A stretch of DNA of 64,000 nt, taken from contig CAXMPK010000029.1 in the NCBI GenBank assembly GCA_964195405.1, positions 33,229-97,228 on the forward strand. The letters are read 5' to 3'. Both the position numbers and the translations under genes were made by a program. The notes under the pieces were generated by a model. The model saw only the letters and a list, made by a program, of their open reading frames with translations. It had not been told where the DNA came from and did not search any database. Below are positions 1 through 64,000 of the stretch, one piece after another. Source of the DNA: an uncultured Acidimicrobiia bacterium. Lineage in GTDB: Bacteria > Actinomycetota > Acidimicrobiia > Spongiisociales > ZC4RG35. The number at the start of each line of letters is the position of its first letter. Within the stretch, counting starts at the first letter, position 1.

Positions 1-341
1 CAGCAGACCCCTGGATTGCCAACTTCCTCGGAGACGCTGATGTCCTTCCATCTACCGGGCACCGTGGATATGCGGAATCGGAAATCGGTCGATTCAAAAC
101 CGATCTCAAAGGCCGGGTCATCATCGTGGTGCGGCCCGAAGATGTGCAGATCTCGATTGGAGAGGCGCCGAACGCGACGGTGAACAGCTCGGAATTCTTC
201 GGCCACGACCAACTCGTCACAGTGGCGCTGGCCAGTGGCCGCCTTATTAGATCCCGGATCGGACCAAGACCGACCTATCAGACCGGGGACCACGTCAGGG
301 TACGGGCAATGCACGCACAGGTGTTCCCAGGGCAGGCCTAG
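1..341 (+). CDS. ABC transporter ATP-binding protein, C-terminal fragment (FbpC/PotA-type regulatory domain); 5' end outside window
   Basis: Frame 3 is open from the window edge. Translation ADPWIANFLGDADVL...VVRPEDVQISIGE...GDHVRVRAMHAQVF resembles the post-ATPase linker and TOBE-like domain of Fe3+/polyamine importer ATPases. Confidence 0.6.
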   Translation, partial: ADPWIANFLGDADVLPSTGHRGYAESEIGRFKTDLKGRVIIVVRPEDVQISIGEAPNATVNSSEFFGHDQLVTVALASGRLIRSRIGPRPTYQTGDHVRVRAMHAQVFPGQA

Positions 342-346
342 CCGCA

Positions 347-1021
347 GTGGATTCCGCACTTGCCCTCATCGCCGCGGTGGCCGCCACGCTCTTCGCCGCT
401 GACCTCTGGCGGGACTACCGCCGACATCCCCGTCCTCACATTGCTGCCTACGCGACCGGGATGGCGATGTTTGCCGTGGCTACCTGGGCTCTGTTCATCG
501 GGGTCACCTTCGGATGGACCGGCACCTTGTACCGCACCTTCTTCCTGTTTGGCGCCGTACTCAACATCTTGTTCCTGGCCCTCGGTTCAATGTTTCTCGT
601 GGTGGGTCCACGGGCCGGCCACGTCATGACAATCGCGATAGGTGCCTTTGCCGCCATCTCAGTGACACTGACCTTGACTGTCCCCTTCCAACAGCAGCTT
701 CCAGACGGGGGAATACCCCACGACGTGTTCGCGACAGGGTTTGGACCACGGTTATTCGCTGCGATCGGCGGGGGATTGGGCGCCACCATCCTGATTGTCC
801 TTGCCCTGGTGAGCGTGTTTCGCTTCTGGAAAACCAATCGCCGACTGGTTTGGGGCAGCCTCCTGATCGTTGCCGGCACCTTCGCTGCCGCGTGGGGTGG
901 GACCGGTTTGGCCCTCGGCGACGCCGGTGGGTTTGCGTTCTCCCTACTTCTCGCAGTCACCTTCATCTGGGTCGGCTATCGCGTCGCATCCGGCAGTCGT
1001 CGCCTTGAATCGACGAGTTGA
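347..1021 (+). CDS. hypothetical integral membrane protein (about 6 TM helices)
   Basis: 224-aa ORF with a GTG start 3 nt after the preceding stop codon. Strongly hydrophobic helices throughout. No family recognised. Confidence 0.5.
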   Translation: MDSALALIAAVAATLFAADLWRDYRRHPRPHIAAYATGMAMFAVATWALFIGVTFGWTGTLYRTFFLFGAVLNILFLALGSMFLVVGPRAGHVMTIAIGAFAAISVTLTLTVPFQQQLPDGGIPHDVFATGFGPRLFAAIGGGLGATILIVLALVSVFRFWKTNRRLVWGSLLIVAGTFAAAWGGTGLALGDAGGFAFSLLLAVTFIWVGYRVASGSRRLESTS

Positions 1022-1048
1022 TCCCGACTTCCTCTCCTGCCGGCGCAG

Positions 1049-2053
1049 TTAGCCGCCGATGTAAGACATCTCGACCGGGACGGAGATGCGGGGGGTCGCG
1101 TCGGAGCGGACTTCGGAGTAACGATCGTCGCGTTTGGCCCAAACCTCGGAGATAACCTCACCCACATCGACACCGGAGCGAATCGCGTCGCGGAGACTGG
1201 TTCCGACAGAGGCAAAGAGGCACGTGTACATAGAACCTTCTGCCGACACTCGGGCGCGAGTGCAAGAACCACAGAAGGGTTTGGTCACCGACGCGATAAC
1301 GCCCACTTCGCCTTCCCCGTCGAGATAGCTGAACCGGTTGGCAACCTCTCCCGGGTAGTTGGGAGGAATCGGTCTCAACGGATGAACGCTGTTGATGGTC
1401 TCGATCATCTCCGCTGCCGGAATCACATCGTCCAGACGCCAGCCGTTGGTATTACCGACGTCCATGTACTCAATGAATCGAACGATGTGTGGACTCCCCT
1501 TGAAGTGCGAAGCCATATCGACGACCGCGTGATCGTTCAATCCGCGCTGGACCACACAGTTGACCTTGATCGGGCCCAACCCCGCGGCTGCCGCTGCTTC
1601 GATGGCTTCCAGCACCGTTTCTACCGGGAAGCCAACGTCATTCATCTTCTGAAAGGTCTGGTCGTCCATCGCATCGAGACTCACCGTCACCCGATTCAGC
1701 CCGGCATCAGCCAGCGCCCTCGCCTTCCGAGTCAGAAGTGAGGCATTGGTGGTGAGTGTCAGATCCTCGACGCCGTCGACCCCCGAGATCATCGCGATCA
1801 AGTCGACAATGTCTTTGCGGAGGAGCGGCTCTCCTCCGGTGATCCGTACCTTGTTGACGCCCTGCGCCACGAAGGCCCGTACCACCGAAACAATCTCCTC
1901 AAACGTGAGAAGCTGGTCGCGCGGCAAGAATTCATGATCGGGTCCGAACACCTCTTTGGGCATGCAATAGGTGCAACGGAAGTTGCAGCGGTCGGTGACG
2001 GAGATCCGAAGATCACGCACCGAACGGTCGTAGATGTCTGTGACCCCGCTCAT
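1049..2053 (-). CDS. moaA: GTP 3',8-cyclase (molybdenum cofactor biosynthesis protein A)
   Basis: Radical-SAM motif DRCNFRCTYCMP, GGEPLL, and C-terminal cluster CGSCTRARVSAEG. The ATG at 2053 gives the usual ~22 aa before the Cys motif; starts at 2128 or 2182 are also open. Confidence 0.85.
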   Translation of the reverse strand: MSGVTDIYDRSVRDLRISVTDRCNFRCTYCMPKEVFGPDHEFLPRDQLLTFEEIVSVVRAFVAQGVNKVRITGGEPLLRKDIVDLIAMISGVDGVEDLTLTTNASLLTRKARALADAGLNRVTVSLDAMDDQTFQKMNDVGFPVETVLEAIEAAAAAGLGPIKVNCVVQRGLNDHAVVDMASHFKGSPHIVRFIEYMDVGNTNGWRLDDVIPAAEMIETINSVHPLRPIPPNYPGEVANRFSYLDGEGEVGVIASVTKPFCGSCTRARVSAEGSMYTCLFASVGTSLRDAIRSGVDVGEVISEVWAKRDDRYSEVRSDATPRISVPVEMSYIGG

Positions 2054-2128
2054 ATACCAGTCACGATAAGCCGGAACACGGACAATGGAATCGAGGTTGT
2101 CGCCTGATGCAATCAGTTTCGACTTCAT

Positions 2129-2521
2129 GTGATGAAGTCGTCGAGCAAGAATATGGGTATGGCATTCTTCAAACGTCGTCACAAAGCGGTGCAGATCAGC
2201 TCGACTGCCGAGCTCGAGCAGCTGCTCAAGCAGGGCAAGCCGGTTCTAGTCGACTTCATGAAACACAACTGCGGGCCCTGTCAGACGATGGACGGCATCG
2301 TCAACGAAGTCTCCGAAGAGTTCATCGATGACGCGATTGTGGTCAAAGCCAATCTCGAGAATGTGCCGGAGCTTTTTGGAAAGTTCAAGGTCAAGTCCAC
2401 ACCAACCTTTGTTTTACTCGCACCAGTGGAGAACGGTCTCCACCAACGTTGGCGCCACTCTGGAATGGTGAAAAAGGATGTGATGGTCAGCAAGGTGCAA
2501 CGGGCGGTCGAAGTCGTCTGA
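2129..2521 (+). CDS. thioredoxin-family protein (NCGPC active site)
   Basis: KPVLVDFMKHNCGPCQ matches the thioredoxin xCGPC redox motif and fold length. Start is ambiguous (2129, 2153 or 2159). Divergent from moaA. Confidence 0.75.
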   Translation: MMKSSSKNMGMAFFKRRHKAVQISSTAELEQLLKQGKPVLVDFMKHNCGPCQTMDGIVNEVSEEFIDDAIVVKANLENVPELFGKFKVKSTPTFVLLAPVENGLHQRWRHSGMVKKDVMVSKVQRAVEVV

Positions 2522-2854
2522 GACTCACCGATCTCCCTCCAGAGGTTTTGGCCCACGTCTAGCAAGCCCTGAAACTCAGTGACTAGTCCACTTGGCACAA
2601 CTTGGATTAGTCCCCAAGCCGCCGGGGGCATTTTGTCGATGCTCACATACAGGATCATTCACGGCGGAGTGGCGAATCATGAAAACCAACAAACGCGGAC
2701 GGCACGAGCGGGTTGACTGCAAACACCGCAGGAAGCAGACATCGAGGGTGGCGGGAATGCAACGCAACGTTTGCCAGAAATGCGGAAATGTCAGCGTGGA
2801 CTATCTATTCGATGTCTTCGCCGAGGAGCAACTACAGCTCGACACCTACCCCAG

Positions 2855-4084
2855 TCAGTCCTGAGACTCAGGCTGCCGCTCCCGCTTCGACTTCCGCTGC
2901 GGCTCGCCCTTCCAACTCAGCATCCACCCTCCCATCCCGATTGGTAAAACGATGAGTGGAACCATCCACCCAACGATGGGCAGCAGCCAAACAACGCCGG
3001 TCACGATCGCCCCAACCACAATTGCCCCGTAGATATCCAGTTTCTTGAGTATCAAGCCTCCCAGACGCCCCACCGCGGGAATCCCAGCCACTACACAGAA
3101 AGCCAACACGACACCGGCGGAGGCGAGGACAAGTGGGCCCAAGATGGCCAAGAGGGGAAAGCTGGCCGAAGCCGGCGCAAGACCCAAAACAAGGACGGCA
3201 ACCAGCGCAAGTAGCAGTGGCGATGCCATGACCAAGGCACCGCTGAGCCACGATTTTCCGGGAGTCTCCTTGAGCGTTCTAACCGCACGCTCCGTCTTGT
3301 CCGGCCATCCCCACGCAATCGCAAGAGCTGTGATGGTTAGAAACACGATGACCAAGAACCTGGCGAAGAAGCCGAGGGCGCGGACCCGGATGTTGGGCGG
3401 CAGCGGCGTCTTGTGGACCACCGCTCCATCGACCGAAGCGTTATCGAGGCCCTCTGCCGGCTGATCAGAGCGATATCCAAAATCACCAGCGACCGTCAGC
3501 GTGTCGACCACCGTCAATTGACCAACCGAAACGTCGACATCACCATCGATCACTCCAGCAAGCTCCAAGTTTCGCTGAGTCCCGGTCAGATCTCCGCCAA
3601 CATGACCAAGAGCATTCAGATCCCAAGCCCACACCAGCAGGTCGTTTCCCACCGAAAATCCCGCATCCAGTCGAACGTCGAATGCGGCGATGACAACGTC
3701 ACGGCCGACAGTCCCGGTGACCAAAACGTCGTTAGCGACAGTCCGTAGCGAACCGCCGATTTCACCATTGATTGTCACCCGCGGAGCGAAGGCCAAAACC
3801 GAACCTGTGACGGTTCCGTTGATGACCACCTCCTCGCCGGCGAAGGCGATCAGATCACCGTCTATCACACCTTCGACAACGACTTTGATGGCGCCGGCAT
3901 ACAGGTCGTCCTCGAGAATGTCGTCCGACTGAATGATCACGAACTCCGAATTCGCGGTCTCGGCGGCCACCGCAGGAAGAGCGCTCGCCATCATCAGGCC
4001 ACCGCTGACCAGGGCGAGGAAAAGCGGTCTAGCGGTCTGTCGCATAAATGGTGTGAGGGTGAGAGACACCACAATCATTGGCAA
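2855..4084 (-). CDS. membrane protein with beta-helix-like (bactofilin/polymer-forming-like) repeat region
   Basis: N-terminal signal/TM segment, then a central run of G-[DT]-[VL]-x repeats (GDLIAFAGEEVVINGTVTGSVLAF...), then about 4-5 C-terminal TM helices. Starts 10 nt downstream of nuoN, so probably co-transcribed. Confidence 0.5.
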   Translation of the reverse strand: MPMIVVSLTLTPFMRQTARPLFLALVSGGLMMASALPAVAAETANSEFVIIQSDDILEDDLYAGAIKVVVEGVIDGDLIAFAGEEVVINGTVTGSVLAFAPRVTINGEIGGSLRTVANDVLVTGTVGRDVVIAAFDVRLDAGFSVGNDLLVWAWDLNALGHVGGDLTGTQRNLELAGVIDGDVDVSVGQLTVVDTLTVAGDFGYRSDQPAEGLDNASVDGAVVHKTPLPPNIRVRALGFFARFLVIVFLTITALAIAWGWPDKTERAVRTLKETPGKSWLSGALVMASPLLLALVAVLVLGLAPASASFPLLAILGPLVLASAGVVLAFCVVAGIPAVGRLGGLILKKLDIYGAIVVGAIVTGVVWLLPIVGWMVPLIVLPIGMGGWMLSWKGEPQRKSKRERQPESQD

Positions 4085-4093
4085 GACGGGCCA

Positions 4094-5551
4094 CTACAGC
4101 GAAAAGGCATTCGCCGCCATCCTGAGCAGAGGCTCAGGGACGATGCCTAAGAGGACGGTCCCGACGGTCGCGATCCCGACCGCCCATCGAACCGTGGCCG
4201 ACACCGCGACTTGCTCGTCTTTGGCCTCATCCATGAACATGACCACGATCACACGCATGTAGAAGCCAAAGGTGACGACGGACATCAGAAGACCCATCAC
4301 CACCAACCAGGCGTAGCCACCCGCCCAGGCCTCGGTGAAAACCGCAAACTTGGCGACAAACCCTGAGGTCAGAGGTAGTCCGGCCATCCCAAGCAGGAGC
4401 ACGGCGAACGAGACAGCCAAGACAGGGCTTCGTTTCGCAAGCCCCCGATATTCATCGATGTCCGACGCAGAGCTATCGGAGCCACTGACCGCGGCCACGA
4501 TCGCAAACGCGCCGACCAATTGGATGGCATACACCGTCACGTAGAAAAGCATCCCTTTGGTGGCGCCCCCGACGACACCGGTCATGATGAACCCTGCGTG
4601 AGCGATGCCGGAGTAGGCCAACAGCCGCCTGATGTCGTTTTGAACCAATGCGACCACCGAGCCGATCAGCATCGAGACGGCAGCGATTCCGGCGAGAACA
4701 GGCACCCAACTCTGATCGAACTGGGGCAGACCCGTGATCAGGATGCGGGCGATCGCAACAAACCCGGCGATCTTCGCCATGGACGCCATGTAGCCAGTGA
4801 TTCCTGCGGGGGCGCCCTGGTAAACGTCAGGTGCCCAGGTGTGAAACGGTGCGGCCGACACCTTGAACCCGAGTCCGACGATCACAAGCCCCATCCCGAT
4901 CAGGATCACGGCCGGTCTTGTCACAATGACATCCCGGAAGAACCCACGGATAGCGAGGATCTCAAATTCCCCCGTTCCCGCGTAAAGCAGTGCGACGCCG
5001 TAGATGAATATGGCTGAGGCAAACGAGCCGAGCAGGAAGTACTTCATAGCCGCCTCATCTGATCTCGTCTTGTCCCGGGTCATCCCAGCCAGCACATAGA
5101 GGGCGATCGACCCGACCTCGAGCCCAAGGAACATCATGACAAGGTTGTTGGACGCAACCATTATTGAGAACCCTGTGGTGGCCAGCAGCACCAGAGCAAT
5201 CGCCTCGGCTCCCCTTCGGCCGAGACTCTCGATGAATCGCCATCCAGCGAGAAGACCCAGACCCATGATTGAGATGAGGACGAACCGCCCGAAAACGGCA
5301 AACCCGTCCATCAAGATCATCCCGGAAAATCCGACCAGATCTCCGGTAAGCCCAACCCGCAGGGCGTCTTCAGCTTGGGCCCACTGCAAGATCGTGAAGC
5401 CGAACGCCAGCAAGACGGTAAAGACTGCGATCAGACCGAGACGGCCAATACGAGGCTTCCATTGAACTTCGACCAGGAGGACCGCTGCCGCGCCCAGAGC
5501 AAGAATCAGTTCCGGGAAAATGGCTATCCACTGAACTTCGGGAGTCACCAT
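4094..5551 (-). CDS. nuoN: NADH-quinone oxidoreductase subunit N
   Basis: 485-aa polytopic antiporter-like protein in the last position of the nuo operon. One-nt overlap with the nuoM stop. Confidence 0.9.
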   Translation of the reverse strand: MVTPEVQWIAIFPELILALGAAAVLLVEVQWKPRIGRLGLIAVFTVLLAFGFTILQWAQAEDALRVGLTGDLVGFSGMILMDGFAVFGRFVLISIMGLGLLAGWRFIESLGRRGAEAIALVLLATTGFSIMVASNNLVMMFLGLEVGSIALYVLAGMTRDKTRSDEAAMKYFLLGSFASAIFIYGVALLYAGTGEFEILAIRGFFRDVIVTRPAVILIGMGLVIVGLGFKVSAAPFHTWAPDVYQGAPAGITGYMASMAKIAGFVAIARILITGLPQFDQSWVPVLAGIAAVSMLIGSVVALVQNDIRRLLAYSGIAHAGFIMTGVVGGATKGMLFYVTVYAIQLVGAFAIVAAVSGSDSSASDIDEYRGLAKRSPVLAVSFAVLLLGMAGLPLTSGFVAKFAVFTEAWAGGYAWLVVMGLLMSVVTFGFYMRVIVVMFMDEAKDEQVAVSATVRWAVGIATVGTVLLGIVPEPLLRMAANAFSL

Positions 5552-7080
5552 CAGTTTTCGCCCTTTGCAACAAACACATCGCCGAGACGGCCCGGCTCTG
5601 GAACCTCATATCCAGTCGTCGCCTCGATGTGATCGAGCACCCTTTCGGTCGACGGTGCGATCTTGTCGAGCAGAACATTCGGATAGAGCCCGAGGACGAC
5701 AACCAGGATCGCCAACGGGGCGAGCAGGCCGATCTCGCGGGGGGACAAATCGGAGAGGATCTTGTTCTCCTCCTTTTCAGGGACCCCGGTGAAAACTCGC
5801 TCGTACGCCCACAACAGATAGATGGCCGCGAGGATCACACCGGAAGCTGCGATGACCGTCAGCACCGGGAGCGTCGTATAGCTGCCGATCAAAACCAAGA
5901 ACTCGCCGACGAACCCGTTGAGCCCGGGGAGTCCGATCGAGGCGAAGACCATGAAAAGGAAGAACCCGGCATAGATCGGCATCACCTTCTGGAGACCGCC
6001 GAACTCCGATATCTGCTTGGTGTGCCGGCGTTCATAGATCATTCCGACCAGGAGAAACAACGCACCGGTGGTGAGGCCGTGGTTGACGTTCTGGATGACT
6101 GCGCCTTGAAGGCCACCCGAGGTGAGCGCAAATGTTCCCAAGACGATGAACCCGAGGTGGGAAACAGACGAGTACGCGACCAGTTTCTTGAGGTCCGGCT
6201 GAACGACGGCGACCACAGCTCCGTAAACGATTCCGACTACGGCGAGAGTGCCCATGATCCAGACCGCGTCAACCGAGGCTTCGGGGAACAGGCCGAGGTT
6301 GTAGCGGAGCAAGCCATAGGTGCCGAGCTTGAGGAGAACTCCGGCCAGCAGCACGGAGCCGGCCGTAGGGGCTTCGGTGTGTGCATCGGGCAGCCAGGTG
6401 TGGAATGGGAACAATGGGACCTTGATGGCAAAGGCCAGGGCGAAGGCGGCGAACAGCCACCGTTCGTCACCTTGGGACAGCTCGAGACTCATCAGGTCGG
6501 CTAAAGAGAATGAAGGGCTGCCGTATTGGTCGGCATGAGTAAGCGCCAGAGCGATGATCCCGGCCAGCATCAACGCCGATCCGAACGCTGTGTAGAGGAA
6601 GAACTTCATGGCAGCGTATTTGCGACCGTCACTCCCCCAGATCCCGATGATGAAATACATGGGAACCAGGATCACCTCGAAGAACACGAAGAACAGGAAG
6701 AGGTCGGTGGCGAGAAATACGCCAATCATCCCGGCCTCGAGAAGCAGCGTGTTGGCAACGAATTCCTTGCGGCGGGTCTTGATTCCGGTAGAGGCTCCAA
6801 GGGCAATCGGCACCAGAAGGGTTGTCAGCAGGACCATCGGCATAGAAATCCCGTCAAGACCCAAGCTCCAGCTGATCCCCCATGGCTCGTACCAAACAGC
6901 GTTTTCGGTGAACTGGAACCCGGCGATTGGCTCGAACACGTAGAAGATGTAGGCAGCCAGCGCCAGGGGAAGTACCGAGAGTGTGATGCCAAGCGGCAGA
7001 TGGATCTCTTCACGTTTGCTTGGCACCATCACCACGACAATGGCGGCGACCACGGGAACGACGATCAGCCAGGTCAGCAT
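5551..7080 (-). CDS. nuoM: NADH-quinone oxidoreductase subunit M
   Basis: 509-aa antiporter-like subunit (FPFHTWLPDAHTEAPTAGSVLLAG motif), located between nuoL and nuoN. Confidence 0.92.
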   Translation of the reverse strand: MLTWLIVVPVVAAIVVVMVPSKREEIHLPLGITLSVLPLALAAYIFYVFEPIAGFQFTENAVWYEPWGISWSLGLDGISMPMVLLTTLLVPIALGASTGIKTRRKEFVANTLLLEAGMIGVFLATDLFLFFVFFEVILVPMYFIIGIWGSDGRKYAAMKFFLYTAFGSALMLAGIIALALTHADQYGSPSFSLADLMSLELSQGDERWLFAAFALAFAIKVPLFPFHTWLPDAHTEAPTAGSVLLAGVLLKLGTYGLLRYNLGLFPEASVDAVWIMGTLAVVGIVYGAVVAVVQPDLKKLVAYSSVSHLGFIVLGTFALTSGGLQGAVIQNVNHGLTTGALFLLVGMIYERRHTKQISEFGGLQKVMPIYAGFFLFMVFASIGLPGLNGFVGEFLVLIGSYTTLPVLTVIAASGVILAAIYLLWAYERVFTGVPEKEENKILSDLSPREIGLLAPLAILVVVLGLYPNVLLDKIAPSTERVLDHIEATTGYEVPEPGRLGDVFVAKGEN

Positions 7081-8966
7081 TATGCGCCGCCCACCAAGAG
7101 CCAGATCAGGATGACGACGGTGCCCGCCAGAAGGAGGGCTCCATAGTTGCGGACATAACCGGTCTGAAGAGGACGAATCCAGGCACCGAGCCCGCGGACA
7201 AGACGACCCACGCCATTTACTGCCCCATCAATGACCGGGATATCGATATCGAACGCCGTCACCTCCGCCAACCTCTTGCCTGGTGCGACAATGGTCCGGC
7301 CGTAGAACTCGTCGACACCGTACGCCTGCCCCCACCAACTCCACACCGGCTCGAGCCCACCTTCCCAGCGTTCCCAGTCCTCACGTGGCCGGAGGTAATT
7401 GACCGAGGCCGCTCCGATGCCCACTAGTCCGGCAATGACCGAGAGCGCCGCAATGACGACCAGTAGCCATGTCTCCTCGGGTGGGTGAGCCAGAGTGATC
7501 GACTCGAAAGCTGGCTCGAGGAAGTGTTCGAGACTCAACCGGATCGGTGTGTTGGTCAGACCACCAATCGTCGAAAGCAGGGCAAGGATGACCAGCGGAA
7601 CCGTCATGACCCGGGGCGACTCGTGGGGTTGCACACCCTCGTCCCAACGTGGTTTGCCCAGGAAAACCAGGATGAACTGCCTTGCCATGTAGAACCCGGT
7701 GATCAGCGCGGTCACGAGGCCAATCACCCATAAGAACGAGAAGTAGCCACCACGTTCGAACACTGCTGCCAGGATCTCGTCTTTGGACCAGAACCCCCCA
7801 AGTGGCGGAATACCGGCGATCGCAATGGTCGCGATGCCCATTGTGATCCCGGTGACTTTCATTTTCTTGAAGAGCCCGCCCATCTTGTACATGTCCTGCT
7901 CGCCGTTCATGGCGTGAATGACCGAGCCGGCGCCAAGGAATAGCAGCGCCTTGAAAAAGGCGTGAGTCATCAGGTGAAAGAGACCGGCCACGTATGCGGT
8001 TGTACCCACTGCGAGGATCATGTAGCCGAGTTGGGAGATGGTGGAGTAGGCAAGAACCCTCTTGATATCGCGCTGGCCCATCGCGATGGTTGCCGCCCAA
8101 AGGGCGGTGAAAGCACCCACGGTGGCGACCGTCACCTGGGCCGCCGGTGCCAACTCATAGATGGCAGCCGAGCGTGCGATCAGATAGACACCGGCGGTAA
8201 CCATCGTCGCCGCATGAATGAGAGCTGAAACCGGTGTCGGGCCCTCCATCGCGTCGGGTAACCAGACATACAACGGGATCTGCGCCGATTTACCGACAAC
8301 ACCGACGAAAAAGAGAAGGGCGATCGCCGTGGCCAGCCCGGTAGTCAGCTCAGCATCGGCCCGGTCGAAGATCCCGGCATATGAGAGGGTTCCAAACGCT
8401 GTGAAAACCAGCATGAGGCCGACCATCAGCCCGAGATCCCCGATCCGGTTGACGATGAACGCCTTCTTGGCTGCGGCGGCCGCCGAATGGCGCCTGAACC
8501 AGAAGCCGATCAACAGATATGAGCAGAGGCCCACCAGTTCCCAGCCGAGGAAGAGCATGGCGTAGTTGCCCGCCAGCACCAGGATGAGCATTGAGGCGAT
8601 GAAGAGGTTGAGGATCGCAAAGAAGCGATGGAACCTTTCGTCCCCGTGCATGTAGCCGATCGCGAACACATGGATTAGCGCGCCCACGCCGGTGACGATC
8701 AACGTCATCATCGCCGCCAGCGGATCCCAGAGAATCTCGATGTTGGCGCCAATGGCGGGCATCCACTCCCAAAGAAGAACCGCCTCCCCATGGGCACCGC
8801 CCTCAAAGAATGGGATGGCCGCCGTAAGAGCAATGACGAACGACGCACCCACCGCCAGGGATGCGATGACACCGGGGAGGGGTTCCTTCAGGAAGCGCCC
8901 GAAGAAGTGGAGCAGCACCGAGCCCGCAAGCGGAACGGCGATCGCGAGCCAGATCAGCTCGGTCAT
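7080..8966 (-). CDS. nuoL: NADH-quinone oxidoreductase subunit L
   Basis: 628 aa, antiporter-like core ([28 protein letters not shown]) plus a long C-terminal extension typical of NuoL. Confidence 0.92.
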
Positions 8967-9265
8967 CCTCGAAGCTCACTCAACTCGTCGACAGAGGCGG
9001 TGGCCCTGAGTCTGAAGACAGACACGATGATGGCAAGACCAACGACAACTTCAGCTGCTGCCACCACCAGGATGAAAAAGACCGCGACCTGACCGTTGAG
9101 ATCGTTGAGGGCTCGCCCCGCCGAGATAAGAGTGAGATTCACGGCGTTAAGCATCAGCTCGATACACATGAACATCACCAACGCGTTGCGACGGAGCAAC
9201 AGCCCTAGGGCACCGATCATGAACAGCACTGCGGCAAGGCCCATGTACCAACCCGGGTCGATCAA
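8963..9265 (-). CDS. nuoK: NADH-quinone oxidoreductase subunit K
   Basis: 100 aa, 3 [27 protein letters not shown] start inside a TTGA overlap with the nuoJ stop. The longer 157-aa ORF in the track overlaps nuoJ and is not used. Confidence 0.88.
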
Positions 9266-9783
9266 CTCGGCCTCCGTCGATGATGAGCCAACGCAATCGC
9301 GCCGGCGGCGGCGATCGTCAGGAGTAGAGCAGTCGCTTCGAAGGCCAACACCCAGTCTGTGAAGAGGGGAGCGGCAACAGCCTCGACTGTCCCGTTGGTG
9401 GCATTTGCGTTGATGGTGGAGCCGGCCGGCACCCAATCGAAATCTCCGAATACCGTCACTCCACCCACCAGAAGGACCATTGCCCCGGCGATCCCGCCAA
9501 CGATCGCCCTTTGGTGGGGCAACGCCTCATCACGTGATTCAGACTTGTCAACACCGATCAGCATGATCACGAAAAGGAAAAGTGTGAGCACCGCCCCCGC
9601 GTAAACGATGACCTGGACAGCAGCGACCAGGTGGGCGAGTTGAACTACGTAGATCACCGCCACCGAGAACAAGGTTCCGAGCAGCCCCATTGCCGAATAG
9701 ACCGCGTTTCGGGCAACCACAACTGTCACCGCACCGGCAATGGCCGAGATCGCCATGAGAACGAAGAGGATGGCTTCAACCAT
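9262..9783 (-). CDS. nuoJ: NADH-quinone oxidoreductase subunit J
   Basis: 173 aa from [20 protein letters not shown] overlaps the nuoI stop by 8 nt. Hydrophobic NuoJ-like N-terminal half. Confidence 0.88.
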
Positions 9784-10432
9784 CGGCGGCGTCCGGCTCT
9801 GAAGAAGCGTCGCGAATGTCCTGGGAAGGCTCGGCGCTCCAGTCGGCCGGACCAGGCGTTCCTTGCCACATCTGTATCCCCTCGTAGGCGGCCGCACCAG
9901 ACGGGGCGGTGGCACGGAGCCAGCCGTCGGCTGCATCGAGTTCGTTCTGATCTGCGAGAGGGTCATCCGGGAACATGTGGGGCACGTTGCCCTGCTGGTC
10001 CATGAGCAGGGTTTCTCTTGTGTAGATGGCGTCCTCACGGTTAGTCGTGGACATCTCGAATAGGTGAGTCATGGTGATCGCCTCTGTCGGGCAAGCCTCG
10101 ACGCAGAGCCCGCAGAAAATGCAACGCAGCAGGTTGATCTCGTAGACATAGCCGAACCGCTCGCCGGGAGACGTCGGCGATGCGGGATCGTTGTCCATTC
10201 CCCGGACGTGAATGCAGTTTGCCGGACAGGCGCCAGCACACAGCTCACACCCAATGCACTTCTCCATCCCGTCGGGGTATCGGTTGAGCACATGGCGCCC
10301 GTGAAATCGCTGCGGTTTCTCCCGCATCTCCTTGGGGTACTCGATAGTGACCATCTCTTTACCGGTGATGGTGCGAATCATGGTCCCGCCCGTGACTCTG
10401 AGACCTTTGAGGAGTTCTTTGATCAAACCCAT
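9776..10432 (-). CDS. nuoI: NADH-quinone oxidoreductase subunit I (2x[4Fe-4S]) with C-terminal extension
   Basis: CIGCELCAGACP and CIFCGLCVEACP ferredoxin motifs. Start MGLIKELLKG lies 2 nt after the nuoH stop. About 70 aa of acidic C-terminal tail. Confidence 0.9.
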   Translation of the reverse strand: MGLIKELLKGLRVTGGTMIRTITGKEMVTIEYPKEMREKPQRFHGRHVLNRYPDGMEKCIGCELCAGACPANCIHVRGMDNDPASPTSPGERFGYVYEINLLRCIFCGLCVEACPTEAITMTHLFEMSTTNREDAIYTRETLLMDQQGNVPHMFPDDPLADQNELDAADGWLRATAPSGAAAYEGIQMWQGTPGPADWSAEPSQDIRDASSEPDAADG

Positions 10433-10434
10433 GA

Positions 10435-11511
10435 TTAACTCCAGGGCATCCCAAATTGACGGACACCGATGGCAATAGTCGAGACGACCAGCCATGCCAG
10501 GGCAGCGGGGATCAGCCGCTTCCATCCGAGGGTCATCAACTGGTCATAACGCAGGCGGGGCAGGGTGGCCCGGAGCCAGAAGAACAGAAAGACAATTAGA
10601 TAGGTCTTGAGCAAGAACCAGACGGTTGGGAGCAACCCTGAGATGAACCCCGGCAAAACCGTCTCGAATGTCGGGCCGTTCCAACCACCCAGGAAAAGGG
10701 TGGCAGCGATGGCGGACATCGAGAATATGTTTATGTATTCGGCCAGGAAAAACATGGCGAATCGCATACCCGAATACTCGGTGTGGAAACCGCCGACGAT
10801 CTCCTGTTCGGCCTCAACAAGATCAAAGGGGGCTCGATTGGTTTCGGCAACGATCGCGATGAGGAAGATCACAAACGCGGCGATCTGGGGAAAGATGTTC
10901 CATCTGGGAATGAAACCGGCCCAGGTTCCTGTCTGTCGTTCCACTATCTCGGCTAGAGAAAGGGTGCCCCCGTCACCCTGGGTTGCGCTGTAGACAACCA
11001 CAGCAACCATCGCCAGCCCCATCGCCGCCTCATATGAGATCGCCTGTGCGGTGGCTCGCACCCCGCCGATCAGTGGATACTTGGAGCCGGAGGACCACCC
11101 GGCCAGAACCACTGCATAAACGGCCAGAGAAGACATGGCGAGGATGAAGAGCAGGCCAATGTTGAGGTCGGCACCCTGGAGGGCCACTTCGTAGTCACCG
11201 ATCATGAAAGGCTGACCCCACGGAACCATCATGAATATGAGGAACGCAGGGATCACTGCCAAGAATGGGGCGAGGAGGTACGTACCCAGCTCTACCTTGC
11301 GAGGAACCACCGACTCCTTGAAAAACAGCTTCAGCCCGTCGGCGACTGTCTGAAGAATCCCCCATGGACCGGCCCGGGAAGGGCCGATTCGGCTCTGCAT
11401 GTCAGCGACGATCTTTCGCTCGGCCCAGACGTTGATCACCGTCACGACCAAGAGCAGCGCAAAGGTGAGCACGACCCTGAGGACGACAATTCCGAACTCT
11501 GGCCAACTCAC
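10435..11511 (-). CDS. nuoH: NADH-quinone oxidoreductase subunit H
   Basis: 358-aa polytopic protein (ERKIVADMQSRIGPSRAGPWGILQ, APFDLVEAEQEIVGGFHTEYSG). 4-nt overlap with nuoG. Confidence 0.92.
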   Translation of the reverse strand: MSWPEFGIVVLRVVLTFALLLVVTVINVWAERKIVADMQSRIGPSRAGPWGILQTVADGLKLFFKESVVPRKVELGTYLLAPFLAVIPAFLIFMMVPWGQPFMIGDYEVALQGADLNIGLLFILAMSSLAVYAVVLAGWSSGSKYPLIGGVRATAQAISYEAAMGLAMVAVVVYSATQGDGGTLSLAEIVERQTGTWAGFIPRWNIFPQIAAFVIFLIAIVAETNRAPFDLVEAEQEIVGGFHTEYSGMRFAMFFLAEYINIFSMSAIAATLFLGGWNGPTFETVLPGFISGLLPTVWFLLKTYLIVFLFFWLRATLPRLRYDQLMTLGWKRLIPAALAWLVVSTIAIGVRQFGMPWS

Positions 11512-13943
11512 TTCGACACCACCGTCACCCTGACAACAGGGTCGGTGCCTAGCCGAGAACCACCAGCCTGGTTGAACGGAACATAAACCACGCCCTTCGG
11601 CGTCCCCTCGTCCAGTACAACTGTGAACTGTCCTTCACCCTGACTGGTCACCACACGCGCTTGGTGTCCGTCTTTGGCTCCCAGCTTTGGAGCATCTGCC
11701 GGGTTGACGTGGGCGACCGCCCCCGGCGCAAGCTTGTGCAGAGATGGAGAGTGCCGGAGCCTCACTCCATCGTCGTACATCGTGCGTGCAATATGAAGGG
11801 TCAGTTCTGCTCCTGGGGCCGCTGAACCCCTTATCGCAACCGGGATGTGATTAATCGCTTGCGCCCCGTGAATCGGCACGACCACACCGTCGCGCTTTTC
11901 CCATTCGAGCACGTCCCAGGTGACGTCTTCGTATGCCGGGGCCACCACCGAGATCTCTTTGTTGATCGTCTCAGCCGACGCCAGGCCGAGCTGGCATTCC
12001 ATCGATGTGGCGATGTCGTCGAGGATCGCCCAATCCGGTCGTGCTTGACCGGGGGCGGGCCGGACTTGGTTGACCTTCTGGACACGCCCCTCAATGTTGG
12101 TGATCGTTCCCGTCTTTTCGGCAAAGCCCGCCGCCGGGAGGATCACGTCCGCGTTCCGGTTTGAGTCGTTGAGAAACATGTCGATCGAAACGACATACTC
12201 GGCGGCATCGAATCCGGCGGCAACGATCGACGGGTCCGGCACATCCCGCATGGGATCAGCGCCTACCAGCAATAGGCCTCGAACGTCACCGGTATCGAGT
12301 GCCTCGAGAATCGACCTCGCGTCCCTCCCCGGAACCTTGGGAAACGCGCCCCACGATTCGGCGAGGTTGGCACAACCGACCGAGTCGAGACCCACCCGAC
12401 CCGGGAGAAGATCGGGAGCAAGACCCATGTCCAAGGCGCCAAATGTGTTGGAACGACTGTTCAAAGCGAGAAGAGTGCATGTTCCAGCCTTCTGCCTGAC
12501 CAAGGCAGCAACCGACTCGGCCAAGTCGGGACCGTCGGCATGGCTTGCGATTCCGACAAGGGCAACAACACCGTCCGCCGAGAGGGCTTGAGCGACGTCC
12601 TCGTGTTGGCCATTTGCGATCTCATCCAGAAGCTGGAAGCCACCACCGGGCCGGTATTCGACCTTCAAGGTGGCACGGTCATCGAGGCCGGTAGCACGGG
12701 GGTGGATCACCACCAGAGTCTTTCCCAACTCTTGAACGGCACGCCGAACGCGTAGATAGAGAGTGGGATGCTCCTCTTTGAGATCGGGACCCCAGATGAG
12801 GATGGTGTCGGCCCTATCGAGGTCTGAAATCGTGGCTCGGTCGACTGATGCCGCAAGAAAATGGGATGACAACCCGTCGTCCATCCGGGAATCGACATTG
12901 TTCGTGTTGAGAACGATCCGAGCGAACTTGGAGAGGGCATAAGCATCCTCGTTGGTGCCATTGGCGCCGCCTATCACCCCCAGTGCGCCACCACCGTCTT
13001 CCTCCTTGATGAGATCAAAGCGGGTTGCAACGATGTCGAGCGCCTCAGGCCAGCCGACCTCAATGAGGTCGCCGCCACGACGTACCAGCGGGGTGGTGAG
13101 TCTGTCTTCGGACCTGAGATGCTCAAACCCGAATCTCGCCTTGTCGGACAACCAGCCGTGGTTAGTGGCGTCGTTGTCGACACCCATGTACCGAAGGATC
13201 TCGTTATGGCTGGCGTGGATCTCGATGCGAGGATGAGCGGTGTCCTGCACGGAGGAGCTTTCCACCTTCTGAAGGTCCCATGGGCGAGCCCGGAAGCGAT
13301 AGGGCTTGGCGGTCAGGGCCCCCACCGGACAGATCTGAACGGTGTTTCCCGAGAAGTACGACGAGAAGGGCAGGTCGGGAAATGTGTTGATCTCGGTCTC
13401 ATTGCCCCGGTCCTGGAACTCGATGAGCGGGTCTCCAGAGATCTCGTCGGAGAAGCGTGTGCATCGCGCACAAAGGATGCACCGCTCGCGGTCGAGCAAG
13501 ACCAGATCGGAGATGGGGATCGGCTTCTCATATGTGCGCTTGATCTCCACAAACCGTGACTCGCCTGGGCCGTAGGCCATGGCTTGATCCTGAAGTGGAC
13601 ACTCCCCACCCTTGTCACACACTGGACAATCCAGAGGGTGGTTGGCGAGGAGGAATTCCAGAATGGCTTCTTGAGCCTTTTTGACGTCGTCGCTCTTGGT
13701 GTCGATCACCATGCCGTCAGCGACGTTGTCGGTGCAGGCGGTGACCATCATCGGTCCCCGGGGGGTCTCGATCTCGACAAGACACATCCGACACATCCCG
13801 ACCGGGTTCATACGCTCGTGCCAGCAGAAACGCGGGATATATGTGCCCTGGTCCTGAGCAGCCTTGATCATCAGATCCCCTTCGGGGACTTGCTTCTCAA
13901 CGCCATCGAGGGTGATCGTTATGAGCGGGGGCTGATCGGTCAT
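11508..13943 (-). CDS. nuoG: NADH-quinone oxidoreductase subunit G
   Basis: N-terminal Fe-S Cys clusters (CWHERMNPVGMCRMCLVE, HPLDCPVCDKGGECPLQD, CILCARCTRF) followed by a molybdopterin-oxidoreductase-like domain. 811 aa. Confidence 0.92.
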   Translation of the reverse strand: MTDQPPLITITLDGVEKQVPEGDLMIKAAQDQGTYIPRFCWHERMNPVGMCRMCLVEIETPRGPMMVTACTDNVADGMVIDTKSDDVKKAQEAILEFLLANHPLDCPVCDKGGECPLQDQAMAYGPGESRFVEIKRTYEKPIPISDLVLLDRERCILCARCTRFSDEISGDPLIEFQDRGNETEINTFPDLPFSSYFSGNTVQICPVGALTAKPYRFRARPWDLQKVESSSVQDTAHPRIEIHASHNEILRYMGVDNDATNHGWLSDKARFGFEHLRSEDRLTTPLVRRGGDLIEVGWPEALDIVATRFDLIKEEDGGGALGVIGGANGTNEDAYALSKFARIVLNTNNVDSRMDDGLSSHFLAASVDRATISDLDRADTILIWGPDLKEEHPTLYLRVRRAVQELGKTLVVIHPRATGLDDRATLKVEYRPGGGFQLLDEIANGQHEDVAQALSADGVVALVGIASHADGPDLAESVAALVRQKAGTCTLLALNSRSNTFGALDMGLAPDLLPGRVGLDSVGCANLAESWGAFPKVPGRDARSILEALDTGDVRGLLLVGADPMRDVPDPSIVAAGFDAAEYVVSIDMFLNDSNRNADVILPAAGFAEKTGTITNIEGRVQKVNQVRPAPGQARPDWAILDDIATSMECQLGLASAETINKEISVVAPAYEDVTWDVLEWEKRDGVVVPIHGAQAINHIPVAIRGSAAPGAELTLHIARTMYDDGVRLRHSPSLHKLAPGAVAHVNPADAPKLGAKDGHQARVVTSQGEGQFTVVLDEGTPKGVVYVPFNQAGGSRLGTDPVVRVTVVSK

Positions 13944-15376
13944 GAGGCGCCCCCGACACGATCCACATCTTCGCCTGTCATTTCTGGGGGACGACCCCCA
14001 GAACCCCTCCCGCCGCTCGTTGAGAGATCCTCTTCACTGCGGCGGTCACCTTCATTGGTCCCGTCTGGTGCCCCTCGCGTCGTAGGCAGAAATGGACACC
14101 CGCCCGCATCTACGTGAGCATCGACCTCGCCGCGGAAGTAGCTCCTCAGCGCCATGATCGGGGAGACAGCCGAAGGCCCCAGCGGACAGATCGTGGTCAT
14201 CCTCGGGGGCCAGGCGAGACCAATGCTGATCCCGTCGGAAACATCAACCATCAGATCGAGGTCAACAGCCCGGCCCTGGCCTTCCTCGATCCGACGCAGG
14301 ATCATCTCCAGCCAGGTGGTGCCTTCGCGACAGGGTGTGCACTGGCCACAAGACTCATGGGCGAAAAACCGGACGATCCGCTCTGCTGCCCTCACCATGC
14401 AGGTGTTCTCGTCCATGACAATCACGGCACCGGAGCCAAGCATCGAACCGGCCGCGGCAGTGGCCTCTTTGGTGACCTCCAGGTCGAGATGCTGGTCGGG
14501 AACAAACCAGGGTGCAGAGGCGCCACCGGGGATCCAGGCCTTCAATTTCTTGTCGCCGGTGATGCCACCACCGATGTCGTAGATCAGCTCGCGCCAGGTA
14601 ATCCCATGTGGAAGCTCGTAGTTGCCGGGCCTGTTGACGTGGCCTGATAACGACATCATGAAGGTGCCCGTGTCGTCGTTGCCGGTGAGCTCGGCGTACT
14701 CACCGGACCCCATCGAGAGGATGTGGGGCAAATTGGAGACTGTCTCAACATTGTTGACGATCGTCGGCATCATGTAGAGGCCTTTGGCCGCCGGGAAATA
14801 GGGTGGCTTGAGCCGGGGCTCGCCACGCAGCCCTTCGAGGGAGTTGATCAACGCTGTTTCCTCACCACAGATGTAGGCGCCTCCACCGAGATGAACGGTC
14901 ACCTCCAGGTCGTAGTCAGATCCAAAAATCCCCTGCCCCAAGTATCCGATCGCATAGGCCTCGTCGATGGCGGCTTGCACACGTCTCGCCGGTTTTGGGT
15001 ACTCGCCACGTATGTAGACGAAAGCATGATGAGCCTCGTTGGCGACTGCGGTGATGATGATCCCCTCGATCATCTGATGAGGATCGCGCTCCAGCAATTG
15101 ACGGTCCTTGAAGGTCCCGGGTTCCGACTCGTCGGCATTGATCACCAGATAGGAAGGTCGGGCCGGGGCAAGGAAGCTCCACTTCAGGCCGGCCGAGAAC
15201 GCGGCCCCGCCACGTCCGAGAAGGCGGGACGCCTTGACTTCTTCGACCAACTCTTCGCGGGACGAGTCCATGGCACGTTTTGCCTGGATGTACCCACCTG
15301 TGGACTCATAACGATTGAGAGTGTGTGAGTCGGTTGGATGATCGGTCATCCGTCTTGTGACCAGAAGTGTCGTCAA
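13940..15376 (-). CDS. nuoF: NADH-quinone oxidoreductase subunit F with Gly/Arg/Glu-rich C-terminal tail
   Basis: GRGGAAFSAGLKWSF (FMN/NADH site) and ESCGQCTPCREG (4Fe-4S). TTG start in a TTGA overlap with the nuoE stop; ATG at 15349 is the alternative. Confidence 0.9.
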   Translation of the reverse strand: MTTLLVTRRMTDHPTDSHTLNRYESTGGYIQAKRAMDSSREELVEEVKASRLLGRGGAAFSAGLKWSFLAPARPSYLVINADESEPGTFKDRQLLERDPHQMIEGIIITAVANEAHHAFVYIRGEYPKPARRVQAAIDEAYAIGYLGQGIFGSDYDLEVTVHLGGGAYICGEETALINSLEGLRGEPRLKPPYFPAAKGLYMMPTIVNNVETVSNLPHILSMGSGEYAELTGNDDTGTFMMSLSGHVNRPGNYELPHGITWRELIYDIGGGITGDKKLKAWIPGGASAPWFVPDQHLDLEVTKEATAAAGSMLGSGAVIVMDENTCMVRAAERIVRFFAHESCGQCTPCREGTTWLEMILRRIEEGQGRAVDLDLMVDVSDGISIGLAWPPRMTTICPLGPSAVSPIMALRSYFRGEVDAHVDAGGCPFLPTTRGAPDGTNEGDRRSEEDLSTSGGRGSGGRPPEMTGEDVDRVGGAS

Positions 15377-15996
15377 CCGCCACCCTCACTTCCAACGGTG
15401 CCCAGCGGTTGGAACGCCGGGTATGGGCCTATCGCACCGTCCTCCTCGCTGATGCCCCAGTCGAAGCTGCGGGGGCCGCCAAAAAGCTCTTGCATTTCGT
15501 CGGTGTTGACCACTTTTGGTCGAGCGGTCCGGAGCCACCTGACAAGCTCACGTGCCTTCTCCGGTGTCACGCCTTCGATCAACTCATAATTGACCTGGAC
15601 GGCCGGGGCGCCACCGCACGCACCGATGCATTCGACGTGTTCAACCGAAAGGAGGCCCTCGTCGTCTGTCTCTCCATGGGGCACACCGGACTCATCCTCC
15701 ACAGCCCCCAAAATGTCATCTCCCCCAAGAAGCATGCAGGAGATCGAGGTGCAGCAGGAGAGGAGGTATTCCCCGGTGGGCTCGCGTTTGTACATCGTGT
15801 AGAAACTGGCGACAGACCTGACCTGGGCGGGTGTGATCCCGCACCAGACCGCCACTTCAGCCATTCCATCATTGGTCAAATAGCCGTCTTCTGCCATAGC
15901 CAAATAGAGCAGGGGCATGACCGCAGATCTCTTCTCCGGGTATCGGGAGATGATTTCGCGGGCCCGTTCCTGGGTGGTCTCGGACCATAGACTCAT
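15373..15996 (-). CDS. nuoE: NADH-quinone oxidoreductase subunit E (2Fe-2S)
   Basis: From MSLWSETTQERAREIISRYPEKRSAVMPLLYLA. Cys ligands in CCTSISCM and CIGACGGAP. The upstream part of the 260-aa track ORF overlaps the preceding gene and is not used. Confidence 0.88.
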   Translation of the reverse strand: MSLWSETTQERAREIISRYPEKRSAVMPLLYLAMAEDGYLTNDGMAEVAVWCGITPAQVRSVASFYTMYKREPTGEYLLSCCTSISCMLLGGDDILGAVEDESGVPHGETDDEGLLSVEHVECIGACGGAPAVQVNYELIEGVTPEKARELVRWLRTARPKVVNTDEMQELFGGPRSFDWGISEEDGAIGPYPAFQPLGTVGSEGGG

Positions 15997-16056
15997 CGAA
16001 GGCGGAGAATAGGGGTTCGGAGGAGTGCTAGTGAAACCAGGTTCAAGCCATTTTTC

Positions 16057-16093
16057 TGAACCAAAATGTCGATCCAGACACAGATTTGGTTCA
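16057..16093. repeat. 9-bp perfect inverted repeat (TGAACCAAA-N19-TTTGGTTCA) in an AT-rich spacer, overlapping the stop codon of the kinase-aminotransferase gene
   Basis: Read directly: 16057-16065 tgaaccaaa and 16085-16093 tttggttca. Lies in the 94-nt gap between the inserted gene and nuoE. Confidence 0.6.
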
Positions 16094-18328
16094 TAAACGG
16101 GCCATCGAGTCCTCCAATGCCTCGATGAAATGGTCGACATGGCTGTGTTGAGCAATCAGCGGCGGGCGTAGTTTCAGAATGTGACGTGCTCCCCCGGCCG
16201 CACCCACCAGCACGCCGGCGATCCTCATCAGCTCAATCAGCTGCTTTGTTGCAGCCGTGGCCGGCGTTTTTGTGTCCCGATCGGTCACCAGTTCCAGACC
16301 CACCAATAGACCGGATCCGCGAACATCCCCCACCAGCTCGTTCTTTTCAGACAACCCCCTCAACGAATCTCTCAGATACCTTCCGACCACAGCGGAGTTC
16401 TCCACCAGATGCTCGCGTTCGATCACATCGAGCACGGCAAGTCCAGCGGCACACGAAACCGGGTTGCCGCCAAATGTGGAGAACAAAGATGAGTCGGCCA
16501 TAAATTCGTCGAGGATCTCCCGACGGGTGACCACCACACCAAGGGGCACTCCGTTGCCAACAGGCTTACCAAGAGTGACGAGGTCGGGGACAAACCCCTG
16601 ATGTTGATGCCCCCACATCACCCCGGTACGGCCAAACCCGGTCTGGACTTCATCGGCCACCACAAGACCGCCCTGGGAGCGGACGGCATCGGAAACAGTG
16701 GCAAGGAAGCCTTGCGGAATCGTCGGAATTCCGTTGGAGGTGAGTGCAGGATCGACAAAGAAGCCGGCCAACCCGTCGATGTCTTCAATTTCGGGAGAGT
16801 TCGCTCGCCCCCGATATGAGTCGGGCGGAGCCAGAGTGATGACGTTGGAGTCACCGGAACTGTCTGCATCGGTGATGGCCAAAGCTGCCTCGGTCAGTCC
16901 GTGATAGGCGCCCTCCATCACCAGCAGACGGTTGGCCTTCGACCGATGCTTGAGGATCTGGCTGGCAACGTCATTGGCTTCACTTCCGGAATTGACGAAG
17001 AGACACACGTCGAGATCGTGATTGAGCATCGCGGTGAGGCGCTCGGCGTATTCGACAGCAGGTGAATAGAGGTAGCGAGTGTTGGTGTTCAAGGTGGCCA
17101 GCTGCCGACTCACCGCGTTGACCACTTGGGGATGGTTGTGACCCACCGTTGGCACGTTGTTGTAGAAATCGAGATATCGCCGACCGTCGGACCCATCCAT
17201 CCACATTCCCTTGGCGGCGACCACGTGCAGCGGATTCACGTAGAAGTGGGGTGAGTTTTCCCCAAAGAGCGAGGTCCTCTGAGTGGCGAGGTCGGTCCCA
17301 TGTTGACGAGACAGACCAAGCACTCGTTTGATCTCGTCGGTCAACCCGGGCGCGGCAGCCACGGTCGATGCGATCCGCTCCCACAGCAACTCCTGATCCG
17401 ACCCGTAGTGGCTCTCGTCGGGGAACAAGCCGGCTCTCGCCGCAACGATGGTGGTGCCCATTGCCAAACGGGCCAGGACCAGATCGTAGAGAACATCCAC
17501 TTCGGCGGTCTCGAGAGGTGTCACCGAGTCGTAGCCGAGCACGATGTCGATGAGAGCCTCGGCGGCCCCATTCGGTCGGCCGGAGGGATCTGCGGCCACT
17601 GCAATCTCGGCGATGAGCGGACCGTAAACCATATCTCCAAAGTCGATGATCCCGGCTATTTCAGCCGGGTTCCCCGGGTGGACCACGAGATTCGAGGTGT
17701 AGACATCCTGATGGATCAGTTGATGGCGAAGACCCAAGCAAGCAGGGATGGTGTGGTCGCGGACCTGCTCCAGGATGGCGACCACGCTACGTCGGGCACC
17801 TTCATCGGAGATGTGATCGACTTGGTCGAGAAGTCGCGGCACTCTCATCAGATCCCAGGGATGATCCTGATTGGCAGCCGGGTGAAAAAATCCGCGAAGT
17901 GCCCTGTCCAGCCGTGCCACGGCCGCGCCAGTGTTGTACCGAAACTCGGGAGTGTCGTACTCGGGTCGGTCGGCAACAACGCCGTCGAGAAATGACATCA
18001 GACGTACGACGTGTGAGGCTCCGTCAGCTGTTTCGATCCTTGCCTTGTCGTCACCCGTGAGAGTTGGCACCGACCGAGGCACCGGAAAGGTCGGATCGAC
18101 TCGCTCGATGTGTTTGAGGGCCTGAATCTGGAGGTCGACAACCGACTCGTCTTCGTCGGCGTTGCAGATCTTGAAGAGATAAGAGATGTTTTCGGTGTCA
18201 ACACGGAAGTTCTGATCTCGCTCGCTTTCGAGCATCAGGAAATCACCAGTGACGCCATATTGGGTATCGAGAAGGTTGGCGGCCTCGGTAAGAGCCAAAT
18301 CCGGTGAGTTGCGCTTCAGGAACTTCAT
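16091..18328 (-). CDS. fusion protein: APH/choline-kinase-type phosphotransferase domain plus class-III PLP aminotransferase-fold domain (AGXT2L-like phospho-lyase type)
   Basis: N-terminal ~330 aa carry the kinase catalytic loop HQDVYTSNLVV and IIDFGD. The C-terminal part carries SGSEANDV, ADEVQTGFGRTG and the TLGKPVGNG Lys motif. 745 aa. Sits between nuoD and nuoE. Confidence 0.8.
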   Translation of the reverse strand: MKFLKRNSPDLALTEAANLLDTQYGVTGDFLMLESERDQNFRVDTENISYLFKICNADEDESVVDLQIQALKHIERVDPTFPVPRSVPTLTGDDKARIETADGASHVVRLMSFLDGVVADRPEYDTPEFRYNTGAAVARLDRALRGFFHPAANQDHPWDLMRVPRLLDQVDHISDEGARRSVVAILEQVRDHTIPACLGLRHQLIHQDVYTSNLVVHPGNPAEIAGIIDFGDMVYGPLIAEIAVAADPSGRPNGAAEALIDIVLGYDSVTPLETAEVDVLYDLVLARLAMGTTIVAARAGLFPDESHYGSDQELLWERIASTVAAAPGLTDEIKRVLGLSRQHGTDLATQRTSLFGENSPHFYVNPLHVVAAKGMWMDGSDGRRYLDFYNNVPTVGHNHPQVVNAVSRQLATLNTNTRYLYSPAVEYAERLTAMLNHDLDVCLFVNSGSEANDVASQILKHRSKANRLLVMEGAYHGLTEAALAITDADSSGDSNVITLAPPDSYRGRANSPEIEDIDGLAGFFVDPALTSNGIPTIPQGFLATVSDAVRSQGGLVVADEVQTGFGRTGVMWGHQHQGFVPDLVTLGKPVGNGVPLGVVVTRREILDEFMADSSLFSTFGGNPVSCAAGLAVLDVIEREHLVENSAVVGRYLRDSLRGLSEKNELVGDVRGSGLLVGLELVTDRDTKTPATAATKQLIELMRIAGVLVGAAGGARHILKLRPPLIAQHSHVDHFIEALEDSMARL

Positions 18329-18368
18329 CTGGCTTGCTCGAGAAGGAAAGGTCTACAGATCAAATAGC

Positions 18369-18490
18369 GAGCTCATCGTTCTGCAAACCGATCTCATCGG
18401 TCGACAGAAGGATCTCATCGTTCTTCAAACCGATCTCATCGGTCGACAGAAGGATCTCATCGTTCTTCAAACCGATCTCATCGGTCGACG
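18369..18490. repeat. 42-bp tandem repeat, 2.9 copies, last copy overlapping the nuoD 3' end
   Basis: Unit is gatctcatcgttcttcaaaccgatctcatcggtcgacagaag. Copies lie at 18369-18410 (40/42), 18411-18452 and 18453-18489. Each contains the reverse complement of GTCGACCGATGA (Val-Asp-Arg-stop of nuoD). Confidence 0.95.
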
Positions 18491-19845
18491 TCACCCATCA
18501 CCGGGTCCATCGAGGCGATGGTGGCCACAGTGTCTGCCATCAGGCTGTCGGCCATGGTGATCGGCAACGACTGAAGGTTGTAGAACGAGGGTGCCCGAGT
18601 GTGCATGCGATAGGGGTTGGCCTTCCCATCGGAGACCAAATAGCAGCCCAACTCACCCCTTGGGGACTCGACAGCCACATAGGTCTCACCGGGCGGAACC
18701 TTGAAACCCTCTGTGAACAGCTTGAAATGGTGGATCAACGCCTCCATCGACTCGTCGATCCGTGCCCGGGGTGGGGGAGTCACCTTGCGGTCGTCGACGC
18801 GATAGTCGCCTTTGGGCATCGCATTCATCACCTGCTCAACGATCTTGAGTGACTCGACGATCTCCAAGACCCTGACCCGATAGCGGTCGTAGACGTCGCC
18901 GTTCTCACCGGTGATCACCTCAAACTCATACTTCTCGATTCCCGAATATGGGAAGACCTTCCGCAAATCCCAGTCGACGCCGGTGGCCCGAAGGATTGGC
19001 CCCGTGATCGAAAAGGCGATGGCTTCCTCCTGAGAAATCACGCCGACGCCACGGGTTCGGGCAAGCCAGATCGGGTTTTCCTTGAGCAGATCGTCGTACT
19101 GGTCGAGTCGCCCGGGGAGGTCGGCAAGAATCGCCGAAACGTCGTCTTTCCAACCCGGAGCCAGATCGGCGGCAACTCCGCCGGGACGGATGTAATTGTG
19201 ATTCATCCGAAGGCCGGTGGTCTTCTCGAAGAACGCAAGGATCGATTCGCGCTCACGAAATCCGTAGAGCATCATTGACAAAGCCCCGATGTCCATGCCG
19301 TTGGTGGCCAACGCCACCAGATGCGATGAGATCCGGTTGAGTTCGGTCATCAGGATCCTGATCGCAGCTGCCCGCTCCGGTACTTCGATGCCCAAGAGAC
19401 TCTCAACAGCAAGCGAGTAAGCCAGCTCACAGTGAAGTGGCGCCAGATAGTCCATACGGGTGACGTTGGTGGGTCCTTGACCAAAGGTGAGCTGCTCGGC
19501 CGTCTTCTCCATACCGGTATGGAGGTATCCGATAATCGGCTTGGTCCGGCGGATTATCTCGCCTTCGAGCTCAATCTGGAGACGCAACACGCCATGAGTC
19601 GAAGGATGTTGTGGCCCCATGTTGACAATCATCCGGTCGTCGTCCGCGACCTCGTCGTCGAACACGTAATCGTCTTCGACCACCGAACCAAACTGCTCGG
19701 CGAGACGCTCCTTCGACTCAGCCGAACCGATCTCCTGATCACCCTCGGTCGTCGGCTGGAACTCAGCCTCCTCGGTTCCGGCAACCCAGAGATCCACAGT
19801 CTCGGGCGTCTCGTTTGCGCTGTCGATCGTCGTCTCGTCAGCCAT
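18478..19845 (-). CDS. nuoD: NADH-quinone oxidoreductase subunit D
   Basis: NMGPQHPSTHGVLRL, ends ...MGDVDR. About 70-aa acidic N-terminal extension. Start overlaps the nuoC stop (TGATG). Confidence 0.92.
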   Translation of the reverse strand: MADETTIDSANETPETVDLWVAGTEEAEFQPTTEGDQEIGSAESKERLAEQFGSVVEDDYVFDDEVADDDRMIVNMGPQHPSTHGVLRLQIELEGEIIRRTKPIIGYLHTGMEKTAEQLTFGQGPTNVTRMDYLAPLHCELAYSLAVESLLGIEVPERAAAIRILMTELNRISSHLVALATNGMDIGALSMMLYGFRERESILAFFEKTTGLRMNHNYIRPGGVAADLAPGWKDDVSAILADLPGRLDQYDDLLKENPIWLARTRGVGVISQEEAIAFSITGPILRATGVDWDLRKVFPYSGIEKYEFEVITGENGDVYDRYRVRVLEIVESLKIVEQVMNAMPKGDYRVDDRKVTPPPRARIDESMEALIHHFKLFTEGFKVPPGETYVAVESPRGELGCYLVSDGKANPYRMHTRAPSFYNLQSLPITMADSLMADTVATIASMDPVMGDVDR

Positions 19846-20372
19846 CAGTCGACCTTGTGGGATTCTTTGAACTGGACAGGTACCGACCCAACACCAAAGT
19901 CCTTGCGCAGCGGATGTCCATCCCAGTCGTCTGGCATCAGGATTCGGGTCAGATCGGGGTGGCCGTCGAAGATGATCCCAAACATGTCGTAGACCTCACG
20001 TTCAGCGAAACCAGCGCCCGGCCATAGTGGCGTCAACGACTCGACTGTCGGATCCTCGCGGCCGATTGTGGTGCTGACACGAAGTCGAATGCGGTGCCTC
20101 ATCGACAACAGATTGGCCACGATTTCAAAGCGCTCAGGGCGTTGCCGCATCCAGTCGACGGCGGTGACGTCACAACAAACTTCGAATCCGGCCTTTTTGG
20201 CGGCCTCGGCAAATGCCTTCCAGGAGTCCGTTGGGACAGATGCGATGTCCTGACCCAGGGACTGTGAAAACGTCACATCCTCGAACCCCTCGGCGAGCCC
20301 AGCGAGTACCTGATTCATCTGAGGTTCCCAGTCACCGGACCACCCGATCTGGCCGGACGTTCCCGATCGCAT
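19845..20372 (-). CDS. nuoC: NADH-quinone oxidoreductase subunit C
   Basis: FAEREVYDMFGIIFDGHPDLTRILMPDDWDGHPLRKD. Start uncertain: ATG at 20372 lies 16 nt after the nuoB stop, or ATG at 20318. Confidence 0.85.
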   Translation of the reverse strand: MRSGTSGQIGWSGDWEPQMNQVLAGLAEGFEDVTFSQSLGQDIASVPTDSWKAFAEAAKKAGFEVCCDVTAVDWMRQRPERFEIVANLLSMRHRIRLRVSTTIGREDPTVESLTPLWPGAGFAEREVYDMFGIIFDGHPDLTRILMPDDWDGHPLRKDFGVGSVPVQFKESHKVD

Positions 20373-20388
20373 CGGGGACAATGCGATT

Positions 20389-20856
20389 TCATCGGACGAT
20401 TTCTCCCGCCATGATCTTGTCGTGAAGGGTGAGGATTCCGTGCAGGAGACTCTGTGGTCCCGGTGGGCAACCGGGCACATAGATGTCGACAGGGACGATC
20501 TGATCGACACCCTGGATCAGGGCATAGTTGTTGAACATCCCACCGGACGAGGCGCAGGCGCCCATCGAGACCACCCACTTCGGATCAGGCATCTGGTCAT
20601 AGACCTGTCGAAGCACCGGGGCCATCTTTTGGCTGACCCTTCCCGCAACAATCATCAAGTCAGCCTGCCGAGGCGAAGCACGGAACACCTCCATGCCAAA
20701 GCGAGCCAAGTCGTAGTGGGCGGTTCCAGTCGCCATCATCTCGATCGCGCAGCAAGCAAGGCCGAAGGTCGCTGGGAACATCGAACGGGTCCGTGCCCAG
20801 TTCGCAGCCCTCTCAACGGTGGTCATGAGAAGGTTGCCGGGAGGAGTGGTTGCCAC
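20389..20856 (-). CDS. nuoB: NADH-quinone oxidoreductase subunit B
   Basis: [22 protein letters not shown] and GCPP Cys ligands of cluster N2. GTG at 20856 ([15 protein letters not shown]) lies 11 nt after the nuoA stop; ATG at 20826 is the alternative. Confidence 0.9.
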
Positions 20857-20867
20857 CGGTGCTCCGC

Positions 20868-21275
20868 CTAAGCCGCTTCTTGAGCCTGGTCGGGGAGGTA
20901 TCGGGCCCGACGCTTCACGTTCCAGTCGAGGGCACCGCGTTTCCACACGTACATCAAAGTCTCGACCACAAACCCCGTGAAGATCAGCATCGCAGCAACG
21001 CCGTACCAGCCCAGTTCGGTCCAGATCGAGGCCCAAGCGAACAAGAAGATGATCTCCACGTCGAAGATCACAAACAGCATGGCCACCAAATAGAACTTGA
21101 CAGGGAACCTCTGTGACGGTTCCACAACCGGGACGATTCCACACTCATAAGGGTCCAATTTCTCCGGAGTCGGTCGGTTCGGGCTGAAGAAGCTGGAAGC
21201 GACCAGTGACACGGTTACGAATGCTCCGGCCAGGAAGAGCATGATCGCAATGGGGAGATAGTCGGCGAGTGTCAC
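20868..21275 (-). CDS. nuoA: NADH-quinone oxidoreductase subunit A
   Basis: 135 aa, 3 TM, DPYECG motif, GTG start. First gene of the operon. Confidence 0.88.
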
Positions 21276-21337
21276 GATTCTGAGCTTAGAACGGCCTCAA
21301 ACGGTGAGGTAATTCCCAACCACCTAACGTTCGTGCC

Positions 21338-22555
21338 ATGTTCGACATTGAGACCATCAGATCACGGTTCCCAGCATTGAATCGAACGGAGAATGGCTAC
21401 CCGGCCGCGTACCTGGATGGACCAGGGGGGACCCAGGTTCCCCATACCGTGATCGACGCGATGTCAGGGGTGCTCAATGATGGGGTTTCGAATCTGGGTG
21501 GTGGCTTCGGATCTTCTGACCTCGCCGACAAAGTCACTGCTGAAGCGCGGCAGGCCATGGCTGACATGTTCAACTGTGATCCAGGCGAAATCGTGTTCGG
21601 ACAAAACATGACCAGTCTCACTTTCGCCCTCAGCCGGGCGTTGGCTACCACCTGGAATTCGGGCGATGCGATTGTCCTAACCAGTCTCGACCACGATGCC
21701 AACTTCACGCCATGGGCTCGGGCAGCCGAAGACCGAGGTGTAGAGGTCCGGATCGCAGAATTCGATGTGGACAACTGGCTCCTCGATCCAGAAGCAGTCA
21801 TCGAATTGATCGACGAAAACGTGCGATTGGTAGCAGTGGCGTATTCATCGAATGCGCTGGGCACGATGATCGACATCCCACCGATCGCCGCCGCGGCCCA
21901 TGAATTTGGTGCAACCGTCTTCGTGGATGCCGTGCACGCCGGACCCCACCACCTGATCGACGTCGCCCAACTCGGATGCGACTTCCTTGCCGCTTCGGTC
22001 TACAAGTTCTTTGGGCCGCACACCGGTGTTCTCTATGGACGACACGATCTTCTCGCCGGGAGTAGCGCCTACAAGGTGCGTCCAGCCCCCTCCGACCCGC
22101 CAGGAAAGTGGGAAACAGGAACCCAGAGTTTCGAATCGCTCGCCGGTGTCACCGCAGCGGTCGACTACATCGCTTCATTGGGGTCTGACGGAGCCACTCG
22201 ACGAGGCTCACTCGAGATGGCTTTTGCCGAAATCAAGGACCATGAGGATGCACTGTCACGTAGTTTTGTTGTGGGATTGGGTCGGCTTCCAAAAGTGAAC
22301 CTATTCGGTGTGCCCGAGGTGAACAACGATCGTGGACCAACTTTCGCCATCTCCATCGATGGACATGAACCCGCGGCCGTCGCCGCCCATCTGGCGAGTC
22401 GCGGGGTCTATGTGTGGTCCGGCCACTACTACGCGGTCAACGTGATGCGCCAACTGGGTGTACTCGACCAGGGTGGCTTGGTGCGTGTCGGTTTCGTCCA
22501 CTACAACACCGAGACCGAAGTGAATCGGGCGCTCGAGGCGCTGGCCGAGGTCTAG
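21338..22555 (+). CDS. class-V aminotransferase / cysteine desulfurase-like PLP enzyme
   Basis: 405 aa. N-terminal IRSRFPAL..YLDGPGGTQ and a PLP-Lys region SVYKFFGPHTGVLYG typical of the SufS/Csd-related subfamily. Divergent from nuoA. Confidence 0.75.
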   Translation: MFDIETIRSRFPALNRTENGYPAAYLDGPGGTQVPHTVIDAMSGVLNDGVSNLGGGFGSSDLADKVTAEARQAMADMFNCDPGEIVFGQNMTSLTFALSRALATTWNSGDAIVLTSLDHDANFTPWARAAEDRGVEVRIAEFDVDNWLLDPEAVIELIDENVRLVAVAYSSNALGTMIDIPPIAAAAHEFGATVFVDAVHAGPHHLIDVAQLGCDFLAASVYKFFGPHTGVLYGRHDLLAGSSAYKVRPAPSDPPGKWETGTQSFESLAGVTAAVDYIASLGSDGATRRGSLEMAFAEIKDHEDALSRSFVVGLGRLPKVNLFGVPEVNNDRGPTFAISIDGHEPAAVAAHLASRGVYVWSGHYYAVNVMRQLGVLDQGGLVRVGFVHYNTETEVNRALEALAEV

Positions 22556-22565
22556 GAGTCTGCTC

Positions 22566-23285
22566 CTAGTCGATCAGCAGATCGGCCAGGTCGGCGATGT
22601 CGCCAACGACGACGTCGGGCATGTCGGCGGGAATACTCCAAACGGCGCCAGGCCGTTTGACGAAGACGGTGCCGGCACCTGCTGCTGTGGCCCCCGCACA
22701 GTCCCAGTCATGGGCGGCCACAAGTGTCAGGTCACCAATGGCTACACCCATCACCCGGGCTGCGTGGAGGTAAGGAGCGGGATCGGGCTTGAAACGCCCG
22801 ACCTCCTCAACTGAGATCACCCTTTGCAGATAGGAGGCAAGCCCGGCGCTCTCGATCTGGTCGGTGGCCACCACCGTGGAACTGTTGGTGAGGGCAACCA
22901 TCACGAACCCTGCCCCGTCGAGACGCTGGAGAGCCTCGGGAACGTCGGGATGAGGAGGAAGACTCATCATCTCCGACATCACATCGACGGCTTCCTCGCC
23001 ACGGAGCGAGAGCCCTCTCTTCACGGCAACGGTGAGAAGGGCCTCAACACCAATGTCGCCAAAAGGGCGGTAGTTGTCGATGGCGTTGGCGACCAGTGAG
23101 CCATGCAGCATGCGGGCGAACCACTCACCCACCGGAGGGTCCACTCCGAAAATGGCTTCGAGTCTTGCCTGGATCGGGGAGAGGCTGAGCAACGTCTCGT
23201 TGACATCGAAGGCGATCAGAGGCGGCTTGTTCATCACCATGTGATCGTATCGGTCAACATCCGAGGAATCTCGAGTCTTCGCCAT
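22566..23285 (-). CDS. HAD-superfamily hydrolase (haloacid dehalogenase type II-like)
   Basis: LIAFDVNETLL (DxxxT motif I), TNSS (motif II) and VAAHDWD near the C-terminus. Start could be a later ATG. Confidence 0.7.
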   Translation of the reverse strand: MAKTRDSSDVDRYDHMVMNKPPLIAFDVNETLLSLSPIQARLEAIFGVDPPVGEWFARMLHGSLVANAIDNYRPFGDIGVEALLTVAVKRGLSLRGEEAVDVMSEMMSLPPHPDVPEALQRLDGAGFVMVALTNSSTVVATDQIESAGLASYLQRVISVEEVGRFKPDPAPYLHAARVMGVAIGDLTLVAAHDWDCAGATAAGAGTVFVKRPGAVWSIPADMPDVVVGDIADLADLLID

Positions 23286-23523
23286 TTCAGAAATTGCTTA
23301 TCGGATGCCGATAAGACTGAATGAAACGGAAGGGAGATCTTCTTTCGATCCGCAGGAGGGTCTCATGGTCGCGTTCGCAACTGTGACGGAGAACATCTCG
23401 CTCTACTGGCCGGCAGCGGTGGGCTTGGGCCTGGTGGCCTCAGTACTGCTTTGGATCGGGTTGAGGAAGCGGCAACCCGATGAAGAAAGACCTCGCCTCG
23501 AAAACTAAGAGGGTCGCTAGGTA

Positions 23524-24762
23524 CTACGTGGTGGGGAGGGTGCGGACGATGGCCGCCAGAGAGTCATAGGCCCGCTCACCGATCTGCTTCTCGTCCTCAT
23601 CTAGGAGGTTGGCCATCACCTTGAGAGTCCACTCCATCAGAGAGCGATTGCGCAGACCGGTGTGAGCGACCGTCCTCATCACCGATGGGTACCCGATCAG
23701 CTTCACAAAGATCCGCGACATCTTGTAATACAGGCCGTATTCGTCTTCGAGCCGCTGTGGATAGCGCTTCAATCCACCCATTTCGCCCGACTCAACCGCC
23801 TTCCCCACATACTCAGCAGCGATCCGACCGGTCTCATAGGCGTATGAGATACCTTCGCCGTTCCATGGATTGATCGCTCCGGCGGCGTCCCCGACGGTGA
23901 TCCAATTGGCCCCGACAAGCGGGCTCTTCGAAAACGACATCGTCAGTTTGCCTCCAAGCGGCTTGGTCAACTGTGACTCCGGACTCAACTGCCAGTGGTC
24001 GGGTGCGGTGGCGACGTAGTCGTTCATCATTTTGGTGGTGTTGACTTGTTTCCACCGTTTGAAAGTCGAGAGCAGTCCGACACCGACATTGATCGTTCCG
24101 TCCCCCAACGGGAAGACCCACCCATAACCCGGCATGGTGGCGCCCGATGAGTCTCTCAGGTCGAGCTGGCTCTCGAGAAATGGGTCCTCCGACCTCGGCG
24201 ATGAGTAATAACCCCTTGCTGCCATCCCCATCGGATAGTCCTTGCGACGTGCGGTCCCCAGATCTCGACCGAACCGGTTCATCGAGCCGTCAGCGATGAT
24301 GGTGAGGTCCGGCGTGGCGGTTTCCGAACCGGAGCCGTTTGACAGACTCATTGAAGTGAGCAGACCCTCCTCAATCACAGGGGTGGCTGTCGTCTTCTCC
24401 AGAATGGTGACGCCCTCCTTCTCAGCGAGACGGGCAACCTGTTCATCGAGATCGCGACGACGTATCACACCGCCCCAGTTGGGAAACCGACTGTGCTCAG
24501 GCCATGGCATTTCAATCATTAGGTCGTCGCCTGCGTAGGAGCGAAGCCCGGTGATCTTGTGGAAACCAGTGACATCAAAATCGAAGCCCATATCTTGGAG
24601 CTGCAAGATCGCTCGTGGAGTGAGACCGTCACCACACGTCTTGTCGCGCGGGTACTCCTTCTTCTCCACCAGGGTCACCTGATGGCCGTCCCTCGCAAGC
24701 CAGTATGCGGCCGCCGACCCGGCCGGACCGCCTCCTACAACGAGAACCGATGGTGTGGACAT
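23524..24762 (-). CDS. FAD-dependent geranylgeranyl reductase family oxidoreductase (MenJ-like)
   Basis: VLVVGGGPAGSAAAYWLARDGHQVTLVEKKEYPRDKTCGDGLTPRA, which is the GxGxxG fold plus the CGDGL motif of geranylgeranyl reductases. ATG at 24762. Confidence 0.8.
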   Translation of the reverse strand: MSTPSVLVVGGGPAGSAAAYWLARDGHQVTLVEKKEYPRDKTCGDGLTPRAILQLQDMGFDFDVTGFHKITGLRSYAGDDLMIEMPWPEHSRFPNWGGVIRRRDLDEQVARLAEKEGVTILEKTTATPVIEEGLLTSMSLSNGSGSETATPDLTIIADGSMNRFGRDLGTARRKDYPMGMAARGYYSSPRSEDPFLESQLDLRDSSGATMPGYGWVFPLGDGTINVGVGLLSTFKRWKQVNTTKMMNDYVATAPDHWQLSPESQLTKPLGGKLTMSFSKSPLVGANWITVGDAAGAINPWNGEGISYAYETGRIAAEYVGKAVESGEMGGLKRYPQRLEDEYGLYYKMSRIFVKLIGYPSVMRTVAHTGLRNRSLMEWTLKVMANLLDEDEKQIGERAYDSLAAIVRTLPTT

Positions 24763-24812
24763 GTCGGAGACGAGGGTAGAAGGCGTGGATTGATAGACCG
24801 AAAAACAGATGT

Positions 24813-25433
24813 ATGGTCGCCGACATGAGCGGTCTCTCCCGAGCAACCGTCGCACGCCTCCCCCGATACCTGCGGCTTATTGAAGATGGCGAAAGCACCA
24901 ACGAGACAATCAGTTCCGAAGCGCTTGCTTCGGCTGCCGGGGTAAACGCTGCGAACGTCAGACGCGATCTCTCCGACCTAGGTTTTCAAGGGACCAGGGG
25001 CGTCGGGTACTCGGCCCCTGCCCTCAGGGACCGGATTCGACGCGAGCTCGGGATCGAGAATCGACGCAAGGTGGCGATTATCGGTGCCGGAAACTTGGGC
25101 ACTGCCCTCGCTCGCTACTCCGGGCTCAGTAAGCGTGGCTTTGATGTCGTAGCTATCTATGACATCGACATTGGGCGGATTGGACAACTAGTAGGCGAAG
25201 TCAAGATCCAGGATCTGGCTGAAATGCCGTCTGATTGCAGTTTCGGTTGTTTTGACATGGCGATCCTCGCGGTACCGGCAACCTCGGCACAGTCCGTCTG
25301 CCAAGAGCTTGTCAGCGCCGGAATCGCCTCCATCCTCAACTTCGCCCCGATCCGGGTGACCGTGCCAGAGAGCGTTGCGGTGAGACAGGTCGACCTCTCA
25401 ACCGAGCTCCAGATCCTCAGCTACTACGGATAA
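24813..25433 (+). CDS. rex: redox-sensing transcriptional repressor Rex
   Basis: ATVARLPRYLRLI winged-helix N-terminus, GVGYSAPALRDRI, and Rossmann IIGAGNLGTALA. 206 aa. Confidence 0.88.
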   Translation: MVADMSGLSRATVARLPRYLRLIEDGESTNETISSEALASAAGVNAANVRRDLSDLGFQGTRGVGYSAPALRDRIRRELGIENRRKVAIIGAGNLGTALARYSGLSKRGFDVVAIYDIDIGRIGQLVGEVKIQDLAEMPSDCSFGCFDMAILAVPATSAQSVCQELVSAGIASILNFAPIRVTVPESVAVRQVDLSTELQILSYYG

Positions 25434-25440
25434 TTTGCAG

Positions 25441-25489
25441 TGTTGCTATAGCAAGACGGTGCGGTTTTCGATCCGTTATGCACTCTCGA
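25441..25489. repeat. left arm of a 49-bp inverted repeat (47/49; 34-bp perfect core) flanking the DUF559 gene
   Basis: 25441-25474 gttgctatagcaagacggtgcggttttcgatccg is the exact reverse complement of 26472-26505. Pairing continues with 2 mismatches to 25489/26457. Contains the 12-bp palindrome ttgctatagcaa. Confidence 0.95.
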
Positions 25490-25493
25490 CAAG

Positions 25494-26471
25494 GTGGTTG
25501 AAGCGCTTCGCCAAATAGGGAAAGGTGGAGCCGTGGCAGACCAACGTGCGATAGAGAAGCTCGCCGCAAATCAACATGGTGTATTCAGTGCTACCCAAGT
25601 GAGAGAAGCCGGATTCAACCGTCACGCGGTTCAGAGAAAGCTGGCATCCTCGAGGTGGGTTCAACTCGACTACCGGGTGTTTGGGGTTGCGTCAGCACCG
25701 TCGACTTGGGAACGCCAGATGTGGGTTGCGATTCTCAGTAGACCCACGGCCTCGGTTGGAGGCCGTTCGGCCGCCTACATGCACGGACTGCGAGGGTTTG
25801 CACAAGGCCGTCCGGTGATCGTCGTGCCAGGCAGCTCCAACGCACGGTCAGAGGTCGCTCGGGTAATTCGTGCCGAGCATTATCCGGAGCTGAAAGCCGT
25901 CAATGTTGCTGGATTTCCAGTGACATCCGTCGCGGAGACAATCGTTTGCCTGGCGTCGGAACTAGGTCCCGGTCACCTGGAGTCAGTTTTCGACGACGCC
26001 CTGCTCGCCCACAAACTCGATCTCCATGATGTGGGTGCAATCCTCGAGCGCGAGATTGGACGGCGTCGCAGGGGCATCGTGCGAGTCAGAAACCTCTTCG
26101 AAGAGAAGGGTGAGGATGCCCCGACCCTGGATGCGAGCTACTTAGAAGGCATGCTCGAACAGCTCATCAATCGGGGTCCCCTGCCAGTCTGGGATAGGGA
26201 ACACCCTGTCCTCCTCTCCGGTCGACGATCCCGTGTCGACCTGTTCATCCCGGATTGGCAACTCGTGGTGGAAGTAGACGGGAGATCGTGGCATGCCCGG
26301 ACCGACGCATTCGAGTTGGACCGAGAGCGCGATAACCAACTCGCCTCCCGCGGCATCCAGGTCCTTCGCTTTACGTTCCGCATGCTCAAGGAGGATCCGG
26401 ACGCATGTTTTGAGATAATTCTGGCGACAGGCCACGCTCGCAGCGTCGAGGCGGGGGTCGAGCGTGCATAG
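25494..26471 (+). CDS. AbiEi-like HTH N-terminal domain / DUF559 (Vsr-like endonuclease fold) C-terminal domain protein
   Basis: N-terminus KLAANQHGVFSATQVREAGFNRHAVQRKLASSRWVQLDYRVFGV. C-terminus VDLFIPDWQLVVEVDGRSWHARTDAFELDRERDNQLASRGIQVLRFTF, typical of DUF559. Confidence 0.75.
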   Translation: MVEALRQIGKGGAVADQRAIEKLAANQHGVFSATQVREAGFNRHAVQRKLASSRWVQLDYRVFGVASAPSTWERQMWVAILSRPTASVGGRSAAYMHGLRGFAQGRPVIVVPGSSNARSEVARVIRAEHYPELKAVNVAGFPVTSVAETIVCLASELGPGHLESVFDDALLAHKLDLHDVGAILEREIGRRRRGIVRVRNLFEEKGEDAPTLDASYLEGMLEQLINRGPLPVWDREHPVLLSGRRSRVDLFIPDWQLVVEVDGRSWHARTDAFELDRERDNQLASRGIQVLRFTFRMLKEDPDACFEIILATGHARSVEAGVERA

Positions 26472-26505
26472 CGGATCGAAAACCGCACCGTCTTGCTATA
26501 GCAAC
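26457..26505. repeat. right arm of the 49-bp inverted repeat flanking the DUF559 gene
   Basis: Reverse complement of 25441-25489 (47/49). The inner 15 nt overlap the last codons and stop (26469-26471) of the DUF559 gene. Confidence 0.95.
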
Positions 26506-26518
26506 GCCACTGGGGGGG

Positions 26519-26884
26519 TTAGGTGACGGCCCCTTCTTGGGACTCTTCGAATTGGTGGAGAGCCACCAGGAAGACCAGAAAGAGAACAAGTGAAACCAGT
26601 AGATAGGTGATTGGGATCACCCTTATCTCGAGGGAGTTGAGACCTTCGATATTGTCGGGCTTCGGTCCGCGCGGCGCGTAGACCACAAAGAGCATCGACG
26701 TGATCGAGAGCCAACCGAAGACGGCAGCACCGGTTACCAAAAACCCAAGCTTCTTACCGAGGTTGGTGTAGCTGAAGAGATAGATCGACCCGAAGAACAA
26801 CAGCACTGCTGCGGCGAACAGCAGAACCCCGGTGACAAAGAGATTCGCCGAGAGAAGTGATCTGAAAAGCTCACGGAAGAACAT
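26519..26884 (-). CDS. small integral membrane protein (4 TM), last gene of the Rieske/cyt b operon
   Basis: 121 aa, hydrophobic. Start overlaps the cytochrome c stop by 14 nt. No family recognised. Confidence 0.55.
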   Translation of the reverse strand: MFFRELFRSLLSANLFVTGVLLFAAAVLLFFGSIYLFSYTNLGKKLGFLVTGAAVFGWLSITSMLFVVYAPRGPKPDNIEGLNSLEIRVIPITYLLVSLVLFLVFLVALHQFEESQEGAVT

Positions 26885-28592
26885 CGGCTACCACCCCGTC
26901 TAGTTTGCTTGCCCGCAGATACCTCGCCAAAAGGTCTATATCCTCTGCCGAAAGAATCGCTCCAAAAGCGGGCATTCGACCAGATCCGAAACCGTTGATC
27001 CCGTAAGGCTCCTCTGCTTCGGATCCCTTGATCAGCCATTGGATCAACAAGTCGTCTGCAGGCTCTGCGTAGTCCTCGGCAAACCCAAACTGGATTATCG
27101 GGCGCCCATCCCAAAGAGCCGGGCCAAAACCACCCGAACCGACCGGGCCGGTGTAGGGGACACCGGCACTGAAGCTGGCGGTGTGACAACGGGCACAGTT
27201 GGCATTGAACAAGGTCACTGCCCGCTGCGCTTCTTCTTCGCTCACTTCCATGGCGGCCGCGACGCCGGGGATGTCGATCTCCCACAGACGTAGTTGCTGT
27301 GAGTCTTGCAGGAATGCCAGACCCTCTTCCTGCTGAGGCAGAATTCGATCCACGTTCTCTACCGCCACAGAAGTGTTGATCGCAGTGGACTCCATGCCAC
27401 CGACAATGGTGCGGGCGGTTTCCAAGTCAGGCACACCGGTGACCGATTCCGGGTTGGTCGGATCGAGTACCACTTCGGCAATCGACGACGGGATGGTCGC
27501 CCCAGTGGCCTCAGCCATCTGGCCGGTGATCGCACTCTCTGCCGCGTCGCCAATACTGTCGCCATCGGTGTCCGGATTCTCTTCGCTGATCTCGTCATTG
27601 GCGAGAATCTCCTCGACCGCGGTCAGGTTCAATTTGAGAATCGGGTCCTTTTCGATCGCGTCCTCCAGCTGGGCGATCGCCTCATCGGCTTTCTCAGCGT
27701 CAGCCACTGTGGGATCGAGCACGATCGCATCAACCTCCCGGTAGTAATCAACCGCAGCTGTTGAGAGCTCGGAAAGCTCTTGCTCGGCTGTGTCGGACAA
27801 ACCGTCAGCATCGGTGTCGATGCCGATATCGGCCGAATCGAGAATGGCCCGAGCCGAGTCCGTAACGGGAACAATGAAGTCACGATCGTCGGGTGCCTGC
27901 TCGACTTCAGCCACCACCTGCTCCTGGTTGACGATTGCCAACTCAATAGCGACGTCGGCGTTGTCGAGACGACTGGTTTGAACGGCCAACATCGCCGGGG
28001 TCTTGTCCACCGCGGCCTGCTGAGAGATCTGAATCGTTGCCAGATAGTTGACGACATCATCAACCTGGGCCTCGTTCATAGGACCTCCGCCAGCCAAACC
28101 CCAGGCGGGCATTGGCGTGTTGCCACGGCCGAAGGTGACCCAGAAGTTGAGCTCGCTCTTGTCGAAGCGATATAAGACGTCGTCGAGGGACGGCGCGGCC
28201 CACGAGACCGCGACACCAGACCGCTTCTCGACAAAAGAGGCGATCCCACCTACGCCGAGAGGACCATGACAATCGAAACACCCGAACTCCTCGACGAGAT
28301 GCTCACCACGTTCGATCGACTCGTGTGCGAATTCCTCGACGAAACCCTCCTGGCGATCGGTCTCACCTAGGAAGTAGAGCGGCAAGGAAATGGCGAGAAA
28401 GGCCGAGCATGCGATGGCAACTTTTTGACCTTTCTCTAGGCGTCTGGTCTCCAGTTGCTGATCATCAATGCCTGGTTTGAGATTGGGTGCAACCTCTTCG
28501 CCTCCACGGTTGCGAAGCGCCGACACAACCATCAGGCCAAGCCAAAGGATTCCGGCGACAACCGCGAGGACAATGATGATGTCGGCAGGCAT
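26871..28592 (-). CDS. membrane-anchored diheme cytochrome c with a large acidic insert
   Basis: N-terminal TM helix. CFDCH at about residue 105 and CARCH at about residue 466. GNTPMPAWG and GSGRMPAFG Met-ligand regions. About 250 aa of Asp/Glu-rich sequence lie between the two heme domains. Confidence 0.85.
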   Translation of the reverse strand: MPADIIIVLAVVAGILWLGLMVVSALRNRGGEEVAPNLKPGIDDQQLETRRLEKGQKVAIACSAFLAISLPLYFLGETDRQEGFVEEFAHESIERGEHLVEEFGCFDCHGPLGVGGIASFVEKRSGVAVSWAAPSLDDVLYRFDKSELNFWVTFGRGNTPMPAWGLAGGGPMNEAQVDDVVNYLATIQISQQAAVDKTPAMLAVQTSRLDNADVAIELAIVNQEQVVAEVEQAPDDRDFIVPVTDSARAILDSADIGIDTDADGLSDTAEQELSELSTAAVDYYREVDAIVLDPTVADAEKADEAIAQLEDAIEKDPILKLNLTAVEEILANDEISEENPDTDGDSIGDAAESAITGQMAEATGATIPSSIAEVVLDPTNPESVTGVPDLETARTIVGGMESTAINTSVAVENVDRILPQQEEGLAFLQDSQQLRLWEIDIPGVAAAMEVSEEEAQRAVTLFNANCARCHTASFSAGVPYTGPVGSGGFGPALWDGRPIIQFGFAEDYAEPADDLLIQWLIKGSEAEEPYGINGFGSGRMPAFGAILSAEDIDLLARYLRASKLDGVVADVLP

Positions 28593-28595
28593 CCC

Positions 28596-29477
28596 CTACG
28601 CACCACCGATACAGCTGGGGCCTTGGGGGTAATTGATTGTCAGGATTGGCGCCCGCGGAGTCTCCACGACCTGACCGGTGCGGATGATCAAACGATTGTT
28701 CTGGTTTTCGACGACGAAACGGTCGAGGTTGCGGGGAGCGGGGCCGGCAAAATACTGGCCGATCGAATTGTATTTCGACCCATGGCATGGGCACTCAAAA
28801 CCCTGTGAAGGACCACACCAGGGCACACGACACCCAAGGTGGACACACCTTTGGAACAGAGCCATCAGATTGTCTGTGGTGACACTCCTTCCGGCGAACT
28901 GCTCGGAGACGGACGAGGCAGGAGCTGGAACGATATAGGCCTTGGCCTCGGGGACGAACAGTGGCAGGATCGATCCATCTGATGCGAAGACGGCCGTCTG
29001 GATTGCGCCGATTTCACCGGCGTCAACATCAGATCCAAATCCTCCGCTCAGCTTTGGCCAGAAGAACGCCAGATAATAAATCCCCTGCATACCCAAGAAT
29101 GCGAAAAAGGTGGCGCCAAGTGCCCTGTTGAAGAACTGCCGCCGGGTAACCCCCGATTCCTCCGGCGCCACCTCGACAACACGCTGAGTCTCCAATACTG
29201 CGACTGCAGTCGTCACCGTTTCGGCAGCAGGCTCGATCTCAACCACGGCCTCTTCGGCCGCGACCTCGTCGACCGGCTGCTCATCCAGCGTCGGAATGGG
29301 ATCAACCCGGACACCGTCCATCGAGCGGTCTGACTTCAGCGTCTCGTTGCTCAGTCCGGCGCCGGCATCGATTGGCTTCTCCTTCTCCGAACGCCGGTAG
29401 GCGATCGTAAAGGCGCCTACCGCCCCAAGAATGGCGAATAAGGCCACCCCGATCAGGACCATGTCGGTAAAACTCAT
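28596..29477 (-). CDS. Rieske [2Fe-2S] subunit
   Basis: CVHLGCRV ... CPCHGSKY Rieske boxes. Internal twin-arginine motif TRRQFFNRALGA after an N-terminal TM helix. Confidence 0.9.
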   Translation of the reverse strand: MSFTDMVLIGVALFAILGAVGAFTIAYRRSEKEKPIDAGAGLSNETLKSDRSMDGVRVDPIPTLDEQPVDEVAAEEAVVEIEPAAETVTTAVAVLETQRVVEVAPEESGVTRRQFFNRALGATFFAFLGMQGIYYLAFFWPKLSGGFGSDVDAGEIGAIQTAVFASDGSILPLFVPEAKAYIVPAPASSVSEQFAGRSVTTDNLMALFQRCVHLGCRVPWCGPSQGFECPCHGSKYNSIGQYFAGPAPRNLDRFVVENQNNRLIIRTGQVVETPRAPILTINYPQGPSCIGGA

Positions 29478-30448
29478 TCGAAGTCGACCCAGTCCTTTAA
29501 GTCATCAAAGAAGATGCCGTCCTTCCAGGGATATGACCAGTTGAACCCCTTCCCTCTGAACAACACGCCGATGATGGTGAGGGTTGCCGAGCCGGCCAGG
29601 AAGATGGAATAGAGAAGAATTGCGAATTTGCGGTCGCTGGGTCGAGTCGACGGGTTCTTGTCAACAAACGGCACCATCATGAAACCGATCAAACCGACGA
29701 ACAACGGGACTAAGACTCCGGCCACCTGGGGATCGAAATAGCTCAGCAGCTCCTGAAGCCCCAAGAAGTACCACGGCGCCTTTGATGGGTTGGGTGTGGC
29801 GTTGAAGTTGGCTGGATCCAGCAACGGCGAGTGAATGACCACGGCCATGATCACCAAGATTCCGGTGATTAGAAGCAGCGCTCCGAACTCCATGAGCATT
29901 AGGTGTGGCCAGGTATTGACCTTGTCCATCGGCTCGGCTTTGACGTTTTGAATCGCCCGGGCTTTGACAACCGTGAGCAAGCGTTGGGTGCGGACACCCT
30001 CCGGTGTTCCGGTCGGTGGCACCGATGGACGGGGGCTGACCAGCCCAGCAACCTTGCCGTTGCCACCACCGTTGGTCTCGGGATCCGGTGGCTCGGCTAC
30101 TTCTTGCTCGTCTTCTCCCACCTGCTCGGCAGGAGAAGACTCAACGAGAGCGGCAACCACAACCGGTGTTTTCTCTACTTCAGCCACCGACTCTTCAACA
30201 ATTGGTTCGGACTCCGATTCGGACTCGAGTTCGGGTTTGCCGCCTTCCGCAACCATGGCGGCCGGAGACTCAGCCGGATCGGGGTTCTCATCGACTTCAA
30301 CAACGTCTTCGACCAATGCAGTCACGGGTACTTCGACCGGGGGACCTTCGCCTTTCATCTCGGCCAACACCTGCTCAACCGGCACACCTAGCGCCTTGGC
30401 CTTCGCCTCTGCCGATCTCCTCAAGAGACTCTCTGGGATTTCAACCAT
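29474..30448 (-). CDS. cytochrome b C-terminal-half protein (b6f subunit-IV-like) with a long acidic N-terminal extension
   Basis: C-terminal ~170 aa with KAPWYFLGLQELL (PEWY-region equivalent) and 3 TM helices. ATG at 30448 is preceded by GGAG. The N-terminal ~150 aa are acidic low-complexity, preceded by the module IPESLLRRSAEAKAKALGVPVEQVLAEM. Confidence 0.8.
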   Translation of the reverse strand: MVEIPESLLRRSAEAKAKALGVPVEQVLAEMKGEGPPVEVPVTALVEDVVEVDENPDPAESPAAMVAEGGKPELESESESEPIVEESVAEVEKTPVVVAALVESSPAEQVGEDEQEVAEPPDPETNGGGNGKVAGLVSPRPSVPPTGTPEGVRTQRLLTVVKARAIQNVKAEPMDKVNTWPHLMLMEFGALLLITGILVIMAVVIHSPLLDPANFNATPNPSKAPWYFLGLQELLSYFDPQVAGVLVPLFVGLIGFMMVPFVDKNPSTRPSDRKFAILLYSIFLAGSATLTIIGVLFRGKGFNWSYPWKDGIFFDDLKDWVDFE

Positions 30449-30458
30449 TGAATACTCC

Positions 30459-31235
30459 TTACAAGGGACCCGAGACGCCGCCATCTTTGCGGACCCGCCA
30501 GAAATGAATCGCCATGAAGATCACGATGATGAATGGGAACGCCAGCACATGGAGCACGTAGAAGCGAAGCAAGGTGGCTCCGCTTACCTCGACACCCGCA
30601 AGCAGGGCGAATTTGACCTGGTCACCGATGATCGGCGAGAAACCAGCCATATTGGAGCCCACTGTCACGGCCCACAAGGCCAATTGGTCCCATGGCAGCA
30701 GGTATCCGGAGAAAGACAGGAACAGTGTCAGGAAAAGAAGCACGACTCCAACTACCCAGTTGAACTCACGTGGCGGCTTGTAGGCACCGTGATAGAAGAC
30801 ACGGCTCATGTGGAGAAACACCGACAACACCATGAGGTGAGCTCCCCATCGGTGGATGTTTCTCACCAATGAACCAAACGCCACATCGGTGGAGAGCGCC
30901 TGCATGTCGGGATAGGCCAGCTCAGCGGTTGGCGTGTAATAGAACATCAAGAAGATGCCGGTGATGGTGAGGACGATGAACAAGAAGAAGCTGAGACCAC
31001 CGAGACACAAGGTGTAGGAAAGCTTGACACCATGACGCTTCACCTTGACGGGATGGAGGTGGTAGAGGACGTTGTTCATCACGACATAAGAACGGTTTCT
31101 GGGGCTGTCCGAGTAGCCCTGCTTGAAAGGCGAGCCGGGACGGAGGATGGCTCCGACAAGCTGGCTGTTCCACAGTTTCTCGTTGGTCTCCTTAACCCGC
31201 TCTTTGAGCCCAACTTTGCCGTTGCCGTTAGCCAT
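30459..31235 (-). CDS. cytochrome b6-type (N-terminal-half) cytochrome b
   Basis: His pairs [15 protein letters not shown] (14 apart) and [16 protein letters not shown] (15 apart, the b6-type spacing). YTLCLGG matches the b6 FYCLGG heme-ci Cys region. PWDQ motif present. Confidence 0.88.
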
Positions 31236-31253
31236 GTGAGTTAGACATCTCTC

Positions 31254-31703
31254 CTACCAGCGCATTCCATACGAGTACCCATTCTTGAAGTCACGCTGCC
31301 CAGTGTCGAAATCCCATGGGCGACGGTCGAGACCGAGTTCCGACGCCTGATCTGCCAACGAGCCTTCGAATTTGCCAAGAGTGATGACATTGGTCGGGCA
31401 CCGATCGATACACAGCGCGCATCGGGTGCACTCGTCCTCGTCAACGATGAAGAAACCGTAATTCTGTTCGTCGTCCTGTGGGTGGTCGACATTGACAGCC
31501 TCCGTGATCGCGTCCAGTGAGAGATAGTGGATACACTTCCAGGGGCAGATGTCGACACAGCCTTCGCAAAGGATGCACTCCGACTGGTCGATGTGAAGGA
31601 ACTGCTTAGGACGCAATTTGTCCGTGAAATAGTCACCGTCCACAACGGCAAGCTGGTAGTCATCCCGGATCGGTGGGGTCTCATCAACTACTCCCTTGGG
31701 CAT
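31254..31703 (-). CDS. 2x[4Fe-4S] ferredoxin-domain protein
   Basis: CILCEGCVDICP and CTRCALCIDRCP. ATGA overlap with the upstream membrane-protein gene. GGAGAG RBS for the downstream cyt b6 gene. Confidence 0.85.
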   Translation of the reverse strand: MPKGVVDETPPIRDDYQLAVVDGDYFTDKLRPKQFLHIDQSECILCEGCVDICPWKCIHYLSLDAITEAVNVDHPQDDEQNYGFFIVDEDECTRCALCIDRCPTNVITLGKFEGSLADQASELGLDRRPWDFDTGQRDFKNGYSYGMRW

Positions 31704-32383
31704 CAGCCATCACCTTTGACCAAGGGGCGTCCGTATGGTGACTTCTGTTCGACTTGCTGGGCACTAGCCGGGCGACCCTTCTTGATGTTTTGGATCTGGA
31801 TCGCCAGGACAGCACCAAGCCCTAGCAACGCCAGGACATAAGTCTGAGAAATAGTGTCCTTGATCACTTTGTAACTGATCTCAACCGCGTTCCCCAACAC
31901 CAAGATCGGCGGGATCACCAGGAATGTGTCGTTGCCCCACTCCAAATCGGTCTGTGCAAAGTTGAGCCACTCGGAGGGAACGATCCCGAAGAAGAAAAGG
32001 AGGGCGACCCAGGTGATCATTGCCGCAACCGTGGCCCGAGCCCAGGTCATTCTCTGGTTGAGAACCCAAAGCATCAAAGCGCCGATCAAGGCAAACGTGG
32101 TGGCACCCCCGATGATGAGATAGGCAGCACCTTTCCACAAGACACCTCTTGGGAACCAGTTCATGGTGTCGACGACAAAAGGCATTTCGATCCCGTTGAC
32201 CACCTCGGTTTCGGGGAAGCTGGCCCAATGGAGCCAGATAATTCCGAGCACCAGACCAATGAGTCCACCAAGTAGCAGGACGAGGCCAATCGTCTTGCGC
32301 TTTGCGTCGCTCAGTTCTCCTAGGCGGTACATCTCAATGACATCTCTGGGTGGGTCCGGGTGTGTCCATTCGCTGTTGGCCAT
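31703..32383 (-). CDS. integral membrane protein (4-5 TM), first gene of the Rieske/cyt b operon
   Basis: 226-aa hydrophobic ORF translationally coupled to the ferredoxin gene. No family recognised. Confidence 0.55.
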   Translation of the reverse strand: MANSEWTHPDPPRDVIEMYRLGELSDAKRKTIGLVLLLGGLIGLVLGIIWLHWASFPETEVVNGIEMPFVVDTMNWFPRGVLWKGAAYLIIGGATTFALIGALMLWVLNQRMTWARATVAAMITWVALLFFFGIVPSEWLNFAQTDLEWGNDTFLVIPPILVLGNAVEISYKVIKDTISQTYVLALLGLGAVLAIQIQNIKKGRPASAQQVEQKSPYGRPLVKGDG

Positions 32384-32513
32384 TTTCTACCACACGACGG
32401 GGTCGCGTATATAACCCACGCAGCGGTATTGGCTCGTATTGAAATGTAGCGGCGGAATGGATTCTGGAAGTAGTTATGCTCCCGCCGGTCTCATCGTTTG
32501 ACAGGGAAGACGC

Positions 32514-33953
32514 TTGGCCGAGACCCAGACAGCACAGATTCGAGCCCTTTTGGGCGGTGGAACGAGCGAAGACCGTGTGGCTGCCACCCACTTCATGGTC
32601 GGAGCCGGTTTCCTCGTGTTAGGCGGTGCCTTGGCCCTCCTCGCCTTGCTGTCGATCCGCTTCGCCGACTTGTTCCCCATCACCTACGGGAGGCTCGAGC
32701 CGATGGCAAATCTGACCTTGATGTTTGGCTTTGTTGTTGTCTCTCTGGTGGGTGGCATCTACTACGTGCTTCCGCGGCTGACTGGCACCCGACTTTGGAG
32801 CGCTGATCTCGCCGCCTCAGGTCTGTTGGGCATCTCCGGGCTTGTCGTCTTGGGGCTGTTGGTCATCGGGTTTGGATTTGGCAGTGGACGTCAGCCTCTT
32901 GGACTCCCGTGGTGGTTCCACATCCCGATGCTTCTTCTCCTAACGCTGCCGCTGATCATCACTGTCGGAACGATCAACAGACGTGAGGAGAAGCGGAGCT
33001 TTGTGACTCTCTGGTTCGTAATGGGCGGGGTTGTCTGGCTCCCTCTTCTGTACCTCGCATACTTCGTCGGGGATTTGCCTTCACTCGGTGCTGTTGCTGT
33101 CGAGTATTCCAACGTTTTCTTGTCGGCCGGTTTCGTGACAATGTTCGTTTTCACCGTGGGTACGGGTCTCTTCTATTACACGGTGGTCAGGGAGCTCGAC
33201 GTGTCCCTGGCCAGTCGTCAGTTGGCTCTGGTCGGTTTCTGGTCTCTTGGGTTTGCCGCTGCGTGGTGGGGCGCCGCTCAGCTTATTTTTGGGCCGGCAC
33301 CGGCTTGGGTCGCCGGGGTGGCTGCTGCACTTGGTCTGGCGTTTCCGATCGGAACCCTCGCCAACGCCGCCAACGTCTCTTTGACCCTGGAGGGCTCGTG
33401 GGGCGATCTGTCCGAGAAGCCCGGTGTCACTGCCGGGATATACGGTCTTTATCTCGCCGTCGCCGTTGCAACACTCGCCGCTCTCGCCGGATTCAGGTCT
33501 ATCGCCTCCGTCACGTCGCTGACTGCTTTTTGGGAAGCAATCGAATACGCGGCAATTGCCGGTCCCGGTGCCCTACTCGTCGCCGGTGTCAGCTTCTCCG
33601 CCTTACCGCGTCTGGTGGGTCGAGAGATTTCCTCACTCAAGAGAGCTCGATCATTCAGCCGCCTTACCGTTATCGGGTCTATCGGCACTCTTCTGTTCAT
33701 GTCTGCCGCCGGGATTCTCTCCGGCTATTCGTGGATAGGCGGATCGAACACGGCGGCGTACATCGATGCAGGTGAGGGATGGGCGGCGGGGCTTGGGACC
33801 AGTTTCGAGACACTCATGCTGGTTGCCATTGGTTTCGCCTTCGTTACTTTCGCCGGCCAGCTTGCTTACGCTGCCACGATTTTCGGCACCGTCACCACCG
33901 GTAAGGCAACCACTCAGGAAGTTCTTGTCAGTAGGGAACCTGGCGATGAGTGA
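32514..33953 (+). CDS. heme-copper oxidase subunit I-like (CcoN-like) 12-TM protein lacking the canonical histidine ligands
   Basis: 479 aa. Segments GRLEPMANLTLMFGF, LWFVMGGVVW, FWSLGFAAAWWGAAQLIFGPAPAW and SLTAFWEAIEYAA align (from memory) to CcoN ligand regions but carry A, M, AQ, E and A in place of His. Only 2 His in the whole protein. TTG start. Confidence 0.6.
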   Translation: MAETQTAQIRALLGGGTSEDRVAATHFMVGAGFLVLGGALALLALLSIRFADLFPITYGRLEPMANLTLMFGFVVVSLVGGIYYVLPRLTGTRLWSADLAASGLLGISGLVVLGLLVIGFGFGSGRQPLGLPWWFHIPMLLLLTLPLIITVGTINRREEKRSFVTLWFVMGGVVWLPLLYLAYFVGDLPSLGAVAVEYSNVFLSAGFVTMFVFTVGTGLFYYTVVRELDVSLASRQLALVGFWSLGFAAAWWGAAQLIFGPAPAWVAGVAAALGLAFPIGTLANAANVSLTLEGSWGDLSEKPGVTAGIYGLYLAVAVATLAALAGFRSIASVTSLTAFWEAIEYAAIAGPGALLVAGVSFSALPRLVGREISSLKRARSFSRLTVIGSIGTLLFMSAAGILSGYSWIGGSNTAAYIDAGEGWAAGLGTSFETLMLVAIGFAFVTFAGQLAYAATIFGTVTTGKATTQEVLVSREPGDE

Positions 33954-34734
33954 CCTCGTCGCCGCCGCCGCCGCCGCGATGGGTCTTCCCGAGGTACTGG
34001 TCCAACGGTCTGCCGAAGCTAGAGCTGCTGACACCGGGGCAAGCGTCGACGACCTGCTCGCTGCATGGGCAGGTGGAGCACCGGCACCCGCAGCGGTGTC
34101 TGCCGAACCGGTGGTGGGTGATGCTCCGACGGAGGAGCCTGCCGCCCCTGAAGTGGTGATCGAGGTGCCAGCTCAAGCGCCAGCCGAAGTACCAGGCGAA
34201 GTACCAGCCCAAGCGCCAGCCGAAGCGCCGGTTGCTGCGCTTGCCTCGGAGGAGAGGCACGGCCCCTATGTGCCCCCGGTCCTGGTCGGGAGTCGGGACA
34301 ACCCGATGACAGTTCTTGTCGGTGCCGTCGCTCTGTTCGTCTTGGTGGCACTCGTTGGCCTGGTTGGACCTTCGCTCCAGGCCGAAACACCCGGAGCCCT
34401 GTCAACCAACCTCCCATACACCCAGCTGGCAGTGGACGGACAAGAGATTTATGGCAACCTCGGCTGCGCCGCCTGTCACACCCAGATGGTGCGGCCGGTC
34501 ATCGCGGACGTGGGGCTGGGCCGGGTCACGCTCAACGACAGCAACCAGATACTCGGCACCCGCCGCTTTGGGCCCGACCTTTCCAACGTTGGCTCGCGTG
34601 TTTCCGCCACGCAGCTACAAGCCACCGTCGAAGGGCAACTCAACGGGCATCCGAAGTACACCATCAACCCTCAGGACATGAGTGCGTTGGTGGCGTATTT
34701 GAGTGAATCGGTCACGGCCGGAGAAGACGGATGA
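33946..34734 (+). CDS. CcoO/FixO-like monoheme cytochrome c subunit with N-terminal cytoplasmic extension
   Basis: YTQLAVDGQEIYGNLGCAACHTQMVRP ... GTRRFGPDLSNVGSRVS ... MSALVAYL parallels CcoO (EGCxxCHSQMIRP, RTGPDLxRVGxRYS). ATG overlaps the upstream stop by 8 nt. Confidence 0.75.
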   Translation: MSDLVAAAAAAMGLPEVLVQRSAEARAADTGASVDDLLAAWAGGAPAPAAVSAEPVVGDAPTEEPAAPEVVIEVPAQAPAEVPGEVPAQAPAEAPVAALASEERHGPYVPPVLVGSRDNPMTVLVGAVALFVLVALVGLVGPSLQAETPGALSTNLPYTQLAVDGQEIYGNLGCAACHTQMVRPVIADVGLGRVTLNDSNQILGTRRFGPDLSNVGSRVSATQLQATVEGQLNGHPKYTINPQDMSALVAYLSESVTAGEDG

Positions 34735-35768
34735 GTCTCACTGGCGCCGCCGCCGCCATGGGTCTTCCCGAGGAGCTGGTACAACGCTCCGCCGAAGCGA
34801 GGGCAGCCGATACCGGAGCGACGGTCGACGAAATCCTGGCGGCTTGGGCAGGAGGCGAGACAGCTCCAGCTTCAGCGCCGGCCGAACCCGCAACCGAATC
34901 GCCTGTTGAGGACGTTGAGCCGGAGACGGTGCCCGATGTAATCGAGGCGATCCCTTCTCCCCCGGTCATCGAGACAACTACCGAATCGACTTCCGAGGGC
35001 GGACAAGCCACACGAGCCCCGCTTCCCACTGAGGTCACCGCGGCTGAGGCCAGACGTCTTCCCGAGGTGGTCACGGTGCCCACAGCCGGCATCAAAGAGC
35101 AAACCAACTTCGTGATTCCGAAATGGCTCACCGTGGTGATGTTGGTCGTGCCGCTTTTTGCCCTTTTTGCCCTGGGCGGGGCCTCGACCGGTGCATGCGG
35201 TGAGGCCACCGAACTCGAGACAAATGTCGTGACTGGCGAGATCGTCAACTGCGACGGTTCCGAGTTCACCGGCTCGGAAATCGGCGGAGGTGGCACCGAC
35301 TTCATCGCCCTTGGCGGAGATATCTACAACGGCGCAGCCGTCACCGGCGTGAATTGTGCGGGTTGTCATGGGGCCAACGGCCAGGGTGCCGGTGCCTTCC
35401 CCGCCTTGACTGGAGTCCTCACCACATTCGGGACCTGCACAGACCACATCGAGTGGGTCACTGGTGGCTCCAGTGCCTTCACCGGGCAGGGCAGCTACGG
35501 CGACACCAACAAACCGGTGAGCGGCGGGATGCCGGCATTCGGCGGATCTCTAAGTGCCGACCAGATCGCGGCAGTTGCGGCGTTTGAACGGGTCCGTTTT
35601 GGCGGAGACGACTCAGACACTGCGCCCGTAGATTGTGGCTTGGTCGCCGAAACCAGCAGTGACGACAGCGCCGGCAGTGAAGGCAGCACTGAGGGCGGCG
35701 GCAATGGCGAAGATGAAGACAACGCCGACGGGGACACAACGGATGCCTCCGCCGCCCATCTCGGCTAG
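34731..35768 (+). CDS. membrane-anchored class-I cytochrome c (possible CcoP-like partner) with the same N-terminal module
   Basis: CAGCHGANGQG heme site and GGMPAFG Met ligand. One TM helix (WLTVVMLVVPLFALFALGG). ATGA overlap with the CcoO-like gene. Confidence 0.8.
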   Translation: MSLTGAAAAMGLPEELVQRSAEARAADTGATVDEILAAWAGGETAPASAPAEPATESPVEDVEPETVPDVIEAIPSPPVIETTTESTSEGGQATRAPLPTEVTAAEARRLPEVVTVPTAGIKEQTNFVIPKWLTVVMLVVPLFALFALGGASTGACGEATELETNVVTGEIVNCDGSEFTGSEIGGGGTDFIALGGDIYNGAAVTGVNCAGCHGANGQGAGAFPALTGVLTTFGTCTDHIEWVTGGSSAFTGQGSYGDTNKPVSGGMPAFGGSLSADQIAAVAAFERVRFGGDDSDTAPVDCGLVAETSSDDSAGSEGSTEGGGNGEDEDNADGDTTDASAAHLG

Positions 35769-36016
35769 AGCAGTCTCAGCCTCTTTCGAAGGGCTTTGGG
35801 GTCGGCAATGATCCCTTCCGCCAGCACGATTCTGTCTGGCCCCAAAACCACCGGAATCCTTATTCCGTAAAGAGCGACAAGGTGATCGTCGGTGTCGATC
35901 TCCACTTCCTCCACTTCTGCCCCGATACGCCGGGCCTCCGCCAGAACAATGGGGCGGGCTTCATCACAAAGATGACATTCGGCACGGGTTAGAAAAGTCA
36001 GGGTAGAAACACTCAA
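35765..36016 (-). CDS. glutaredoxin-like small redox protein (DUF836-type, CxxC)
   Basis: 83 aa. LTFLTRAECHLCDEARP with a CHLC motif and thioredoxin-fold length. Confidence 0.7.
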   Translation of the reverse strand: MSVSTLTFLTRAECHLCDEARPIVLAEARRIGAEVEEVEIDTDDHLVALYGIRIPVVLGPDRIVLAEGIIADPKALRKRLRLL

Positions 36017-36159
36017 GAAACTACTCTCAGTGGCCGATAAGCATCATGCATGCAGGAAGGAGGGCATTCCGTTTCCCTCATACCTAGAGCACGTTCGCTC
36101 AAGGTGTGAACGGATAGCCTCCCAGCCCGCCCCACGGTGACGGAATCCTCCTTCATGTA

Positions 36160-36187
36160 GTCGAGGCCCCCTTTTGGGGGCCTCGAC
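36160..36187. terminator. perfect 12-bp GC-rich stem-loop (gtcgaggccccc-tttt-gggggcctcgac)
   Basis: Read directly. Lies 108 nt downstream of the minus-strand SAM-hydrolase-like gene. No U-tract on either strand, so terminator function is inferred only from stability and position. Confidence 0.5.
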
Positions 36188-36295
36188 ATGCGTTCGGCTC
36201 TCACAAGCGTGCGAAGCCCTTACGATCGATTCCCGTGCGTCCTGCCACTGCCATCGTGATCCTGATTCTGCTGGGCATCATCGCCATCGCAGGGA

Positions 36296-37120
36296 TCATT
36301 CAGCTTTGGTTGATCTATTCGCCGCCAAGCTGACGACTACACCCTCGGCAAGGTTGAGGTCGGCGGAGGCGTCCCCTCCACGGATGGCGAGAGCGACCAG
36401 ACCCGTCGAATCGACGTGTAGGAGGGCATCACCCTCGGCAACGTCGCTGTACGACGTCACCCAGACGATCGTGTGAATTGTCGAGCCGACCTTCACTGTC
36501 ACGGATTCACCATGACTAATGCCGATCTCGGCGAGGTCTTCGGGAGAGATATTTGTCTGCACGTTCCCGTAGCCGTCGACCCACCATGCTTTGCCGGCCA
36601 CAATCGAGCCGTCAATATCGCTAAGGGGCAGCAGCAAAGGAGTCAGGTCAGCCCCATCGACCATAGGCCCAAGATCGGCTAGCGCCGCGTCTCCTGCGGC
36701 AAGAAGGGCCGCAGCCGGCGCAAACACATCACGACCATGAAAAGTCTCACCAGGCGAGGGGATCATGGCCTCCGGGTTCTCAATCGAAACAATCTGCGAC
36801 GCACCACCCATCATCGCCACGGCAGGTGAGAGCAGTCCATTGTCGGGACCGACAAAATGGCCCCAGGGAGTCTCAGCGGCGATAGCCCGCCGATCCGACC
36901 CGACTCCGGGATCAACCACTGCAAGACACACCCCCTCCGGCAAATACTGAATCGCCCTGGTCAAGGACAACGCCCCGGACCGGACGTTCCCGCGAGCAAC
37001 GTTGTGGGTCACGTCGATCACCCGAGAATCGGGAGCCAGCTTGGCCAACACACCGTGTACGACCCCTACGAACTCATCATGCAAGCCAAAGTCGGACAGG
37101 AAACTGATGGGCAGCGACAT
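36296..37120 (-). CDS. SAM hydroxide adenosyltransferase / SAM hydrolase family protein (DUF62)
   Basis: ISFLSDFGLHDEFVGVVHGV and VVDPGVGSDRRAIA, characteristic of the fluorinase/chlorinase-related DUF62 family. Confidence 0.8.
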   Translation of the reverse strand: MSLPISFLSDFGLHDEFVGVVHGVLAKLAPDSRVIDVTHNVARGNVRSGALSLTRAIQYLPEGVCLAVVDPGVGSDRRAIAAETPWGHFVGPDNGLLSPAVAMMGGASQIVSIENPEAMIPSPGETFHGRDVFAPAAALLAAGDAALADLGPMVDGADLTPLLLPLSDIDGSIVAGKAWWVDGYGNVQTNISPEDLAEIGISHGESVTVKVGSTIHTIVWVTSYSDVAEGDALLHVDSTGLVALAIRGGDASADLNLAEGVVVSLAANRSTKAE

Positions 37121-37198
37121 TGCTCAAGGACGCTAGTGGTCTGTCGCTCAATTGATGCCTGGTTGGAACCGCACCGGTGACTCCTATATTGGCCCCAC

Positions 37199-38080
37199 AT
37201 GGGTGAGCTCAGCCACGAAGCACTAGCAAGGGAAATCGCTGCCACCAACATTGCAATGTTGATTGGAGGGCTTGACACCGGAAAGACCACCATCGCATTG
37301 GAGGCGGTCCGGATAGCCCTATCAGAGGGAAAGACACCGGTCCTCGTCGATGCCGATGTCGGCAATTCAACAGTGGGCCCACCTGGATGCGTTGGGATGA
37401 AAGTATTCTCCTCGGAGGCCGACCTGGAGAAACTGGACCAAGCGGATGCGCTCCAGTTCGTTGGCGCCATCAGCCCATCACGACTGGTTCTTCAACATGT
37501 GGTGGCGACTGCCGTGATGGTTGAACGAGCCAGCACACTCGGCGACGTTGTCATAGTCGACACCACGGCAGTGGCGTCAGGCGTCGCCGGTGAGACCCTC
37601 AAGTACCACAAAGCCGAGCTGTGTCGTCCTGAGAGGATCGTGGCGTTACAACGCGGCGAGGAGATGGAACCCGTGGTCGGCATGTTGCGCCGCTTCCTCG
37701 GAGCCGACGTCGTGACATCACCAACCGACGCCCAACTGATCCCGATCTCACCCGATGCAAGGGCGCGCAAACGCACCGATGGTTTCAGGGCCGCTCTCGC
37801 CGAGCCGCTCGAGAGATGGAAGGTTCGACCAACTGTCTTTGCCCCCACCCTGCCTGTCGGTCTCAATCTGGGTCGCCTAGACGGTGTGGTCGTGGGAGTG
37901 CAGGACGAGGGTGGTGGATGTCTCGGCCTGGGCGTACTCAGCTACGAAGAAGGAACACTTCGTGTCGCGACAAATGTTGGAGAAGGCATGACCGGTCTGC
38001 GTCTTGGTTCGATGCGACTCGATCTCGAGACGTTCGACTCGACCGTGGTCAATCTTCGAGAGGTGATGTTCGGGGTCTAA
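37199..38080 (+). CDS. Clp1/Grc3-like P-loop protein (putative polynucleotide 5'-kinase family, COG1341-like)
   Basis: MLIGGLDTGKTTIALE P-loop followed by VLVDADVGNSTVGPPGCVG and VIVDTT, the pattern of Clp1_P-type kinases. Confidence 0.6.
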   Translation: MGELSHEALAREIAATNIAMLIGGLDTGKTTIALEAVRIALSEGKTPVLVDADVGNSTVGPPGCVGMKVFSSEADLEKLDQADALQFVGAISPSRLVLQHVVATAVMVERASTLGDVVIVDTTAVASGVAGETLKYHKAELCRPERIVALQRGEEMEPVVGMLRRFLGADVVTSPTDAQLIPISPDARARKRTDGFRAALAEPLERWKVRPTVFAPTLPVGLNLGRLDGVVVGVQDEGGGCLGLGVLSYEEGTLRVATNVGEGMTGLRLGSMRLDLETFDSTVVNLREVMFGV

Positions 38081-39321
38081 CGCTCGACCGACCAGGCTAC
38101 CCACGACCCATCGGAGACCTTGTTTGGCGCTCCGCCGCCTATTCCCTGCACCCAGATCCCATCGTCAGCGCTGTAGGCGAATGCCATCGAGTCCGGGGCC
38201 CAGAAACTCACCGACTGGGCGTATTGGGGGAAGAACGGGACAATTTCACGGATCAGAGATATCGAGGGGCGAAATACCCCGTAATCGGTCGTGTCACCAC
38301 GTAGTCCCCACACCGATTTCTGTATTCCTTCATCGGTAGGCGTCATCATGAGGAGAGATTCGCCGTCCGGACTCCAGAAAAACCCCAGCGCCGGACGTTG
38401 AGTGAGTACCTCCGACTCACCGGTAGCCACCTCGAGCACCACTACCACGTCACCGGGAATCGCCGCTACCTCGGTGAGCCCCACCGAAATCCCCGGATCG
38501 CCTCCGGTCGATTGCAGGGCCACATGGGTCCCCTGGCGATTCACCACGAACCACGTGAACTCTCCTAGCTCGACTAGCTGGCGACGCTCGCCACCGACGA
38601 CCTCAACAACCAGGCCATCATCAACAACATGAAAGATCCCAGCTGATGTCCATTGAGGAACCAGATACCCGGGGGCGGTCGGGCCCAGCTGCTCTCTAGC
38701 ACCATCGGGACCCACGGTCTCAAACCTGTCGGCACCGACATGAGTGACAACATGCTCACTGCCCGGGCTCCACGAGAAATAGAACGGCGATCCACCAGCC
38801 ACCACTGAAGTGGAGGCGTCTGGAACGTCCACCATCACGAAATCGAGACCGACCGCGCCGTTGCGGAGCACCCCGATGTGCTGCGAGTTCGGAGACCAAT
38901 ACATGTAGAAGGGCAGATTCGACGTATCAACTGTCGTCGGCAGAATCTCTTCAACCCCCTGGATTCCGACCGCGAATCCGTCGGCCGTCGCCTGGCCCCA
39001 TGCCAGAAACGCTCCGTCGGGTGACCAAATCGGCTGGCTGTAGATAGCGATATCGCCGGCATTGTCGGTAATCGCCACACGATTCGACCCGTCGGGGTCC
39101 ATGACCACGACATCACCACTCCCATCCAGAACAACCAGACGCCCGGAGCCAATGCTCGTCTGAATCGGGGTAGTAGTCGCCGGGGTTGCGGTTGTGCCTT
39201 CGGTCGACGCCGTGACGACGGGCGAGGTTGTCACGGCGGTCGAGGTTGTGTCCCCGGTCGAGGTCGTGCACGCGACCAGAACCAGGAGCAATGAGACCGA
39301 CCCGGTGAGACCTCGGAACAT
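38077..39321 (-). CDS. lipoprotein with TolB-like beta-propeller (PD40 repeats)
   Basis: Lipobox LLLVLVAC, Thr/Ser-rich linker, and repeated WSPDG / WSPNS / WSPGS / FWSPDG / FWAPDS blades. Confidence 0.7.
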   Translation of the reverse strand: MFRGLTGSVSLLLVLVACTTSTGDTTSTAVTTSPVVTASTEGTTATPATTTPIQTSIGSGRLVVLDGSGDVVVMDPDGSNRVAITDNAGDIAIYSQPIWSPDGAFLAWGQATADGFAVGIQGVEEILPTTVDTSNLPFYMYWSPNSQHIGVLRNGAVGLDFVMVDVPDASTSVVAGGSPFYFSWSPGSEHVVTHVGADRFETVGPDGAREQLGPTAPGYLVPQWTSAGIFHVVDDGLVVEVVGGERRQLVELGEFTWFVVNRQGTHVALQSTGGDPGISVGLTEVAAIPGDVVVVLEVATGESEVLTQRPALGFFWSPDGESLLMMTPTDEGIQKSVWGLRGDTTDYGVFRPSISLIREIVPFFPQYAQSVSFWAPDSMAFAYSADDGIWVQGIGGGAPNKVSDGSWVAWSVER

Positions 39322-39461
39322 GAGACGAGCCTATTGGAGGTCGCGAGTTGCGCTAGTGGTGTGTCGTCTTCCACCAGCGAACACGTCCAACGTCGGTGAA
39401 TCCGAACCCGGTCTGGTGAAAACGCTGATCTCGGCCCCGGTCCATGTGTGGTGGCCGAAGG

Positions 39462-40448
39462 TCACGAACTTGCCAAGACCTCGGCGAGAAGAACAGGGTC
39501 AACACTCCCACCGCTGATGAGGCACACGGTCTTTCCTCTCGTGGTCTCCGGTATCTTCAGAGCAGCTGCCACCGACGCAGCGCCAGCCCCCTCGGTGACG
39601 AGCTTGTCGTTCATCGCGAGCCGGCCCATTGCAGCTTTCACCTCGTCTTCGGAGACGACCACAACTTCGTCGATGAGTGAGCGCAACATCGGATACATGT
39701 TGTGAGTGATCACCGGAGTAGAGGCTCCTTCGACGACGGTTTTGTTCCAGTCGATCCACACCGGGCCACCCGCCTCGAATGCGGCCAGCAACGCCGAGTT
39801 CACCTCGGCCTGGACACCAAAAATCCGCACCGATGGCTTGAGGGACTTCACCACCGACGCTACTCCAGCAATCAATGCACCACCGCCGACAGGGACGAAC
39901 ACGGAGTCGAGTTCGCCGAGATCCTCCATGATCTCGAGGCCGATCGTGCCGTGCCCGGCGATCATCAACGGCTCACCCCACGGATTGAGATAGTGGTAGG
40001 ACTCGGAGCGCCAGCCTTCCTCAAACATGTAAATCATCAGATCCGTCATCGAAACACTGACAAGTTCGGTGCCGTATGCCTCGATCGCCGCTCGCTTCGC
40101 ATCATGGAGAGTTTCGGGCACAAGGGACCGCGAGCCGACTCCGAGCTGTGTGGCCATATAGCCAACCGCCTGTGCGGTGTTTCCGGCACTGGTTGTCGAC
40201 AGCCCTTGTTTCGCCTGGTCCGGGGTGAGGGACAGGGCCCAGTTGCCGACACCCCGGACCTTGAACGATCCGATCGGCTGGAGGACCTCGGGTTTCAGAT
40301 AGATCTGACCAGACTCGTCACCCTTCAGTCTCATCAAAGGGGTGCGGACGATGGTTCCCACCAGTCTTAGCGCGGCCTCACGCACTTGTGTCAGGGGCGG
40401 AGGTTGCACCGGATCACCTGGCCATCCCGTTGGCCTGGATTCAGACAT
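39462..40448 (-). CDS. PLP-dependent threonine/serine dehydratase family enzyme
   Basis: PIGSFKVRG (PLP Lys), GNTAQAVG and VPVGGGALIAG motifs of the fold-type II Trp-synthase-beta-like family. Confidence 0.8.
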   Translation of the reverse strand: MSESRPTGWPGDPVQPPPLTQVREAALRLVGTIVRTPLMRLKGDESGQIYLKPEVLQPIGSFKVRGVGNWALSLTPDQAKQGLSTTSAGNTAQAVGYMATQLGVGSRSLVPETLHDAKRAAIEAYGTELVSVSMTDLMIYMFEEGWRSESYHYLNPWGEPLMIAGHGTIGLEIMEDLGELDSVFVPVGGGALIAGVASVVKSLKPSVRIFGVQAEVNSALLAAFEAGGPVWIDWNKTVVEGASTPVITHNMYPMLRSLIDEVVVVSEDEVKAAMGRLAMNDKLVTEGAGAASVAAALKIPETTRGKTVCLISGGSVDPVLLAEVLASS

Positions 40449-40497
40449 AGATCTCTACGCTCATCACCTTGGACAGTATCGACAGGAGGAACACATC

Positions 40498-40878
40498 GTG
40501 GAAAAGATCATTGCCGACGGGTTGGCACGGCTTCCGTCATTCAGCCATGCGGTTGTGGCCGGAGACACGATCTACGTGTCGGGGAGCTTGGGCACACTTC
40601 CGAATTCGATGGAACTGGTTCCTGGCGGAGTTGGCCCGGAAACAACTCAAACCATCGCCAATATCACGCGAATCCTCGAGGAGTGCGGCGCCACGACCGA
40701 CGACATCGTGAAGGTGAACGTATATGTATCCGATATGTCGACGTTCGGTGACATGAACGACGCATACCTCAAAGTGTTCGGCGACTCCCCACCTGCCCGT
40801 ATCACCGTGGGCGGCGTCGACCTTGCGCTCGGTGCCGCAGTCGAGATCGACTGCATCGCGTGGAAGGGAACCGACTAG
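40498..40878 (+). CDS. ridA: RidA/YjgF-family reactive-intermediate deaminase
   Basis: GDTIYVSGSLG ... VKVNVYVSDMSTFGDMNDAY ... PARITVGGVDLALGAAVEIDCIA. GTG at 40498 lies 8 nt after AGGAGG. Divergent from the dehydratase gene. Confidence 0.8.
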   Translation: MEKIIADGLARLPSFSHAVVAGDTIYVSGSLGTLPNSMELVPGGVGPETTQTIANITRILEECGATTDDIVKVNVYVSDMSTFGDMNDAYLKVFGDSPPARITVGGVDLALGAAVEIDCIAWKGTD

Positions 40879-41426
40879 TTGTCGGGGATCCAGTCCTCCA
40901 ACGGGATGCCCAAACCGTCAGCTATTCGGTTGGCATATGCGTAATACCCCACGACTTCTGTGATGTGGAGAATGTCGGTGTCGGTGAACTCGAGCTCTTT
41001 CAAACGCACCACGTCTTGTTCTGCGACGCTGCCTGGGTTGACAGTGAGCTTCAAGGCATAGTCGAGCATGGCGATGCGTTTCTCTGTTATCCCGGCGGTC
41101 TGGTAATTGTCCTCGATGCGAGCGGCGAGATCATCATCTCGCAACAACCGGCGAAGACCGCGCCGGTGATGGGTCAGTCAGTAGTGGCAGTCGTTTTTCT
41201 TGGATACGACCAGCGCAATCATCTCACGCTCCACCTTGCGGAGAGTTTTCGTCCCTTTCATGGCCTGGCGATAGAGGACGTAGTGGGCGTTCATACTCCC
41301 GGCGTCGAGAGCGTGAATCCGCAAGATCCAATCGACCCGCTTGTGGACGGGGTCGATGATTTCATCTTTCAACCTCTTCAGATCATCGCCCCACTTGTCT
41401 TCGTGCGGGGCTTCGATCCAGGGCAT
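40875..41426 (-). CDS. AhpD/carboxymuconolactone-decarboxylase-family peroxidase-related protein with in-frame TGA at the second Cys of CxxC (candidate selenoprotein)
   Basis: Track ORFs 41178-41426 and 40875-41147 share one frame. The joined product reads ...LVVSKKNDCHY[TGA]LTHHRRGLRRLLRDDDLAA... and matches the CxxCxxxH AhpD-like motif. A SECIS-like hairpin lies downstream. Confidence 0.65.
41147..41167 (-). promoter_or_regulatory. candidate bacterial SECIS stem-loop
   Basis: Minus strand: UGA, 10 nt, then ACCGGCG-CGGUCUU-CGCCGGU (7-bp stem). The GGUC in the loop starts 18 nt after UGA, the same spacing and loop core as recalled for E. coli fdhF. Confidence 0.55.
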
Positions 41427-41461
41427 CAGAGAAACCTAGTGGTGCATCGCAAGGAGGATCA

Positions 41462-42739
41462 CTAACCAAGGTCGACGTCGCGGGCCACCAGGTCATCGAA
41501 CGTCTCACGTCGAACCACCAGTCGGGCATGTCCATTCTTGGCGAAGACAACGGGAGGCCGAAGCGCCATGTTGTAATTGGACCCCATCGTGTGTCCGTAG
41601 GCGCCGGTGACGGGCGTGCACAGCAGGTCGCCCACGTCGATACTCGCCGGGATACGACCACTCCAAACCAGAACATCACCTGATTCGCAGTGTTTCCCCA
41701 CCACCCGAATCTCTCGATCTCGATCCTCGTCGGCCGCAGTCGGAGCAAACACTTCGTAGCCACTGCCGTATAAGACCGGCCTCGGGTTGTCGCTCATACC
41801 GCCATCGACCGAGACGTAGGTTCGTACCCCGGGGATAGCCTTGATCGTCCCGACTCTGTAGACGGTCACCGCGGCTTGAGCCACAATCGAACGACCTGGC
41901 TCGGCCATAACCCGTGCATCGATTCCAGCGTCGTTCGCGGCCAGGCGAACTGCATCGCCCCACTCACCGATCGAGGGCGCCTCTTCGCCCTCCACATAGG
42001 CAACGCCCAGACCACCACCGATGGAAAACTCCTCGATATCGAGCGGGCCAACGAACTCGCCGATTGCGAACACTGCTCTGTTGAAGGAAGCGACGTCAAA
42101 GACTTGGCTGCCGACATGAGCATGGACGCCGATCAGATCCATCGCCGGCGAATCCACGATCCGTCGAAAGGCCGCGAGGGCCCGGCCGTCTTCAATGGAG
42201 ATGCCGAACTTCGAGTCAACGACACCCGTCCGCAGATATTCGTGGGTGTGAGCCTCAATCCCAGGGTTGACACGGATCAATACAGTTGGAGGTGGCGATC
42301 CGTGTTCGACGAGCTCCTCGATCCTGTCGATCTCGACCATCGAGTCGATAACGATCCGGCCGACACCGGCCTCCATCGCCAACTTCAACTCACTAAGGCT
42401 TTTGTTGTTGCCGTGGAACACAAGGCGGTCCGGCGAGACACCGGCGGCAAGCGCCACGTGGATCTCTCCTCCCGTTGAGACATCGAGATCCATCCCCTCT
42501 TCCACAGCCAAACGAGCCATCGCACCACACAGAAAGGCCTTGGTCGCGTAGGCGACACCATCGGGAAAAGCTGCAACGGCCTCCCGACAGCGGGCTCGCA
42601 GATGCTCCTCGTCATATACAAAAAGCGGGGTGCCGTGCTCGCCAGAGAGCTCGGCGAGATCACAACCGGCGATAGAAAGCCGACCGTCCGCTCCAATCTC
42701 TGAGTTGTCGGGCAAGAGATGGCGGGGCAACACAGACAT
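41462..42739 (-). CDS. lysA: diaminopimelate decarboxylase
   Basis: 425 aa. AYATKAF (PLP Lys), HGNNKS, EPGRSIVAQA and CESGD motifs. Confidence 0.9.
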   Translation of the reverse strand: MSVLPRHLLPDNSEIGADGRLSIAGCDLAELSGEHGTPLFVYDEEHLRARCREAVAAFPDGVAYATKAFLCGAMARLAVEEGMDLDVSTGGEIHVALAAGVSPDRLVFHGNNKSLSELKLAMEAGVGRIVIDSMVEIDRIEELVEHGSPPPTVLIRVNPGIEAHTHEYLRTGVVDSKFGISIEDGRALAAFRRIVDSPAMDLIGVHAHVGSQVFDVASFNRAVFAIGEFVGPLDIEEFSIGGGLGVAYVEGEEAPSIGEWGDAVRLAANDAGIDARVMAEPGRSIVAQAAVTVYRVGTIKAIPGVRTYVSVDGGMSDNPRPVLYGSGYEVFAPTAADEDRDREIRVVGKHCESGDVLVWSGRIPASIDVGDLLCTPVTGAYGHTMGSNYNMALRPPVVFAKNGHARLVVRRETFDDLVARDVDLG

Positions 42740-42895
42740 CGGAGTTGGGATCGTGGCATCTGAGACTACGAAGGCAAAGCGTTGGATAAGCGAAAGAGCC
42801 GCCGGGGACCAGTGGCTCTTCGCTTTTTAGTCGAAGGGCCAGGGATTTAGTGGGATCCGGAACCGGTTACGGGTCGTGGTGGCTGAGGTGGGGGA

Positions 42896-43633
42896 CTAGT
42901 TGCTGAAGGTGACGCTGAACGCTGGCGCCCAACGAGAGACAACACGTCCGTAGTTCTCTCCGGCACGCATCATGTCGCCGGCCTCGAGCGCGTCTAACGA
43001 CTCCTGAACCAACTCACATGAGTTGTCGAATACCAGGTCTTCAGATTCGAATAGGTCGGCGACATCGCCGTAATCGAGCTCGACCATCGATCCCGAAGGA
43101 AATGGACCCAACCATTCGCCGAGCTGGCCAAGTTCCTGAGCCGGACCGGGGAAGACGTCGAGTTTCTCGATGATCTCATACGCCCGGTTCACCCGGCGCC
43201 GGCTCTCGTCAACATCGGAACGAAATCGGAGGCGCATCCCGTCCGGCGCCTCGTAGATCTGTTTCTGAGACGGATCGAAGGCGGTAAACCAGCGAACCGG
43301 AACGTGCCAAGCCGAGGTGAGCACATGGGACCGGTGTTCGGGGTGGGCACGGTGATATGCACGCAGCTCATGGTCGGCGGCTCTCGCCGCGTCCTCGGGG
43401 ATGAGACCGACCCCAAGCCCTTGAAAAGCGTTGGCGAACGCCACCGTCGACTCGAGCACACGAAGCCGGAGGTTGCGGGGACAGACCAAACGCTTGCCAT
43501 CCCAATCAGCTGTCCAGTGAGCATCGCCTTCCTCTTCGGACAGGAGTCCGTAAGTGCGTACGAAACCTGGGACCGGTTCCATCGACGCCTCGACCTCAGG
43601 CGCGTAAACCCTCAGATAGGCGGCCTTCGTCAT
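42896..43633 (-). CDS. conserved hypothetical protein
   Basis: 245 aa from MTKAAYLRVYAPE. Coding-like composition. No motif recognised. Confidence 0.5.
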   Translation of the reverse strand: MTKAAYLRVYAPEVEASMEPVPGFVRTYGLLSEEEGDAHWTADWDGKRLVCPRNLRLRVLESTVAFANAFQGLGVGLIPEDAARAADHELRAYHRAHPEHRSHVLTSAWHVPVRWFTAFDPSQKQIYEAPDGMRLRFRSDVDESRRRVNRAYEIIEKLDVFPGPAQELGQLGEWLGPFPSGSMVELDYGDVADLFESEDLVFDNSCELVQESLDALEAGDMMRAGENYGRVVSRWAPAFSVTFSN

Positions 43634-43737
43634 TGACCCATCCTGGCACAACCTCGGGTGTGCCCGCTAGGGGCGCAAGGGTTCACCCGAAGGTAAGATT
43701 GGGTTGTCCTGCCGCCGCCGGAGAGGAGACCCGGCCC

Positions 43738-44820
43738 TTGTTCGTTTTCGATGAAGTAGCCAAGGAAGGCCACGAACAGATCGTCTACGGCTTCGACAAG
43801 GTATCTGGTCTCAAGACAATCATCGCGATACACAGCACGGCTCTCGGTCCCGCCTTAGGCGGGACTCGCTTTTTTCCGTACAAGTCGGAGGACGATGCCC
43901 TCGAAGATGTGCTTCGGCTCTCCAAAGGAATGACTTTGAAAGCCGCCGCTGCCGGTCTCGACCTGGGCGGTGGGAAGGCTGTGATCATCGGGGACCCGAG
44001 ACGGGACAAGTCAGAGCGTCTTTTCCGGGCGTACGGACGCATCGTCGACTCGCTGCAAGGTCGATACATCACCGCCGAGGACGTCGGGACGACGACGACC
44101 GACCTCGATCTGGTTCGACGAGAAACCAGTTGGGCGCTGGGGGGCTCCGTCGCTCTTGGCGGTGCAGGTGATCCGTCACCCGTGACCGCCCGGGGTTTGT
44201 ATGCCGCGACAAGGGCTGTCGCACAAAAGCTCTGGAGAAACTCGGATGTGACAGGTCGCAAGTTCGCGGTGCAGGGTGTCGGCAAGGTGGGTTCTGCATT
44301 TGTCCAACTCCTCGTTGAGAACCGGGCCGAAGTCGTGATCACCGACGCCTACGAGCCGGCCATTGCCTCTGCCGTGGAGAAATACGGGGTAGAGGCAGTC
44401 GAGCCCGACGAGATCTTCAAAGTCGACTGCGACATATTCTCGCCCTGTGCACTCGGTGCAGGACTCAACGAGGACACCATCCCCGATCTCAACTGCGAGG
44501 CGATCGTGGGGAGCGCAAACAACCAATTGGCGACCGAAAAAGACGCCGCTCGCCTCGCGGATCGGGGGATCCTCTATGGCCCCGACTTCGTAGTCAACGC
44601 CGGCGGGCTGATCAACGTCTACGACGAACTGCACGGCTATTCGAAAACTAGGGTTCTACATCGAGTCGACTCAATCTATGAAGCAACCATGACCATCCTC
44701 GACGCTGCCGAGGAGCTTGGAATCAACCCCAACGAGGCCGCAGTCAAAGTCGCCGAAGACAGAATCCACCAAATCGGAAACTTACGTCGGTTCCGCCGCA
44801 GTGGACACGACCGCAACTGA
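43738..44820 (+). CDS. Leu/Val (Glu/Leu/Phe/Val family) amino-acid dehydrogenase
   Basis: GGTRFFPYKSEDDALEDVLRLSKGMTLKAAAAGLDLGGGKAVIIGDP and the NAD fold VQGVGKVGSAF. TTG at 43738 lies 9 nt after GGAGAGGAG; the track ORF starts further upstream. Confidence 0.85.
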   Translation: MFVFDEVAKEGHEQIVYGFDKVSGLKTIIAIHSTALGPALGGTRFFPYKSEDDALEDVLRLSKGMTLKAAAAGLDLGGGKAVIIGDPRRDKSERLFRAYGRIVDSLQGRYITAEDVGTTTTDLDLVRRETSWALGGSVALGGAGDPSPVTARGLYAATRAVAQKLWRNSDVTGRKFAVQGVGKVGSAFVQLLVENRAEVVITDAYEPAIASAVEKYGVEAVEPDEIFKVDCDIFSPCALGAGLNEDTIPDLNCEAIVGSANNQLATEKDAARLADRGILYGPDFVVNAGGLINVYDELHGYSKTRVLHRVDSIYEATMTILDAAEELGINPNEAAVKVAEDRIHQIGNLRRFRRSGHDRN

Positions 44821-44824
44821 CTTA

Positions 44825-46852
44825 ATGACAACACCGGACAGCACGATGGATCACAGACTTCTTGGTCTGAGCGATGGCCAAATTGTCGAGATGTATCGAT
44901 TGATGTTGATGGCTCGTCGAGTCGATGACCGGATGTGGGCCTTACAACGCCAAGGGCGGGCTGCCTTCGTATTGGGGGCCTCAGGACACGAGGCGATCCA
45001 GGTGGCATCGGTCTTCGCACTCGACCGATCCAAAGACTGGCTCTTGCCCTATTACCGGGACATGGGGGTAGCCCTTGCCTGGGGATTTGACCCCAAAGAG
45101 ATATTCCTGGGCGTATTTGCGAAAAGGGACGACCCGATGTCAGGTGGCCGTCAGCTCCCCAGTCATTGGTCAGACCCAGAGCGGAGAGTGTTCACCCAGT
45201 CATCGGTCATCGGAACCCAATTTCCTCATGCCGCTGGGATCGCCCACGGGCTCAAGCTGGGTGACACCGACGCTGTCGCCGTCGTCTACGGAGGCGAGGG
45301 AGCCACATCCGAAGGCGACTGGCATGAAGCGATGAATTGGGCGGGAATCCACAGACTTCCGCTGATATTTGTCATCGAAAACAACGGATACGCCATCTCG
45401 GTGCCCACCTCCGAGCAGGTTGCCGGCCGCATCTCCGATCGTGCGCAGGGGTACGGGTTCCCCGGCCACCACATAGATGGCAACGACCCTTTCCAGGTTC
45501 TCGAGACGATGCAGAAGGCGGTAACCCGGGCTCGTGCCGGCGAGGGCCCAACCCTGATCGAGGCTGAGACATATCGTTACTACGCGCACACATCTGACGA
45601 CAACGACACCCTCTACCGCACTCAAGAAGAAGTGGAGACCTGGCGTAAGCGGGACCCTCTGGCCAAGCTCCGCCAGTATCTGATCGAAGAGCGTCTCCTC
45701 ACCGAGGCACAGGAGACAGAGATCGACGAACAGGTGGTCACTCAGCTGGCCAAGGCCGTCGAATTCGCCGAGTCTTCGCCTGACCCCGACGAGCCGACCA
45801 GTCGGGTTTACACGAAGGTCATCGAGATCGGAATGGCGTCGACGGAGCCCGAACCCGCCATCGAGGGGGAGCGTGTCAACTTGATCACCGCCATCAACCG
45901 CACTCTCCACGAGGTGATGGAAAAGCACGACGACGTCATCATCTTTGGTGAGGATGTTGCCAGAAAGAAGGGCGGTGTCTTCAAGGCAACCAAAGAGCTG
46001 ACCGAACGATTCGGCTCGGCCCGATGCTTCAACGCACCCATTGCCGAGTCATCAATCATCGGCTGTGCCATCGGAATGGCTGCCAGTGGCTACAAAGTGA
46101 TCCCGGAGATCCAGTTCGCCGATTACATCCATCCTGCTTTCGACCAGATCGTCTCGGAGGCAGCTCGGATCAGCTACCGATCTGACGGTCGATGGAACTG
46201 CCCCATCGTGATTCGGACTCCCTATGGGGCGGGAATCCATGGTGCGCAGTATCACTCCCAATCCATTGAGGCCTTCTACGCACACGTTCCCGGGCTCAAG
46301 GTGGTGATCCCATCAACACCGGCCGATGCAAAAGGCCTGCTCCACACTGCCGTCGAAGACCCCGACCCGGTCATATTCATCGAGCCCAAGAAGCTCTACC
46401 GCCTTGCCAAGGGCCCATTTCCAGAAGGCGACTACCACATCCCCCTGGGCAAGGCCGCAATCCGCCATGTCGGGACTGACCTGACGATCATCGCCTATGG
46501 CGCCATGGCCCACTTCGCGATGGAGGCTGTCCCGGTCCTGGAGAATTTGGGTATCAGCCCAGAGGTGATCGACCTGCGGAGCCTGCGCCCCCTCGACTGG
46601 CCGACCATCGAAGCATCGGTCAAGAAAACGGCCCGGGCCCTGATCGTCCACGAGGACAATGAGTTCGGTGGGTACGGCGCCGAGATCGCGGCCCAGATCG
46701 CCGACAAGACCTTCGAATGGCTGGACGCACCAGTGAAACGATATGGCCTCCCCGATGTGCCCGTGATGCCCTACGCAGGATCCCTCGAGCATGCCCTCTA
46801 CCCCACTCCCGAGACCATCGTGGAGAGAGCCCAGGAGTTGGCGAAATATTGA
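44825..46852 (+). CDS. 2-oxoacid (branched-chain type) dehydrogenase E1 component, fused alpha and beta subunits
   Basis: Alpha part has the TPP motif GEGATSEGDWHEAMNWAGIHRLPLIFVIENNGYAIS. Beta part has CFNAPIAESSIIGCAIGMA and the transketolase-C region. A single 675-aa ORF starting 4 nt after the dehydrogenase stop. Confidence 0.85.
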   Translation: MTTPDSTMDHRLLGLSDGQIVEMYRLMLMARRVDDRMWALQRQGRAAFVLGASGHEAIQVASVFALDRSKDWLLPYYRDMGVALAWGFDPKEIFLGVFAKRDDPMSGGRQLPSHWSDPERRVFTQSSVIGTQFPHAAGIAHGLKLGDTDAVAVVYGGEGATSEGDWHEAMNWAGIHRLPLIFVIENNGYAISVPTSEQVAGRISDRAQGYGFPGHHIDGNDPFQVLETMQKAVTRARAGEGPTLIEAETYRYYAHTSDDNDTLYRTQEEVETWRKRDPLAKLRQYLIEERLLTEAQETEIDEQVVTQLAKAVEFAESSPDPDEPTSRVYTKVIEIGMASTEPEPAIEGERVNLITAINRTLHEVMEKHDDVIIFGEDVARKKGGVFKATKELTERFGSARCFNAPIAESSIIGCAIGMAASGYKVIPEIQFADYIHPAFDQIVSEAARISYRSDGRWNCPIVIRTPYGAGIHGAQYHSQSIEAFYAHVPGLKVVIPSTPADAKGLLHTAVEDPDPVIFIEPKKLYRLAKGPFPEGDYHIPLGKAAIRHVGTDLTIIAYGAMAHFAMEAVPVLENLGISPEVIDLRSLRPLDWPTIEASVKKTARALIVHEDNEFGGYGAEIAAQIADKTFEWLDAPVKRYGLPDVPVMPYAGSLEHALYPTPETIVERAQELAKY

Positions 46853-46854
46853 CA

Positions 46855-46898
46855 AGCGTGTGCAGCCATGGCCCTGTGAGGGCTTCGGCTGCACACGC
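46855..46898 (+). repeat. 44-nt nested-hairpin element, copy 1 (between the E1 stop and the argS start)
   Basis: agcgtgtgcagccatggccctgtgagggcttcggctgcacacgc. The outer 10-bp stem is gcgtgtgcag/ctgcacacgc and the inner stem is gccc/gggc. 39/44 identical to 61376-61419. Confidence 0.9.
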
Positions 46899-46911
46899 TT
46901 CTAGTGTTCCG

Positions 46912-48639
46912 ATGATGTCGTTGCAGACCCATCTCTCCGATCTGACCGGTCAGGCGTTTGCAGATCTCGGTTTACCCGCCGACCTCGGCGAGGTGTTGCC
47001 TTCGCAACGTCCGGAGCTGGCCCAGTATCAATGCAACGGGGCGATGGCTGCCGCCAAAGAGGCAGGGAAACCACCAAGGGAGATCGCCGAAGCCGTTGCC
47101 TCAACGCTGGCAGGCGAATCGGAGATAGCTTCGACCGAAGTGGCAGGGCCCGGCTTCATCAACATCATCCTCACCGACGAGACGCTCGCCGATTGGGGCG
47201 GGAGGGCCGCCACCGACGATCATCTTGGATTCGAGAAGACGACCGACCCGATAACAGTTGTCGTCGACTACGCCGGCCCCAACGTTGCCAAGGCGATGCA
47301 TGTCGGCCACCTTCGGGCCACCATCATCGGTGACTCTCTCGCCCGTCTTTTCTCTTTTTCCGGGCACAACGTGATCAGAGACCCTCACTTCGGTGACTGG
47401 GGATTCCAAATGGGGCTTCTCATAACCGCGGTCAACGAAGAGAGCATCGATGCCGCATCGATCACGCTCCAGGATCTGCAAAGGATCTATCCGGAAGCGG
47501 CGACGCGTGCCGGCGAGAACAAGGCATTTTCCGACAAGGCACGCCAAGCGACCGTCCGTCTCCAGGCCGGAGACCCTCAAAGCCTCGACGTCTGGCGGCA
47601 AATGAAGACGGTGTCTGAGGCATCGCAACGACAAGATTTCGCTGCTCTCGGTGTCAATTTCGACCTTTGGTATGGCGAGTCCGACGTACACGATCGACTC
47701 GCATCGCTAGTCGACCAGCTCGTGGCCAGTGGTGTTGCGGTCGAGTCCAACGGTGCGCTCGTTGTTCCCATCGAGAGGCCTGACGACAACCGGAAATGGC
47801 CCCCGCTGATCCTGCGGTCCTCGGCCGGTGGATTTCTCTACTCCACAACCGACGTTGCCACGATCCAGCTGCGAGTCGACGAACTCCACGCCGACCTTGT
47901 GCTCTATGTCGTCGATCATCGCCAGGGTGACCACTTCATCCAGGTGTTCCGCACCGCACGCAAAGGGGGGATAGCGCCCGATACGGTTCGACTCGAGCAC
48001 ATTGGATTCGGCACGATGAACGGCCCAGATGGAAAGCCTTTCAAGACGAGAGAGGGAGGCGTGGTCCGTCTCGGTGATGTGATCGAGATGATAACCGACG
48101 CCGCCCGAGCCCGGCTCGACGAGGCTCAACTGGCGGCAGACTACCCCGAGAAGGAGAAGAGTCGGATCGCTGGACAGGTGGGTGTTGCCGCTCTGAAATT
48201 CGGGGACTTGATCAACAACCGTTCTAGCGACTACGTCTTTGACATTGACCGATTCGGTTCGTTCGAAGGTAAGACCGGGCCTTACCTCCAGTACACCGCT
48301 GTTCGAATCAACTCGATTCTTCGTAAGGCAAATGCTCAGAAGCTGTCGCCGGGAGAGATCCGCCCTCCGGCCCTGGCCGTCGAGAGAGCCTTGATGCTTG
48401 AGCTTCTTCACATGCCAGAGGTGATCGATCGAGCCATCGACCTACGGGCGCCCAACCACGTCGCCGAATACGCCTACGGGCTGGCTGGGAAGTTCAACCG
48501 TTTCTACGACACCTGTCACATCCTCTCCGAAGGGGACCCCTTAAAACAGGGCTCGTGGCTGGCATTGTCTGCTTGGACCCTGGATGCAATCACCCGACTC
48601 CTCGACTTGCTTGGCATCGAGGTCCCGGACCGGATGTAG
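46912..48639 (+). CDS. argS: arginine--tRNA ligase
   Basis: 575 aa. N-terminal Arg-tRNA-synthetase add-on domain, AMHVGHLRATIIGD (HIGH), anticodon-binding C-terminus ending in M. Confidence 0.9.
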   Translation: MMSLQTHLSDLTGQAFADLGLPADLGEVLPSQRPELAQYQCNGAMAAAKEAGKPPREIAEAVASTLAGESEIASTEVAGPGFINIILTDETLADWGGRAATDDHLGFEKTTDPITVVVDYAGPNVAKAMHVGHLRATIIGDSLARLFSFSGHNVIRDPHFGDWGFQMGLLITAVNEESIDAASITLQDLQRIYPEAATRAGENKAFSDKARQATVRLQAGDPQSLDVWRQMKTVSEASQRQDFAALGVNFDLWYGESDVHDRLASLVDQLVASGVAVESNGALVVPIERPDDNRKWPPLILRSSAGGFLYSTTDVATIQLRVDELHADLVLYVVDHRQGDHFIQVFRTARKGGIAPDTVRLEHIGFGTMNGPDGKPFKTREGGVVRLGDVIEMITDAARARLDEAQLAADYPEKEKSRIAGQVGVAALKFGDLINNRSSDYVFDIDRFGSFEGKTGPYLQYTAVRINSILRKANAQKLSPGEIRPPALAVERALMLELLHMPEVIDRAIDLRAPNHVAEYAYGLAGKFNRFYDTCHILSEGDPLKQGSWLALSAWTLDAITRLLDLLGIEVPDRM

Positions 48640-48641
48640 TC

Positions 48642-49484
48642 ATGGCCTTCGAAGTCAGGCCCGCCCGATCCGAAGATGTGGAGCACATCGTTCCCTGGAC
48701 CACCAACACCTTCAGTTGGGGTGACTATGTGCCCGACCGGTTGCAGTCTTGGCTCACAGACGATTCCTCGACGGTCCTTGTCGCCACCGTCGAACGCGAC
48801 CCAGTGGCCCTCGTCCATGGCTTGATGCTCTCCTCATCCGAGGCATGGCTGGAGGCAGCGCGGGTGCACCCCGACCATCGCCGTGCCGGACTCGGGAACG
48901 CACTCAATGGGGCAGGTGTGGAGTGGGCGAGAGAAAGGGGTGCCAAAATGGTCGGGCTCGCCATTGAGGCCACTAACAAGCTAGCGACCACCCAGGTCCT
49001 CGCCCTCGGCTTCCGCCAAACCTCATCTTGGACCCACGCGGAGTGCACCCCCACCCGGCTGTCCGAGGGCCATGGCAACAGAGAACTCCGCCCGGGGACC
49101 GGTCCCGACGTCGATGCAGCCTGGGTGTTCTGGTCGTCGAGTGAACTGAACAGAGCAGGCCGAGGTTTGATTGCCGAAGGCTGGCAATGGCGCACCGCGA
49201 AACCGGCCGATCTTGTGACCGGAGCCGGGTCGGGTCACTTCTTCCAGTCGCCGGTCGGATGGTTGTTGGCCGATCAGCCTGAGCAGCGGCTGCTTCGAGT
49301 CACTTGGATGGCGACGGCACCGGAGGACGCACCAAGTTTCCTCGAAGGCGTCATGGACCTTGCCCAGAACCGAAATGCCCAATCGGTTTCCATCAAGGCG
49401 CCAAACCTTCCTTGGATGACAGAAGCCATCAGACGCGTCGGCGGAGAGCCAAAGGAGATTCTGGTCTTCTCGAAGTCGATCTAG
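48642..49484 (+). CDS. GNAT-family N-acetyltransferase with extra C-terminal domain
   Basis: VHPDHRRAGLGNALNGAGVEWARERG (acetyl-CoA binding R/Q-x-x-G-x-G/A). ATG lies 2 nt after the argS stop. Confidence 0.7.
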   Translation: MAFEVRPARSEDVEHIVPWTTNTFSWGDYVPDRLQSWLTDDSSTVLVATVERDPVALVHGLMLSSSEAWLEAARVHPDHRRAGLGNALNGAGVEWARERGAKMVGLAIEATNKLATTQVLALGFRQTSSWTHAECTPTRLSEGHGNRELRPGTGPDVDAAWVFWSSSELNRAGRGLIAEGWQWRTAKPADLVTGAGSGHFFQSPVGWLLADQPEQRLLRVTWMATAPEDAPSFLEGVMDLAQNRNAQSVSIKAPNLPWMTEAIRRVGGEPKEILVFSKSI

Positions 49485-50035
49485 GTCAAAATCATCATCG
49501 CGGCGACTGTCCAGACCACAAACATCACCGGCACATCGGACCTGTGAACCCACTCGGCTTCAACGGGTAGCCCCCGGGCGAGCAAGGAGAGAGGCACCCC
49601 GATCAACGGCATCACCGTCATCCCAGCGACTCCGACGGATCGAATTCCCTCGGTACCTTGGTGGAGCGGATCGGGAAGACCGTCCAGGAGTCCGGTTATC
49701 AGGCCATGAACCAATAGGGCTCCGAACCCGACCCCAAATACCGCGAGAGTCCGACCGATGCCCACCTCCCAAAGCTTGAAGCCGACGAGCCGCCGCCCAC
49801 GACCCAAGGGGCCTTCAGACGCAACGCCAAAACAGAAGAGACCGCTTACACCGAGAACGATTGCCGAGATCAACAATGGAGCGGTTTCCAGCCCGCCAGC
49901 CACATCGACGAGACCGAAGCCTGCGAGGAGAACAGCAATGGACAGCCCGACAAGAAGACTCCCGAGCACCATCAACCCGACGTCGAGCATGGTGCCCAGC
50001 GCCCCGTAGGCAAGGATTGCATACCGCTTCAACAT
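49481..50035 (-). CDS. hypothetical integral membrane protein
   Basis: About 184 aa from MLKRYAILAYG. 5-6 hydrophobic helices. No family recognised. Confidence 0.45.
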   Translation of the reverse strand: MLKRYAILAYGALGTMLDVGLMVLGSLLVGLSIAVLLAGFGLVDVAGGLETAPLLISAIVLGVSGLFCFGVASEGPLGRGRRLVGFKLWEVGIGRTLAVFGVGFGALLVHGLITGLLDGLPDPLHQGTEGIRSVGVAGMTVMPLIGVPLSLLARGLPVEAEWVHRSDVPVMFVVWTVAAMMILT

Positions 50036-50067
50036 GGCGAATGCTCCCTGAGAAACTGCCCTTTCCG

Positions 50068-51291
50068 TCACCCTGTCAAATCCTCCTCTATCGCCCGCAG
50101 ATACCACTCGATCGGATGTGCCACCTCATGGTTGTCACCCAGGTAGCTCCTCAGCTGCATTTCGCATCCGGGATTTGCCGACGCGACCCGATCAACACCT
50201 GTTGAACGCACTTGGTCGGCCTTTTGGTTTCCAAGTTGTTCCGATGCCTCTGGTTGTGTGATCGTGTAGATGCCGGCGGCCCCGCAGCACATGCCGTTCG
50301 GATCGGTCTCCACGACTTCATACCCGGCTGCAGCCAGGATCAGCCTTGGCTCATCGATAACCCGTTGGGCATGACGCAAATGACATGGATCCTGGATAGC
50401 AATTCTCCCCCGGGCCACCCGACTCTGGGGTAGGCGGCCTTCTTCGATGGCTCTGGCGATGGCGACCGTGATGTCGAGCGCCGCCTCCGCCACCTGCTCA
50501 CCGCTCTCGGCCCAATGGTCGTAGCCGGCGAGGTGAGCCGAGCATCCGGCAGCGGTGGCCACGACAGCCTCGTAGTCGGAGAAGACCTCGGTATTAGCGA
50601 CGGCAAAGGAACGGGCCGCGGCAGTCTTGCCATCGTGTGCCGCCAGGGCTCCGCAACATGTCTGACTTAGGGGAGCCTCAACTCGATGACCAGCCATCTC
50701 GAGGAGACGCACCGCTGCCTGGTTTACGGGTCGGAACCATTGATCCTGGACACATCCGGTAAGTAGACCGATCGTCCCGGCGTCGCCCGAACCACCGCTG
50801 TGCCCAACCACAGCCTTTGGTCGGCCAGACAAACGACGTAGTCCGCTGGTGACCCTCTGGTACTTCTTGGGGGCCACTCCAGTCATCCCCAAACTTTGGA
50901 AGACGGAAAGGAGGAACGTTCCGACCCGCAACAACCCACGCGAGCCCAGGGCCGTCCCGAGCTGCCACCGACGTTCCTTGCTACGCCCCGGGAGTTGTGC
51001 CGAGATCTCCGCCCGTGCCCCCTCCAATGCCCGTCCATATGGAACAAGACCGGGACAAACCGGCTCACACGCACGACACCCCAGACAGAAGTCGATGATG
51101 TCGGCGAAGACCTCGTCGACCTCCACGATGCCCTGATCCACCGCCGACATCGCGAGAAGACGACCTCGAGGAGAGGCTGTCTCGCGACCGGTGAGCCTGA
51201 AGGTGGGACAAACCGGAAGACAGAGCCCACACTGAACGCAGGCATCTAACTCCTGGCGGGTCGGGTGATCGGCGGTGACCCAGGCGATCAC
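50068..51291 (-). CDS. glcF: glycolate oxidase-like (Fe-S)-binding subunit
   Basis: CVQCGLCLPVCPT and CLGCRACEPVCP, followed by CCG-type Cys-rich domains. Coupled to the two upstream FAD subunits. Confidence 0.8.
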   Translation of the reverse strand: MIAWVTADHPTRQELDACVQCGLCLPVCPTFRLTGRETASPRGRLLAMSAVDQGIVEVDEVFADIIDFCLGCRACEPVCPGLVPYGRALEGARAEISAQLPGRSKERRWQLGTALGSRGLLRVGTFLLSVFQSLGMTGVAPKKYQRVTSGLRRLSGRPKAVVGHSGGSGDAGTIGLLTGCVQDQWFRPVNQAAVRLLEMAGHRVEAPLSQTCCGALAAHDGKTAAARSFAVANTEVFSDYEAVVATAAGCSAHLAGYDHWAESGEQVAEAALDITVAIARAIEEGRLPQSRVARGRIAIQDPCHLRHAQRVIDEPRLILAAAGYEVVETDPNGMCCGAAGIYTITQPEASEQLGNQKADQVRSTGVDRVASANPGCEMQLRSYLGDNHEVAHPIEWYLRAIEEDLTG

Positions 51292-52388
51292 AAACCTCCT
51301 GGTAGACGACCTGGATTGATGACGCGGGCCGGGTCAAACTCCGCGATCAGTCTCCTCTGAACATCGATGGCGGGGAGTGACCCTCCCCAAGGGTCGAATC
51401 CGTCGAGCCCGCCGACGGGCGCTCGGGTCACAACGAGATGACCTCCAACGGCCTCGGCCCACCCACGCAGCTCACTCGCTCCGTCCAAGCCTTCAGAGGC
51501 GGCTCGCAATTCGCCGACGCCGTGGAGTGCTACAAAATCCCAACTGTCGCGCAGATGGCCCACGGCTTCCGCTGTGAGGGCAGGAGGCACCCGCAGCGAC
51601 CAGCCAAACTCACCATCCGGATCGGATGGCCAAAGGTGGCCCTCGTCAACGTCGCCATCCAACTTCGCTGCTTTTGCCGCAACATCAGCCGTCGTTCCCC
51701 AAATGAAGACCCGGGTGGACTCGCGGTCCTCCAGGACCGCCAGAGGTCGGGCGACTCGCTGAGCATCGTCGGCCGTGCCGACAGTCACAGTTGCCCGGTC
51801 GGGGGGAGCCGGCCACAGCCTCAGACACACCGACACCACCACGCCAAGACTCCCGAAGGCACCGACCATCAGGCGGGGCAGGTCGTACCCAGTGACGTTC
51901 TTGACCACACGACCACCGCCACGAATGATACGACCGTCCCCGGTGACCACAGTGGCCTCCAGAACCCGCTCCCGTGTTCCATACAAGCGGGTACGTCGGA
52001 ACCCCGAAGCACCAGTCGCTATCACGCCACCGATGGTGGAGGCCCCCGGCACTTCGGGCAGAACTGCAGTCTGATTACGTTCAGAGAGCATCAACTCGAT
52101 TACCTCAACCGATGCCCCCGCCCCAACAACGAGGGTGAGGTCGTCGGGCTCCCATTTCTCGACCTCAACGAGGCCTTGCATCGACATCACAATGTCCGGC
52201 TCGGGCGGTGCGCCAAATCCGGACCGAGTGCCCCCGCCCCAAACCTGGACGTTCAACCCTTTATCCGACGCATGCCTGAGAATCGAAGCAACGTCCTGGG
52301 GGTTGCGAGGTACCAGTTTGAGCGGGGCGTCGGGAGCACCCGGCACGTCTGTTTCGAGTCGAGCGAGATGAACCGGCGGTGCGGTCAC
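51288..52388 (-). CDS. glcE: glycolate oxidase-like FAD-binding subunit
   Basis: FAD-binding PCMH-type domain (VQVWGGGTRSGFG). GTG in a GTGA overlap with the glcD stop. Confidence 0.75.
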   Translation of the reverse strand: MTAPPVHLARLETDVPGAPDAPLKLVPRNPQDVASILRHASDKGLNVQVWGGGTRSGFGAPPEPDIVMSMQGLVEVEKWEPDDLTLVVGAGASVEVIELMLSERNQTAVLPEVPGASTIGGVIATGASGFRRTRLYGTRERVLEATVVTGDGRIIRGGGRVVKNVTGYDLPRLMVGAFGSLGVVVSVCLRLWPAPPDRATVTVGTADDAQRVARPLAVLEDRESTRVFIWGTTADVAAKAAKLDGDVDEGHLWPSDPDGEFGWSLRVPPALTAEAVGHLRDSWDFVALHGVGELRAASEGLDGASELRGWAEAVGGHLVVTRAPVGGLDGFDPWGGSLPAIDVQRRLIAEFDPARVINPGRLPGGL

Positions 52389-53818
52389 ACCCAGACACCT
52401 TCCGGCAGCTCCTGGCGGCGGAGGCCGCCGAAATCGAAACAACGTGAACCGGCGGGAAGAACCTTGTTTGGGTTGAAAACACCACCAGGATCGATGGCCT
52501 CCTTCAGACGCGCCTGAGCATCGAGATCGAGGTCGGTGAAGTTGTCTCGCATCATGTCCCGCTTCTCGAGCCCGATCCCGTGTTCGCCCGAAAGAGCACC
52601 ACCGTTCTTGAGACAGACGGCGACTATCTCGTCACCTGCGTCGTGAACTCTCTGGTTGATGTCAGGCTCCGAAGCGTCAAAGGCGATCAGAGGATGGAGG
52701 TTGCCGTCGCCGGCGTGAAAAACATTGAGCATCGTCAAGTCATAGCGGTCGGCGATTTCGTATACCGCTTTCATAGTCTCAACCAGCCTGGTTCTGGGGA
52801 CAACTGCGTCGTGGAGGTAGTAGTCGGGCGCCAACTGGGCGATGGCGCCGAAGGCCGACTTCCGTCCTTTCCACAGCAGGGCGCGGTGCTCCTCGGTCTC
52901 GGCGACCTCAACGCTGGTAGCACCGTTTGAGGTGGCGATGTCGGCGATCAGCCCCGCCTCAGCCTCAACGCCTTCGGTCTCGCCCACCACCTCCGCCAGT
53001 AGGACAGCCGCAGCCTCTGTCGGTAGCCCGGCGTGAAGCCAATTCTCAACGACCTCGACCATCCGCTTGTCCATGAGCTCCAAAGCAGCCGGGACCACGC
53101 CGGCCGCAATCACCTGGGACACGGTCGTAGCGGAGCTCTCGACCGAGGGGAAAGCCATCAACATGGTGCGAACGTCCGGATCGAGTGGGATGAGCCGCAC
53201 CAGGGCCCTGGTGACGATCCCCATGGTCCCCTCGGAGCCCACAATCAGACCTTTGAGATCGAGGCCGGGGGGGTCGGGTGCCTGACCTCCGAGAACCACC
53301 ACTTCGCCACCAGCCAGGACCACCTCGAGACCAAGGACATGACTTGTGGTACTTCCCTCTGCAAGACAGTGAGGCCCGCCGGAGTTGTTGGCGACGTTCC
53401 CACCGATCGTGCAGGCTGACTGCGATGAAGGGTCAGGCGCGAACTGGAGACCGTATTGGGCGGCCGCTTTGGTGAGGTCGAGGTTGATAACACCGGCGCC
53501 AACCCATGCGGTTCGATTCTCGACGTCAATCTCCATCGATTTGAGCGCAGTCGTGACTACGACGATGCCACCTTCAGTAGGACTGGCTCCCGCGGCCAGA
53601 CCGGTGCCCGCTCCCCTGGCCACAATCGGTACCTTGTGGGCCTCGGCGATTTTGACGATCCCGGCCACATCTTCAACGTTTTGGGGAAAGGCAACCGCGT
53701 TGGCCTGACCGCGGATTAGGGAGGCGTCTTTGGCGTAGATGTGCAGCTCTAACGGCTCTTCGAGGACATTTTCCTCTCCCAAGACTTGACGCAGCTCGTC
53801 GACGTAGCCCATGACCAC
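52385..53818 (-). CDS. glcD: FAD-linked oxidase (glycolate oxidase subunit GlcD-like)
   Basis: PIVARGAGTGLAAGA, the FAD-oxidase C-terminal domain, and HAGDGNLHP. 477 aa. Confidence 0.85.
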   Translation of the reverse strand: MVMGYVDELRQVLGEENVLEEPLELHIYAKDASLIRGQANAVAFPQNVEDVAGIVKIAEAHKVPIVARGAGTGLAAGASPTEGGIVVVTTALKSMEIDVENRTAWVGAGVINLDLTKAAAQYGLQFAPDPSSQSACTIGGNVANNSGGPHCLAEGSTTSHVLGLEVVLAGGEVVVLGGQAPDPPGLDLKGLIVGSEGTMGIVTRALVRLIPLDPDVRTMLMAFPSVESSATTVSQVIAAGVVPAALELMDKRMVEVVENWLHAGLPTEAAAVLLAEVVGETEGVEAEAGLIADIATSNGATSVEVAETEEHRALLWKGRKSAFGAIAQLAPDYYLHDAVVPRTRLVETMKAVYEIADRYDLTMLNVFHAGDGNLHPLIAFDASEPDINQRVHDAGDEIVAVCLKNGGALSGEHGIGLEKRDMMRDNFTDLDLDAQARLKEAIDPGGVFNPNKVLPAGSRCFDFGGLRRQELPEGVWV

Positions 53819-53843
53819 AGAGTACCCACTGTCATCCCAACCG

Positions 53844-53890
53844 TTCTGTGAAGATTTTCTAGGCCTATACCCCTAAAAACCTTCACAGAA
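53844..53890. other. AT-rich imperfect 18-bp stem-loop between hyuB stop and glcD start
   Basis: ttctgtgaag (53844-53853) pairs with cttcacagaa (53881-53890). Inner tttt(c)tagg pairs with cctaaaa. 8-nt loop. Possible terminator or processing site for the minus-strand hyu transcript. Confidence 0.5.
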
Positions 53891-53916
53891 TGGGTAATTC
53901 GGGAACTCTGAGACTC

Positions 53917-55449
53917 TCAGACTCCCCAGCCGCCCCCACCCGGGGTGTGAACGATCAGTCGATCGCCAGGTTCGACGTCGATCGTGATCTTGCCGGGGAG
54001 CCGTTCCTTGGTGGCATTGTTCCGAACCAGCCAATCTTCACCGACCGCTCCAGGCTCGCCACCAGCGAGACCCCACGGTGCATTTCTCCTCCTCTCGCCC
54101 ATCAGCGAAAGGGTTGCTGCTGTGTCGAAAACGATCTCACGACGAATTCCCTCTCCACCTTGGTACCGACCGGCGCCACCGCTGTCTCGACGGAGCGTGT
54201 AAGCCTCCACGCGAAACGGATAGTGGGTGTGGAGGGCCTCGATCGGTGTGTTCTGAGTGTTGGTCATACCGGTTTGGATACCCGACTGGCCATCCCGATA
54301 AGGACGGGCACCCTGACCCCCGGCCACCGTTTCGTAATAGGCGAAGTCGTCATTGCCAATTAGAACATTGTTCATGGTTCCCTGCGAGGCTGCTGGGATT
54401 CGATCGGGCACCGCTTGTGCCAGGGCGCCCAACAAGACGTCGGCGATCCGCTGACTGGTTTCGACGTTCCCTGCCGCGACGGCCGCGGGCGCCAGCGCGT
54501 TCACAATCGTCCCCTCCGGCGCCGTCAGTGAGATCGGGCGGTAACAACCGCCGTTGGCGGGTATAGATGGGTCGGTTGCCACCCGAACCGCGTAGTAGAG
54601 ACAAGACCTGGTGACGGCTTCGACAGCGTTGAAATTCGACTCCACCTGAGGGTCGGACTTGCTGAAGTCGGCGTGAAGTGTGGCGGCTTCGATGGTGATG
54701 GCAACTCGGATCGCCACGTCCTGGTCGCCAAACTCCATGAAGTCCTCAAAGGAGTAGATCCCATCCGGAAGAGCCTCTAGAGCGGACGTCATACGTCGCT
54801 CGCCATACTCGAGCAATGCGTGGGTCACGCCTTCAAAAGGTGCCAATCCCTCTTTGGCGACAAGATCCTGGAGACGACGCACCGCAACCGCGTTGGCACC
54901 CATTTGGGCGTCGAGGTCGCCACGGCGTTCCCATGGAGTCCGAGAAGCCTCAACAAACGGCACCAGAAACTCATCGACCCACCGATCGTCCTGAACCGCA
55001 ACAGTCGGAGGGACGATGTGTCCCTCCTGGACCAGAGTCGTTGCATGAGCTGGCATCGACCCTGGAGCCTCCCCGCCGACATCGGCGTGATGGGCTCGAT
55101 TGGCAACCCAGGCGATGTGACGACCGCCGACAAACACTGGCGCCAGCACTGTCAGGTCGTTGAGATGGGTGCCGCCATAAAACGGGTCATTGACGGCGTA
55201 TTGAACCCCTGGGACCGGGTCGAAAGCCCGAAGACAAGCGGCCACCGACTCGGGCATCGACCCGAGGTGTACCGGAATGTGCTCGGCCTGAGCCAGCATC
55301 TCACCGTCGGGTGTGAACACCGCGGCCGAGCAATCGGCTCGTTCCTTTATGTTGGGAGACAGCGAGGTGCGACGGAGGACACCTCCCATCTCCCCGGCTA
55401 TGGCCGAGAAACGGTTCCGGGCGACTTCGAGAGTGATGGGATCGATCAT
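53917..55449 (-). CDS. hyuB: hydantoinase B / oxoprolinase family protein
   Basis: MIDPITLEVARNRFSAIAGEMG N-terminus and overall HyuB-like pattern. 510 aa. Confidence 0.85.
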   Translation of the reverse strand: MIDPITLEVARNRFSAIAGEMGGVLRRTSLSPNIKERADCSAAVFTPDGEMLAQAEHIPVHLGSMPESVAACLRAFDPVPGVQYAVNDPFYGGTHLNDLTVLAPVFVGGRHIAWVANRAHHADVGGEAPGSMPAHATTLVQEGHIVPPTVAVQDDRWVDEFLVPFVEASRTPWERRGDLDAQMGANAVAVRRLQDLVAKEGLAPFEGVTHALLEYGERRMTSALEALPDGIYSFEDFMEFGDQDVAIRVAITIEAATLHADFSKSDPQVESNFNAVEAVTRSCLYYAVRVATDPSIPANGGCYRPISLTAPEGTIVNALAPAAVAAGNVETSQRIADVLLGALAQAVPDRIPAASQGTMNNVLIGNDDFAYYETVAGGQGARPYRDGQSGIQTGMTNTQNTPIEALHTHYPFRVEAYTLRRDSGGAGRYQGGEGIRREIVFDTAATLSLMGERRRNAPWGLAGGEPGAVGEDWLVRNNATKERLPGKITIDVEPGDRLIVHTPGGGGWGV

Positions 55450-56147
55450 TTGCCCACGAGATGGCCGATGTGCTTGGTGGCCTCCCGATAGCTGAGACCG
55501 GAGAGGTCCTCACGATGGCTCGTGGCAAAGGCCGCGACGGCCGCGGCATCGGTCTTGGCGTACTCACGAAGAGACCATCCGATCGCCTTACGGATGAAGA
55601 ACTCCTTCTCGAAGGCGCGCTGCTCACAGAAGGAGAACAGTCGATCCGCATCGGTACGCTCCTTGGCCCCGACCTGGCAGATGATCGCCGAGCGACGCAG
55701 CCACATGTCATCTGCATCGATCCAGGTGTCGACTTTCGGCCAAACCTCCAAGGGAAATTCCAGAACCAGCTCCCTAACCATGTGCGTCGATGCCTCATCG
55801 ACAAAGTCCCACCATGCACCCTCAACGACAAAGCGGCGGTACAACGACAGCGATGCCGGAACCATGAACTGACGATGTTTCACCGCCACCCTCTGGGCGA
55901 TGTACTTCTCCTCCCGATGAGGAAGGCGCCACAGGGCCAGCACCAGCCTCTCGTATTCGGCTCGGGTTGGTGGTGGGAAGTTCTTGACCACCTGCCTGAG
56001 CACCGGAATCAGACCGGGTTTCTGCACACCGTAGAAAGGCATCTCGGTTTTCATGTAGGCCTGCATCCGCGCTGCCTTGTCCGGATTGGCTTGATCGGCG
56101 AGAGCCGACTGCACATAGATGGAGGCTTCGTTCACCCAATCAGCCAT
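55446..56147 (-). CDS. DNA alkylation repair enzyme family protein (AlkD/AlkC-like HEAT repeats)
   Basis: MQAYMKTEMPFYGVQKP, WWDFVD and FFIRKAIGWSLREY are typical of the family. Its start overlaps the hyuA stop by 8 nt and its stop overlaps the hyuB start (ATGA). Confidence 0.7.
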   Translation of the reverse strand: MADWVNEASIYVQSALADQANPDKAARMQAYMKTEMPFYGVQKPGLIPVLRQVVKNFPPPTRAEYERLVLALWRLPHREEKYIAQRVAVKHRQFMVPASLSLYRRFVVEGAWWDFVDEASTHMVRELVLEFPLEVWPKVDTWIDADDMWLRRSAIICQVGAKERTDADRLFSFCEQRAFEKEFFIRKAIGWSLREYAKTDAAAVAAFATSHREDLSGLSYREATKHIGHLVGK

Positions 56148-57975
56148 TGGAAATTTCCAAGCTTCCGTCAGCGAGTACCTGTAGCCGGTCGCCGGCCGCG
56201 ATGAGGACTGCGGAGTTGTCTTCGACAACCACGCCCGGGCCATCAATCTCGAACCCCGCCGGAAGTGTTTCTCTTTGCCAGATGCCATCGCGATGTTGAG
56301 GCGTGGAATTCGACGGCACTGATGGCAGATCACTCCATGAGAGTGGAGCTGATCCCGAGGCCGCGGCGCGCACATTCACCACTTCGATTGGCTCGTCGGG
56401 GCGATCAAAGCCAAACCGCTGAACATGGAGTGCCTCGAATCGACGCCGGGTCTCATCCCAAGAACCAGCCACAACTTCGAGTTCGTGCGATTGCCCGAGG
56501 TAACGAACATCGACACTCACGATCAGTTCAGTGGCATCGACGTCGAACGTTTCGTTGAAGGCATCTGATGTCTCAGACCGAATTGCAGCGATCACGGCGG
56601 CCAACTGCATGTCGCCCGAGGGGAGCATCACCGTTCTTGCACGGTCTGCTCGGGGCGGCGCGAGCATCAACCCAAGGGCGGAAAAGACTCCTGACAGCGG
56701 TGGGATCAGGGTTGTGGCCATTCCGAGGCGACGGGCGAGACGGGAGCCATGAAGCCCACCGGCCCCACCAAAGGCAACCAAAACTGCGTCGCGCGGATCG
56801 GATCCTTCCTCGACCGACACCGAGCGAAGTGCGTGCTCCATGTGACTGTCAACCACTTCGAGAATTCCCGCAGTTGTCTGTTCTTCGTTGAGTCCGATCT
56901 CGTCACCCAGTGAGGCGATGGCAGACCTGGCCGCGGGAACGTTGAGGGCCACGGTCCCTCCGAGGGCGAGATCGGGGGGGATATTTCCTGCTGCGACGTT
57001 GGCATCGGTGACGGTCGGCAACGTACCGCCGGTGAGGTAACAAGCAGGGCCTGGTTCTGCGCCCGCCGACTGCGGCCCAACCCGAAGAGCGCCACCCGGG
57101 TCGACCCATGCAATGGAGCCGCCACCGGCTCCGATGGTTCGGATGGGGACGGAGGGCACCCGATTGACCCGACCGGCAATCATGTGACCGGGCCCAACCG
57201 AGATGGCGCCCTCAGTGATACGGCACACGTCGGTCGAAGTTCCGCCCATGTCGAACGACAGCACCGTTTCGTAGCCATGATGCTGACCCAAGGCGGCAGC
57301 GGCTACAGCTCCCCCGGCTGGACCCGATAGAACAAGCCTGCCGGCTGACGAGGTGCCTCCCTCGAAGGGAATCAGACCACCGGCCGAGGTCATGATGAGA
57401 CGTGTCTTCATTTCTAGACGGGCATCCAATGACCGGAGGTAGTCGGCCACCGAAGGGGTCAGATATGCAGAAAGGACAGTTGTGGCTGTCCGCTCGAACT
57501 CTCGAAACTCTGGTGAGATGTCCGAGGATAAAAGGACAGGCTTGTCGATCGCCTTGGCCATCTCTCGTTCACGTGAAGGGTCTTTGTAGGAGTCGATCAG
57601 AACGACCGCTACCACGTCACATTCTCCGATTTCGGCCGGATCACTGACCCGCAGTTCACGTGGGACCAGTGGTGTGGGCCGATCGGAAGCGCTGTCGTAC
57701 AGCGAAGGCCGATCTTGACGTCCGATCTCCAACAGATCCTCGTATCCGGCATCGGTCACCAGGCCAACACGACCTCCCCGTTCCTCGAGGAGGGCATTTG
57801 TTGCAGCAGTTGTCCCATGCAGGAACATGTCGTCTGCAATCCCCCCAACTGCACTCGCCACAGCCACCGACTGATCTTCACTGGTGGGCACCTTGTGACC
57901 CAGAATCGCCTCGCCGTCATAGGTGACCACGTCGGTAAATGTGCCACCGACGTCAACGCCGATCACTTTGGCCAT
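56140..57975 (-). CDS. hyuA: hydantoinase A / oxoprolinase family protein
   Basis: MAKVIGVDVGGTFTDVV ATPase N-terminus and a second GGGS nucleotide-binding motif. Confidence 0.85.
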   Translation of the reverse strand: MAKVIGVDVGGTFTDVVTYDGEAILGHKVPTSEDQSVAVASAVGGIADDMFLHGTTAATNALLEERGGRVGLVTDAGYEDLLEIGRQDRPSLYDSASDRPTPLVPRELRVSDPAEIGECDVVAVVLIDSYKDPSREREMAKAIDKPVLLSSDISPEFREFERTATTVLSAYLTPSVADYLRSLDARLEMKTRLIMTSAGGLIPFEGGTSSAGRLVLSGPAGGAVAAAALGQHHGYETVLSFDMGGTSTDVCRITEGAISVGPGHMIAGRVNRVPSVPIRTIGAGGGSIAWVDPGGALRVGPQSAGAEPGPACYLTGGTLPTVTDANVAAGNIPPDLALGGTVALNVPAARSAIASLGDEIGLNEEQTTAGILEVVDSHMEHALRSVSVEEGSDPRDAVLVAFGGAGGLHGSRLARRLGMATTLIPPLSGVFSALGLMLAPPRADRARTVMLPSGDMQLAAVIAAIRSETSDAFNETFDVDATELIVSVDVRYLGQSHELEVVAGSWDETRRRFEALHVQRFGFDRPDEPIEVVNVRAAASGSAPLSWSDLPSVPSNSTPQHRDGIWQRETLPAGFEIDGPGVVVEDNSAVLIAAGDRLQVLADGSLEISNG

Positions 57976-57995
57976 GGGACTACGCTCCTCGCCCA

Positions 57996-58253
57996 ATGCC
58001 AATTACCTCCACACCCACACCAAACCCGAACGCGTTGAAGTTCTCGATAGGAGTCCTCATCGGAGGGCCGGGCACAGTTGTCAAGGGTGGCACCACCGAT
58101 GAAGCATTCGCTTCCGCACTGGTAGAACTCAGCGGTGTGACCAGCGTGTTCTTTACTGCTGATTTCGTGACTATCTCCAAGACTGCGGAAGCCTCCTGGG
58201 ATCAGATCACACAGGAAGCGACCGCGATTCTAGAGAGCCACTTCGACGTCTGA
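57996..58253 (+). CDS. Nfu/NifU N-terminal-domain protein
   Basis: 85 aa. TPTPNPNALKF and SVFFTADFVTISK, characteristic of the Nfu_N scaffold domain. Confidence 0.7.
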   Translation: MPITSTPTPNPNALKFSIGVLIGGPGTVVKGGTTDEAFASALVELSGVTSVFFTADFVTISKTAEASWDQITQEATAILESHFDV

Positions 58254-58255
58254 GG

Positions 58256-59068
58256 TCAGGGCGCGATGACCGTGATCGGCCGCACGACGCCGTCGACGTC
58301 GGCTGACATCACCACCACGCTCCATCTGCCATCTGCCATCGTCTGACCACCAACGACGGTGCCATATTTGGCCTCCAATGGATCGCCGATCTCTTCCGGT
58401 AACAGCACCAATTCGAGTGGATAGGGGATCAGGGCATCCGCATTTGTCACCAATGGTGGAGCAGCAATCCTTGGCAGCCCATCGTCGCCAAGGATTACCC
58501 GAAGTGTTGCGATTCGGGTTGGTTGGCGTACGAAGACCCCATCGCTGCCCGACCTCAGAGACCGCACGGCAACCTCCACCTCGAAAGCTAGGGCGTCGAC
58601 CTCGACCACACTGGTTGCTGCCACCCAATCGACGAACACCTGAACGCCTTCTGGTGCCTGAGGCAGGGGGATTCCTTCCGGCATCAGACCAGCCAGGGTC
58701 TCGCTCGACTCGGTTGACCCGTCAACACCGAAGTACTCGACGGCGAACCACTCGGCATGTGCCGCTGCCTGATCAATGAGGCGCTCCGGATCAACGGCGT
58801 ATAGATCGGCTTCCGCGATAACCACTGGGGTGCCGAGTGTCGTCGCCGGAGCAATCGGAATCGCAGCTATGGGAGCCGTTGGCTGCACGACTGCGACGGG
58901 AACACTGTCGAGCGCCGGCAAGGGCCGGTTTTGCATGAAGGTGTACGCCAAAGCACCCACCACTACCGCTCCCGCTATCGCGTAGGCCAACCACTGCCGA
59001 TCGGTCCCTTGCTTTTCGAGCGTTTCCCACGGGATTCGCTCGTATACCTCGTTTCTCTCCTCTTCCAT
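58256..59068 (-). CDS. hypothetical single-pass membrane protein
   Basis: 270 aa. One TM helix (WLAYAIAGAVVVGALAYTF) and an extracytoplasmic domain of unknown family. Confidence 0.5.
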   Translation of the reverse strand: MEEERNEVYERIPWETLEKQGTDRQWLAYAIAGAVVVGALAYTFMQNRPLPALDSVPVAVVQPTAPIAAIPIAPATTLGTPVVIAEADLYAVDPERLIDQAAAHAEWFAVEYFGVDGSTESSETLAGLMPEGIPLPQAPEGVQVFVDWVAATSVVEVDALAFEVEVAVRSLRSGSDGVFVRQPTRIATLRVILGDDGLPRIAAPPLVTNADALIPYPLELVLLPEEIGDPLEAKYGTVVGGQTMADGRWSVVVMSADVDGVVRPITVIAP

Positions 59069-59172
59069 TCCTCGAACGTAAGAAGCCCTGAACCTCAGTT
59101 CAAGGGGGTTGATGCCAGGACCTCCCCTTCAACCGGGGAACTTTCTGACCCCGGGCTATCGTCTGAAAGGAA

Positions 59173-59769
59173 ATGGGAGCCAACCTAGATCCGAAACCAG
59201 GCCGATGGATCCTCCCCCTTGTGATCTTGGGGATGATCGGATTCACCTATTTCTTCGTCCGCGAGTTGCCCGAGGCGTCACCGGATACCACGTTGATCGG
59301 TCAACCTGTGACGACCACGATTCCGGAGTCAACCGGAACCTCGGAAGATCTCGTTGGCGGCACTTTGGATCCCGAGACTCAGGCATATGTCGACGAGCTC
59401 GACACCACCAACGACGCTTTGCAGCTTTTGGGCGTTGAGATACTCACGGCGAATGACGGGTTCGACGCCGACCCGCGCGAGGTTCCTTACGAAGAGGCTG
59501 AACAGCGTTTCGAGGCGGTCCAAACCCAAACCCAGGTGCTGGCCGACGACCTCGACGCCTTGGCCGTGCCGGAGGGGATGGAGATCAATCAGGAGGCCCT
59601 GAAGACCGCCATGCAGTTCGTCGCACTCTCGGCAGGCGACGCACTAAGCGGACTCCGTTCGACGGACAGCGGCGAACTTCGCCAGAACGCCGTCGAGGCT
59701 TACACAAAGCACGTTGCAGACTTTGCCACCGAAGTCACCAACGCCCACAACACGGCCGACTCCCTCTAA
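59173..59769 (+). CDS. hypothetical single-pass membrane protein
   Basis: 198 aa. TM helix WILPLVILGMIGFTYFF followed by an acidic helical region. Confidence 0.5.
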   Translation: MGANLDPKPGRWILPLVILGMIGFTYFFVRELPEASPDTTLIGQPVTTTIPESTGTSEDLVGGTLDPETQAYVDELDTTNDALQLLGVEILTANDGFDADPREVPYEEAEQRFEAVQTQTQVLADDLDALAVPEGMEINQEALKTAMQFVALSAGDALSGLRSTDSGELRQNAVEAYTKHVADFATEVTNAHNTADSL

Positions 59770-59839
59770 ACCTCGCGAACCTCAGCTACTACGACCCATA
59801 TCCGGGCCGAATCCGGTCATCTTCGTCGCGTTGGGAGGT

Positions 59840-61264
59840 CTAAATGTCGTAGTAGAGGTGGAACTCGTAGGGATGGGGGCGGAGTCGCACCGGGTCAACC
59901 TCGTGTTCCCTCTTGTAGGACAGGTAGGCGTCGATGAGATCTTCTGTGAACACACCACCCTGGAGCAGGAAGTCGTGGTCGGCCTCAAGGGCGTCGAGCG
60001 CTTCATCGAGACTGCCCGGTACTGAGGGCAGACCCTTCAACTCGGCCGGCGGCAGGTCGTAAATATCCTTGTCCACTGGAGCGTGGGGCTCAATCCGATT
60101 CTGAACACCGTCCAGACCCGCCATCAGCATCGCTGCAAACGAAAGGGAAGGGTTGGCGGCTGTGTCCGGGCAGCGGAACTCGATCCGCTTCGCTGCTGGT
60201 GCCTGTGAATACTGTGGGATCCGGATTGCAGCCGAACGGTTCCGACTCGAATACACCAAGTTCACGGGTGCCTCGAAGCCGGGGACCAATCGGTGATACG
60301 AGTTGGTCGTCGGCGCAGCAAATGCCAAGACAGCTTGCGCGTGCTTGAGCAACCCGCCGATGTACCAACGCGCCAGATCAGAGAGACCGGCATATCCCCC
60401 TTCATCGAACATCAGTGTCTCCCCGTCCTTCCACAACGACTGGTGGGTATGCATGCCAGACCCGTTGTCTTCGAAGATCGGCTTGGGCATGAATGTGACC
60501 GTTTTCCCCACCTCCCATGCCGTGTTCTTCACGATGTACTTGTAGAGAGTGACGTTGTCGGCGGTACGCAACAATGTGTCGTAGCGCATATCGATCTCAG
60601 CCTGGCCCGCCGTTCCCACCTCATGGTGCTGGACTTCGATTTCGATCCCAGCGTCCTCGAGACGAGCTGTCATCTCGGAACGAAGGTCCTGGAAATGGTC
60701 TGTGGGAGGGACAGGGAAGTAGCCCTCTTGGTAGCGAGGCTTGTAGCCGAGGTTTCCCCCCTCTTCGTACTCCCCAGAATTCCAAGCGCCTTCGACAGAG
60801 TCGACAAAGTAATAACCGGAGTTCTGATCCTGACCGAAGCGAACATCGTCGAAGATGTAGAACTCGGCCTCGGGGCCCCAGTAGGAAATGTCAGCAATCC
60901 CGGTACTGATCAGGTAGTCCTCCGCCTTCTTGGCGACATAACGAGGGTCCTTCTCATAAGGCGTGCCCGTGATCGGGTCGTTGACGAAGCAGTAGAGAAT
61001 CAGTGTCTTCCTGTCCCGAAAGACGTCATCGACCGCTGTCGATGGGTCGGGGATCAGGAGCATGTCTGACTCCTGAATGTCCTGGAACCCACGGATCGAG
61101 GAGCCGTCGAATCCAAAGCCATCCTCAAATGACTCTTCGGTCAATTGGTGGGTGGGAACAGTGAAATGCTGGACCTGGCCGGGGAGGTCGCAAAAGCGAA
61201 GGTCGATGAATTCGTATCCCTCATCGACGATAAGGGATAAGACGTCGGCAGCCGTCTTGGTCAC
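59840..61264 (-). CDS. glnA: glutamine synthetase type I
   Basis: 474 aa. [20 protein letters not shown] and MHTHQSLW motifs. GTG at 61264 is preceded by AAGGAGAG. Confidence 0.92.
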
Positions 61265-61375
61265 GTTGCTCTCCTTTGTGTAGTTCTTCTTACGCGAACA
61301 TAGACTTTCTATCTGCAATCAGTTGCCGGTCGGTTGCCGAAGTGTGAACTCTCTGTTTCGCCGTTTCCACAGCCG

Positions 61376-61419
61376 AGCGTGTGCAGCCATGGCCCTGTGA
61401 GGGCCACCACTGCACACGC
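61376..61419 (+). repeat. 44-nt nested-hairpin element, copy 2 (22 nt upstream of purA, in the divergent glnA-purA region)
   Basis: agcgtgtgcagccatggccctgtgagggccaccactgcacacgc. Same outer 10-bp stem as copy 1. Inner stem tggccc/gggcca. Confidence 0.9.
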
Positions 61420-61441
61420 ATGACTACCGTCGCTCCACGTC

Positions 61442-62716
61442 ATGCCAGCCACCATCGTTATCGGCGCCCAATGGGGTGACGAGGGCAAAGGCCGTGTCGT
61501 TGACTTCTTTGCCGAAAAGGCCGACTACGTAGTCCGTTTCCAAGGTGGGAACAACGCGGGGCACACCATCGTCGTCGGTGATGAGAAACTCGCTCTCTCA
61601 TTGATCCCCTCTGGCATCCTCTACCCGGACTGTGTTCCAGTGATTGCGTCGGGCACCGTGATCGACCCTCAAGTCCTGCTCGCCGAGATGGATATGGCGA
61701 CCGACCGAGGCCTTGATCCCAGTTCGGTGAAGCTCTCCACAAATGCCCATCTGATCATGCCCTATCACCGAAAACTGGATGCGGCAATCGAGCGCTATCT
61801 CGGCAAGAACCAGATCGGGACCACCAAAAAGGGAATTGGTCCCGCCTACACCGACAAGTACGCCCGCTTTGGAATCAGGGTCCAGGATCTCTTCGACGAG
61901 AAGATCTTCAGAGAGAAGGTCGAGGCGGCCCTCGTGGAGAAGAACAAAATCCTCCCCCGCGTCTACAACACATTGCCCATGGATGCCGACGAGATCGTCG
62001 CTGAATACCTGGAATACGCGGAAAGGCTGAAACCTCATGTTGTCGACACCTCGCTACTCCTCTGGAACGCAATTCAGGACGGGAAAAACGTCCTGTTCGA
62101 AGGGGCTCAGGGCACGTTGCTCGACATCGACCACGGCACCTACCCGTTCGTGACCTCGTCCAACGCCACAGCGGGAGGAGCAGTTGTGGGGACCGGTGTC
62201 GGACCCAAGGTCATCGATGAGGTGATCGGCGTGACCAAGGCTTACATCTCCCGCGTAGGCACCGGTCCATTCCCCACCGAACTCGACGATGAGACCGGTG
62301 ACACCATGATCGAATTGGGGGGCGAGTACGGCACGGTCACCGGTCGTCGTCGTCGCTGCGGCTGGCTTGACCTGCTCGCACTCCGTTATGCGGTGCGGGT
62401 GAACAGTCTCACCAAGATCTTTCTGACGAAGCTGGACATTCTCTCCGCTTTTGACATCATCAAGGTGGCCACCGGATACCGATCGGCCGAAGGCGACTTC
62501 ACCGATTTCCCCGCCCAGCAGTCTGTGCTCTATCACTGCGAGCCCATTTACACCGAACTGTCTGGGTGGCGTGAAGATATCACCGGGATCCGGGAATATG
62601 ACGACCTCCCCAAGGGGGCTCAGACGTACATCGAGTACATCCAGGATTCGGTTGGCGTACCGGTGGGATGGGTTTCGGTTGGCCCGGAGCGCTCACAGCT
62701 GATCAACCTCTCATGA
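61442..62716 (+). CDS. purA: adenylosuccinate synthetase
   Basis: GAQWGDEGKGRVVD P-loop, GNNAGHT and TTKKGIGPAY. 424 aa. Confidence 0.93.
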   Translation: MPATIVIGAQWGDEGKGRVVDFFAEKADYVVRFQGGNNAGHTIVVGDEKLALSLIPSGILYPDCVPVIASGTVIDPQVLLAEMDMATDRGLDPSSVKLSTNAHLIMPYHRKLDAAIERYLGKNQIGTTKKGIGPAYTDKYARFGIRVQDLFDEKIFREKVEAALVEKNKILPRVYNTLPMDADEIVAEYLEYAERLKPHVVDTSLLLWNAIQDGKNVLFEGAQGTLLDIDHGTYPFVTSSNATAGGAVVGTGVGPKVIDEVIGVTKAYISRVGTGPFPTELDDETGDTMIELGGEYGTVTGRRRRCGWLDLLALRYAVRVNSLTKIFLTKLDILSAFDIIKVATGYRSAEGDFTDFPAQQSVLYHCEPIYTELSGWREDITGIREYDDLPKGAQTYIEYIQDSVGVPVGWVSVGPERSQLINLS

Positions 62717-63939
62717 AGGTCCTTCTGATCGGAAGTGGCGGGCGGGAGCACGCCATGGGGTGGAAACTGGCCCAGTCCTCTCGCGTCAAAGAACTGATCT
62801 CACTCCCCGGCAACCCAGGCCTCGCTGAACTGGGACCAACGGTCGAGGGCATTGGGGTCAATGACGTGGGAGCCATCGCGGCGATGGCACGAGTGCACGG
62901 TGTCGACCTGGTGGTGGTCGGACCTGAAGCACCACTGGCCGCCGGCGTCGTCGATGCGGTTTCAGCACTTGGAATTCCGGTATTTGGGCCAACACGATCA
63001 GCGGCTCGGCTTGAGTCCTCCAAGACCTACGCCAAGGAGGTGATGGGTCGCGCTGGTGTACCGACTGCTATGTCGTGGGCCTTTACAAAGCCAGGCCCGG
63101 CCAAGATGCAGATCGACCAGCTTGATGGACCCTTTGTCGTCAAGGCCGATGGGCTGGCCGCAGGCAAAGGCGTGCTGGTCACCGACGACCGTGAGCAAGC
63201 GATGGTTTGGGTCGACTATTGCTTCGAGGGAGCGTTCGGGGAGGCGGGGTCTCGGGTGTTGATCGAGGAGTTTCTCGAGGGTCCAGAGGTGAGTGTTTTT
63301 GCGGTCTGCACAGAAAAGGGCGCTGTTCCGCTGGAGCCCGCTCGTGACTACAAGCGTCTGCTCGATGGTGATGATGGCCCAAACACCGGTGGGATGGGAT
63401 CGTATTCGCCAGTGGATGACCTTCCGGGCGGGCTGGTCGATTCCGTGATGAGCGATGTTGTTGATCCCACTCTCAGGCAGATGGAATCGGAAGGGAACCC
63501 TTTCACCGGGTTTCTGTATGTCGGGTTGGTTCTGACGCCGGACGGACCCAAGGTCCTCGAGTTCAATGTCCGCCTCGGCGATCCAGAGACACAAGCTGTT
63601 CTGCCCCGAATGGAGTCCGACTTCGTTGATGTACTCGAAGGAGCATCACCGGAGTGGTCGGACATGACGATTGTGAACGTCGTGCTGGCGGCAAAGGGCT
63701 ACCCACAGTCGCCGGAGAAGGGAGCAGTGATCAAGGGGCTCAGCAACATTCCTGACGACGTGATCGTGTTTCACGCCGGGACGGTCCGTGAGGGCAAAGA
63801 GCTCCTGGTGAACGGGGGAAGGGTGCTCAATCTCGTGGGAACAGGTTCCACCATCGACGAAGCGGAGGACCGGGCCTACTCAGCTGCGGAAATCGTTCGA
63901 TGGCCGGGACTCCAGTTCAGAACCGACATCGCGCGTTGA
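62713..63939 (+). CDS. purD: phosphoribosylamine--glycine ligase
   Basis: MKVLLIGSGGREHAMGWKLAQS, ATP-grasp core, and ATGA overlap with the purA stop. Confidence 0.92.
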   Translation: MKVLLIGSGGREHAMGWKLAQSSRVKELISLPGNPGLAELGPTVEGIGVNDVGAIAAMARVHGVDLVVVGPEAPLAAGVVDAVSALGIPVFGPTRSAARLESSKTYAKEVMGRAGVPTAMSWAFTKPGPAKMQIDQLDGPFVVKADGLAAGKGVLVTDDREQAMVWVDYCFEGAFGEAGSRVLIEEFLEGPEVSVFAVCTEKGAVPLEPARDYKRLLDGDDGPNTGGMGSYSPVDDLPGGLVDSVMSDVVDPTLRQMESEGNPFTGFLYVGLVLTPDGPKVLEFNVRLGDPETQAVLPRMESDFVDVLEGASPEWSDMTIVNVVLAAKGYPQSPEKGAVIKGLSNIPDDVIVFHAGTVREGKELLVNGGRVLNLVGTGSTIDEAEDRAYSAAEIVRWPGLQFRTDIAR

Positions 63940-64000
63940 TCGGCCAACGTCGAGCTCTTCGACGAGGGACGGAGCAATGGTCTCGGGCCACGAAACAACA

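Follow-up and report, generated by a model that had tools for sequence, protein, structure and literature searches.

A nuclease-fusion gene between matching palindromic units at the rex/cytochrome junction of an Acidimicrobiia genome: a possible site-bound cassette

Introduction

A single gene of an uncultured Acidimicrobiia bacterium is bracketed by two long and nearly perfect inverted repeats, which raises the question whether these repeats are the ends of a unit that moves, binding sites of the encoded protein or signals acting at the RNA level. The locus lies in a window of 64 kb, by which we mean the whole stretch of 64,000 nucleotides that was analysed. An original prediction, made from the letters of this stretch, described the locus as a possible selfish cassette around an AbiEi-HTH/DUF559 gene and offered two readings of the repeats, namely the termini of a non-canonical mobile or homing unit or a pair of operators bound by the HTH of the encoded protein. 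The operator of AbiEi consists of two 23-bp repeats placed 3 bp apart, 49 bp in total (PMC7319586). In the operator of Rv2827c the repeats are 13 bp apart, and the homodimeric homing endonuclease I-Bth0305I has a footprint of ~60 bp with a pseudopalindromic core.

Results

Layout of the locus

The repeat search placed the two arms at 25442-25490 and 26457-26505 (49 nt each, 47/49 positions or 96% complementary, spaced 966 nt apart), with a perfect core of 34 nt at 25442-25475 and 26472-26505. The 34-bp perfect inverted repeat extending to 47/49 was thus recovered as predicted; the right arm kept its coordinates and the left one, previously put at 25441-25489, had to be moved by one base. The whole arm-gene-arm segment measures 1,064 bp. 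Each arm carries the perfect 12-bp palindrome TTGCTATAGCAA as its outer box, at 25443-25454 on the left, where it forms the invariant cassette end, and at 26493-26504 on the right. The palindrome had also been seen in the original prediction, and it is found nowhere else in the 64-kb window (0.04 occurrences expected), in which a 33-nt probe from the core gives 2 exact matches against 0 expected.

The left arm begins 8 nt past the stop codon of rex (24813-25433, plus strand; Put_DNA-bind_N and CoA_binding domains). The right arm, a mirror image of the left one, runs across the final 5 codons and stop of the bracketed gene and ends 13 nt short of the stop codon of a convergent gene for 121 aa (26519-26884, minus strand), which is the last gene of the cytochrome c/Rieske/cytochrome b operon. 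Its perfect core opens at 26472, immediately 3' of the TAG stop at 26469-26471. The location in the convergent gap and the start of the right arm within the last codons are therefore as first described, and the same is true for the absence of a target-site duplication, the sequences flanking the cassette being TTTGCAGT and GCCACTGGGGGGG. GC content matches that of the flanks. Folded singly, the arms of the window give no significantly stable DNA hairpin (z = -0.6 and -0.3) and the strong signal is that of arm against arm; half-site symmetry inside each arm is weak (13/23), which makes a 23+3+23 reading loose in the window.

The encoded protein

The start codon had been placed 4 nt past the left arm, at GTG 25494, which is a mechanical ORF start only. 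GTG 25533 is common to all database homologues and gene calls, agrees with the promoter geometry given below and is probably the true start, giving a protein of 312 aa (25533-26471, plus strand); the left arm then ends 42 nt upstream of the start codon.

Residues 5-201 matched AbiEi in PADLOC (E=1.4e-19), and in the AF2 model (pLDDT 86.5) the N-terminal ~195 aa were matched by Foldseek to AbiEi 6Y8Q with a probability of 1.0. The C-terminus gave a Pfam hit to DUF559 (PF04480, residues 248-311; score 28.2 bits, curated cut-off 20.6) and Foldseek matches to the catalytic domain of I-Bth0305I (3R3P, TM 0.79, rmsd 2.9), to 3HRL (TM 0.72) and to Vsr (1CW0, probability 0.98), 3HRL being matched by sequence as well in a PDB profile search (E=2.6e-4). 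The Pfam matches to AbiEi_4 and MTES_1575 were both sub-threshold and NCBIfam gave no match. The modelled protein shows a complete AbiEi module (winged helix and C-terminal domain) fused to a predicted nuclease domain of Vsr/EDxHD type, in line with the AbiEi-HTH and DUF559 fold proposed earlier. The putative catalytic residues D236, E247, D249 and H254 do not vary among 25 homologues. AbiEi and DUF559/MTES_1575 were the only domains found, and there was no transposase of DDE, HUH, serine or tyrosine type among them. Between the window and L006, dN/dS of the gene is 0.10 and its dS equals that of the neighbouring genes. The AbiEi_4/DUF559 family comprises 4,820 clusters (50% identity, E<=1e-30) and is multi-copy in actinobacterial genomes.

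Promoter and transcript

A family-wide analysis anchored at the start codon recognised a putative promoter at 25498-25526 (plus strand), with the -35 hexamer TTGAAG at 25498-25503, a 17-nt spacer and the -10 hexamer AAAGGT at 25521-25526, followed after 6 nt by GTG 25533; the left arm stops 7 nt short of the -35 hexamer. The geometry TTGnnn-N16-19-nAnnnT-N4-9-start occurs at 49/80 family loci and at 0.8 +/- 0.9 in shuffles. It would provide the cassette gene with a promoter of its own, immediately internal to the left unit, and with a leaderless mRNA beginning at GTG 25533. With the promoter inside the left arm boundary the left arm would be untranscribed, and a 5'-3' mRNA panhandle between the arms, considered as a candidate, was rejected for this reason. 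The sigma-70 consensus scan and the terminator scan flagged nothing relevant (this promoter included), neither a T-run nor a terminator was seen, and Rfam searched with permissive thresholds gave no match in 25300-26700. A PafBC-type DNA-damage promoter is present in a distant clade of homologues.

Flanking units across the family

At most of ~80 Acidimicrobiia loci the flank-to-flank repeat scores far exceed those of shifted-window controls. Enclosure of the gene between two matching palindromic units of ~47 bp is a family trait with a locus-specific sequence (median 21 bp for the half-site and 47 bp for the whole unit), and the bracket was also found in 2/4 more distant homologues, one of them from Solirubrobacterales. 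Of the loci, 30 have the flanking copies as direct repeats and 20 as inverted ones; the two cases are indistinguishable in 15, and the repeats are weak in 16. The first unit begins 0-12 nt past the upstream gene's stop codon and the second at that of the cassette gene; since the neighbour survey mis-picked some genes (rex, for example, was skipped), only the short stop-to-unit gaps are relied on here. Many units of the family are very stable hairpins, and the mispairs of their half-sites are strand-neutral (29 G.T versus 35 A.C).

Within one locus, unit against unit scores 46-48, whereas the score against same-site units of other genomes is 17-22; judged by such comparisons, the units of one locus are shown to evolve in concert. 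Between the window and L006, the left arms are 86% and the right arms 90% identical at a pS of about 0.52, where synonymous sites are near saturation, and the left arm of L006 has its central 21 bp flipped. Strong palindromes occur once per 2.1 kb beside cassettes and once per 53 kb elsewhere, a ~25-fold enrichment. Outside cassettes 18 were counted in 963 kb, few of them of the cassette-unit type, and when every flank segment was blasted against some 1.3 Mb of sequence, almost only flanking coding sequence was matched, which speaks against REP-like dispersal. Solo units standing without a cassette do exist. The box TTGCTATAGCAA recurs in cassettes of other sites (L008, L009 and L011) and in the solo units of L096 and L104.

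The rex/cytochrome junction in relatives

The rex site is occupied in the window and in L005, L006, L007, L087 and L125-127. L088-L090 and about 20 further Rex loci have the empty rex/bc junction for which the original prediction had proposed to look. Within the window the repeat is unique to this locus, as would suit the regulatory hairpin that the prediction had named as the opposing outcome, but gene and repeats are not fixed in relatives. The empty sites of L088-L090 nest within the clade of occupied genomes, and simple loss would need several clean, scarless deletions. They leave 17-46 nt between the stop codons. In the closest relatives neither a box nor a unit is present there, which leaves no evident target for classical homing; the occupied allele has both putative recognition sites intact. 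The 5-mer GCAAC, which lies near the right place in L089/L090, was considered as an excision scar or half-target and discounted, because a match of 5 nt within 46 nt lacks significance; L088 has nothing of the kind.

Occupied sites fall into three alleles, which are 56-62% identical while the flanking proteins are 82-94% identical. Their divergence starts and stops exactly at the outer TTGCTATAGCAA boxes, and the box itself is identical in all three allele types. The flanks of L125 and L006 are equidistant from the window (about 90-94%), yet the cassette protein of L125 is 61% and that of L006 84% identical to the protein of the window. All rex-site (site-A) alleles form one clade in the protein tree, and all seven distinct rex-site loci have the same orientation.

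Movement among sites and genomes

Copies are confined to a few conserved intergenic sites, the protein tree follows the site, and the three best-sampled sites each keep one orientation. The rex-site clade stands beside alleles of another site, which implies that the unit-gene-unit module as a whole moved at least once in ancient times. At another site L064/L084 carry the segment from unit to unit in one orientation and L077/L083 carry it in the other, the breakpoints lying within the units; this is the one inversion event among about 80 loci, and it was seen between genomes. Paralogues within one MAG are highly diverged, each with different units, and no identical copies were found. Neither the cassette nor the adjoining genes encode a serine or tyrosine recombinase. 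The family gave 1 partial match in IMG/VR and 0 in PLSDB, and a DUF1814/AbiEii toxin gene was absent from the annotated flanks, the neighbours in the window being rex on one side and the 121-aa, cytochrome c and Rieske genes on the other.

Discussion

We propose, with a probability of about 0.42, that the locus is a self-contained cassette with recognition units at its ends, which is exchanged between alleles in a homing-like manner and does not transpose. Presence and absence of the cassette, allele boundaries at the boxes, one inversion, the protein architecture, the family-wide bracket, conservation and concerted evolution of the units and promoter geometry are the observations that this proposal joins. 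The AbiEi module probably binds both flanking units, in analogy to AbiEi and Rv2827c, which bind inverted-repeat operators of 49-59 bp, and the palindrome TTGCTATAGCAA would be the invariant part of a recognition unit of ~49 bp. Bound at the left unit, which abuts the -35 hexamer, the protein may regulate its own gene and shield the promoter against read-through from rex; the right unit at the stop codon may insulate the convergent cytochrome operon. The chance that the two units are also the ends of recombination, by which the segment would be gained, lost, replaced or flipped at a fixed intergenic site, is a little short of even. It is doubtful that the exchange is stimulated by the nuclease domain, which would be held at the units and would nick or cut there, the outcome being homing-like spread and allele exchange among related genomes.

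Of the two readings of the repeats offered originally, that of paired operators has gained most through the complete AbiEi module and through units of operator-like size and symmetry, with the reservation that the left unit is upstream of the -35 and not over the promoter, in which the AbiEi and Rv2827c operators differ. The reading as mobile-element termini found no support, given the 30 direct against 20 inverted loci, the conserved sites and the want of a duplication, a transposase or identical copies. The term selfish cassette is retained for the behaviour of the locus, as seen in the presence/absence pattern, the three alleles, the box-edged divergence and the inversion elsewhere, and is dropped for mobile-element ends.

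Comparison with known systems shows partial likeness to several of them. AbiEi and Rv2827c, antitoxin-autorepressors of type IV AbiE systems (COG5340), have the same two-domain fold by profile and structure, and their operators resemble the cassette units in size and symmetry. The cassette differs from them in having no adjacent AbiEii/DUF1814 toxin gene, in the nuclease domain fused C-terminally and in a matching site on each side of the gene, the upstream one being outside the promoter core. With I-Bth0305I and other EDxHD (Vsr-fold) homing endonucleases the protein shares a C-terminal Vsr-like nuclease domain behind N-terminal DNA-binding domains, and occupancy of the cassette is site-specific and patchy as for homing endonuclease genes. 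Unlike those, however, the gene stands by itself in an intergenic gap, in no intron or intein, its N-terminal module is AbiEi-like, its putative recognition sequences flank the gene unsplit and are missing from the empty sites seen, and the family is not carried on phage contigs apart from the one partial IMG/VR match.

RAYT genes are reportedly flanked by their cognate REP palindromes, which resembles the single gene between two cognate palindromes co-varying with it, the separate element type of each paralogue and the solo elements seen here; the cassette protein, however, is no Y1/HUH transposase and its palindromes are low-copy (about 1 per 53 kb outside cassettes). The Hin and Gin systems consist of an invertible segment of ~1 kb with inverted-repeat bounds and the gene of a DNA-binding protein inside. 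The cassette is likewise ~1 kb between inverted repeats, with one evolutionary inversion having its breakpoints in the repeats, but it has no serine invertase, direct repeats are common and no outside gene is obviously switched. Integron gene cassettes are compact single-gene units bounded by attC imperfect palindromes, which keep their symmetry and vary in sequence. The present cassette has comparable conserved ends containing GTT...AAC at its exchange boundary; it differs in that its cargo is always one gene family with its own promoter, single and not arrayed, that its up- and downstream sites match, and that no integrase was seen in the flanks read.

An ordinary resident host gene, for example one for a nuclease of repair or defence, in which the paired units are autoregulatory operators or insulators and gene loss and fast or diversifying evolution take the place of mobility, is possible but on balance unlikely. 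The few conserved sites, the fixed orientation and the protein tree that follows the site are what such a gene would give, as are a dS equal to that of the neighbours, a dN/dS of 0.10, a GC content as in the flanks and the rarity of the family on phages and plasmids. The PafBC-type promoter of the distant clade would be expected of a host repair gene. The single rex-site clade, the equality of dS and the conserved orientation are also compatible with a long vertical residence of the proposed cassette. The unequal protein identities of L125 and L006 at equal flank distance, and the sharp divergence boundary that coincides with the boxes, argue against this alternative; operators alone would also leave the second, matching downstream unit of most loci unexplained. 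An explanation at the RNA level, in which the units are terminators, mRNA-stabilising hairpins or arms paired as a 49-bp processing stem in the transcript, agrees with the position of the units just past the upstream stop codon and at the cassette stop codon and with the great stability of many of them as hairpins. It is nevertheless improbable, as the locus shows no T-run, terminator call or Rfam match, the G.U-compatible mispairs are not in excess on the sense strand (29 versus 35), the conserved leaderless promoter leaves the left arm untranscribed, the window arms do not fold significantly singly, and terminators do not require that the units of a locus match and co-vary.

Recombination at the inverted repeats as an inverton, where flipping would switch gene expression or antisense transcription into the neighbours, is suggested by the 34-bp perfect repeat of the window, by the inversion between L064/L084 and L077/L083 and by the enrichment of DUF559 proteins among predicted targets of programmed inversion reported by Milman et al. 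(PMC9881135). It appears very improbable in view of the 30 loci with direct flanking copies against 20 with inverted ones, the lack of a serine or tyrosine recombinase at the locus and the uniform orientation at the rex site; since the promoter is inside the segment along with the gene, flipping would alter nothing obvious. A transposon or IS, with the arms as terminal inverted repeats and the DUF559 protein as transposase, can hardly be credited, even with inverted repeats of 49 bp that bracket the gene precisely, several paralogous copies per genome and the ancient move of the module between sites. There is no target-site duplication, the arm occurs twice only in 64 kb and arm-like sequence off cassettes is rare in about 1 Mb. 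The paralogues within a genome are highly diverged with different units, direct-repeat flanks are common and inverted ends are not found in all family members, and the predicted hydrolytic nuclease of PD-(D/E)XK type comes without a known strand-transfer domain.

The proposed cassette is a concrete and testable model, which predicts defined DNA ligands, catalytic residues, and empty and occupied alleles. Its behaviour may account for the DUF559 enrichment that was flagged without comment among programmed inversions predicted elsewhere (PMC9881135). Were the nuclease to act on the palindromes that flank its own gene, genes would have a novel means of persistence and movement, and there would also be a source of long-site nucleases that are programmable by evolution. 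A wider reading, that the AbiEi-Vsr fusions of Actinomycetota, with their thousands of sequence clusters, are the engines of undescribed site-bound selfish cassettes, is unlikely. Each cassette would have its recognition palindrome on both sides and use it for self-regulation, and the nuclease would cut or nick the palindromes, so that recombination leads to gain, replacement, inversion and loss at fixed intergenic sites in a manner unlike transposition, classical homing or integron recombination.

Two further candidate readings were set aside. The 1,056-bp Logan contigs (L003/L004) that end inside the arms were rejected as a sign of flipping or multicopy state, because a k=31 assembly graph breaks at exactly these points when it meets a perfect inverted repeat of 34 nt. 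The solo unit at 46854-46900 of the window was rejected as an empty 'site 0': it stands between argS and a gene for an E1 dehydrogenase, but the genes on the two sides of 'site 0' are those of a response regulator and of Cys/Met metabolism.

The cassette locus and its inverted repeat

An inverted repeat around the DUF559 gene, as called by the original prediction, is real. Repeat search of the window placed the arms at 25442-25490 and 26457-26505 (49 nt each, complementary at 47/49 positions, spaced by 966 nt, with a perfect core of 34 nt), and a 33-nt core probe gave exactly two matches in the window where none was expected. The left arm had been placed one base off, and the GTG at 25494, then taken as the start, is a mechanical ORF start only; every homologue and every gene call starts at GTG 25533, giving a protein of 312 aa. 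In the window the 12-bp palindromic outer box TTGCTATAGCAA is confined to the two arms (25443-25454 and 26493-26504). The right arm covers the last five codons of the gene and its perfect core begins immediately 3' of the TAG stop. The 1,064-bp cassette (25442-26505) occupies the whole gap between its upstream neighbour rex (24813-25433, plus strand) and p121, a 121-aa gene (26519-26884, minus strand) which is the last of the cytochrome c/Rieske/cytochrome b operon. Its GC content resembles that of the flanks, and no target-site duplication was found at its flanks in the window, in agreement with the original prediction. Two 1,056-bp Logan contigs (L003 and L004, equal to window 25446-26501) have both ends inside the arms, and contigs of 1.0-1.1 kb also carry many other family members; most simply, this can be put down to the assembly graph being broken by perfect repeats that exceed k=31.

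The encoded protein

In Pfam, DUF559 passes the threshold and AbiEi_4 stays under it, and the AbiEi models of PADLOC matched residues 5-201 (E=1.4e-19). With the AlphaFold model (25 homologues as input, pLDDT 86.5), Foldseek matched about 195 N-terminal residues to the two-domain AbiEi antitoxin 6Y8Q and about 100 C-terminal residues to 3R3P (TM 0.79), the catalytic domain of the Vsr-fold homing endonuclease I-Bth0305I. The C-terminal domain also matches Vsr (1CW0) and the DUF559 structure 3HRL, the latter being obtained by sequence as well. The aligned homologues all keep D236, E247, D249 and H254. Purifying selection on the gene is indicated by a dN/dS of 0.10 against the 84%-identical orthologue at the rex-site locus L006; the neighbouring rex, p121 and reductase genes have 0.04-0.06 and the same dS. 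The family comprises 4,820 clusters (50% identity, E<=1e-30), nearly all of about 305 aa, and is essentially absent from the viral contigs and plasmids searched. Elsewhere in the window, 15580-15639 (plus strand) weakly resembles the ExDGxxH catalytic region of the cassette protein over 20 aa (55% identity, E=0.008) and may be another nuclease-domain gene or a remnant.

Flanking units across the family

The repeat bracket is a family trait. Eighty homologous loci from Acidimicrobiia genomes were compared along with the window's own contigs and close relatives, and in most of them the flank-to-flank repeat far exceeds shifted-window controls; it is also present in 2 of 4 distant homologues (28-30% identity), one from Solirubrobacterales. 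The repeat sequence is locus-specific and in many loci is itself a long palindrome. In 81 loci the two copies were direct in 30, inverted in 20 (the class of the window cassette), indistinguishable through palindromy in 15 and weak in 16. The 49 strong units have a median half-site of 21 bp and a median total of 47 bp (IQR 45-50), with the right unit beginning at the stop codon (median -2). Strong palindromes occur once per 2.1 kb beside family genes versus once per 53 kb elsewhere (963 kb). The two units of a locus are far more alike (median score 46-48) than are units in the same position at that site in other genomes (17-22). Arm identity of the window to L006 is still 86-90%, with about half of the synonymous sites changed. 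Folding of the window arms does not exceed that of shuffles (z -0.6 and -0.3), in contrast to gene-less solo units (z -7 to -8); the arms look like box-core-box units with a decayed inner box, a form shared with L096, L104 and the L125 left arm.

These units share the size and symmetry of AbiEi-type operators, and a complete AbiEi module is present in the cassette protein. At their own promoter, AbiEi monomers recognise two 23-bp inverted repeats 3 bp apart (49 bp), and Rv2827c binds pairs of such repeats with 13-bp spacing (PMC7319586). I-Bth0305I, the nearest solved nuclease domain to that of the cassette protein, is a multidomain homodimer with a footprint of about 60 bp and a pseudopalindromic core (PMC3239194).

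Putative promoter and level of action

Anchored on the start codon, the motif TTGnnn-N16-19-nAnnnT-N4-9-start was found in 49 of 80 loci including the window, against 0.8 +/- 0.9 in shuffles and 0-1 with shifted anchors, and it is preceded by a conserved ACAAGGGGG. In the window it gives a putative -35 TTGAAG (25498-25503) and a putative -10 AAAGGT (25521-25526), both on the plus strand, followed by the GTG at 25533. This arrangement implies an mRNA that would be leaderless, with the promoter just inside the left unit. Because the predicted promoter lies there, the left arm would be outside the transcript, and arm-arm pairing in the mRNA is therefore excluded. An RNA-level reading of the repeats also fails on its defining tests: palindrome mispairs (29 G.T versus 35 A.C) leave the sense strand without an excess of G.U-compatible pairs, the cassette region has no match in Rfam, and a terminator scan found no T-runs in the units.

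In a distant clade (L061, L062, L066, L070, L073, L075, L076 and L082) the TTG-type promoter is replaced by TGTCAC-N10-nAnnnT-N6-8-ATG, lying some 20-40 nt 5' of the gene start, which in most of these loci is near position 6000. Its geometry is that of the PafBC promoter tGTCgg(N10)tA(N3)T, with 8 loci fitting against 0.03 expected. The PafBC promoter belongs to the RecA-independent DNA-damage response.

Occupancy and allele turnover

Shared flanks cluster the loci into a few conserved genomic sites (24 loci, 9 loci and the rex site), and the protein tree mostly tracks the site. Paralogues within one genome occupy separate sites and have different unit types (e.g. L125, L010 and L056 of one MAG). 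A metagenome scan with Rex added 32 further rex/p121 junctions. Occupied junctions are those of the window, L005, L006, L007, L087 and L125-127; those of L088-L090 are empty, with 17-46 nt between the stop codons and no unit present, and about 20 more distant relatives also have an empty junction. In the flanking-protein tree the empty L088-L090 fall inside the clade of the occupied window, L005 and L006, and occupied L007 falls outside it.

Three allele types occur at the rex site. Their cassette proteins are 56-62% identical, against 82-94% for Rex, p121 and the reductase. In its flanks the window is as close to L125 as to L006, yet its cassette protein is 61% identical to that of L125 and 84% to that of L006. 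Aligned with L125 at the nucleotide level, the window shows 80-90% identity through the left outer box, 50-60% between the outer boxes and 80-88% from the right outer box outward. L064/L084 and L077/L083 (contigs of 130-590 kb) differ at another site by an inversion of the segment from unit to unit, with the switch points within the 48-bp units. The central 21 bp of the L006 left arm are oriented opposite to those of the window, showing exchange in either alignment, whether from arm to arm or inside one arm. Logan accession ERR13301385, the source of both L127 and L003, contains the window-type and the 61%-identical P0004-type rex-site alleles, and two allele types thus coexist in one community.

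Interpretation

The locus is read most economically as a self-contained cassette, in which an AbiEi-module nuclease has a copy of its own predicted binding unit on each side. Its architecture and evolutionary pattern are observed directly in the loci compared, and we infer binding, cleavage and any drive by the protein. The AbiEi module would bind both units, which would provide regulation and insulation and would form the ends used in recombination, by which the segment is gained, lost, replaced or inverted at its fixed site, possibly with stimulation by the nuclease. The chief alternative is an ordinary resident host gene with operators, its patchy distribution coming from loss and fast evolution. 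Conserved sites, congruent dS and the monophyly of the rex-site alleles favour this alternative, whereas the non-clock-like allele divergence, the empty sites nested among occupied ones and the sharp divergence boundaries at the boxes weaken it.

Of the selfish cassette proposed originally, the cassette behaviour is supported, with occupied and empty sites, alleles and inversion; the idea of terminal inverted repeats of a mobile element is not supported, as copies lie at a few conserved sites and the protein tree follows the site. A transposon also fails its defining tests, there being no target-site duplication, diverged paralogues with different units and common direct repeats, and an inverton likewise fails its own. 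The cassette combines known kinds, AbiEi-type regulators and Vsr-fold site-specific nucleases, in bracketed form, and there is a modest chance of a new class of selfish element. None of the 25 papers found to mention DUF559 describes this bracketed arrangement; the only related hint among them is the enrichment, left without comment, of DUF559 proteins among predicted programmed inversions (PMC9881135).

Solo units and other junction contents

Gene-less solo units were found in L096, L104, L027, L102 and at window 46854-46900. The last is a 47-nt near-perfect palindrome, AAGCGTGTGCAGCC...GGCTGCACACGCTT (DNA fold z = -7.1), which lies between a fused E1 dehydrogenase gene and argS, beginning 2 nt past the stop codon of the former and leaving 11 nt to the start of the latter, with no adjoining DUF559 gene; it is of the GCGTGTGCAG...CTGCACACGC class, shared with units bracketing 24 cassettes of other genomes at site 0, another conserved cassette site. 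L096 (2933-2985) and L104 (63-117) carry a solo GTTGCTATAGCAA - short hairpin - TGCTATAGCAAC at other gene junctions, its stem showing compensatory changes against the L008 right arm, and in L096 the stop codon of an aminotransferase gene falls within the box.

The rex/p121 junction seems to be a hot spot for insertions. In L099 (2738-6098) it is taken up by a different insert of 3.3 kb, which encodes a 1,085-aa protein with an N-terminal zinc-ribbon-like motif, a nucleotide-cyclase-looking region and then a long ATPase/repeat region. Unrelated intergenic inverted-repeat families lie between rex and p121 in L091, L112, L115, L097, L105 and L103, for example GGTATGAGGTATCAGG.../...CCTGATACTTGATACCTC and the shared ACTTCGCTGAGCG...GGGAACCCTGGGTTCG. 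Away from the cassette, L052 (9103-9141) and L054 (7404-7454 and 10749-10793) carry a further family of repeated perfect palindromes of 39-51 nt, GGGGACAAAAACGACCGC...GCGGTCGTTTTTGTCCCC.

Follow-up and report, generated by a model that had tools for sequence, protein, structure and literature searches.

Within the 64-kb window, the whole stretch of DNA analysed here, which comes from an uncultured Acidimicrobiia bacterium, a gene for a CcoN-like protein without metal ligands (N) is followed by genes for two cytochromes c (O and P), and a seven-gene operon runs divergently from them (Table 1). The original prediction described the three forward genes as translationally coupled, and the overlaps are real: the stop of N and the start of O share 8 nt (ATGAGTGA at 33946-33953), and O and P are joined by an ATGA overlap at 34731-34734. 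The haem-binding motifs that it had read in the second and third genes are present too, CAACH in O at 34465-34479 and CAGCH in P at 35355-35369.

Table 1. Genes and intergenic region of the N-O-P locus
Feature	Position	Strand	Remarks
Ligand-less CcoN-like protein (N)	32514..33953	+	TTG start, 479 aa, 12 TM, intact ORF
CcoO/FixO-like mono-haem c subunit (O)	33946..34734	+	262 aa, one TM helix, N-terminal cytoplasmic motif
Membrane-anchored mono-haem class I cytochrome c (P)	34731..35768	+	345 aa
Divergent intergenic region	32384..32513		Typically ~115 bp in 79 loci
Conserved 4-TM hypothetical membrane protein (TM226)	31703..32383	-	First gene of divergent operon
2x[4Fe-4S] ferredoxin subunit, NuoI-like	31254..31703	-	149 aa, ~90% identity across loci
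Cytochrome b6-type subunit (split cyt b, N-terminal part)	30459..31235	-	CLGG Cys of haem ci site
Subunit IV-like protein (cyt b C-terminal part)	29474..30484	-	Cytochrom_B_C 31.6 bits
Rieske [2Fe-2S] protein	28596..29477	-	Rieske 32.3 bits; CVHLGC and CPCH present
Di-haem cytochrome c	26871..28592	-	573 aa; CFDCH at 28280, CARCH at 27197
Small membrane protein	26519..26884	-	121 aa; last gene of divergent operon; conserved in 58 loci

The partner cytochromes

O matches the FixO profile with 49.6 bits (cut-off 29.6) and retains the CcoO motifs CH(T)Q(M)VRP and R(F)GPDL, with its sixth-haem-ligand motif changed from MPSY to HPKY. Ligation of the O haem thus appears from the sequence to have shifted from His/Met to His/His, and its potential would therefore be lower, which would be awkward for a simple relay to a high-potential oxidase. 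In P, the CAGCH is the single CxxCH and is accompanied by a conserved GGMPAF Met ligand and four more conserved Cys. P was rejected as a true di-haem CcoP on account of this one CxxCH and a TIGR00782 score of 34.2 bits, below the cut-off of 179.95. Fusions of N to O in which the CxxCH is kept occur in more than 30 representative clusters.

The divergent b6-type operon

The original prediction missed the divergent operon, which accompanies N-O-P invariantly and whose seven genes include a split b6-type cytochrome b, a Rieske protein and a 2x[4Fe-4S] ferredoxin. The cytochrome b6 gene scores 162 bits against Pfam Cytochrome_B, and the His pairs for the b haems are visible in its translation. It also scores 295.7 bits against the NCBIfam ExtP model (cut-off 290). 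The ext porin-cytochrome cluster of Geobacter, ExtHIJKLMNOPQS, comprises multihaem, porin and rhodanese genes (PMC5877670); because none of these is present here, we rejected an identity with the ExtP/ExtQ "selenite/tellurite reduction operon" and regard the Ext name as a misnomer. Subunit IV, whose start is likely M13 at 30448, has a long N-terminal extension that bears the shared motif IPESLLRRSAEAKAKALGVPVEQVLAEM. The N-terminal motif (40 residues), of the form [LIVM][LIVM]xRS[AS]xA[RK]A, is confined to the N-termini of subunit IV, O and P, and is absent from genuine bc-cbb3 loci. An acidic insert of ~260 aa separates the two haem domains of the 573-aa cytochrome c.

The first gene of the operon, TM226, probably starts at M18 (32332), because its homologues are 209-210 aa long. 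These are all annotated as "hypothetical", Pfam and NCBIfam gave no match, and Foldseek with a poor AF2 model (pLDDT 66) found nothing significant, the best match being NarI (E 0.5, TM 0.36). The intergenic region contains a conserved element, GAAGTAGTTATGCTCCCGCC (~32467-32490), and a Shine-Dalgarno-like GAGGAA upstream of N.

N is a subunit I homologue without cofactor ligands

Judged by profile, alignment and modelled fold, N is a genuine C-family haem-copper oxidase subunit I homologue. The relationship proposed in the original prediction is borne out by a significant Pfam COX1 match (71.6 bits, cut-off 34.8), and the top PDB sequence matches are the CcoN subunits of cbb3 oxidases (9g6b_A, 3.5e-17; 3mk7_A, 2e-14). 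When the AF2 model of N (pLDDT 83.8, pTM 0.87) was searched with Foldseek, the top matches were again CcoN chains (TM 0.82-0.84, E ~1e-17 to 1e-18), with a weaker match to NorB (E 4.6e-9). N scores 94.1 bits against the ccoN equivalog TIGR00780, below its cut-off of 583.15.

As the original prediction had counted, this 479-aa, 12-TM protein contains exactly two His, H26 (ATHFMVG) and H136 (WWFHIPM), neither of which lies at a ligand site. In an alignment to P. stutzeri CcoN, the axial ligands of the low-spin haem b, H60 and H347, are replaced by A65 and Y345, the high-spin haem b3 ligand H345 by I343, and the CuB ligands H207, H257 and H258 by A205, A255 and Q256; the phmmer alignment gives G206 instead of A205 as the counterpart of H207. 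The Tyr of the cross-link, Y251, is A249 in N. The earlier statement that no ligand site holds a His is correct, both in this alignment and across 120 of 120 homologues. Of the four local alignments offered for it, two stand and two are out of register: LWFVMGGVVW had been taken for the H207 region, the equivalent of which falls within NVFLSAGFVTMF, and the supposed change of H-x-H to E-x-A is in fact one of H345/H347 to I/Y. No alternative frame or alignment that restores a His in N was found.

The losses extend beyond the metal ligands. Residues R57, R437, E122, E125, T215, S240, H243, Y317, E323 and H337 of P. stutzeri CcoN, which we take to be haem-propionate, Ca-ligand or proton-path residues, correspond in N to E, A, Q, G, F, A, G, A/G, L and S/A, respectively. 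The columns of the cNOR NorB ligand set (the haem b/b3 His, and three His plus Glu for FeB) are likewise empty in N. Together, alignment and model show a protein that should be unable to bind haem b, haem b3 or CuB, and for which reduction of O2 or NO would be impossible. Because all six metal-binding His are lost, N is predicted not to be an oxidase.

Ligand loss is shared by relatives that are under purifying selection

A census of the 120 closest homologues of N (65-100% identity) found the six ligand columns, including the three for CuB (H207, H257 and H258), and the cross-link Tyr column to be free of His in every one. Read in order, the six ligand columns are A/S, A/S, A/S, Q, I/V and Y. 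In all 120, the H60 column holds A or S, the H345 column I or V, and the Y251 column A, S or G. Gln256 is present in 120/120 and Tyr345, at the position of H347, in 119/120; Glu62 takes the place of R57 in 115/120, and H26 is 97% conserved. Because these homologues carry the same substitutions, the loss is neither chance nor sequencing error, and a frame-shift was rejected as its source on the same ground.

In an exhaustive wider search, ~70 of the 104 aligned full-length representative clusters proved equally devoid of the His ligands and the cross-link Tyr; in this wider ligand-less clade, positions 258 and 347 are occupied by R, F, D, W, L, T and others. A crude NJ tree allows the ligands to have been lost once or several times, and many representative sequences lie on contigs too short for their gene context to be read. 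The fused member P0165 matched nothing but itself in a homology search. Forms that keep part of the ligand set (P0231, P0234, P0176 and P0212) occur as well.

A scan of GTDB species genomes located relatives of N in 214 matched stretches, with the ORF intact across them; among the 80 of these that were listed, all come from uncultured Acidimicrobiia/Actinomycetota-type MAGs. At least 97% conservation is seen at 122 of the 479 columns of N. The median dN/dS of N is 0.147 over 412 pairs, and the values for its neighbours are higher (O, 0.27; P, 0.20; Rieske, 0.19; subunit IV likewise above N). N is thus maintained under purifying selection, rather than showing the relaxed selection or pseudogenisation that had been named as a possible objection. 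Over the long term N has diverged to ~30-45% identity where cytochrome b6 retains 76-79%.

Synteny and oxidase inventory

The divergent b6 operon lies beside N-O-P in 82 of 82 Acidimicrobiia loci, wherever the contig extends to it. Carriers of the locus include the complete MAG chromosomes OZ244163.1 (2.3 Mb) and the 1.36-Mb contig ERZ28763718. The pairing is kept at 43% identity with differing outer flanks, and fused ligand-less N-O forms are likewise linked to the b6 complex. Conservation among Acidimicrobiia loci extends to the flanking Glrx, SAM_HAT and CLP1 genes, so the close-range synteny partly reflects relatedness.

In other metagenomic lineages, genuine Rieske-cyt b-cyt c-CcoN-CcoO-FixG operons keep the complete set of ligands. 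A metagenome scan with the fused-family pattern recovered mostly genuine cbb3 genes, likewise complete in their ligands, as judged by a ligand census and a Pfam score of 312 bits. A separate ligand-less lineage is located directly upstream of a real ctaC-ctaD pair. We found no genuine oxidase in the 64-kb window, where the oxidase motifs GHPEVY, HHM and GRQPW do not occur, nor within +/-10 kb of 169 loci, where neither ctaC nor ctaD was seen. No ccoQ or ccoGHIS was found near N, and ccoGHIS-type maturation genes are absent among the window ORFs scanned.

Possible roles of N

We consider it about an even chance that N is a cofactor-less scaffold holding a module of cytochromes c in an unusual complex III, with a separate oxidase elsewhere. 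N derives from the catalytic subunit of a haem-copper oxidase of the C family (cbb3 type) and is predicted to be catalytically dead; we infer that its 12-helix body now serves both the CcoO-like haem c subunit and a second anchored cytochrome c as a platform in the membrane. N-O-P, co-inherited with the b6-type Rieske/cytochrome b complex, would most likely be assembled with it physically; that complex would also include the 2x[4Fe-4S] ferredoxin, the di-haem cytochrome c and the two small membrane proteins. A soluble pool of periplasmic cytochrome c is lacking in these monoderm bacteria, where N-O-P may act as a cytochrome c exit or relay module of the complex, and O2 would be reduced by a genuine oxidase encoded elsewhere. 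An ancestral bc-cbb3 super-operon, of a type that survives with intact ligands in other metagenomic lineages, is the likely source. The original prediction of a pseudo-oxidase or repurposed scaffold that does not bind haem b/b3-CuB in the canonical way is thus supported, the scaffold role itself being one that we infer. On the other side, a 479-aa, 12-TM anchor is costly for two haem c domains, the b6 complex has a di-haem cytochrome c of its own, and the stronger constraint on N than on O or P hints at a function of N's own.

Such a function could be a new membrane activity: the haem pockets, now empty, might for instance house a site for a quinone or a lipid-soluble ligand, or N might conduct ions or protons; the haems of O and P would then serve N, and not N them. 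We think this unlikely. It would account for N being the most constrained gene in its operon (dN/dS 0.147) and for the near-invariance of Q256, Y345, E62 and H26 in the close family, and a cavity might persist, since most ligand positions hold small residues (A/S/G) rather than bulky ones. However, these four residues are not conserved in the wider ligand-less clade, and the presumed cbb3 proton-path residues are replaced by hydrophobic or small ones. Also rather improbable in our judgement is that ligand-less CcoN forms a large unrecognised haem-copper oxidase branch, the obligatory non-redox core of a new respiratory complex, with an activity of its own and no mere anchor. Such a complex would be composed of b6/Rieske, ferredoxin and pseudo-cbb3 parts; its activity might be a quinone site or ion path in the emptied haem pockets or, alternatively, the coupling of the cytoplasmic ferredoxin, haem ci and the outer c haems.

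It seems very improbable that N carries a haem or other metal on non-canonical ligands (e.g., Tyr345, Gln256, Glu62 or His26) and is a novel terminal reductase. In other proteins Tyr can ligate haem axially, Y345 occupies the very position of H347 and is essentially invariant in the close family, and a reductase would offer O and P an electron sink. Yet the partner position H60 and two of the three CuB positions hold Ala, and H345 is Ile/Val; the Arg residues presumed to bind the propionates are lost, conservation of the candidate ligands does not extend to more distant ligand-less members, and the window ORFs scanned include no ccoGHIS-type maturation genes. That N is a functionless, decaying remnant, a pseudogene in progress, can scarcely be credited: complete loss of the catalytic residues and a long-term divergence much faster than that of b6 would fit, but the ORF remains intact across relatives, dN/dS is 0.15, 25% of the columns are nearly invariant, and translational coupling and N-O gene fusions are retained. 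The intact ORFs, the conserved columns and the low dN/dS effectively refute it.

Comparison with known systems

Like the cbb3 oxidase CcoNOP of P. stutzeri (3MK7), the module described here has a subunit I of 12-TM fold, the N-O gene order with coupling, a CcoO-type partner with one TM helix, CxxCH, QM(V/I)RP and RxGPDL, and the cytoplasmic-loop motifs YYxxxR, Y223/Y224 and W245 in N. It differs in that N is without the six His ligands, the cross-link Tyr and the presumed Ca, propionate and proton-path residues, the sixth ligand of O is His rather than Met, P is mono-haem, and no ccoQ or ccoGHIS was found nearby. In the bc-cbb3 supercomplexes (R. capsulatus 6XKW, P. aeruginosa 8SMR), Rieske/cytochrome b is also genetically coupled to CcoN/CcoO; the solved structures establish physical coupling as well. 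The CcoN of these supercomplexes and of fused complex III-IV operons is a working oxidase with HHYHHHH, whereas the N module is predicted to be dead, the present operons are divergent, and their cytochrome b is of a split b6 type with a ferredoxin subunit.

The obligate CIII2CIV2 supercomplex of actinobacteria (QcrCAB-CtaCDEF; e.g., 6HWH, 7RH5) likewise belongs to a monoderm high-GC lineage without soluble cytochrome c and uses membrane-anchored c haems to wire complex III to its acceptor. It has a long QcrB and an aa3 oxidase partner, in contrast to the split b6 with a haem ci Cys and extra ferredoxin, and the presumably inactive C-family-derived module, found here. Reuse of a fold after loss of a metal site is familiar from the haem-less NorC-like domain of qNOR and the CuA-less subunit II of quinol oxidases and gNOR, and in gNOR one active-site His is replaced by Asp (Murali et al. 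2024, PMC11214002). Those cases concern one accessory-domain site or one ligand, whereas N is a catalytic subunit that has lost every site.

Annotation and significance

No prior description of a ligand-less CcoN was found in the literature searched; a Ferrigenium preprint considered as one proved irrelevant on inspection. The broadest recent survey of haem-copper oxidases describes the six His as "completely conserved", save for the one His-to-Asp change in gNOR (PMC11214002). A selected clade with none of the six (214 matched stretches in the GTDB scan) shows that the fold can outlive its chemistry. The ligand-less proteins are labelled "cbb3-type cytochrome c oxidase subunit I" by NCBI and JGI, and cbb3 annotations in Actinobacteria/Acidimicrobiia MAGs have been read as high-affinity (microaerobic) respiration (e.g., PMC8357290). 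For the ligand-less family that inference would be wrong; the genes of that study may or may not belong to it. In the Acidimicrobiia, a globally abundant class of soil and marine bacteria, the invariant pairing of N with a b6 complex that includes a ferredoxin suggests a complex III architecture not described before.

Identity of the CcoN-like protein

The CcoN-like protein (N), encoded by an uninterrupted ORF, genuinely belongs to the haem-copper oxidase (HCO) subunit I superfamily. It matches Pfam COX1 over residues 22-407 (71.6 bits; gathering score 34.8), its top NCBIfam model is ccoN (TIGR00780; 94 bits, with the equivalog cut-off far above at 583), and the nearest solved structures by sequence are cbb3 CcoN chains (9g6b_A, 3.5e-17; 3mk7_A, 2e-14). 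An AlphaFold2 model built with 21 homologues (pLDDT 83.8, pTM 0.87) has twelve long helices; searched against the PDB with Foldseek, it returned CcoN chains as the top seven matches (E 4e-18 to 2e-16, TM 0.81-0.86), with weaker matches to NorB (5e-9) and then to A- and B-family subunits I (~1e-8 to 1e-7).

H26 and H136 are the only histidines in N. To take a census of the ligand sites, we used a MAFFT alignment of its 120 closest homologues (65-100% identity) and, as reference, Pseudomonas stutzeri CcoN residues 33-464, rebuilt from the alignment, with the positions of H60, H207, Y251, H257, H258, H345 and H347 verified. None of the 120 has a histidine at any ligand column: the residues are Ala (107) or Ser (10) at H60, Ala (109) or Ser (10) at H207, Ala (112) or Ser (7) at H257, Gln (120) at H258, Ile (87) or Val (33) at H345, and Tyr (119) or Phe (1) at H347, and the cross-linking Y251 is replaced by Ala, Ser or Gly. 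The original prediction that N lacks histidine at these sites was thus borne out, although its register for the TM6 His and HxH segments was wrong. Also substituted are the equivalents of R57, R437, E122, E125, T215, S240, H243, Y317, E323 and H337, which we take to be haem-propionate/Ca ligands and proton-path residues of cbb3 oxidases.

The closest family is cbb3 CcoN, yet five tested features that define its members as oxidases are missing from N: the ligand pair of haem b, the single ligand of haem b3, all three ligands of CuB, the cross-linking Tyr and a ccoN score at the equivalog level. N keeps the HCO subunit I fold but retains no canonical metal ligand, and we conclude with high confidence that it does not serve as an oxidase and lacks the canonical sites for haem b, haem b3 and CuB. 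We regard its group as a branch of the C family of HCOs that lacks cofactors. No description of a ligand-less CcoN was found in the literature searched; according to Murali et al. (2024, PMC11214002), the metal-binding histidines are conserved throughout the HCO superfamily save for one His-to-Asp change in gNOR. N-family proteins are named cbb3 oxidase subunit I by NCBI and JGI. Studies of metagenome-assembled genomes (MAGs) have reported cbb3 oxidases in Actinobacteria from annotation (e.g. PMC8357290; the genes there may or may not belong to the N family).

Selection and distribution

N is not a pseudogene and is under selection. Conservation is at least 97% at 122 of 479 alignment columns, and the median dN/dS is 0.147 (412 pairs; Nei-Gojobori, pairs with 0.05<dS<1), compared with 0.269 and 0.201 for its operon partners O and P, and 0.189, 0.232, 0.077 and 0.061 for the Rieske protein, subunit IV, cytochrome b6 and ferredoxin of the divergent operon. 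A GTDB scan (one genome per species) matched 241 stretches, and a relative is encoded in 214 of them. The best 80 of these 214 loci (58-81% identity) all come from MAGs, with no cultured strain, and are labelled mostly Acidimicrobiia or Actinomycetota, with some labelled by their submitters as Acidobacteriota, Boseongicola or Gammaproteobacteria. Several genomes that bear one of the latter three titles and an Acidimicrobiia-type locus probably represent mislabelled or contaminated bins. In each of two GTDB MAGs the locus is present as two complete copies, flanks included (L020/L040 and L047/L048; between-copy dS ~0.1-0.3), for which strain mixture within the bin is more likely than true paralogy.

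Cytochrome c partners

N is coupled, and in some lineages fused, to a haem c CcoO: the N and O genes overlap by ATGAGTGA, and O and P by ATGA. O scores above threshold against Pfam FixO/CcoO (49.6 bits), and its alignment with residues 12-123 of 3mk7_B spans CxxCH-(T)Q(M)VRP and R(F)GPDLxxVG. At residues ~229-238, after an 8-residue deletion, it reads HPKY where true CcoO has its Met-ligand motif, MPSY; this His occurs in 90% or more of 79 sequences, with Gln in the lineage at 34% identity (L084). Judging by this motif, the O haem c probably has His/His ligation, and a changed ligation and potential are implied. P is an anchored cytochrome c of class I in which GGMPAF and four additional Cys are conserved; unlike the di-haem CcoP of cbb3 oxidases, it is mono-haem. 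Just upstream of N, the element GAAGTAGTTATGCTCCCGCC shows conservation of 80% or more in 79 loci where protein identity is only 60-80%; it is a possible -10 region plus leader, or a possible regulator site.

Linkage to a divergent b6/Rieske operon

Seven genes are transcribed divergently from N across a gap of ~115-130 bp.

Features of the window and their positions
Feature	Position	Strand	Remarks
Complex I (nuo) operon	4094-20510	-	NuoC, D, E, F, G, H, J, L, M, N identified
Phosphotransferase (APH)-class III aminotransferase fusion	16091-18328	-	745 aa; between nuoD and nuoE, same strand
DUF559/restriction-endonuclease-like gene	25494-26471	+	directly adjoins b6 operon end; not at equivalent position in related loci L001, L002
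TM226			divergent operon; 4-TM hypothetical protein
Ferredoxin (Fdx)			divergent operon; 2x[4Fe-4S], cytoplasmic, dedicated, next to cyt b6
Split cytochrome b6	30459-31235	-	divergent operon; CLGG Cys of haem ci site
Subunit IV-like protein			divergent operon
Rieske protein			divergent operon
Di-haem cytochrome c	26871-28592	-	divergent operon; 573 aa
Small membrane protein			divergent operon
GAAGTAGTTATGCTCCCGCC element	32467-32490		
N	32514-33953	+	479 aa; TTG start
O	33946-34734	+	
HPKY region of O	34630-34660		
P	34731-35768	+	
N-terminal motif, O	33997		
N-terminal motif, P	34776		
N-terminal motif, subunit IV	30427	-	

The CLGG Cys is typical of haem ci-binding b6 proteins. Cytochrome b6 also scores 295.7 against NCBIfam ExtP, 'selenite/tellurite reduction operon b-type cytochrome' (equivalog cut-off 290); no Ext cluster accompanies it, so an automatic name would be misleading. 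The di-haem cytochrome c has an acidic insert of ~260 residues between its haem domains, with DxDxDG-like repeats (DTDADGLSD, NPDTDGDSIGD), and its homologues have a faint TSP3_bac match in precomputed Pfam.

When 82 related loci were searched by tblastn, the full arrangement was present wherever the contig was long enough (N 82, O 81, P 79, TM226 79, Fdx 77, b6 72). Because the outer flanking genes are syntenic too, this co-occurrence alone could reflect relatedness. The pairing is also retained at L083 (N 43% identity), where the outer flanks differ and are haem-biosynthesis genes, at L084 (N 34% identity) and in the N-O fusion lineages. Thus, N is co-inherited with the ferredoxin-bearing b6/Rieske operon. 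At the fused-gene loci, cytochrome b6 is 76-79% identical to that of the window and N only ~30-45%, showing that N, though constrained, evolves much faster than b6 in the long term.

A helix-turn-helix-like motif of ~40 residues ([LIVM][LIVM]xRS[AS]xA[RK]A...G..V..[LIV]LA) is shared by the N-termini of O and P (GLPExLVQRSAEARAADTGAxVDxxLAAWAGG) and of subunit IV (IPESLLRRSAEAKAKALGVPVEQVLAEMKGE), with at least 90% conservation within each family and no match in Pfam. A regular-expression scan found it in the 64-kb window only in these three genes; it sits in the equivalent genes of ligand-less loci and was absent from genuine bc-cbb3 loci and two other ligand-less contexts. The three N-termini should be cytoplasmic. 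Being common to both operons, the motif is the best sequence-level hint of one joint assembly. At some fused-NO loci the cytochrome c encoded downstream carries it as a tandem duplicate (L090, 9101 and 9341).

Possible roles of N

We give an even chance to a scaffold or supercomplex role, in which N would bind no redox cofactor and would provide a membrane platform for a cytochrome c module belonging to, or docking onto, the b6/Rieske complex III, with electrons leaving towards a separate terminal oxidase or other acceptor. The linkage of the two operons is consistent with such a role. The role has several weak points: no oxidase lies in the 64-kb window or within 10 kb of any of the 169 loci covered, the b6 complex already includes a di-haem c of its own, the haem of O is possibly low-potential, and the constraint on N exceeds what a passive anchor needs.

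That constraint would suit a new intrinsic function of N, which we consider unlikely. Non-canonical cofactor binding is very improbable. Decay would account for the lost ligands and for a long-term divergence much faster than that of b6, and is the least credible reading in view of the intact ORF and low dN/dS. We favour the scaffold role among these.

Wider ligand-less clade

Searching 1.84 billion representatives exhaustively with phmmer yielded 589 matches, among which genuine CcoN (HHYHHHH) first appears at ~108 bits and then downward. Some 70 of the 104 full-length matches aligned lack every ligand, and over 30 of the ligand-less representatives have N fused to O (610-750 aa) with CxxCH retained. 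In a rough NJ tree, too weak for counting loss events, ligand-complete CcoN forms one subtree, with ligand-less proteins on many long branches outside it and a few partial-ligand forms between. A metagenome scan found many genuine cbb3 operons inside Rieske-cyt b-multihaem c-CcoN-CcoO-...-FixG clusters; working bc-cbb3 super-operons thus exist and are a plausible ancestor.

Other ligand-less genes adjoin ccmABCEFH together with a FixO gene (L166) or stand with FixO alone (L168). At L167 (1789-5521), P0157 (columns FQVQNE) has no FixO partner and lies between a ccsA-like gene and genuine ctaC and ctaD, directly upstream of ctaC, whose product combines a complete CuA motif with an additional type-1 Cu cupredoxin. 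Partial-ligand homologues (P0231, P0234, P0176, P0197, P0212 and P0238; e.g. HHQKLT, AHASVH, YHHLYQ, HEAPHH) might represent intermediate states or separate, independent losses of some of the ligands.

Follow-up and report, generated by a model that had tools for sequence, protein, structure and literature searches.

An AhpD-like gene split by an in-frame UGA in an uncultured Acidimicrobiia bacterium: a probable selenoprotein with a SECIS-like hairpin

AhpD-like proteins with a CxxU motif (COG2128) have been catalogued as selenoproteins since 2005, when 27 sequences were found in Sargasso Sea data. In the GOS data the family grew to 299 sequences and ranked as the fourth most abundant selenoprotein family, and a 2026 catalogue carries the entry “AhpD-like protein, TIGR01926, CxxU”; a sequence-only reading of the locus described here was thus right to say that such proteins are known from selenoproteome surveys. 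Two better studied systems are useful for comparison, one at the level of RNA and one at the level of protein. First, in the SECIS element of Escherichia coli fdhF the upper stem-loop comprises nucleotides 15–31, at a distance of 11 nt from the UGA; its apical loop contains G23 and U24, U17 is bulged, and SelB contacts U17 and G23 (PMC8659212). Second, the AhpD of Mycobacterium tuberculosis has a proton relay made up of Glu118, Cys130 and His137 (PMC3141380). Cys130 of that enzyme is partly buried, and it is the exposed Cys133 that enters into a mixed disulfide with AhpC. Functional data exist for two AhpD-like proteins: PA0269 reduces H2O2 weakly (PMC3141380), and deletion of DR1765 raises the H2O2 sensitivity of Deinococcus radiodurans. 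The decoding trait itself is also on record in the class to which our locus belongs: in Actinomarina, an order of Acidimicrobiia, selA, selC, selD and a divergent selB were reported in all 84 complete genomes (2026 preprint).

The stretch of DNA analysed here (the window) is 64,000 nucleotides long and derives from an uncultured Acidimicrobiia bacterium. Two small ORFs on its minus strand, an upstream one of 82 aa at 41178-41426 (MPWIEAPHED...NDCHY) and a downstream one of 90 aa at 40875-41147, lie in one frame, with only a TGA (41178-41180) and ten sense codons between them. Read through, they give a product of 183 aa whose junction is ...VVSKKNDCHY-[UGA]-LTHHRRGLRRLLRDDD... (SKKNDCHY-[TGA]-LTHHRRGLRR at the break itself). 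The sequence-only reading had described this arrangement, down to the ten codons and the length of the product, and the sequence bears it out. The two ORFs are a single AhpD-like redox gene of 183 residues, complete at 40875..41426 (minus strand), with its start ATG at 41424-41426 and 183 codons followed by a TAG stop. The UGA at 41178..41180 (minus) is codon 83, the proposed selenocysteine (Sec) codon, and takes the second position of a C-H-Y-U redox motif. Gene-calling programs divide the gene in two, and in public records the halves go by the name “hypothetical protein”.

With Cys put in place of the UGA, the joined product matches the family model TIGR01926 at 125.6 bits (cut-off 81.8) over nearly its whole length, residues 3–176 of 183 aligning with profile positions 2–175 of 178. 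TIGR01926 is the AhpD-like “peroxidase-related enzyme” model of NCBIfam. The product also matches Pfam CMD and an AhpD core-domain model, and the proposed membership in the AhpD/CMD family is thereby upheld. Canonical AhpD, the partner of AhpC, was considered and rejected as an identity: the score against TIGR00777 is 17.5 bits, below the cut-off of 191.95, and no ahpC is found alongside, the flanking genes being lysA and a RidA-family gene with threonine dehydratase. Alignments with five solved structures from this subfamily (3C1L, 2PFX, 2OYO, 6K40 and 2PRR) run across the UGA; those with 3C1L and 2PFX cover the product from residues 23 and 33, respectively, to 173. In these solved homologues the UGA corresponds to the second Cys of C-x-x-C-L-T-x-H, and in the Cys homologues P0001-7, L004, L007 and L081 it likewise falls on the second Cys of the CxxC.

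Three further residues complete the putative active site. Cys80 (codon TGC, 41187..41189, minus), the first residue of CxxU and the partner of Sec83, is invariant in all 80 loci of the comparison set described below, each of which has either U83 or C83 at the motif. Glu68 (GAG, 41223..41225, minus), twelve residues ahead of Cys80, and His87 (CAC, 41166..41168, minus), four residues past the Sec position, are invariant in the alignment of homologues. The spacing of Glu68, Cys80 and His87 is that of Glu118, Cys130 and His137 in M. tuberculosis AhpD (PMC3141380). Since the second Cys, Cys133, is the exposed and attacking residue of that enzyme, Sec83 would, by analogy, stand in for the attacking Cys and not for the resolving one. 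The original proposal that the UGA replaces the resolving Cys of CxxCxxxH therefore needs to be divided: its position at the second Cys of the motif is confirmed by alignments with Cys homologues and by solved structures, but the role assigned to that Cys is better described as attacking. The arrangement of Sec83, Cys80, Glu68 and His87 points to a role as a selenol-based reductase or peroxidase.

A hairpin lies directly downstream of the UGA. The minimum free energy (MFE) fold of 41120-41185 contains exactly the element described in the sequence-only reading: a 7-bp stem, ACCGGCG/CGCCGGU, that begins ten nt past the UGA and closes a loop CGGUCUU. The hairpin occupies 41147..41167 on the minus strand (positions 14–34 counted from the U of UGA), with its 5′ arm at 41161-41167, its loop at 41154-41160 and its 3′ arm at 41147-41153, so that positions 14–20 pair with 28–34. 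GGUC takes up positions 22–25, starting 18 nt past the UGA, which places G23 at 41158 and U24 at 41157 (both minus). The same RNA encodes the peptide H-R-R-G-L-R-R. Taken alone, the fold of the window sequence stands out only moderately (z = −2.36, with 4 of 200 shuffles folding equally well), and its significance therefore rests on comparison with relatives. No SECIS family was found by Rfam, either across the whole window at the gathering threshold or at E <= 10 on 41000-41300; such an outcome is no surprise, since Rfam covers bacterial SECIS elements poorly (2026 preprint). The two Rfam scans together gave just two matches, both by chance. A second hairpin immediately after the first (41122-41145) was rejected as part of the element: it is present in the MFE fold of the window and absent from the consensus of 79 sequences.

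The comparison set drew 80 loci from genomes that each represent a species, for the most part MAGs of Acidimicrobiia; their products share 54–85% protein identity with that of the window. In these relatives the hairpin has a core helix that pairs positions 16–21 with 27–32 (the core region, positions 16–32, is at 41149-41165, minus, in the window) and a loop GGUCU, which is found in 74 of 75 distinct Sec-type sequences. G23 is invariant and U24 nearly so (74 of the 75 distinct sequences, 78 of 79 overall). The window departs from its relatives at one pair: it is the sole Sec-type sequence in which C21 and U27 are unpaired, its Leu codon being CUU instead of CUG. This mismatch gives the window its loop of 7 nt, unlike the 5-nt GGUCU of the family, and the window hairpin gains the pairs 14-34 and 15-33.

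Part of the stem follows from the RRGLRR peptide by itself, since CGN codons for Arg are self-complementary, and constraint on the RNA was separated from constraint on the protein by three tests: pairing, covariation at wobble-position pairs, and synonymous codon choice. First, among the 75 distinct sequences 83% of the cells are paired, versus 26–49% when the partners are slid by 1–3 columns. Second, neither the observed covariation score nor the number of double changes was reached in any of 500 shuffles, and the covariation falls at the wobble-position pairs 18-30 (GC 57, GU 9, AU 5, CG 2; Fisher p = 6e-4 for A18/U30 and 4e-4 for C18/G30), 21-27 (CG 69, UA 3, UG 2; p = 1e-4) and 15-33 (CG 30, UA 11; p = 3e-4), the p-values being indicative only because the sequences are phylogenetically related. 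Third, codon choice within the stem-loop is strikingly narrow relative to the rest of the same genes. Gly +7 is GGT in 78 of 79 sequences (background 20%), a codon used at two other invariant Gly positions in just 26/74 and 9/74; Leu +8 is CTG in 75 of 79 (background 33%); and the Arg residues at +6 and +5 are CGC in 74 of 79 and CGG in 69 of 79, each against a background of about 30%. At Arg +10, below the core stem, codon choice is free. The comparative data show that the hairpin, as read from the alignment, is under selection at the RNA level. A hairpin is the mark looked for in bacterial selenoprotein genes (PMC1088965, PMC8659212), and here it is seen in the fold, in the covariation and in the synonymous constraint. 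The Cys-type relatives, to judge by their sequences, show a relaxed hairpin: among three of them it is intact in L081, has lost one pair in L004 and is broken in L007.

The window itself holds none of the Sec machinery. No selA, selB or selD was present among the 20 long ORFs of the 64-kb window that were tested, which is uninformative because of the small size of the window. ARAGORN found no tRNA-Sec in the window (which has no tRNA at all), in the loci of 83 relatives, with about 1.2 Mb of flanking sequence, or in five selA loci. When SelA, SelB and SelD of E. coli served as tblastn queries on the window and on every locus, a selA in L050 was the single hit. There the orthologue is followed, after about 70 nt, by selA (TIGR00474, 418.7 bits); such linkage was seen in 1 of 80 orthologue loci and in 0 of 5 selA loci and is not a general one. 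In the wider lineage, close SelA homologues number in the thousands in Actinomycetota MAGs, and four related Actinomycetota contigs carry selA-selB operons whose SelB has winged-helix SECIS-binding domains. The SelA database matches that were looked up come from assemblies other than the window's own MAGs (GCA_964194545.1, GCA_964194925.1 and ERZ27250394). The window contents are otherwise those of a core chromosome, with a nuo operon, argS, lysA, a fused 2-oxoacid dehydrogenase E1, glnA and a cbb3-type oxidase. lysA (diaminopimelate decarboxylase; 41462..42739, minus; TIGR01048, 420 bits) is 35 nt upstream of the AhpD-like gene and is also directly 5′ of the orthologue in 11 of the closest relatives. 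A promoter and terminator scan detected no such site between the two genes, which may be co-transcribed.

On this evidence window 40875-41426 is, with high probability, one AhpD-like gene whose UGA at codon 83 is decoded as Sec. Three other explanations were weighed against it. The one that survives best, although we regard it as very improbable, is that the UGA is read as Trp, Cys or Gly, through a reassigned code or through near-cognate suppression stimulated by the hairpin, with no Sec involved. Downstream hairpins in general can stimulate read-through, CxxW and CxxG forms occur among the family representatives, and some database translations have W at the position. One homologue with such a W was checked: its DNA reads TGA at the position, and its code 11 translation differs from the database sequence; the W is therefore a gene-caller artefact. 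TGA otherwise functions as a normal stop in these genomes: it terminates 59 of 78 of these very genes and 15 of 25 long ORFs in the window. The codon is therefore not reassigned, and a local signal must tell the two UGAs of a gene apart. The hairpin has the G23/U24 loop of the SelB type, and selA and selB are present in the lineage. Finally, the site is that of a redox-active Cys, where exchange between Sec and Cys is the rule: the homologous codon is TGA in 78 of the 80 loci, TGC in the other 2, and TAA or TAG in none.

A second alternative, which we consider slightly less probable still, is a true split gene, that is, an 82-aa N-terminal fragment and a separately initiated C-terminal protein of 90–100 aa that possibly associate. 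Many relatives have ATG, GTG or TTG right after the TGA, where callers start a 100-aa ORF, and the window has a TTG 10 codons downstream. In the window and several relatives, however, the codon after the TGA is CTG, ATC, ACG or GCA, none of them a start. The break would also fall inside CxxC-xxxH on the catalytic Cys itself and would part Cys80 from His87; the solved homologues are single domains that span the site. The stop is always TGA, and a split gene has no role for a conserved, covarying hairpin. A protein search with the product returned a handful of full-length homologues together with hundreds of proteins of about 100 aa that start M/V-THHRRGLRR; in the latter, callers have taken the codon right after the stop as the start.

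The least probable explanation is that a CxxC gene was once intact and has since been inactivated, by a nonsense mutation or by an error of sequencing or assembly. It can draw on the callers' splitting of the gene into “hypothetical protein” halves and on a codon that does mutate (TTA in L083), but it is effectively refuted by the TGA that 78 of 80 species share at this codon (never TAA or TAG), by the RNA-level selection on the hairpin, by a downstream half that is always open and under purifying selection, and by a codon that is identical in four independent assemblies. All 79 Sec-type sequences have an open downstream frame of 89–113 codons. Compared pairwise, the sequences differ per site at codon positions 1/2/3 by 0.27/0.25/0.54 downstream of the TGA and by 0.27/0.19/0.51 upstream of it; divergence is biased to third positions in both halves, which therefore are both under purifying selection at the protein level. 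The window locus is present in at least nine contigs, and four that were fetched (from different assemblies and samples of the same population) have 0–3 mismatches over the gene, with the TGA and the hairpin identical, which excludes an error of sequencing or assembly. The TTA form, labelled “L” at this position, is one base from TGA, and its hairpin is intact. The sequence-only reading had favoured a Sec-decoded redox protein over a pseudogene and had asked whether relatives keep both the TGA and the hairpin. They keep both, and its preference is supported by the near-fixed TGA, by the selection on the hairpin and by the purifying selection downstream; the alignment that it called for, against Cys homologues, puts the UGA on a Cys, in solved structures as well. 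The outcome that it had named as fatal to itself, with Cys orthologues that lack the hairpin and a sequencing error in this strain, is contradicted by the TGA in 78 of 80 loci and by the agreement of the four assemblies. The window was also scanned for further ORFs that a TGA divides within one frame; this high-GC DNA yields about 100 such pairs, none with an obvious GGUC-loop hairpin.

Under Sec decoding, expression of the gene could proceed as follows. The mRNA would fold into a short G+C-rich hairpin that starts 10–12 nt past the UGA and whose apical loop would present G23 and U24. While the UGA is in the A site, the C-terminal winged-helix domain of SelB, together with Sec-tRNA(Sec) and GTP, would bind this loop, and Sec would be inserted in place of termination. 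In the finished protein Sec83 would be the exposed, attacking residue, partnered by Cys80, and Glu68 and His87 would form a proton relay. The dependence on SelB, the incorporation of selenium and the biochemical substrate are points that we infer. By analogy with described family members, the protein is likely a thiol/selenol oxidoreductase, a selenol-based reductase or peroxidase that would act in oxidative-stress defence.

Given that the hairpin RNA also encodes HRRGLRR, whose Arg CGN codons are self-complementary, we propose that the peptide and the RNA structure evolved together. The distribution of the peptide hints at this as well. A library of representatives at 50% identity was searched with a Cys-type homologue, and among the best 150 family representatives 104 are CxxC forms with varied tails (HHSAAIRRYV, HHAEALNFYW, AHAEFLRAAS and others). 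RRGLRR occurs in none of these 104; among the best 150 it is found solely in fragments that start just past the stop. It is also present in the close Cys forms P0001-7, and the solved homologues have HGAAVRQL at that position. The pattern appears to fit co-evolution of peptide and SECIS. A more far-reaching idea, which we offer tentatively and hold to be somewhat short of an even bet, is that the clade-specific HHRRGLRRLL is a SECIS footprint at the protein level: CGGCGC-GGUCU-GCGCCG would dictate the palindromic Arg-Arg-Gly-Leu-Arg-Arg, the peptide would persist as a “fossil” in the few Cys revertants, and the gene could be among the selenoproteins that keep the Sec-decoding trait in the class. 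The last part is suggested because the Sec form is kept in ~97% of the sampled Acidimicrobiia-type species.

Since the family has been catalogued since 2005, the novelty of this gene is low and lies mainly in correcting its annotation; no new mechanism or family is revealed. In hundreds of public Acidimicrobiia and Actinomycetota records the gene appears as two “hypothetical” fragments, or its Sec position is given as W. With the clade SECIS consensus, C-H-Y-UGA followed by CGGCGC-GGUCU-GCGCCG at +16 to +32, such genes can be called correctly. Three things are added to earlier surveys: within a large Acidimicrobiia clade nearly every species has the Sec form (78 of 80 representatives), the clade has a precise SECIS consensus with natural compensatory variants, and the splitting of this gene or mistranslation of its Sec codon in public records is systematic. 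The 79 sequences, with their compensatory changes, make up a well-sampled natural case in which a bacterial SECIS element and the peptide that it encodes constrain each other. They also point to a selenium-dependent antioxidant role in a widespread and mostly uncultured class of actinobacteria.

Set beside fdhF, the Acidimicrobiia element has both shared and distinct features, and the suggestion that it has the same spacing and loop core as fdhF holds in part. Like the fdhF element, it lies within the coding region directly past the UGA, and GGUC is found in its apical loop, where G23 and U24 have identical position numbers; its upper stem begins 10–12 nt past the UGA (positions 14–16), compared with 11 in fdhF. 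Unlike fdhF, it has no bulged U17, position 17 being an invariant G paired with C31, and it has 6–7 continuous G-C-rich pairs under a loop of 5 nt (GGUCU; 7 nt in the window). RNAalifold found no conserved lower stem like that of fdhF. The element would work like a bacterial SECIS without being a copy of the fdhF type, and it is a candidate for binding by SelB. As for the protein, the all-helical CMD/AhpD family is shared with M. tuberculosis AhpD and with the structured AhpD-like proteins, including 6K40 (DR1765) and PA0269, and the C-x-x-C/U-x-x-x-H motif and the upstream Glu are shared with M. tuberculosis AhpD. The window gene differs from the latter in its Sec at the attacking-Cys position and in its neighbours, which are lysA and a RidA-family gene instead of ahpC. 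With the catalogued AhpD-like selenoproteins it has in common the TIGR01926 model, a CxxU motif with Sec second, a SECIS element right past the UGA and widespread Cys homologues, and there is no difference in kind between them; the window gene, though unannotated, thus belongs to a known selenoprotein family, one that employs a known bacterial mechanism.

Five full-length database homologues of the AhpD-like selenoprotein (P0009 and P0011-P0014) are annotated with a W at the Sec position (L082:619-621). The DNA of P0009, the one protein checked among these W forms, carries TGA there, and the "W" is therefore a gene caller reading through the stop. Entries of this type mask selenoproteins as seeming CxxW proteins. 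In protein sequences from other subclades of the family, the second Cys position is likewise occupied by W (P0273, P0286, P0360, P0366) or by G, giving CxxG (P0248, P0249, P0279, P0372), and four further entries (P0293, P0341, P0351, P0381) are C-terminal fragments that begin directly after the CxxC position and have different tails (for example, SAHAEFLRAA). Such fragments and substitutions suggest that the family includes additional, independent putative Sec-containing clades with different SECIS-encoded peptides. At the Sec codon of one orthologue (L083:3247-3291; GCA_024275815.1, JAJRYI010000263.1), TGA is replaced by TTA (Leu). This orthologue retains the SECIS hairpin, with a compensatory U18-A30 pair (counted from the U of UGA) found in no other orthologue. 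The TTA may reflect a recent mutation or an error, or else a genuine Sec-to-Leu loss of function. In the window, the minimum free energy fold places a second, 7-bp hairpin (GCGAGAU/AUCUCGC; 41122-41145, minus strand) immediately after the SECIS; it was not recovered in the 79-sequence consensus of Sec-type orthologues and is therefore probably lineage-specific or a chance structure.

On one 2.3-kb contig of a relative, the AhpD-like selenoprotein gene is followed after about 70 nt by the start of selA (L050:1286-2308; TIGR00474, 418.7 bits), an adjacency not observed in the other 79 orthologue loci or in five selA-anchored loci. Four related Actinomycetota contigs (L088, L089, L090, L091) share a gene arrangement around selA-selB: a response-regulator gene lies upstream, carrying an EAL domain in three of the four, and YjgF/RidA-like and WhiB genes lie downstream. 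This arrangement is a conserved Sec-machinery neighbourhood in these contigs. tRNA-Sec was not found within 6-8 kb of selA-selB in any of them.

A RidA-family gene (~40504-40878, plus strand) adjoins the selenoprotein gene in the window; the two are convergent, and their stops overlap by 4 nt. Back to back with it lies a threonine/serine dehydratase gene (39462-40448, minus strand), and the adjacency of this pair to the selenoprotein gene is kept in the closest relatives only. A 336-aa membrane protein (29474-30484, minus strand) has a match below threshold (56.5 bits versus a cut-off of 150) to ExtQ, the b-type cytochrome encoded by an operon for selenite/tellurite reduction. It probably belongs to the adjoining respiratory cluster as a generic cytochrome b. 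Downstream of a Glu/Leu/Phe/Val-type dehydrogenase gene, a 711-aa ORF (the two genes together spanning 43633-46852, plus strand) joins the E1-alpha (residues 50-358) and E1-beta (390-709) subunits of a 2-oxoacid dehydrogenase in one polypeptide. By position, this lipoyl-dependent 2-oxoacid dehydrogenase complex locus is separated from the AhpD-like gene by about 3 kb. In Mycobacterium tuberculosis, reduction of AhpD is mediated by a lipoamide-containing protein.
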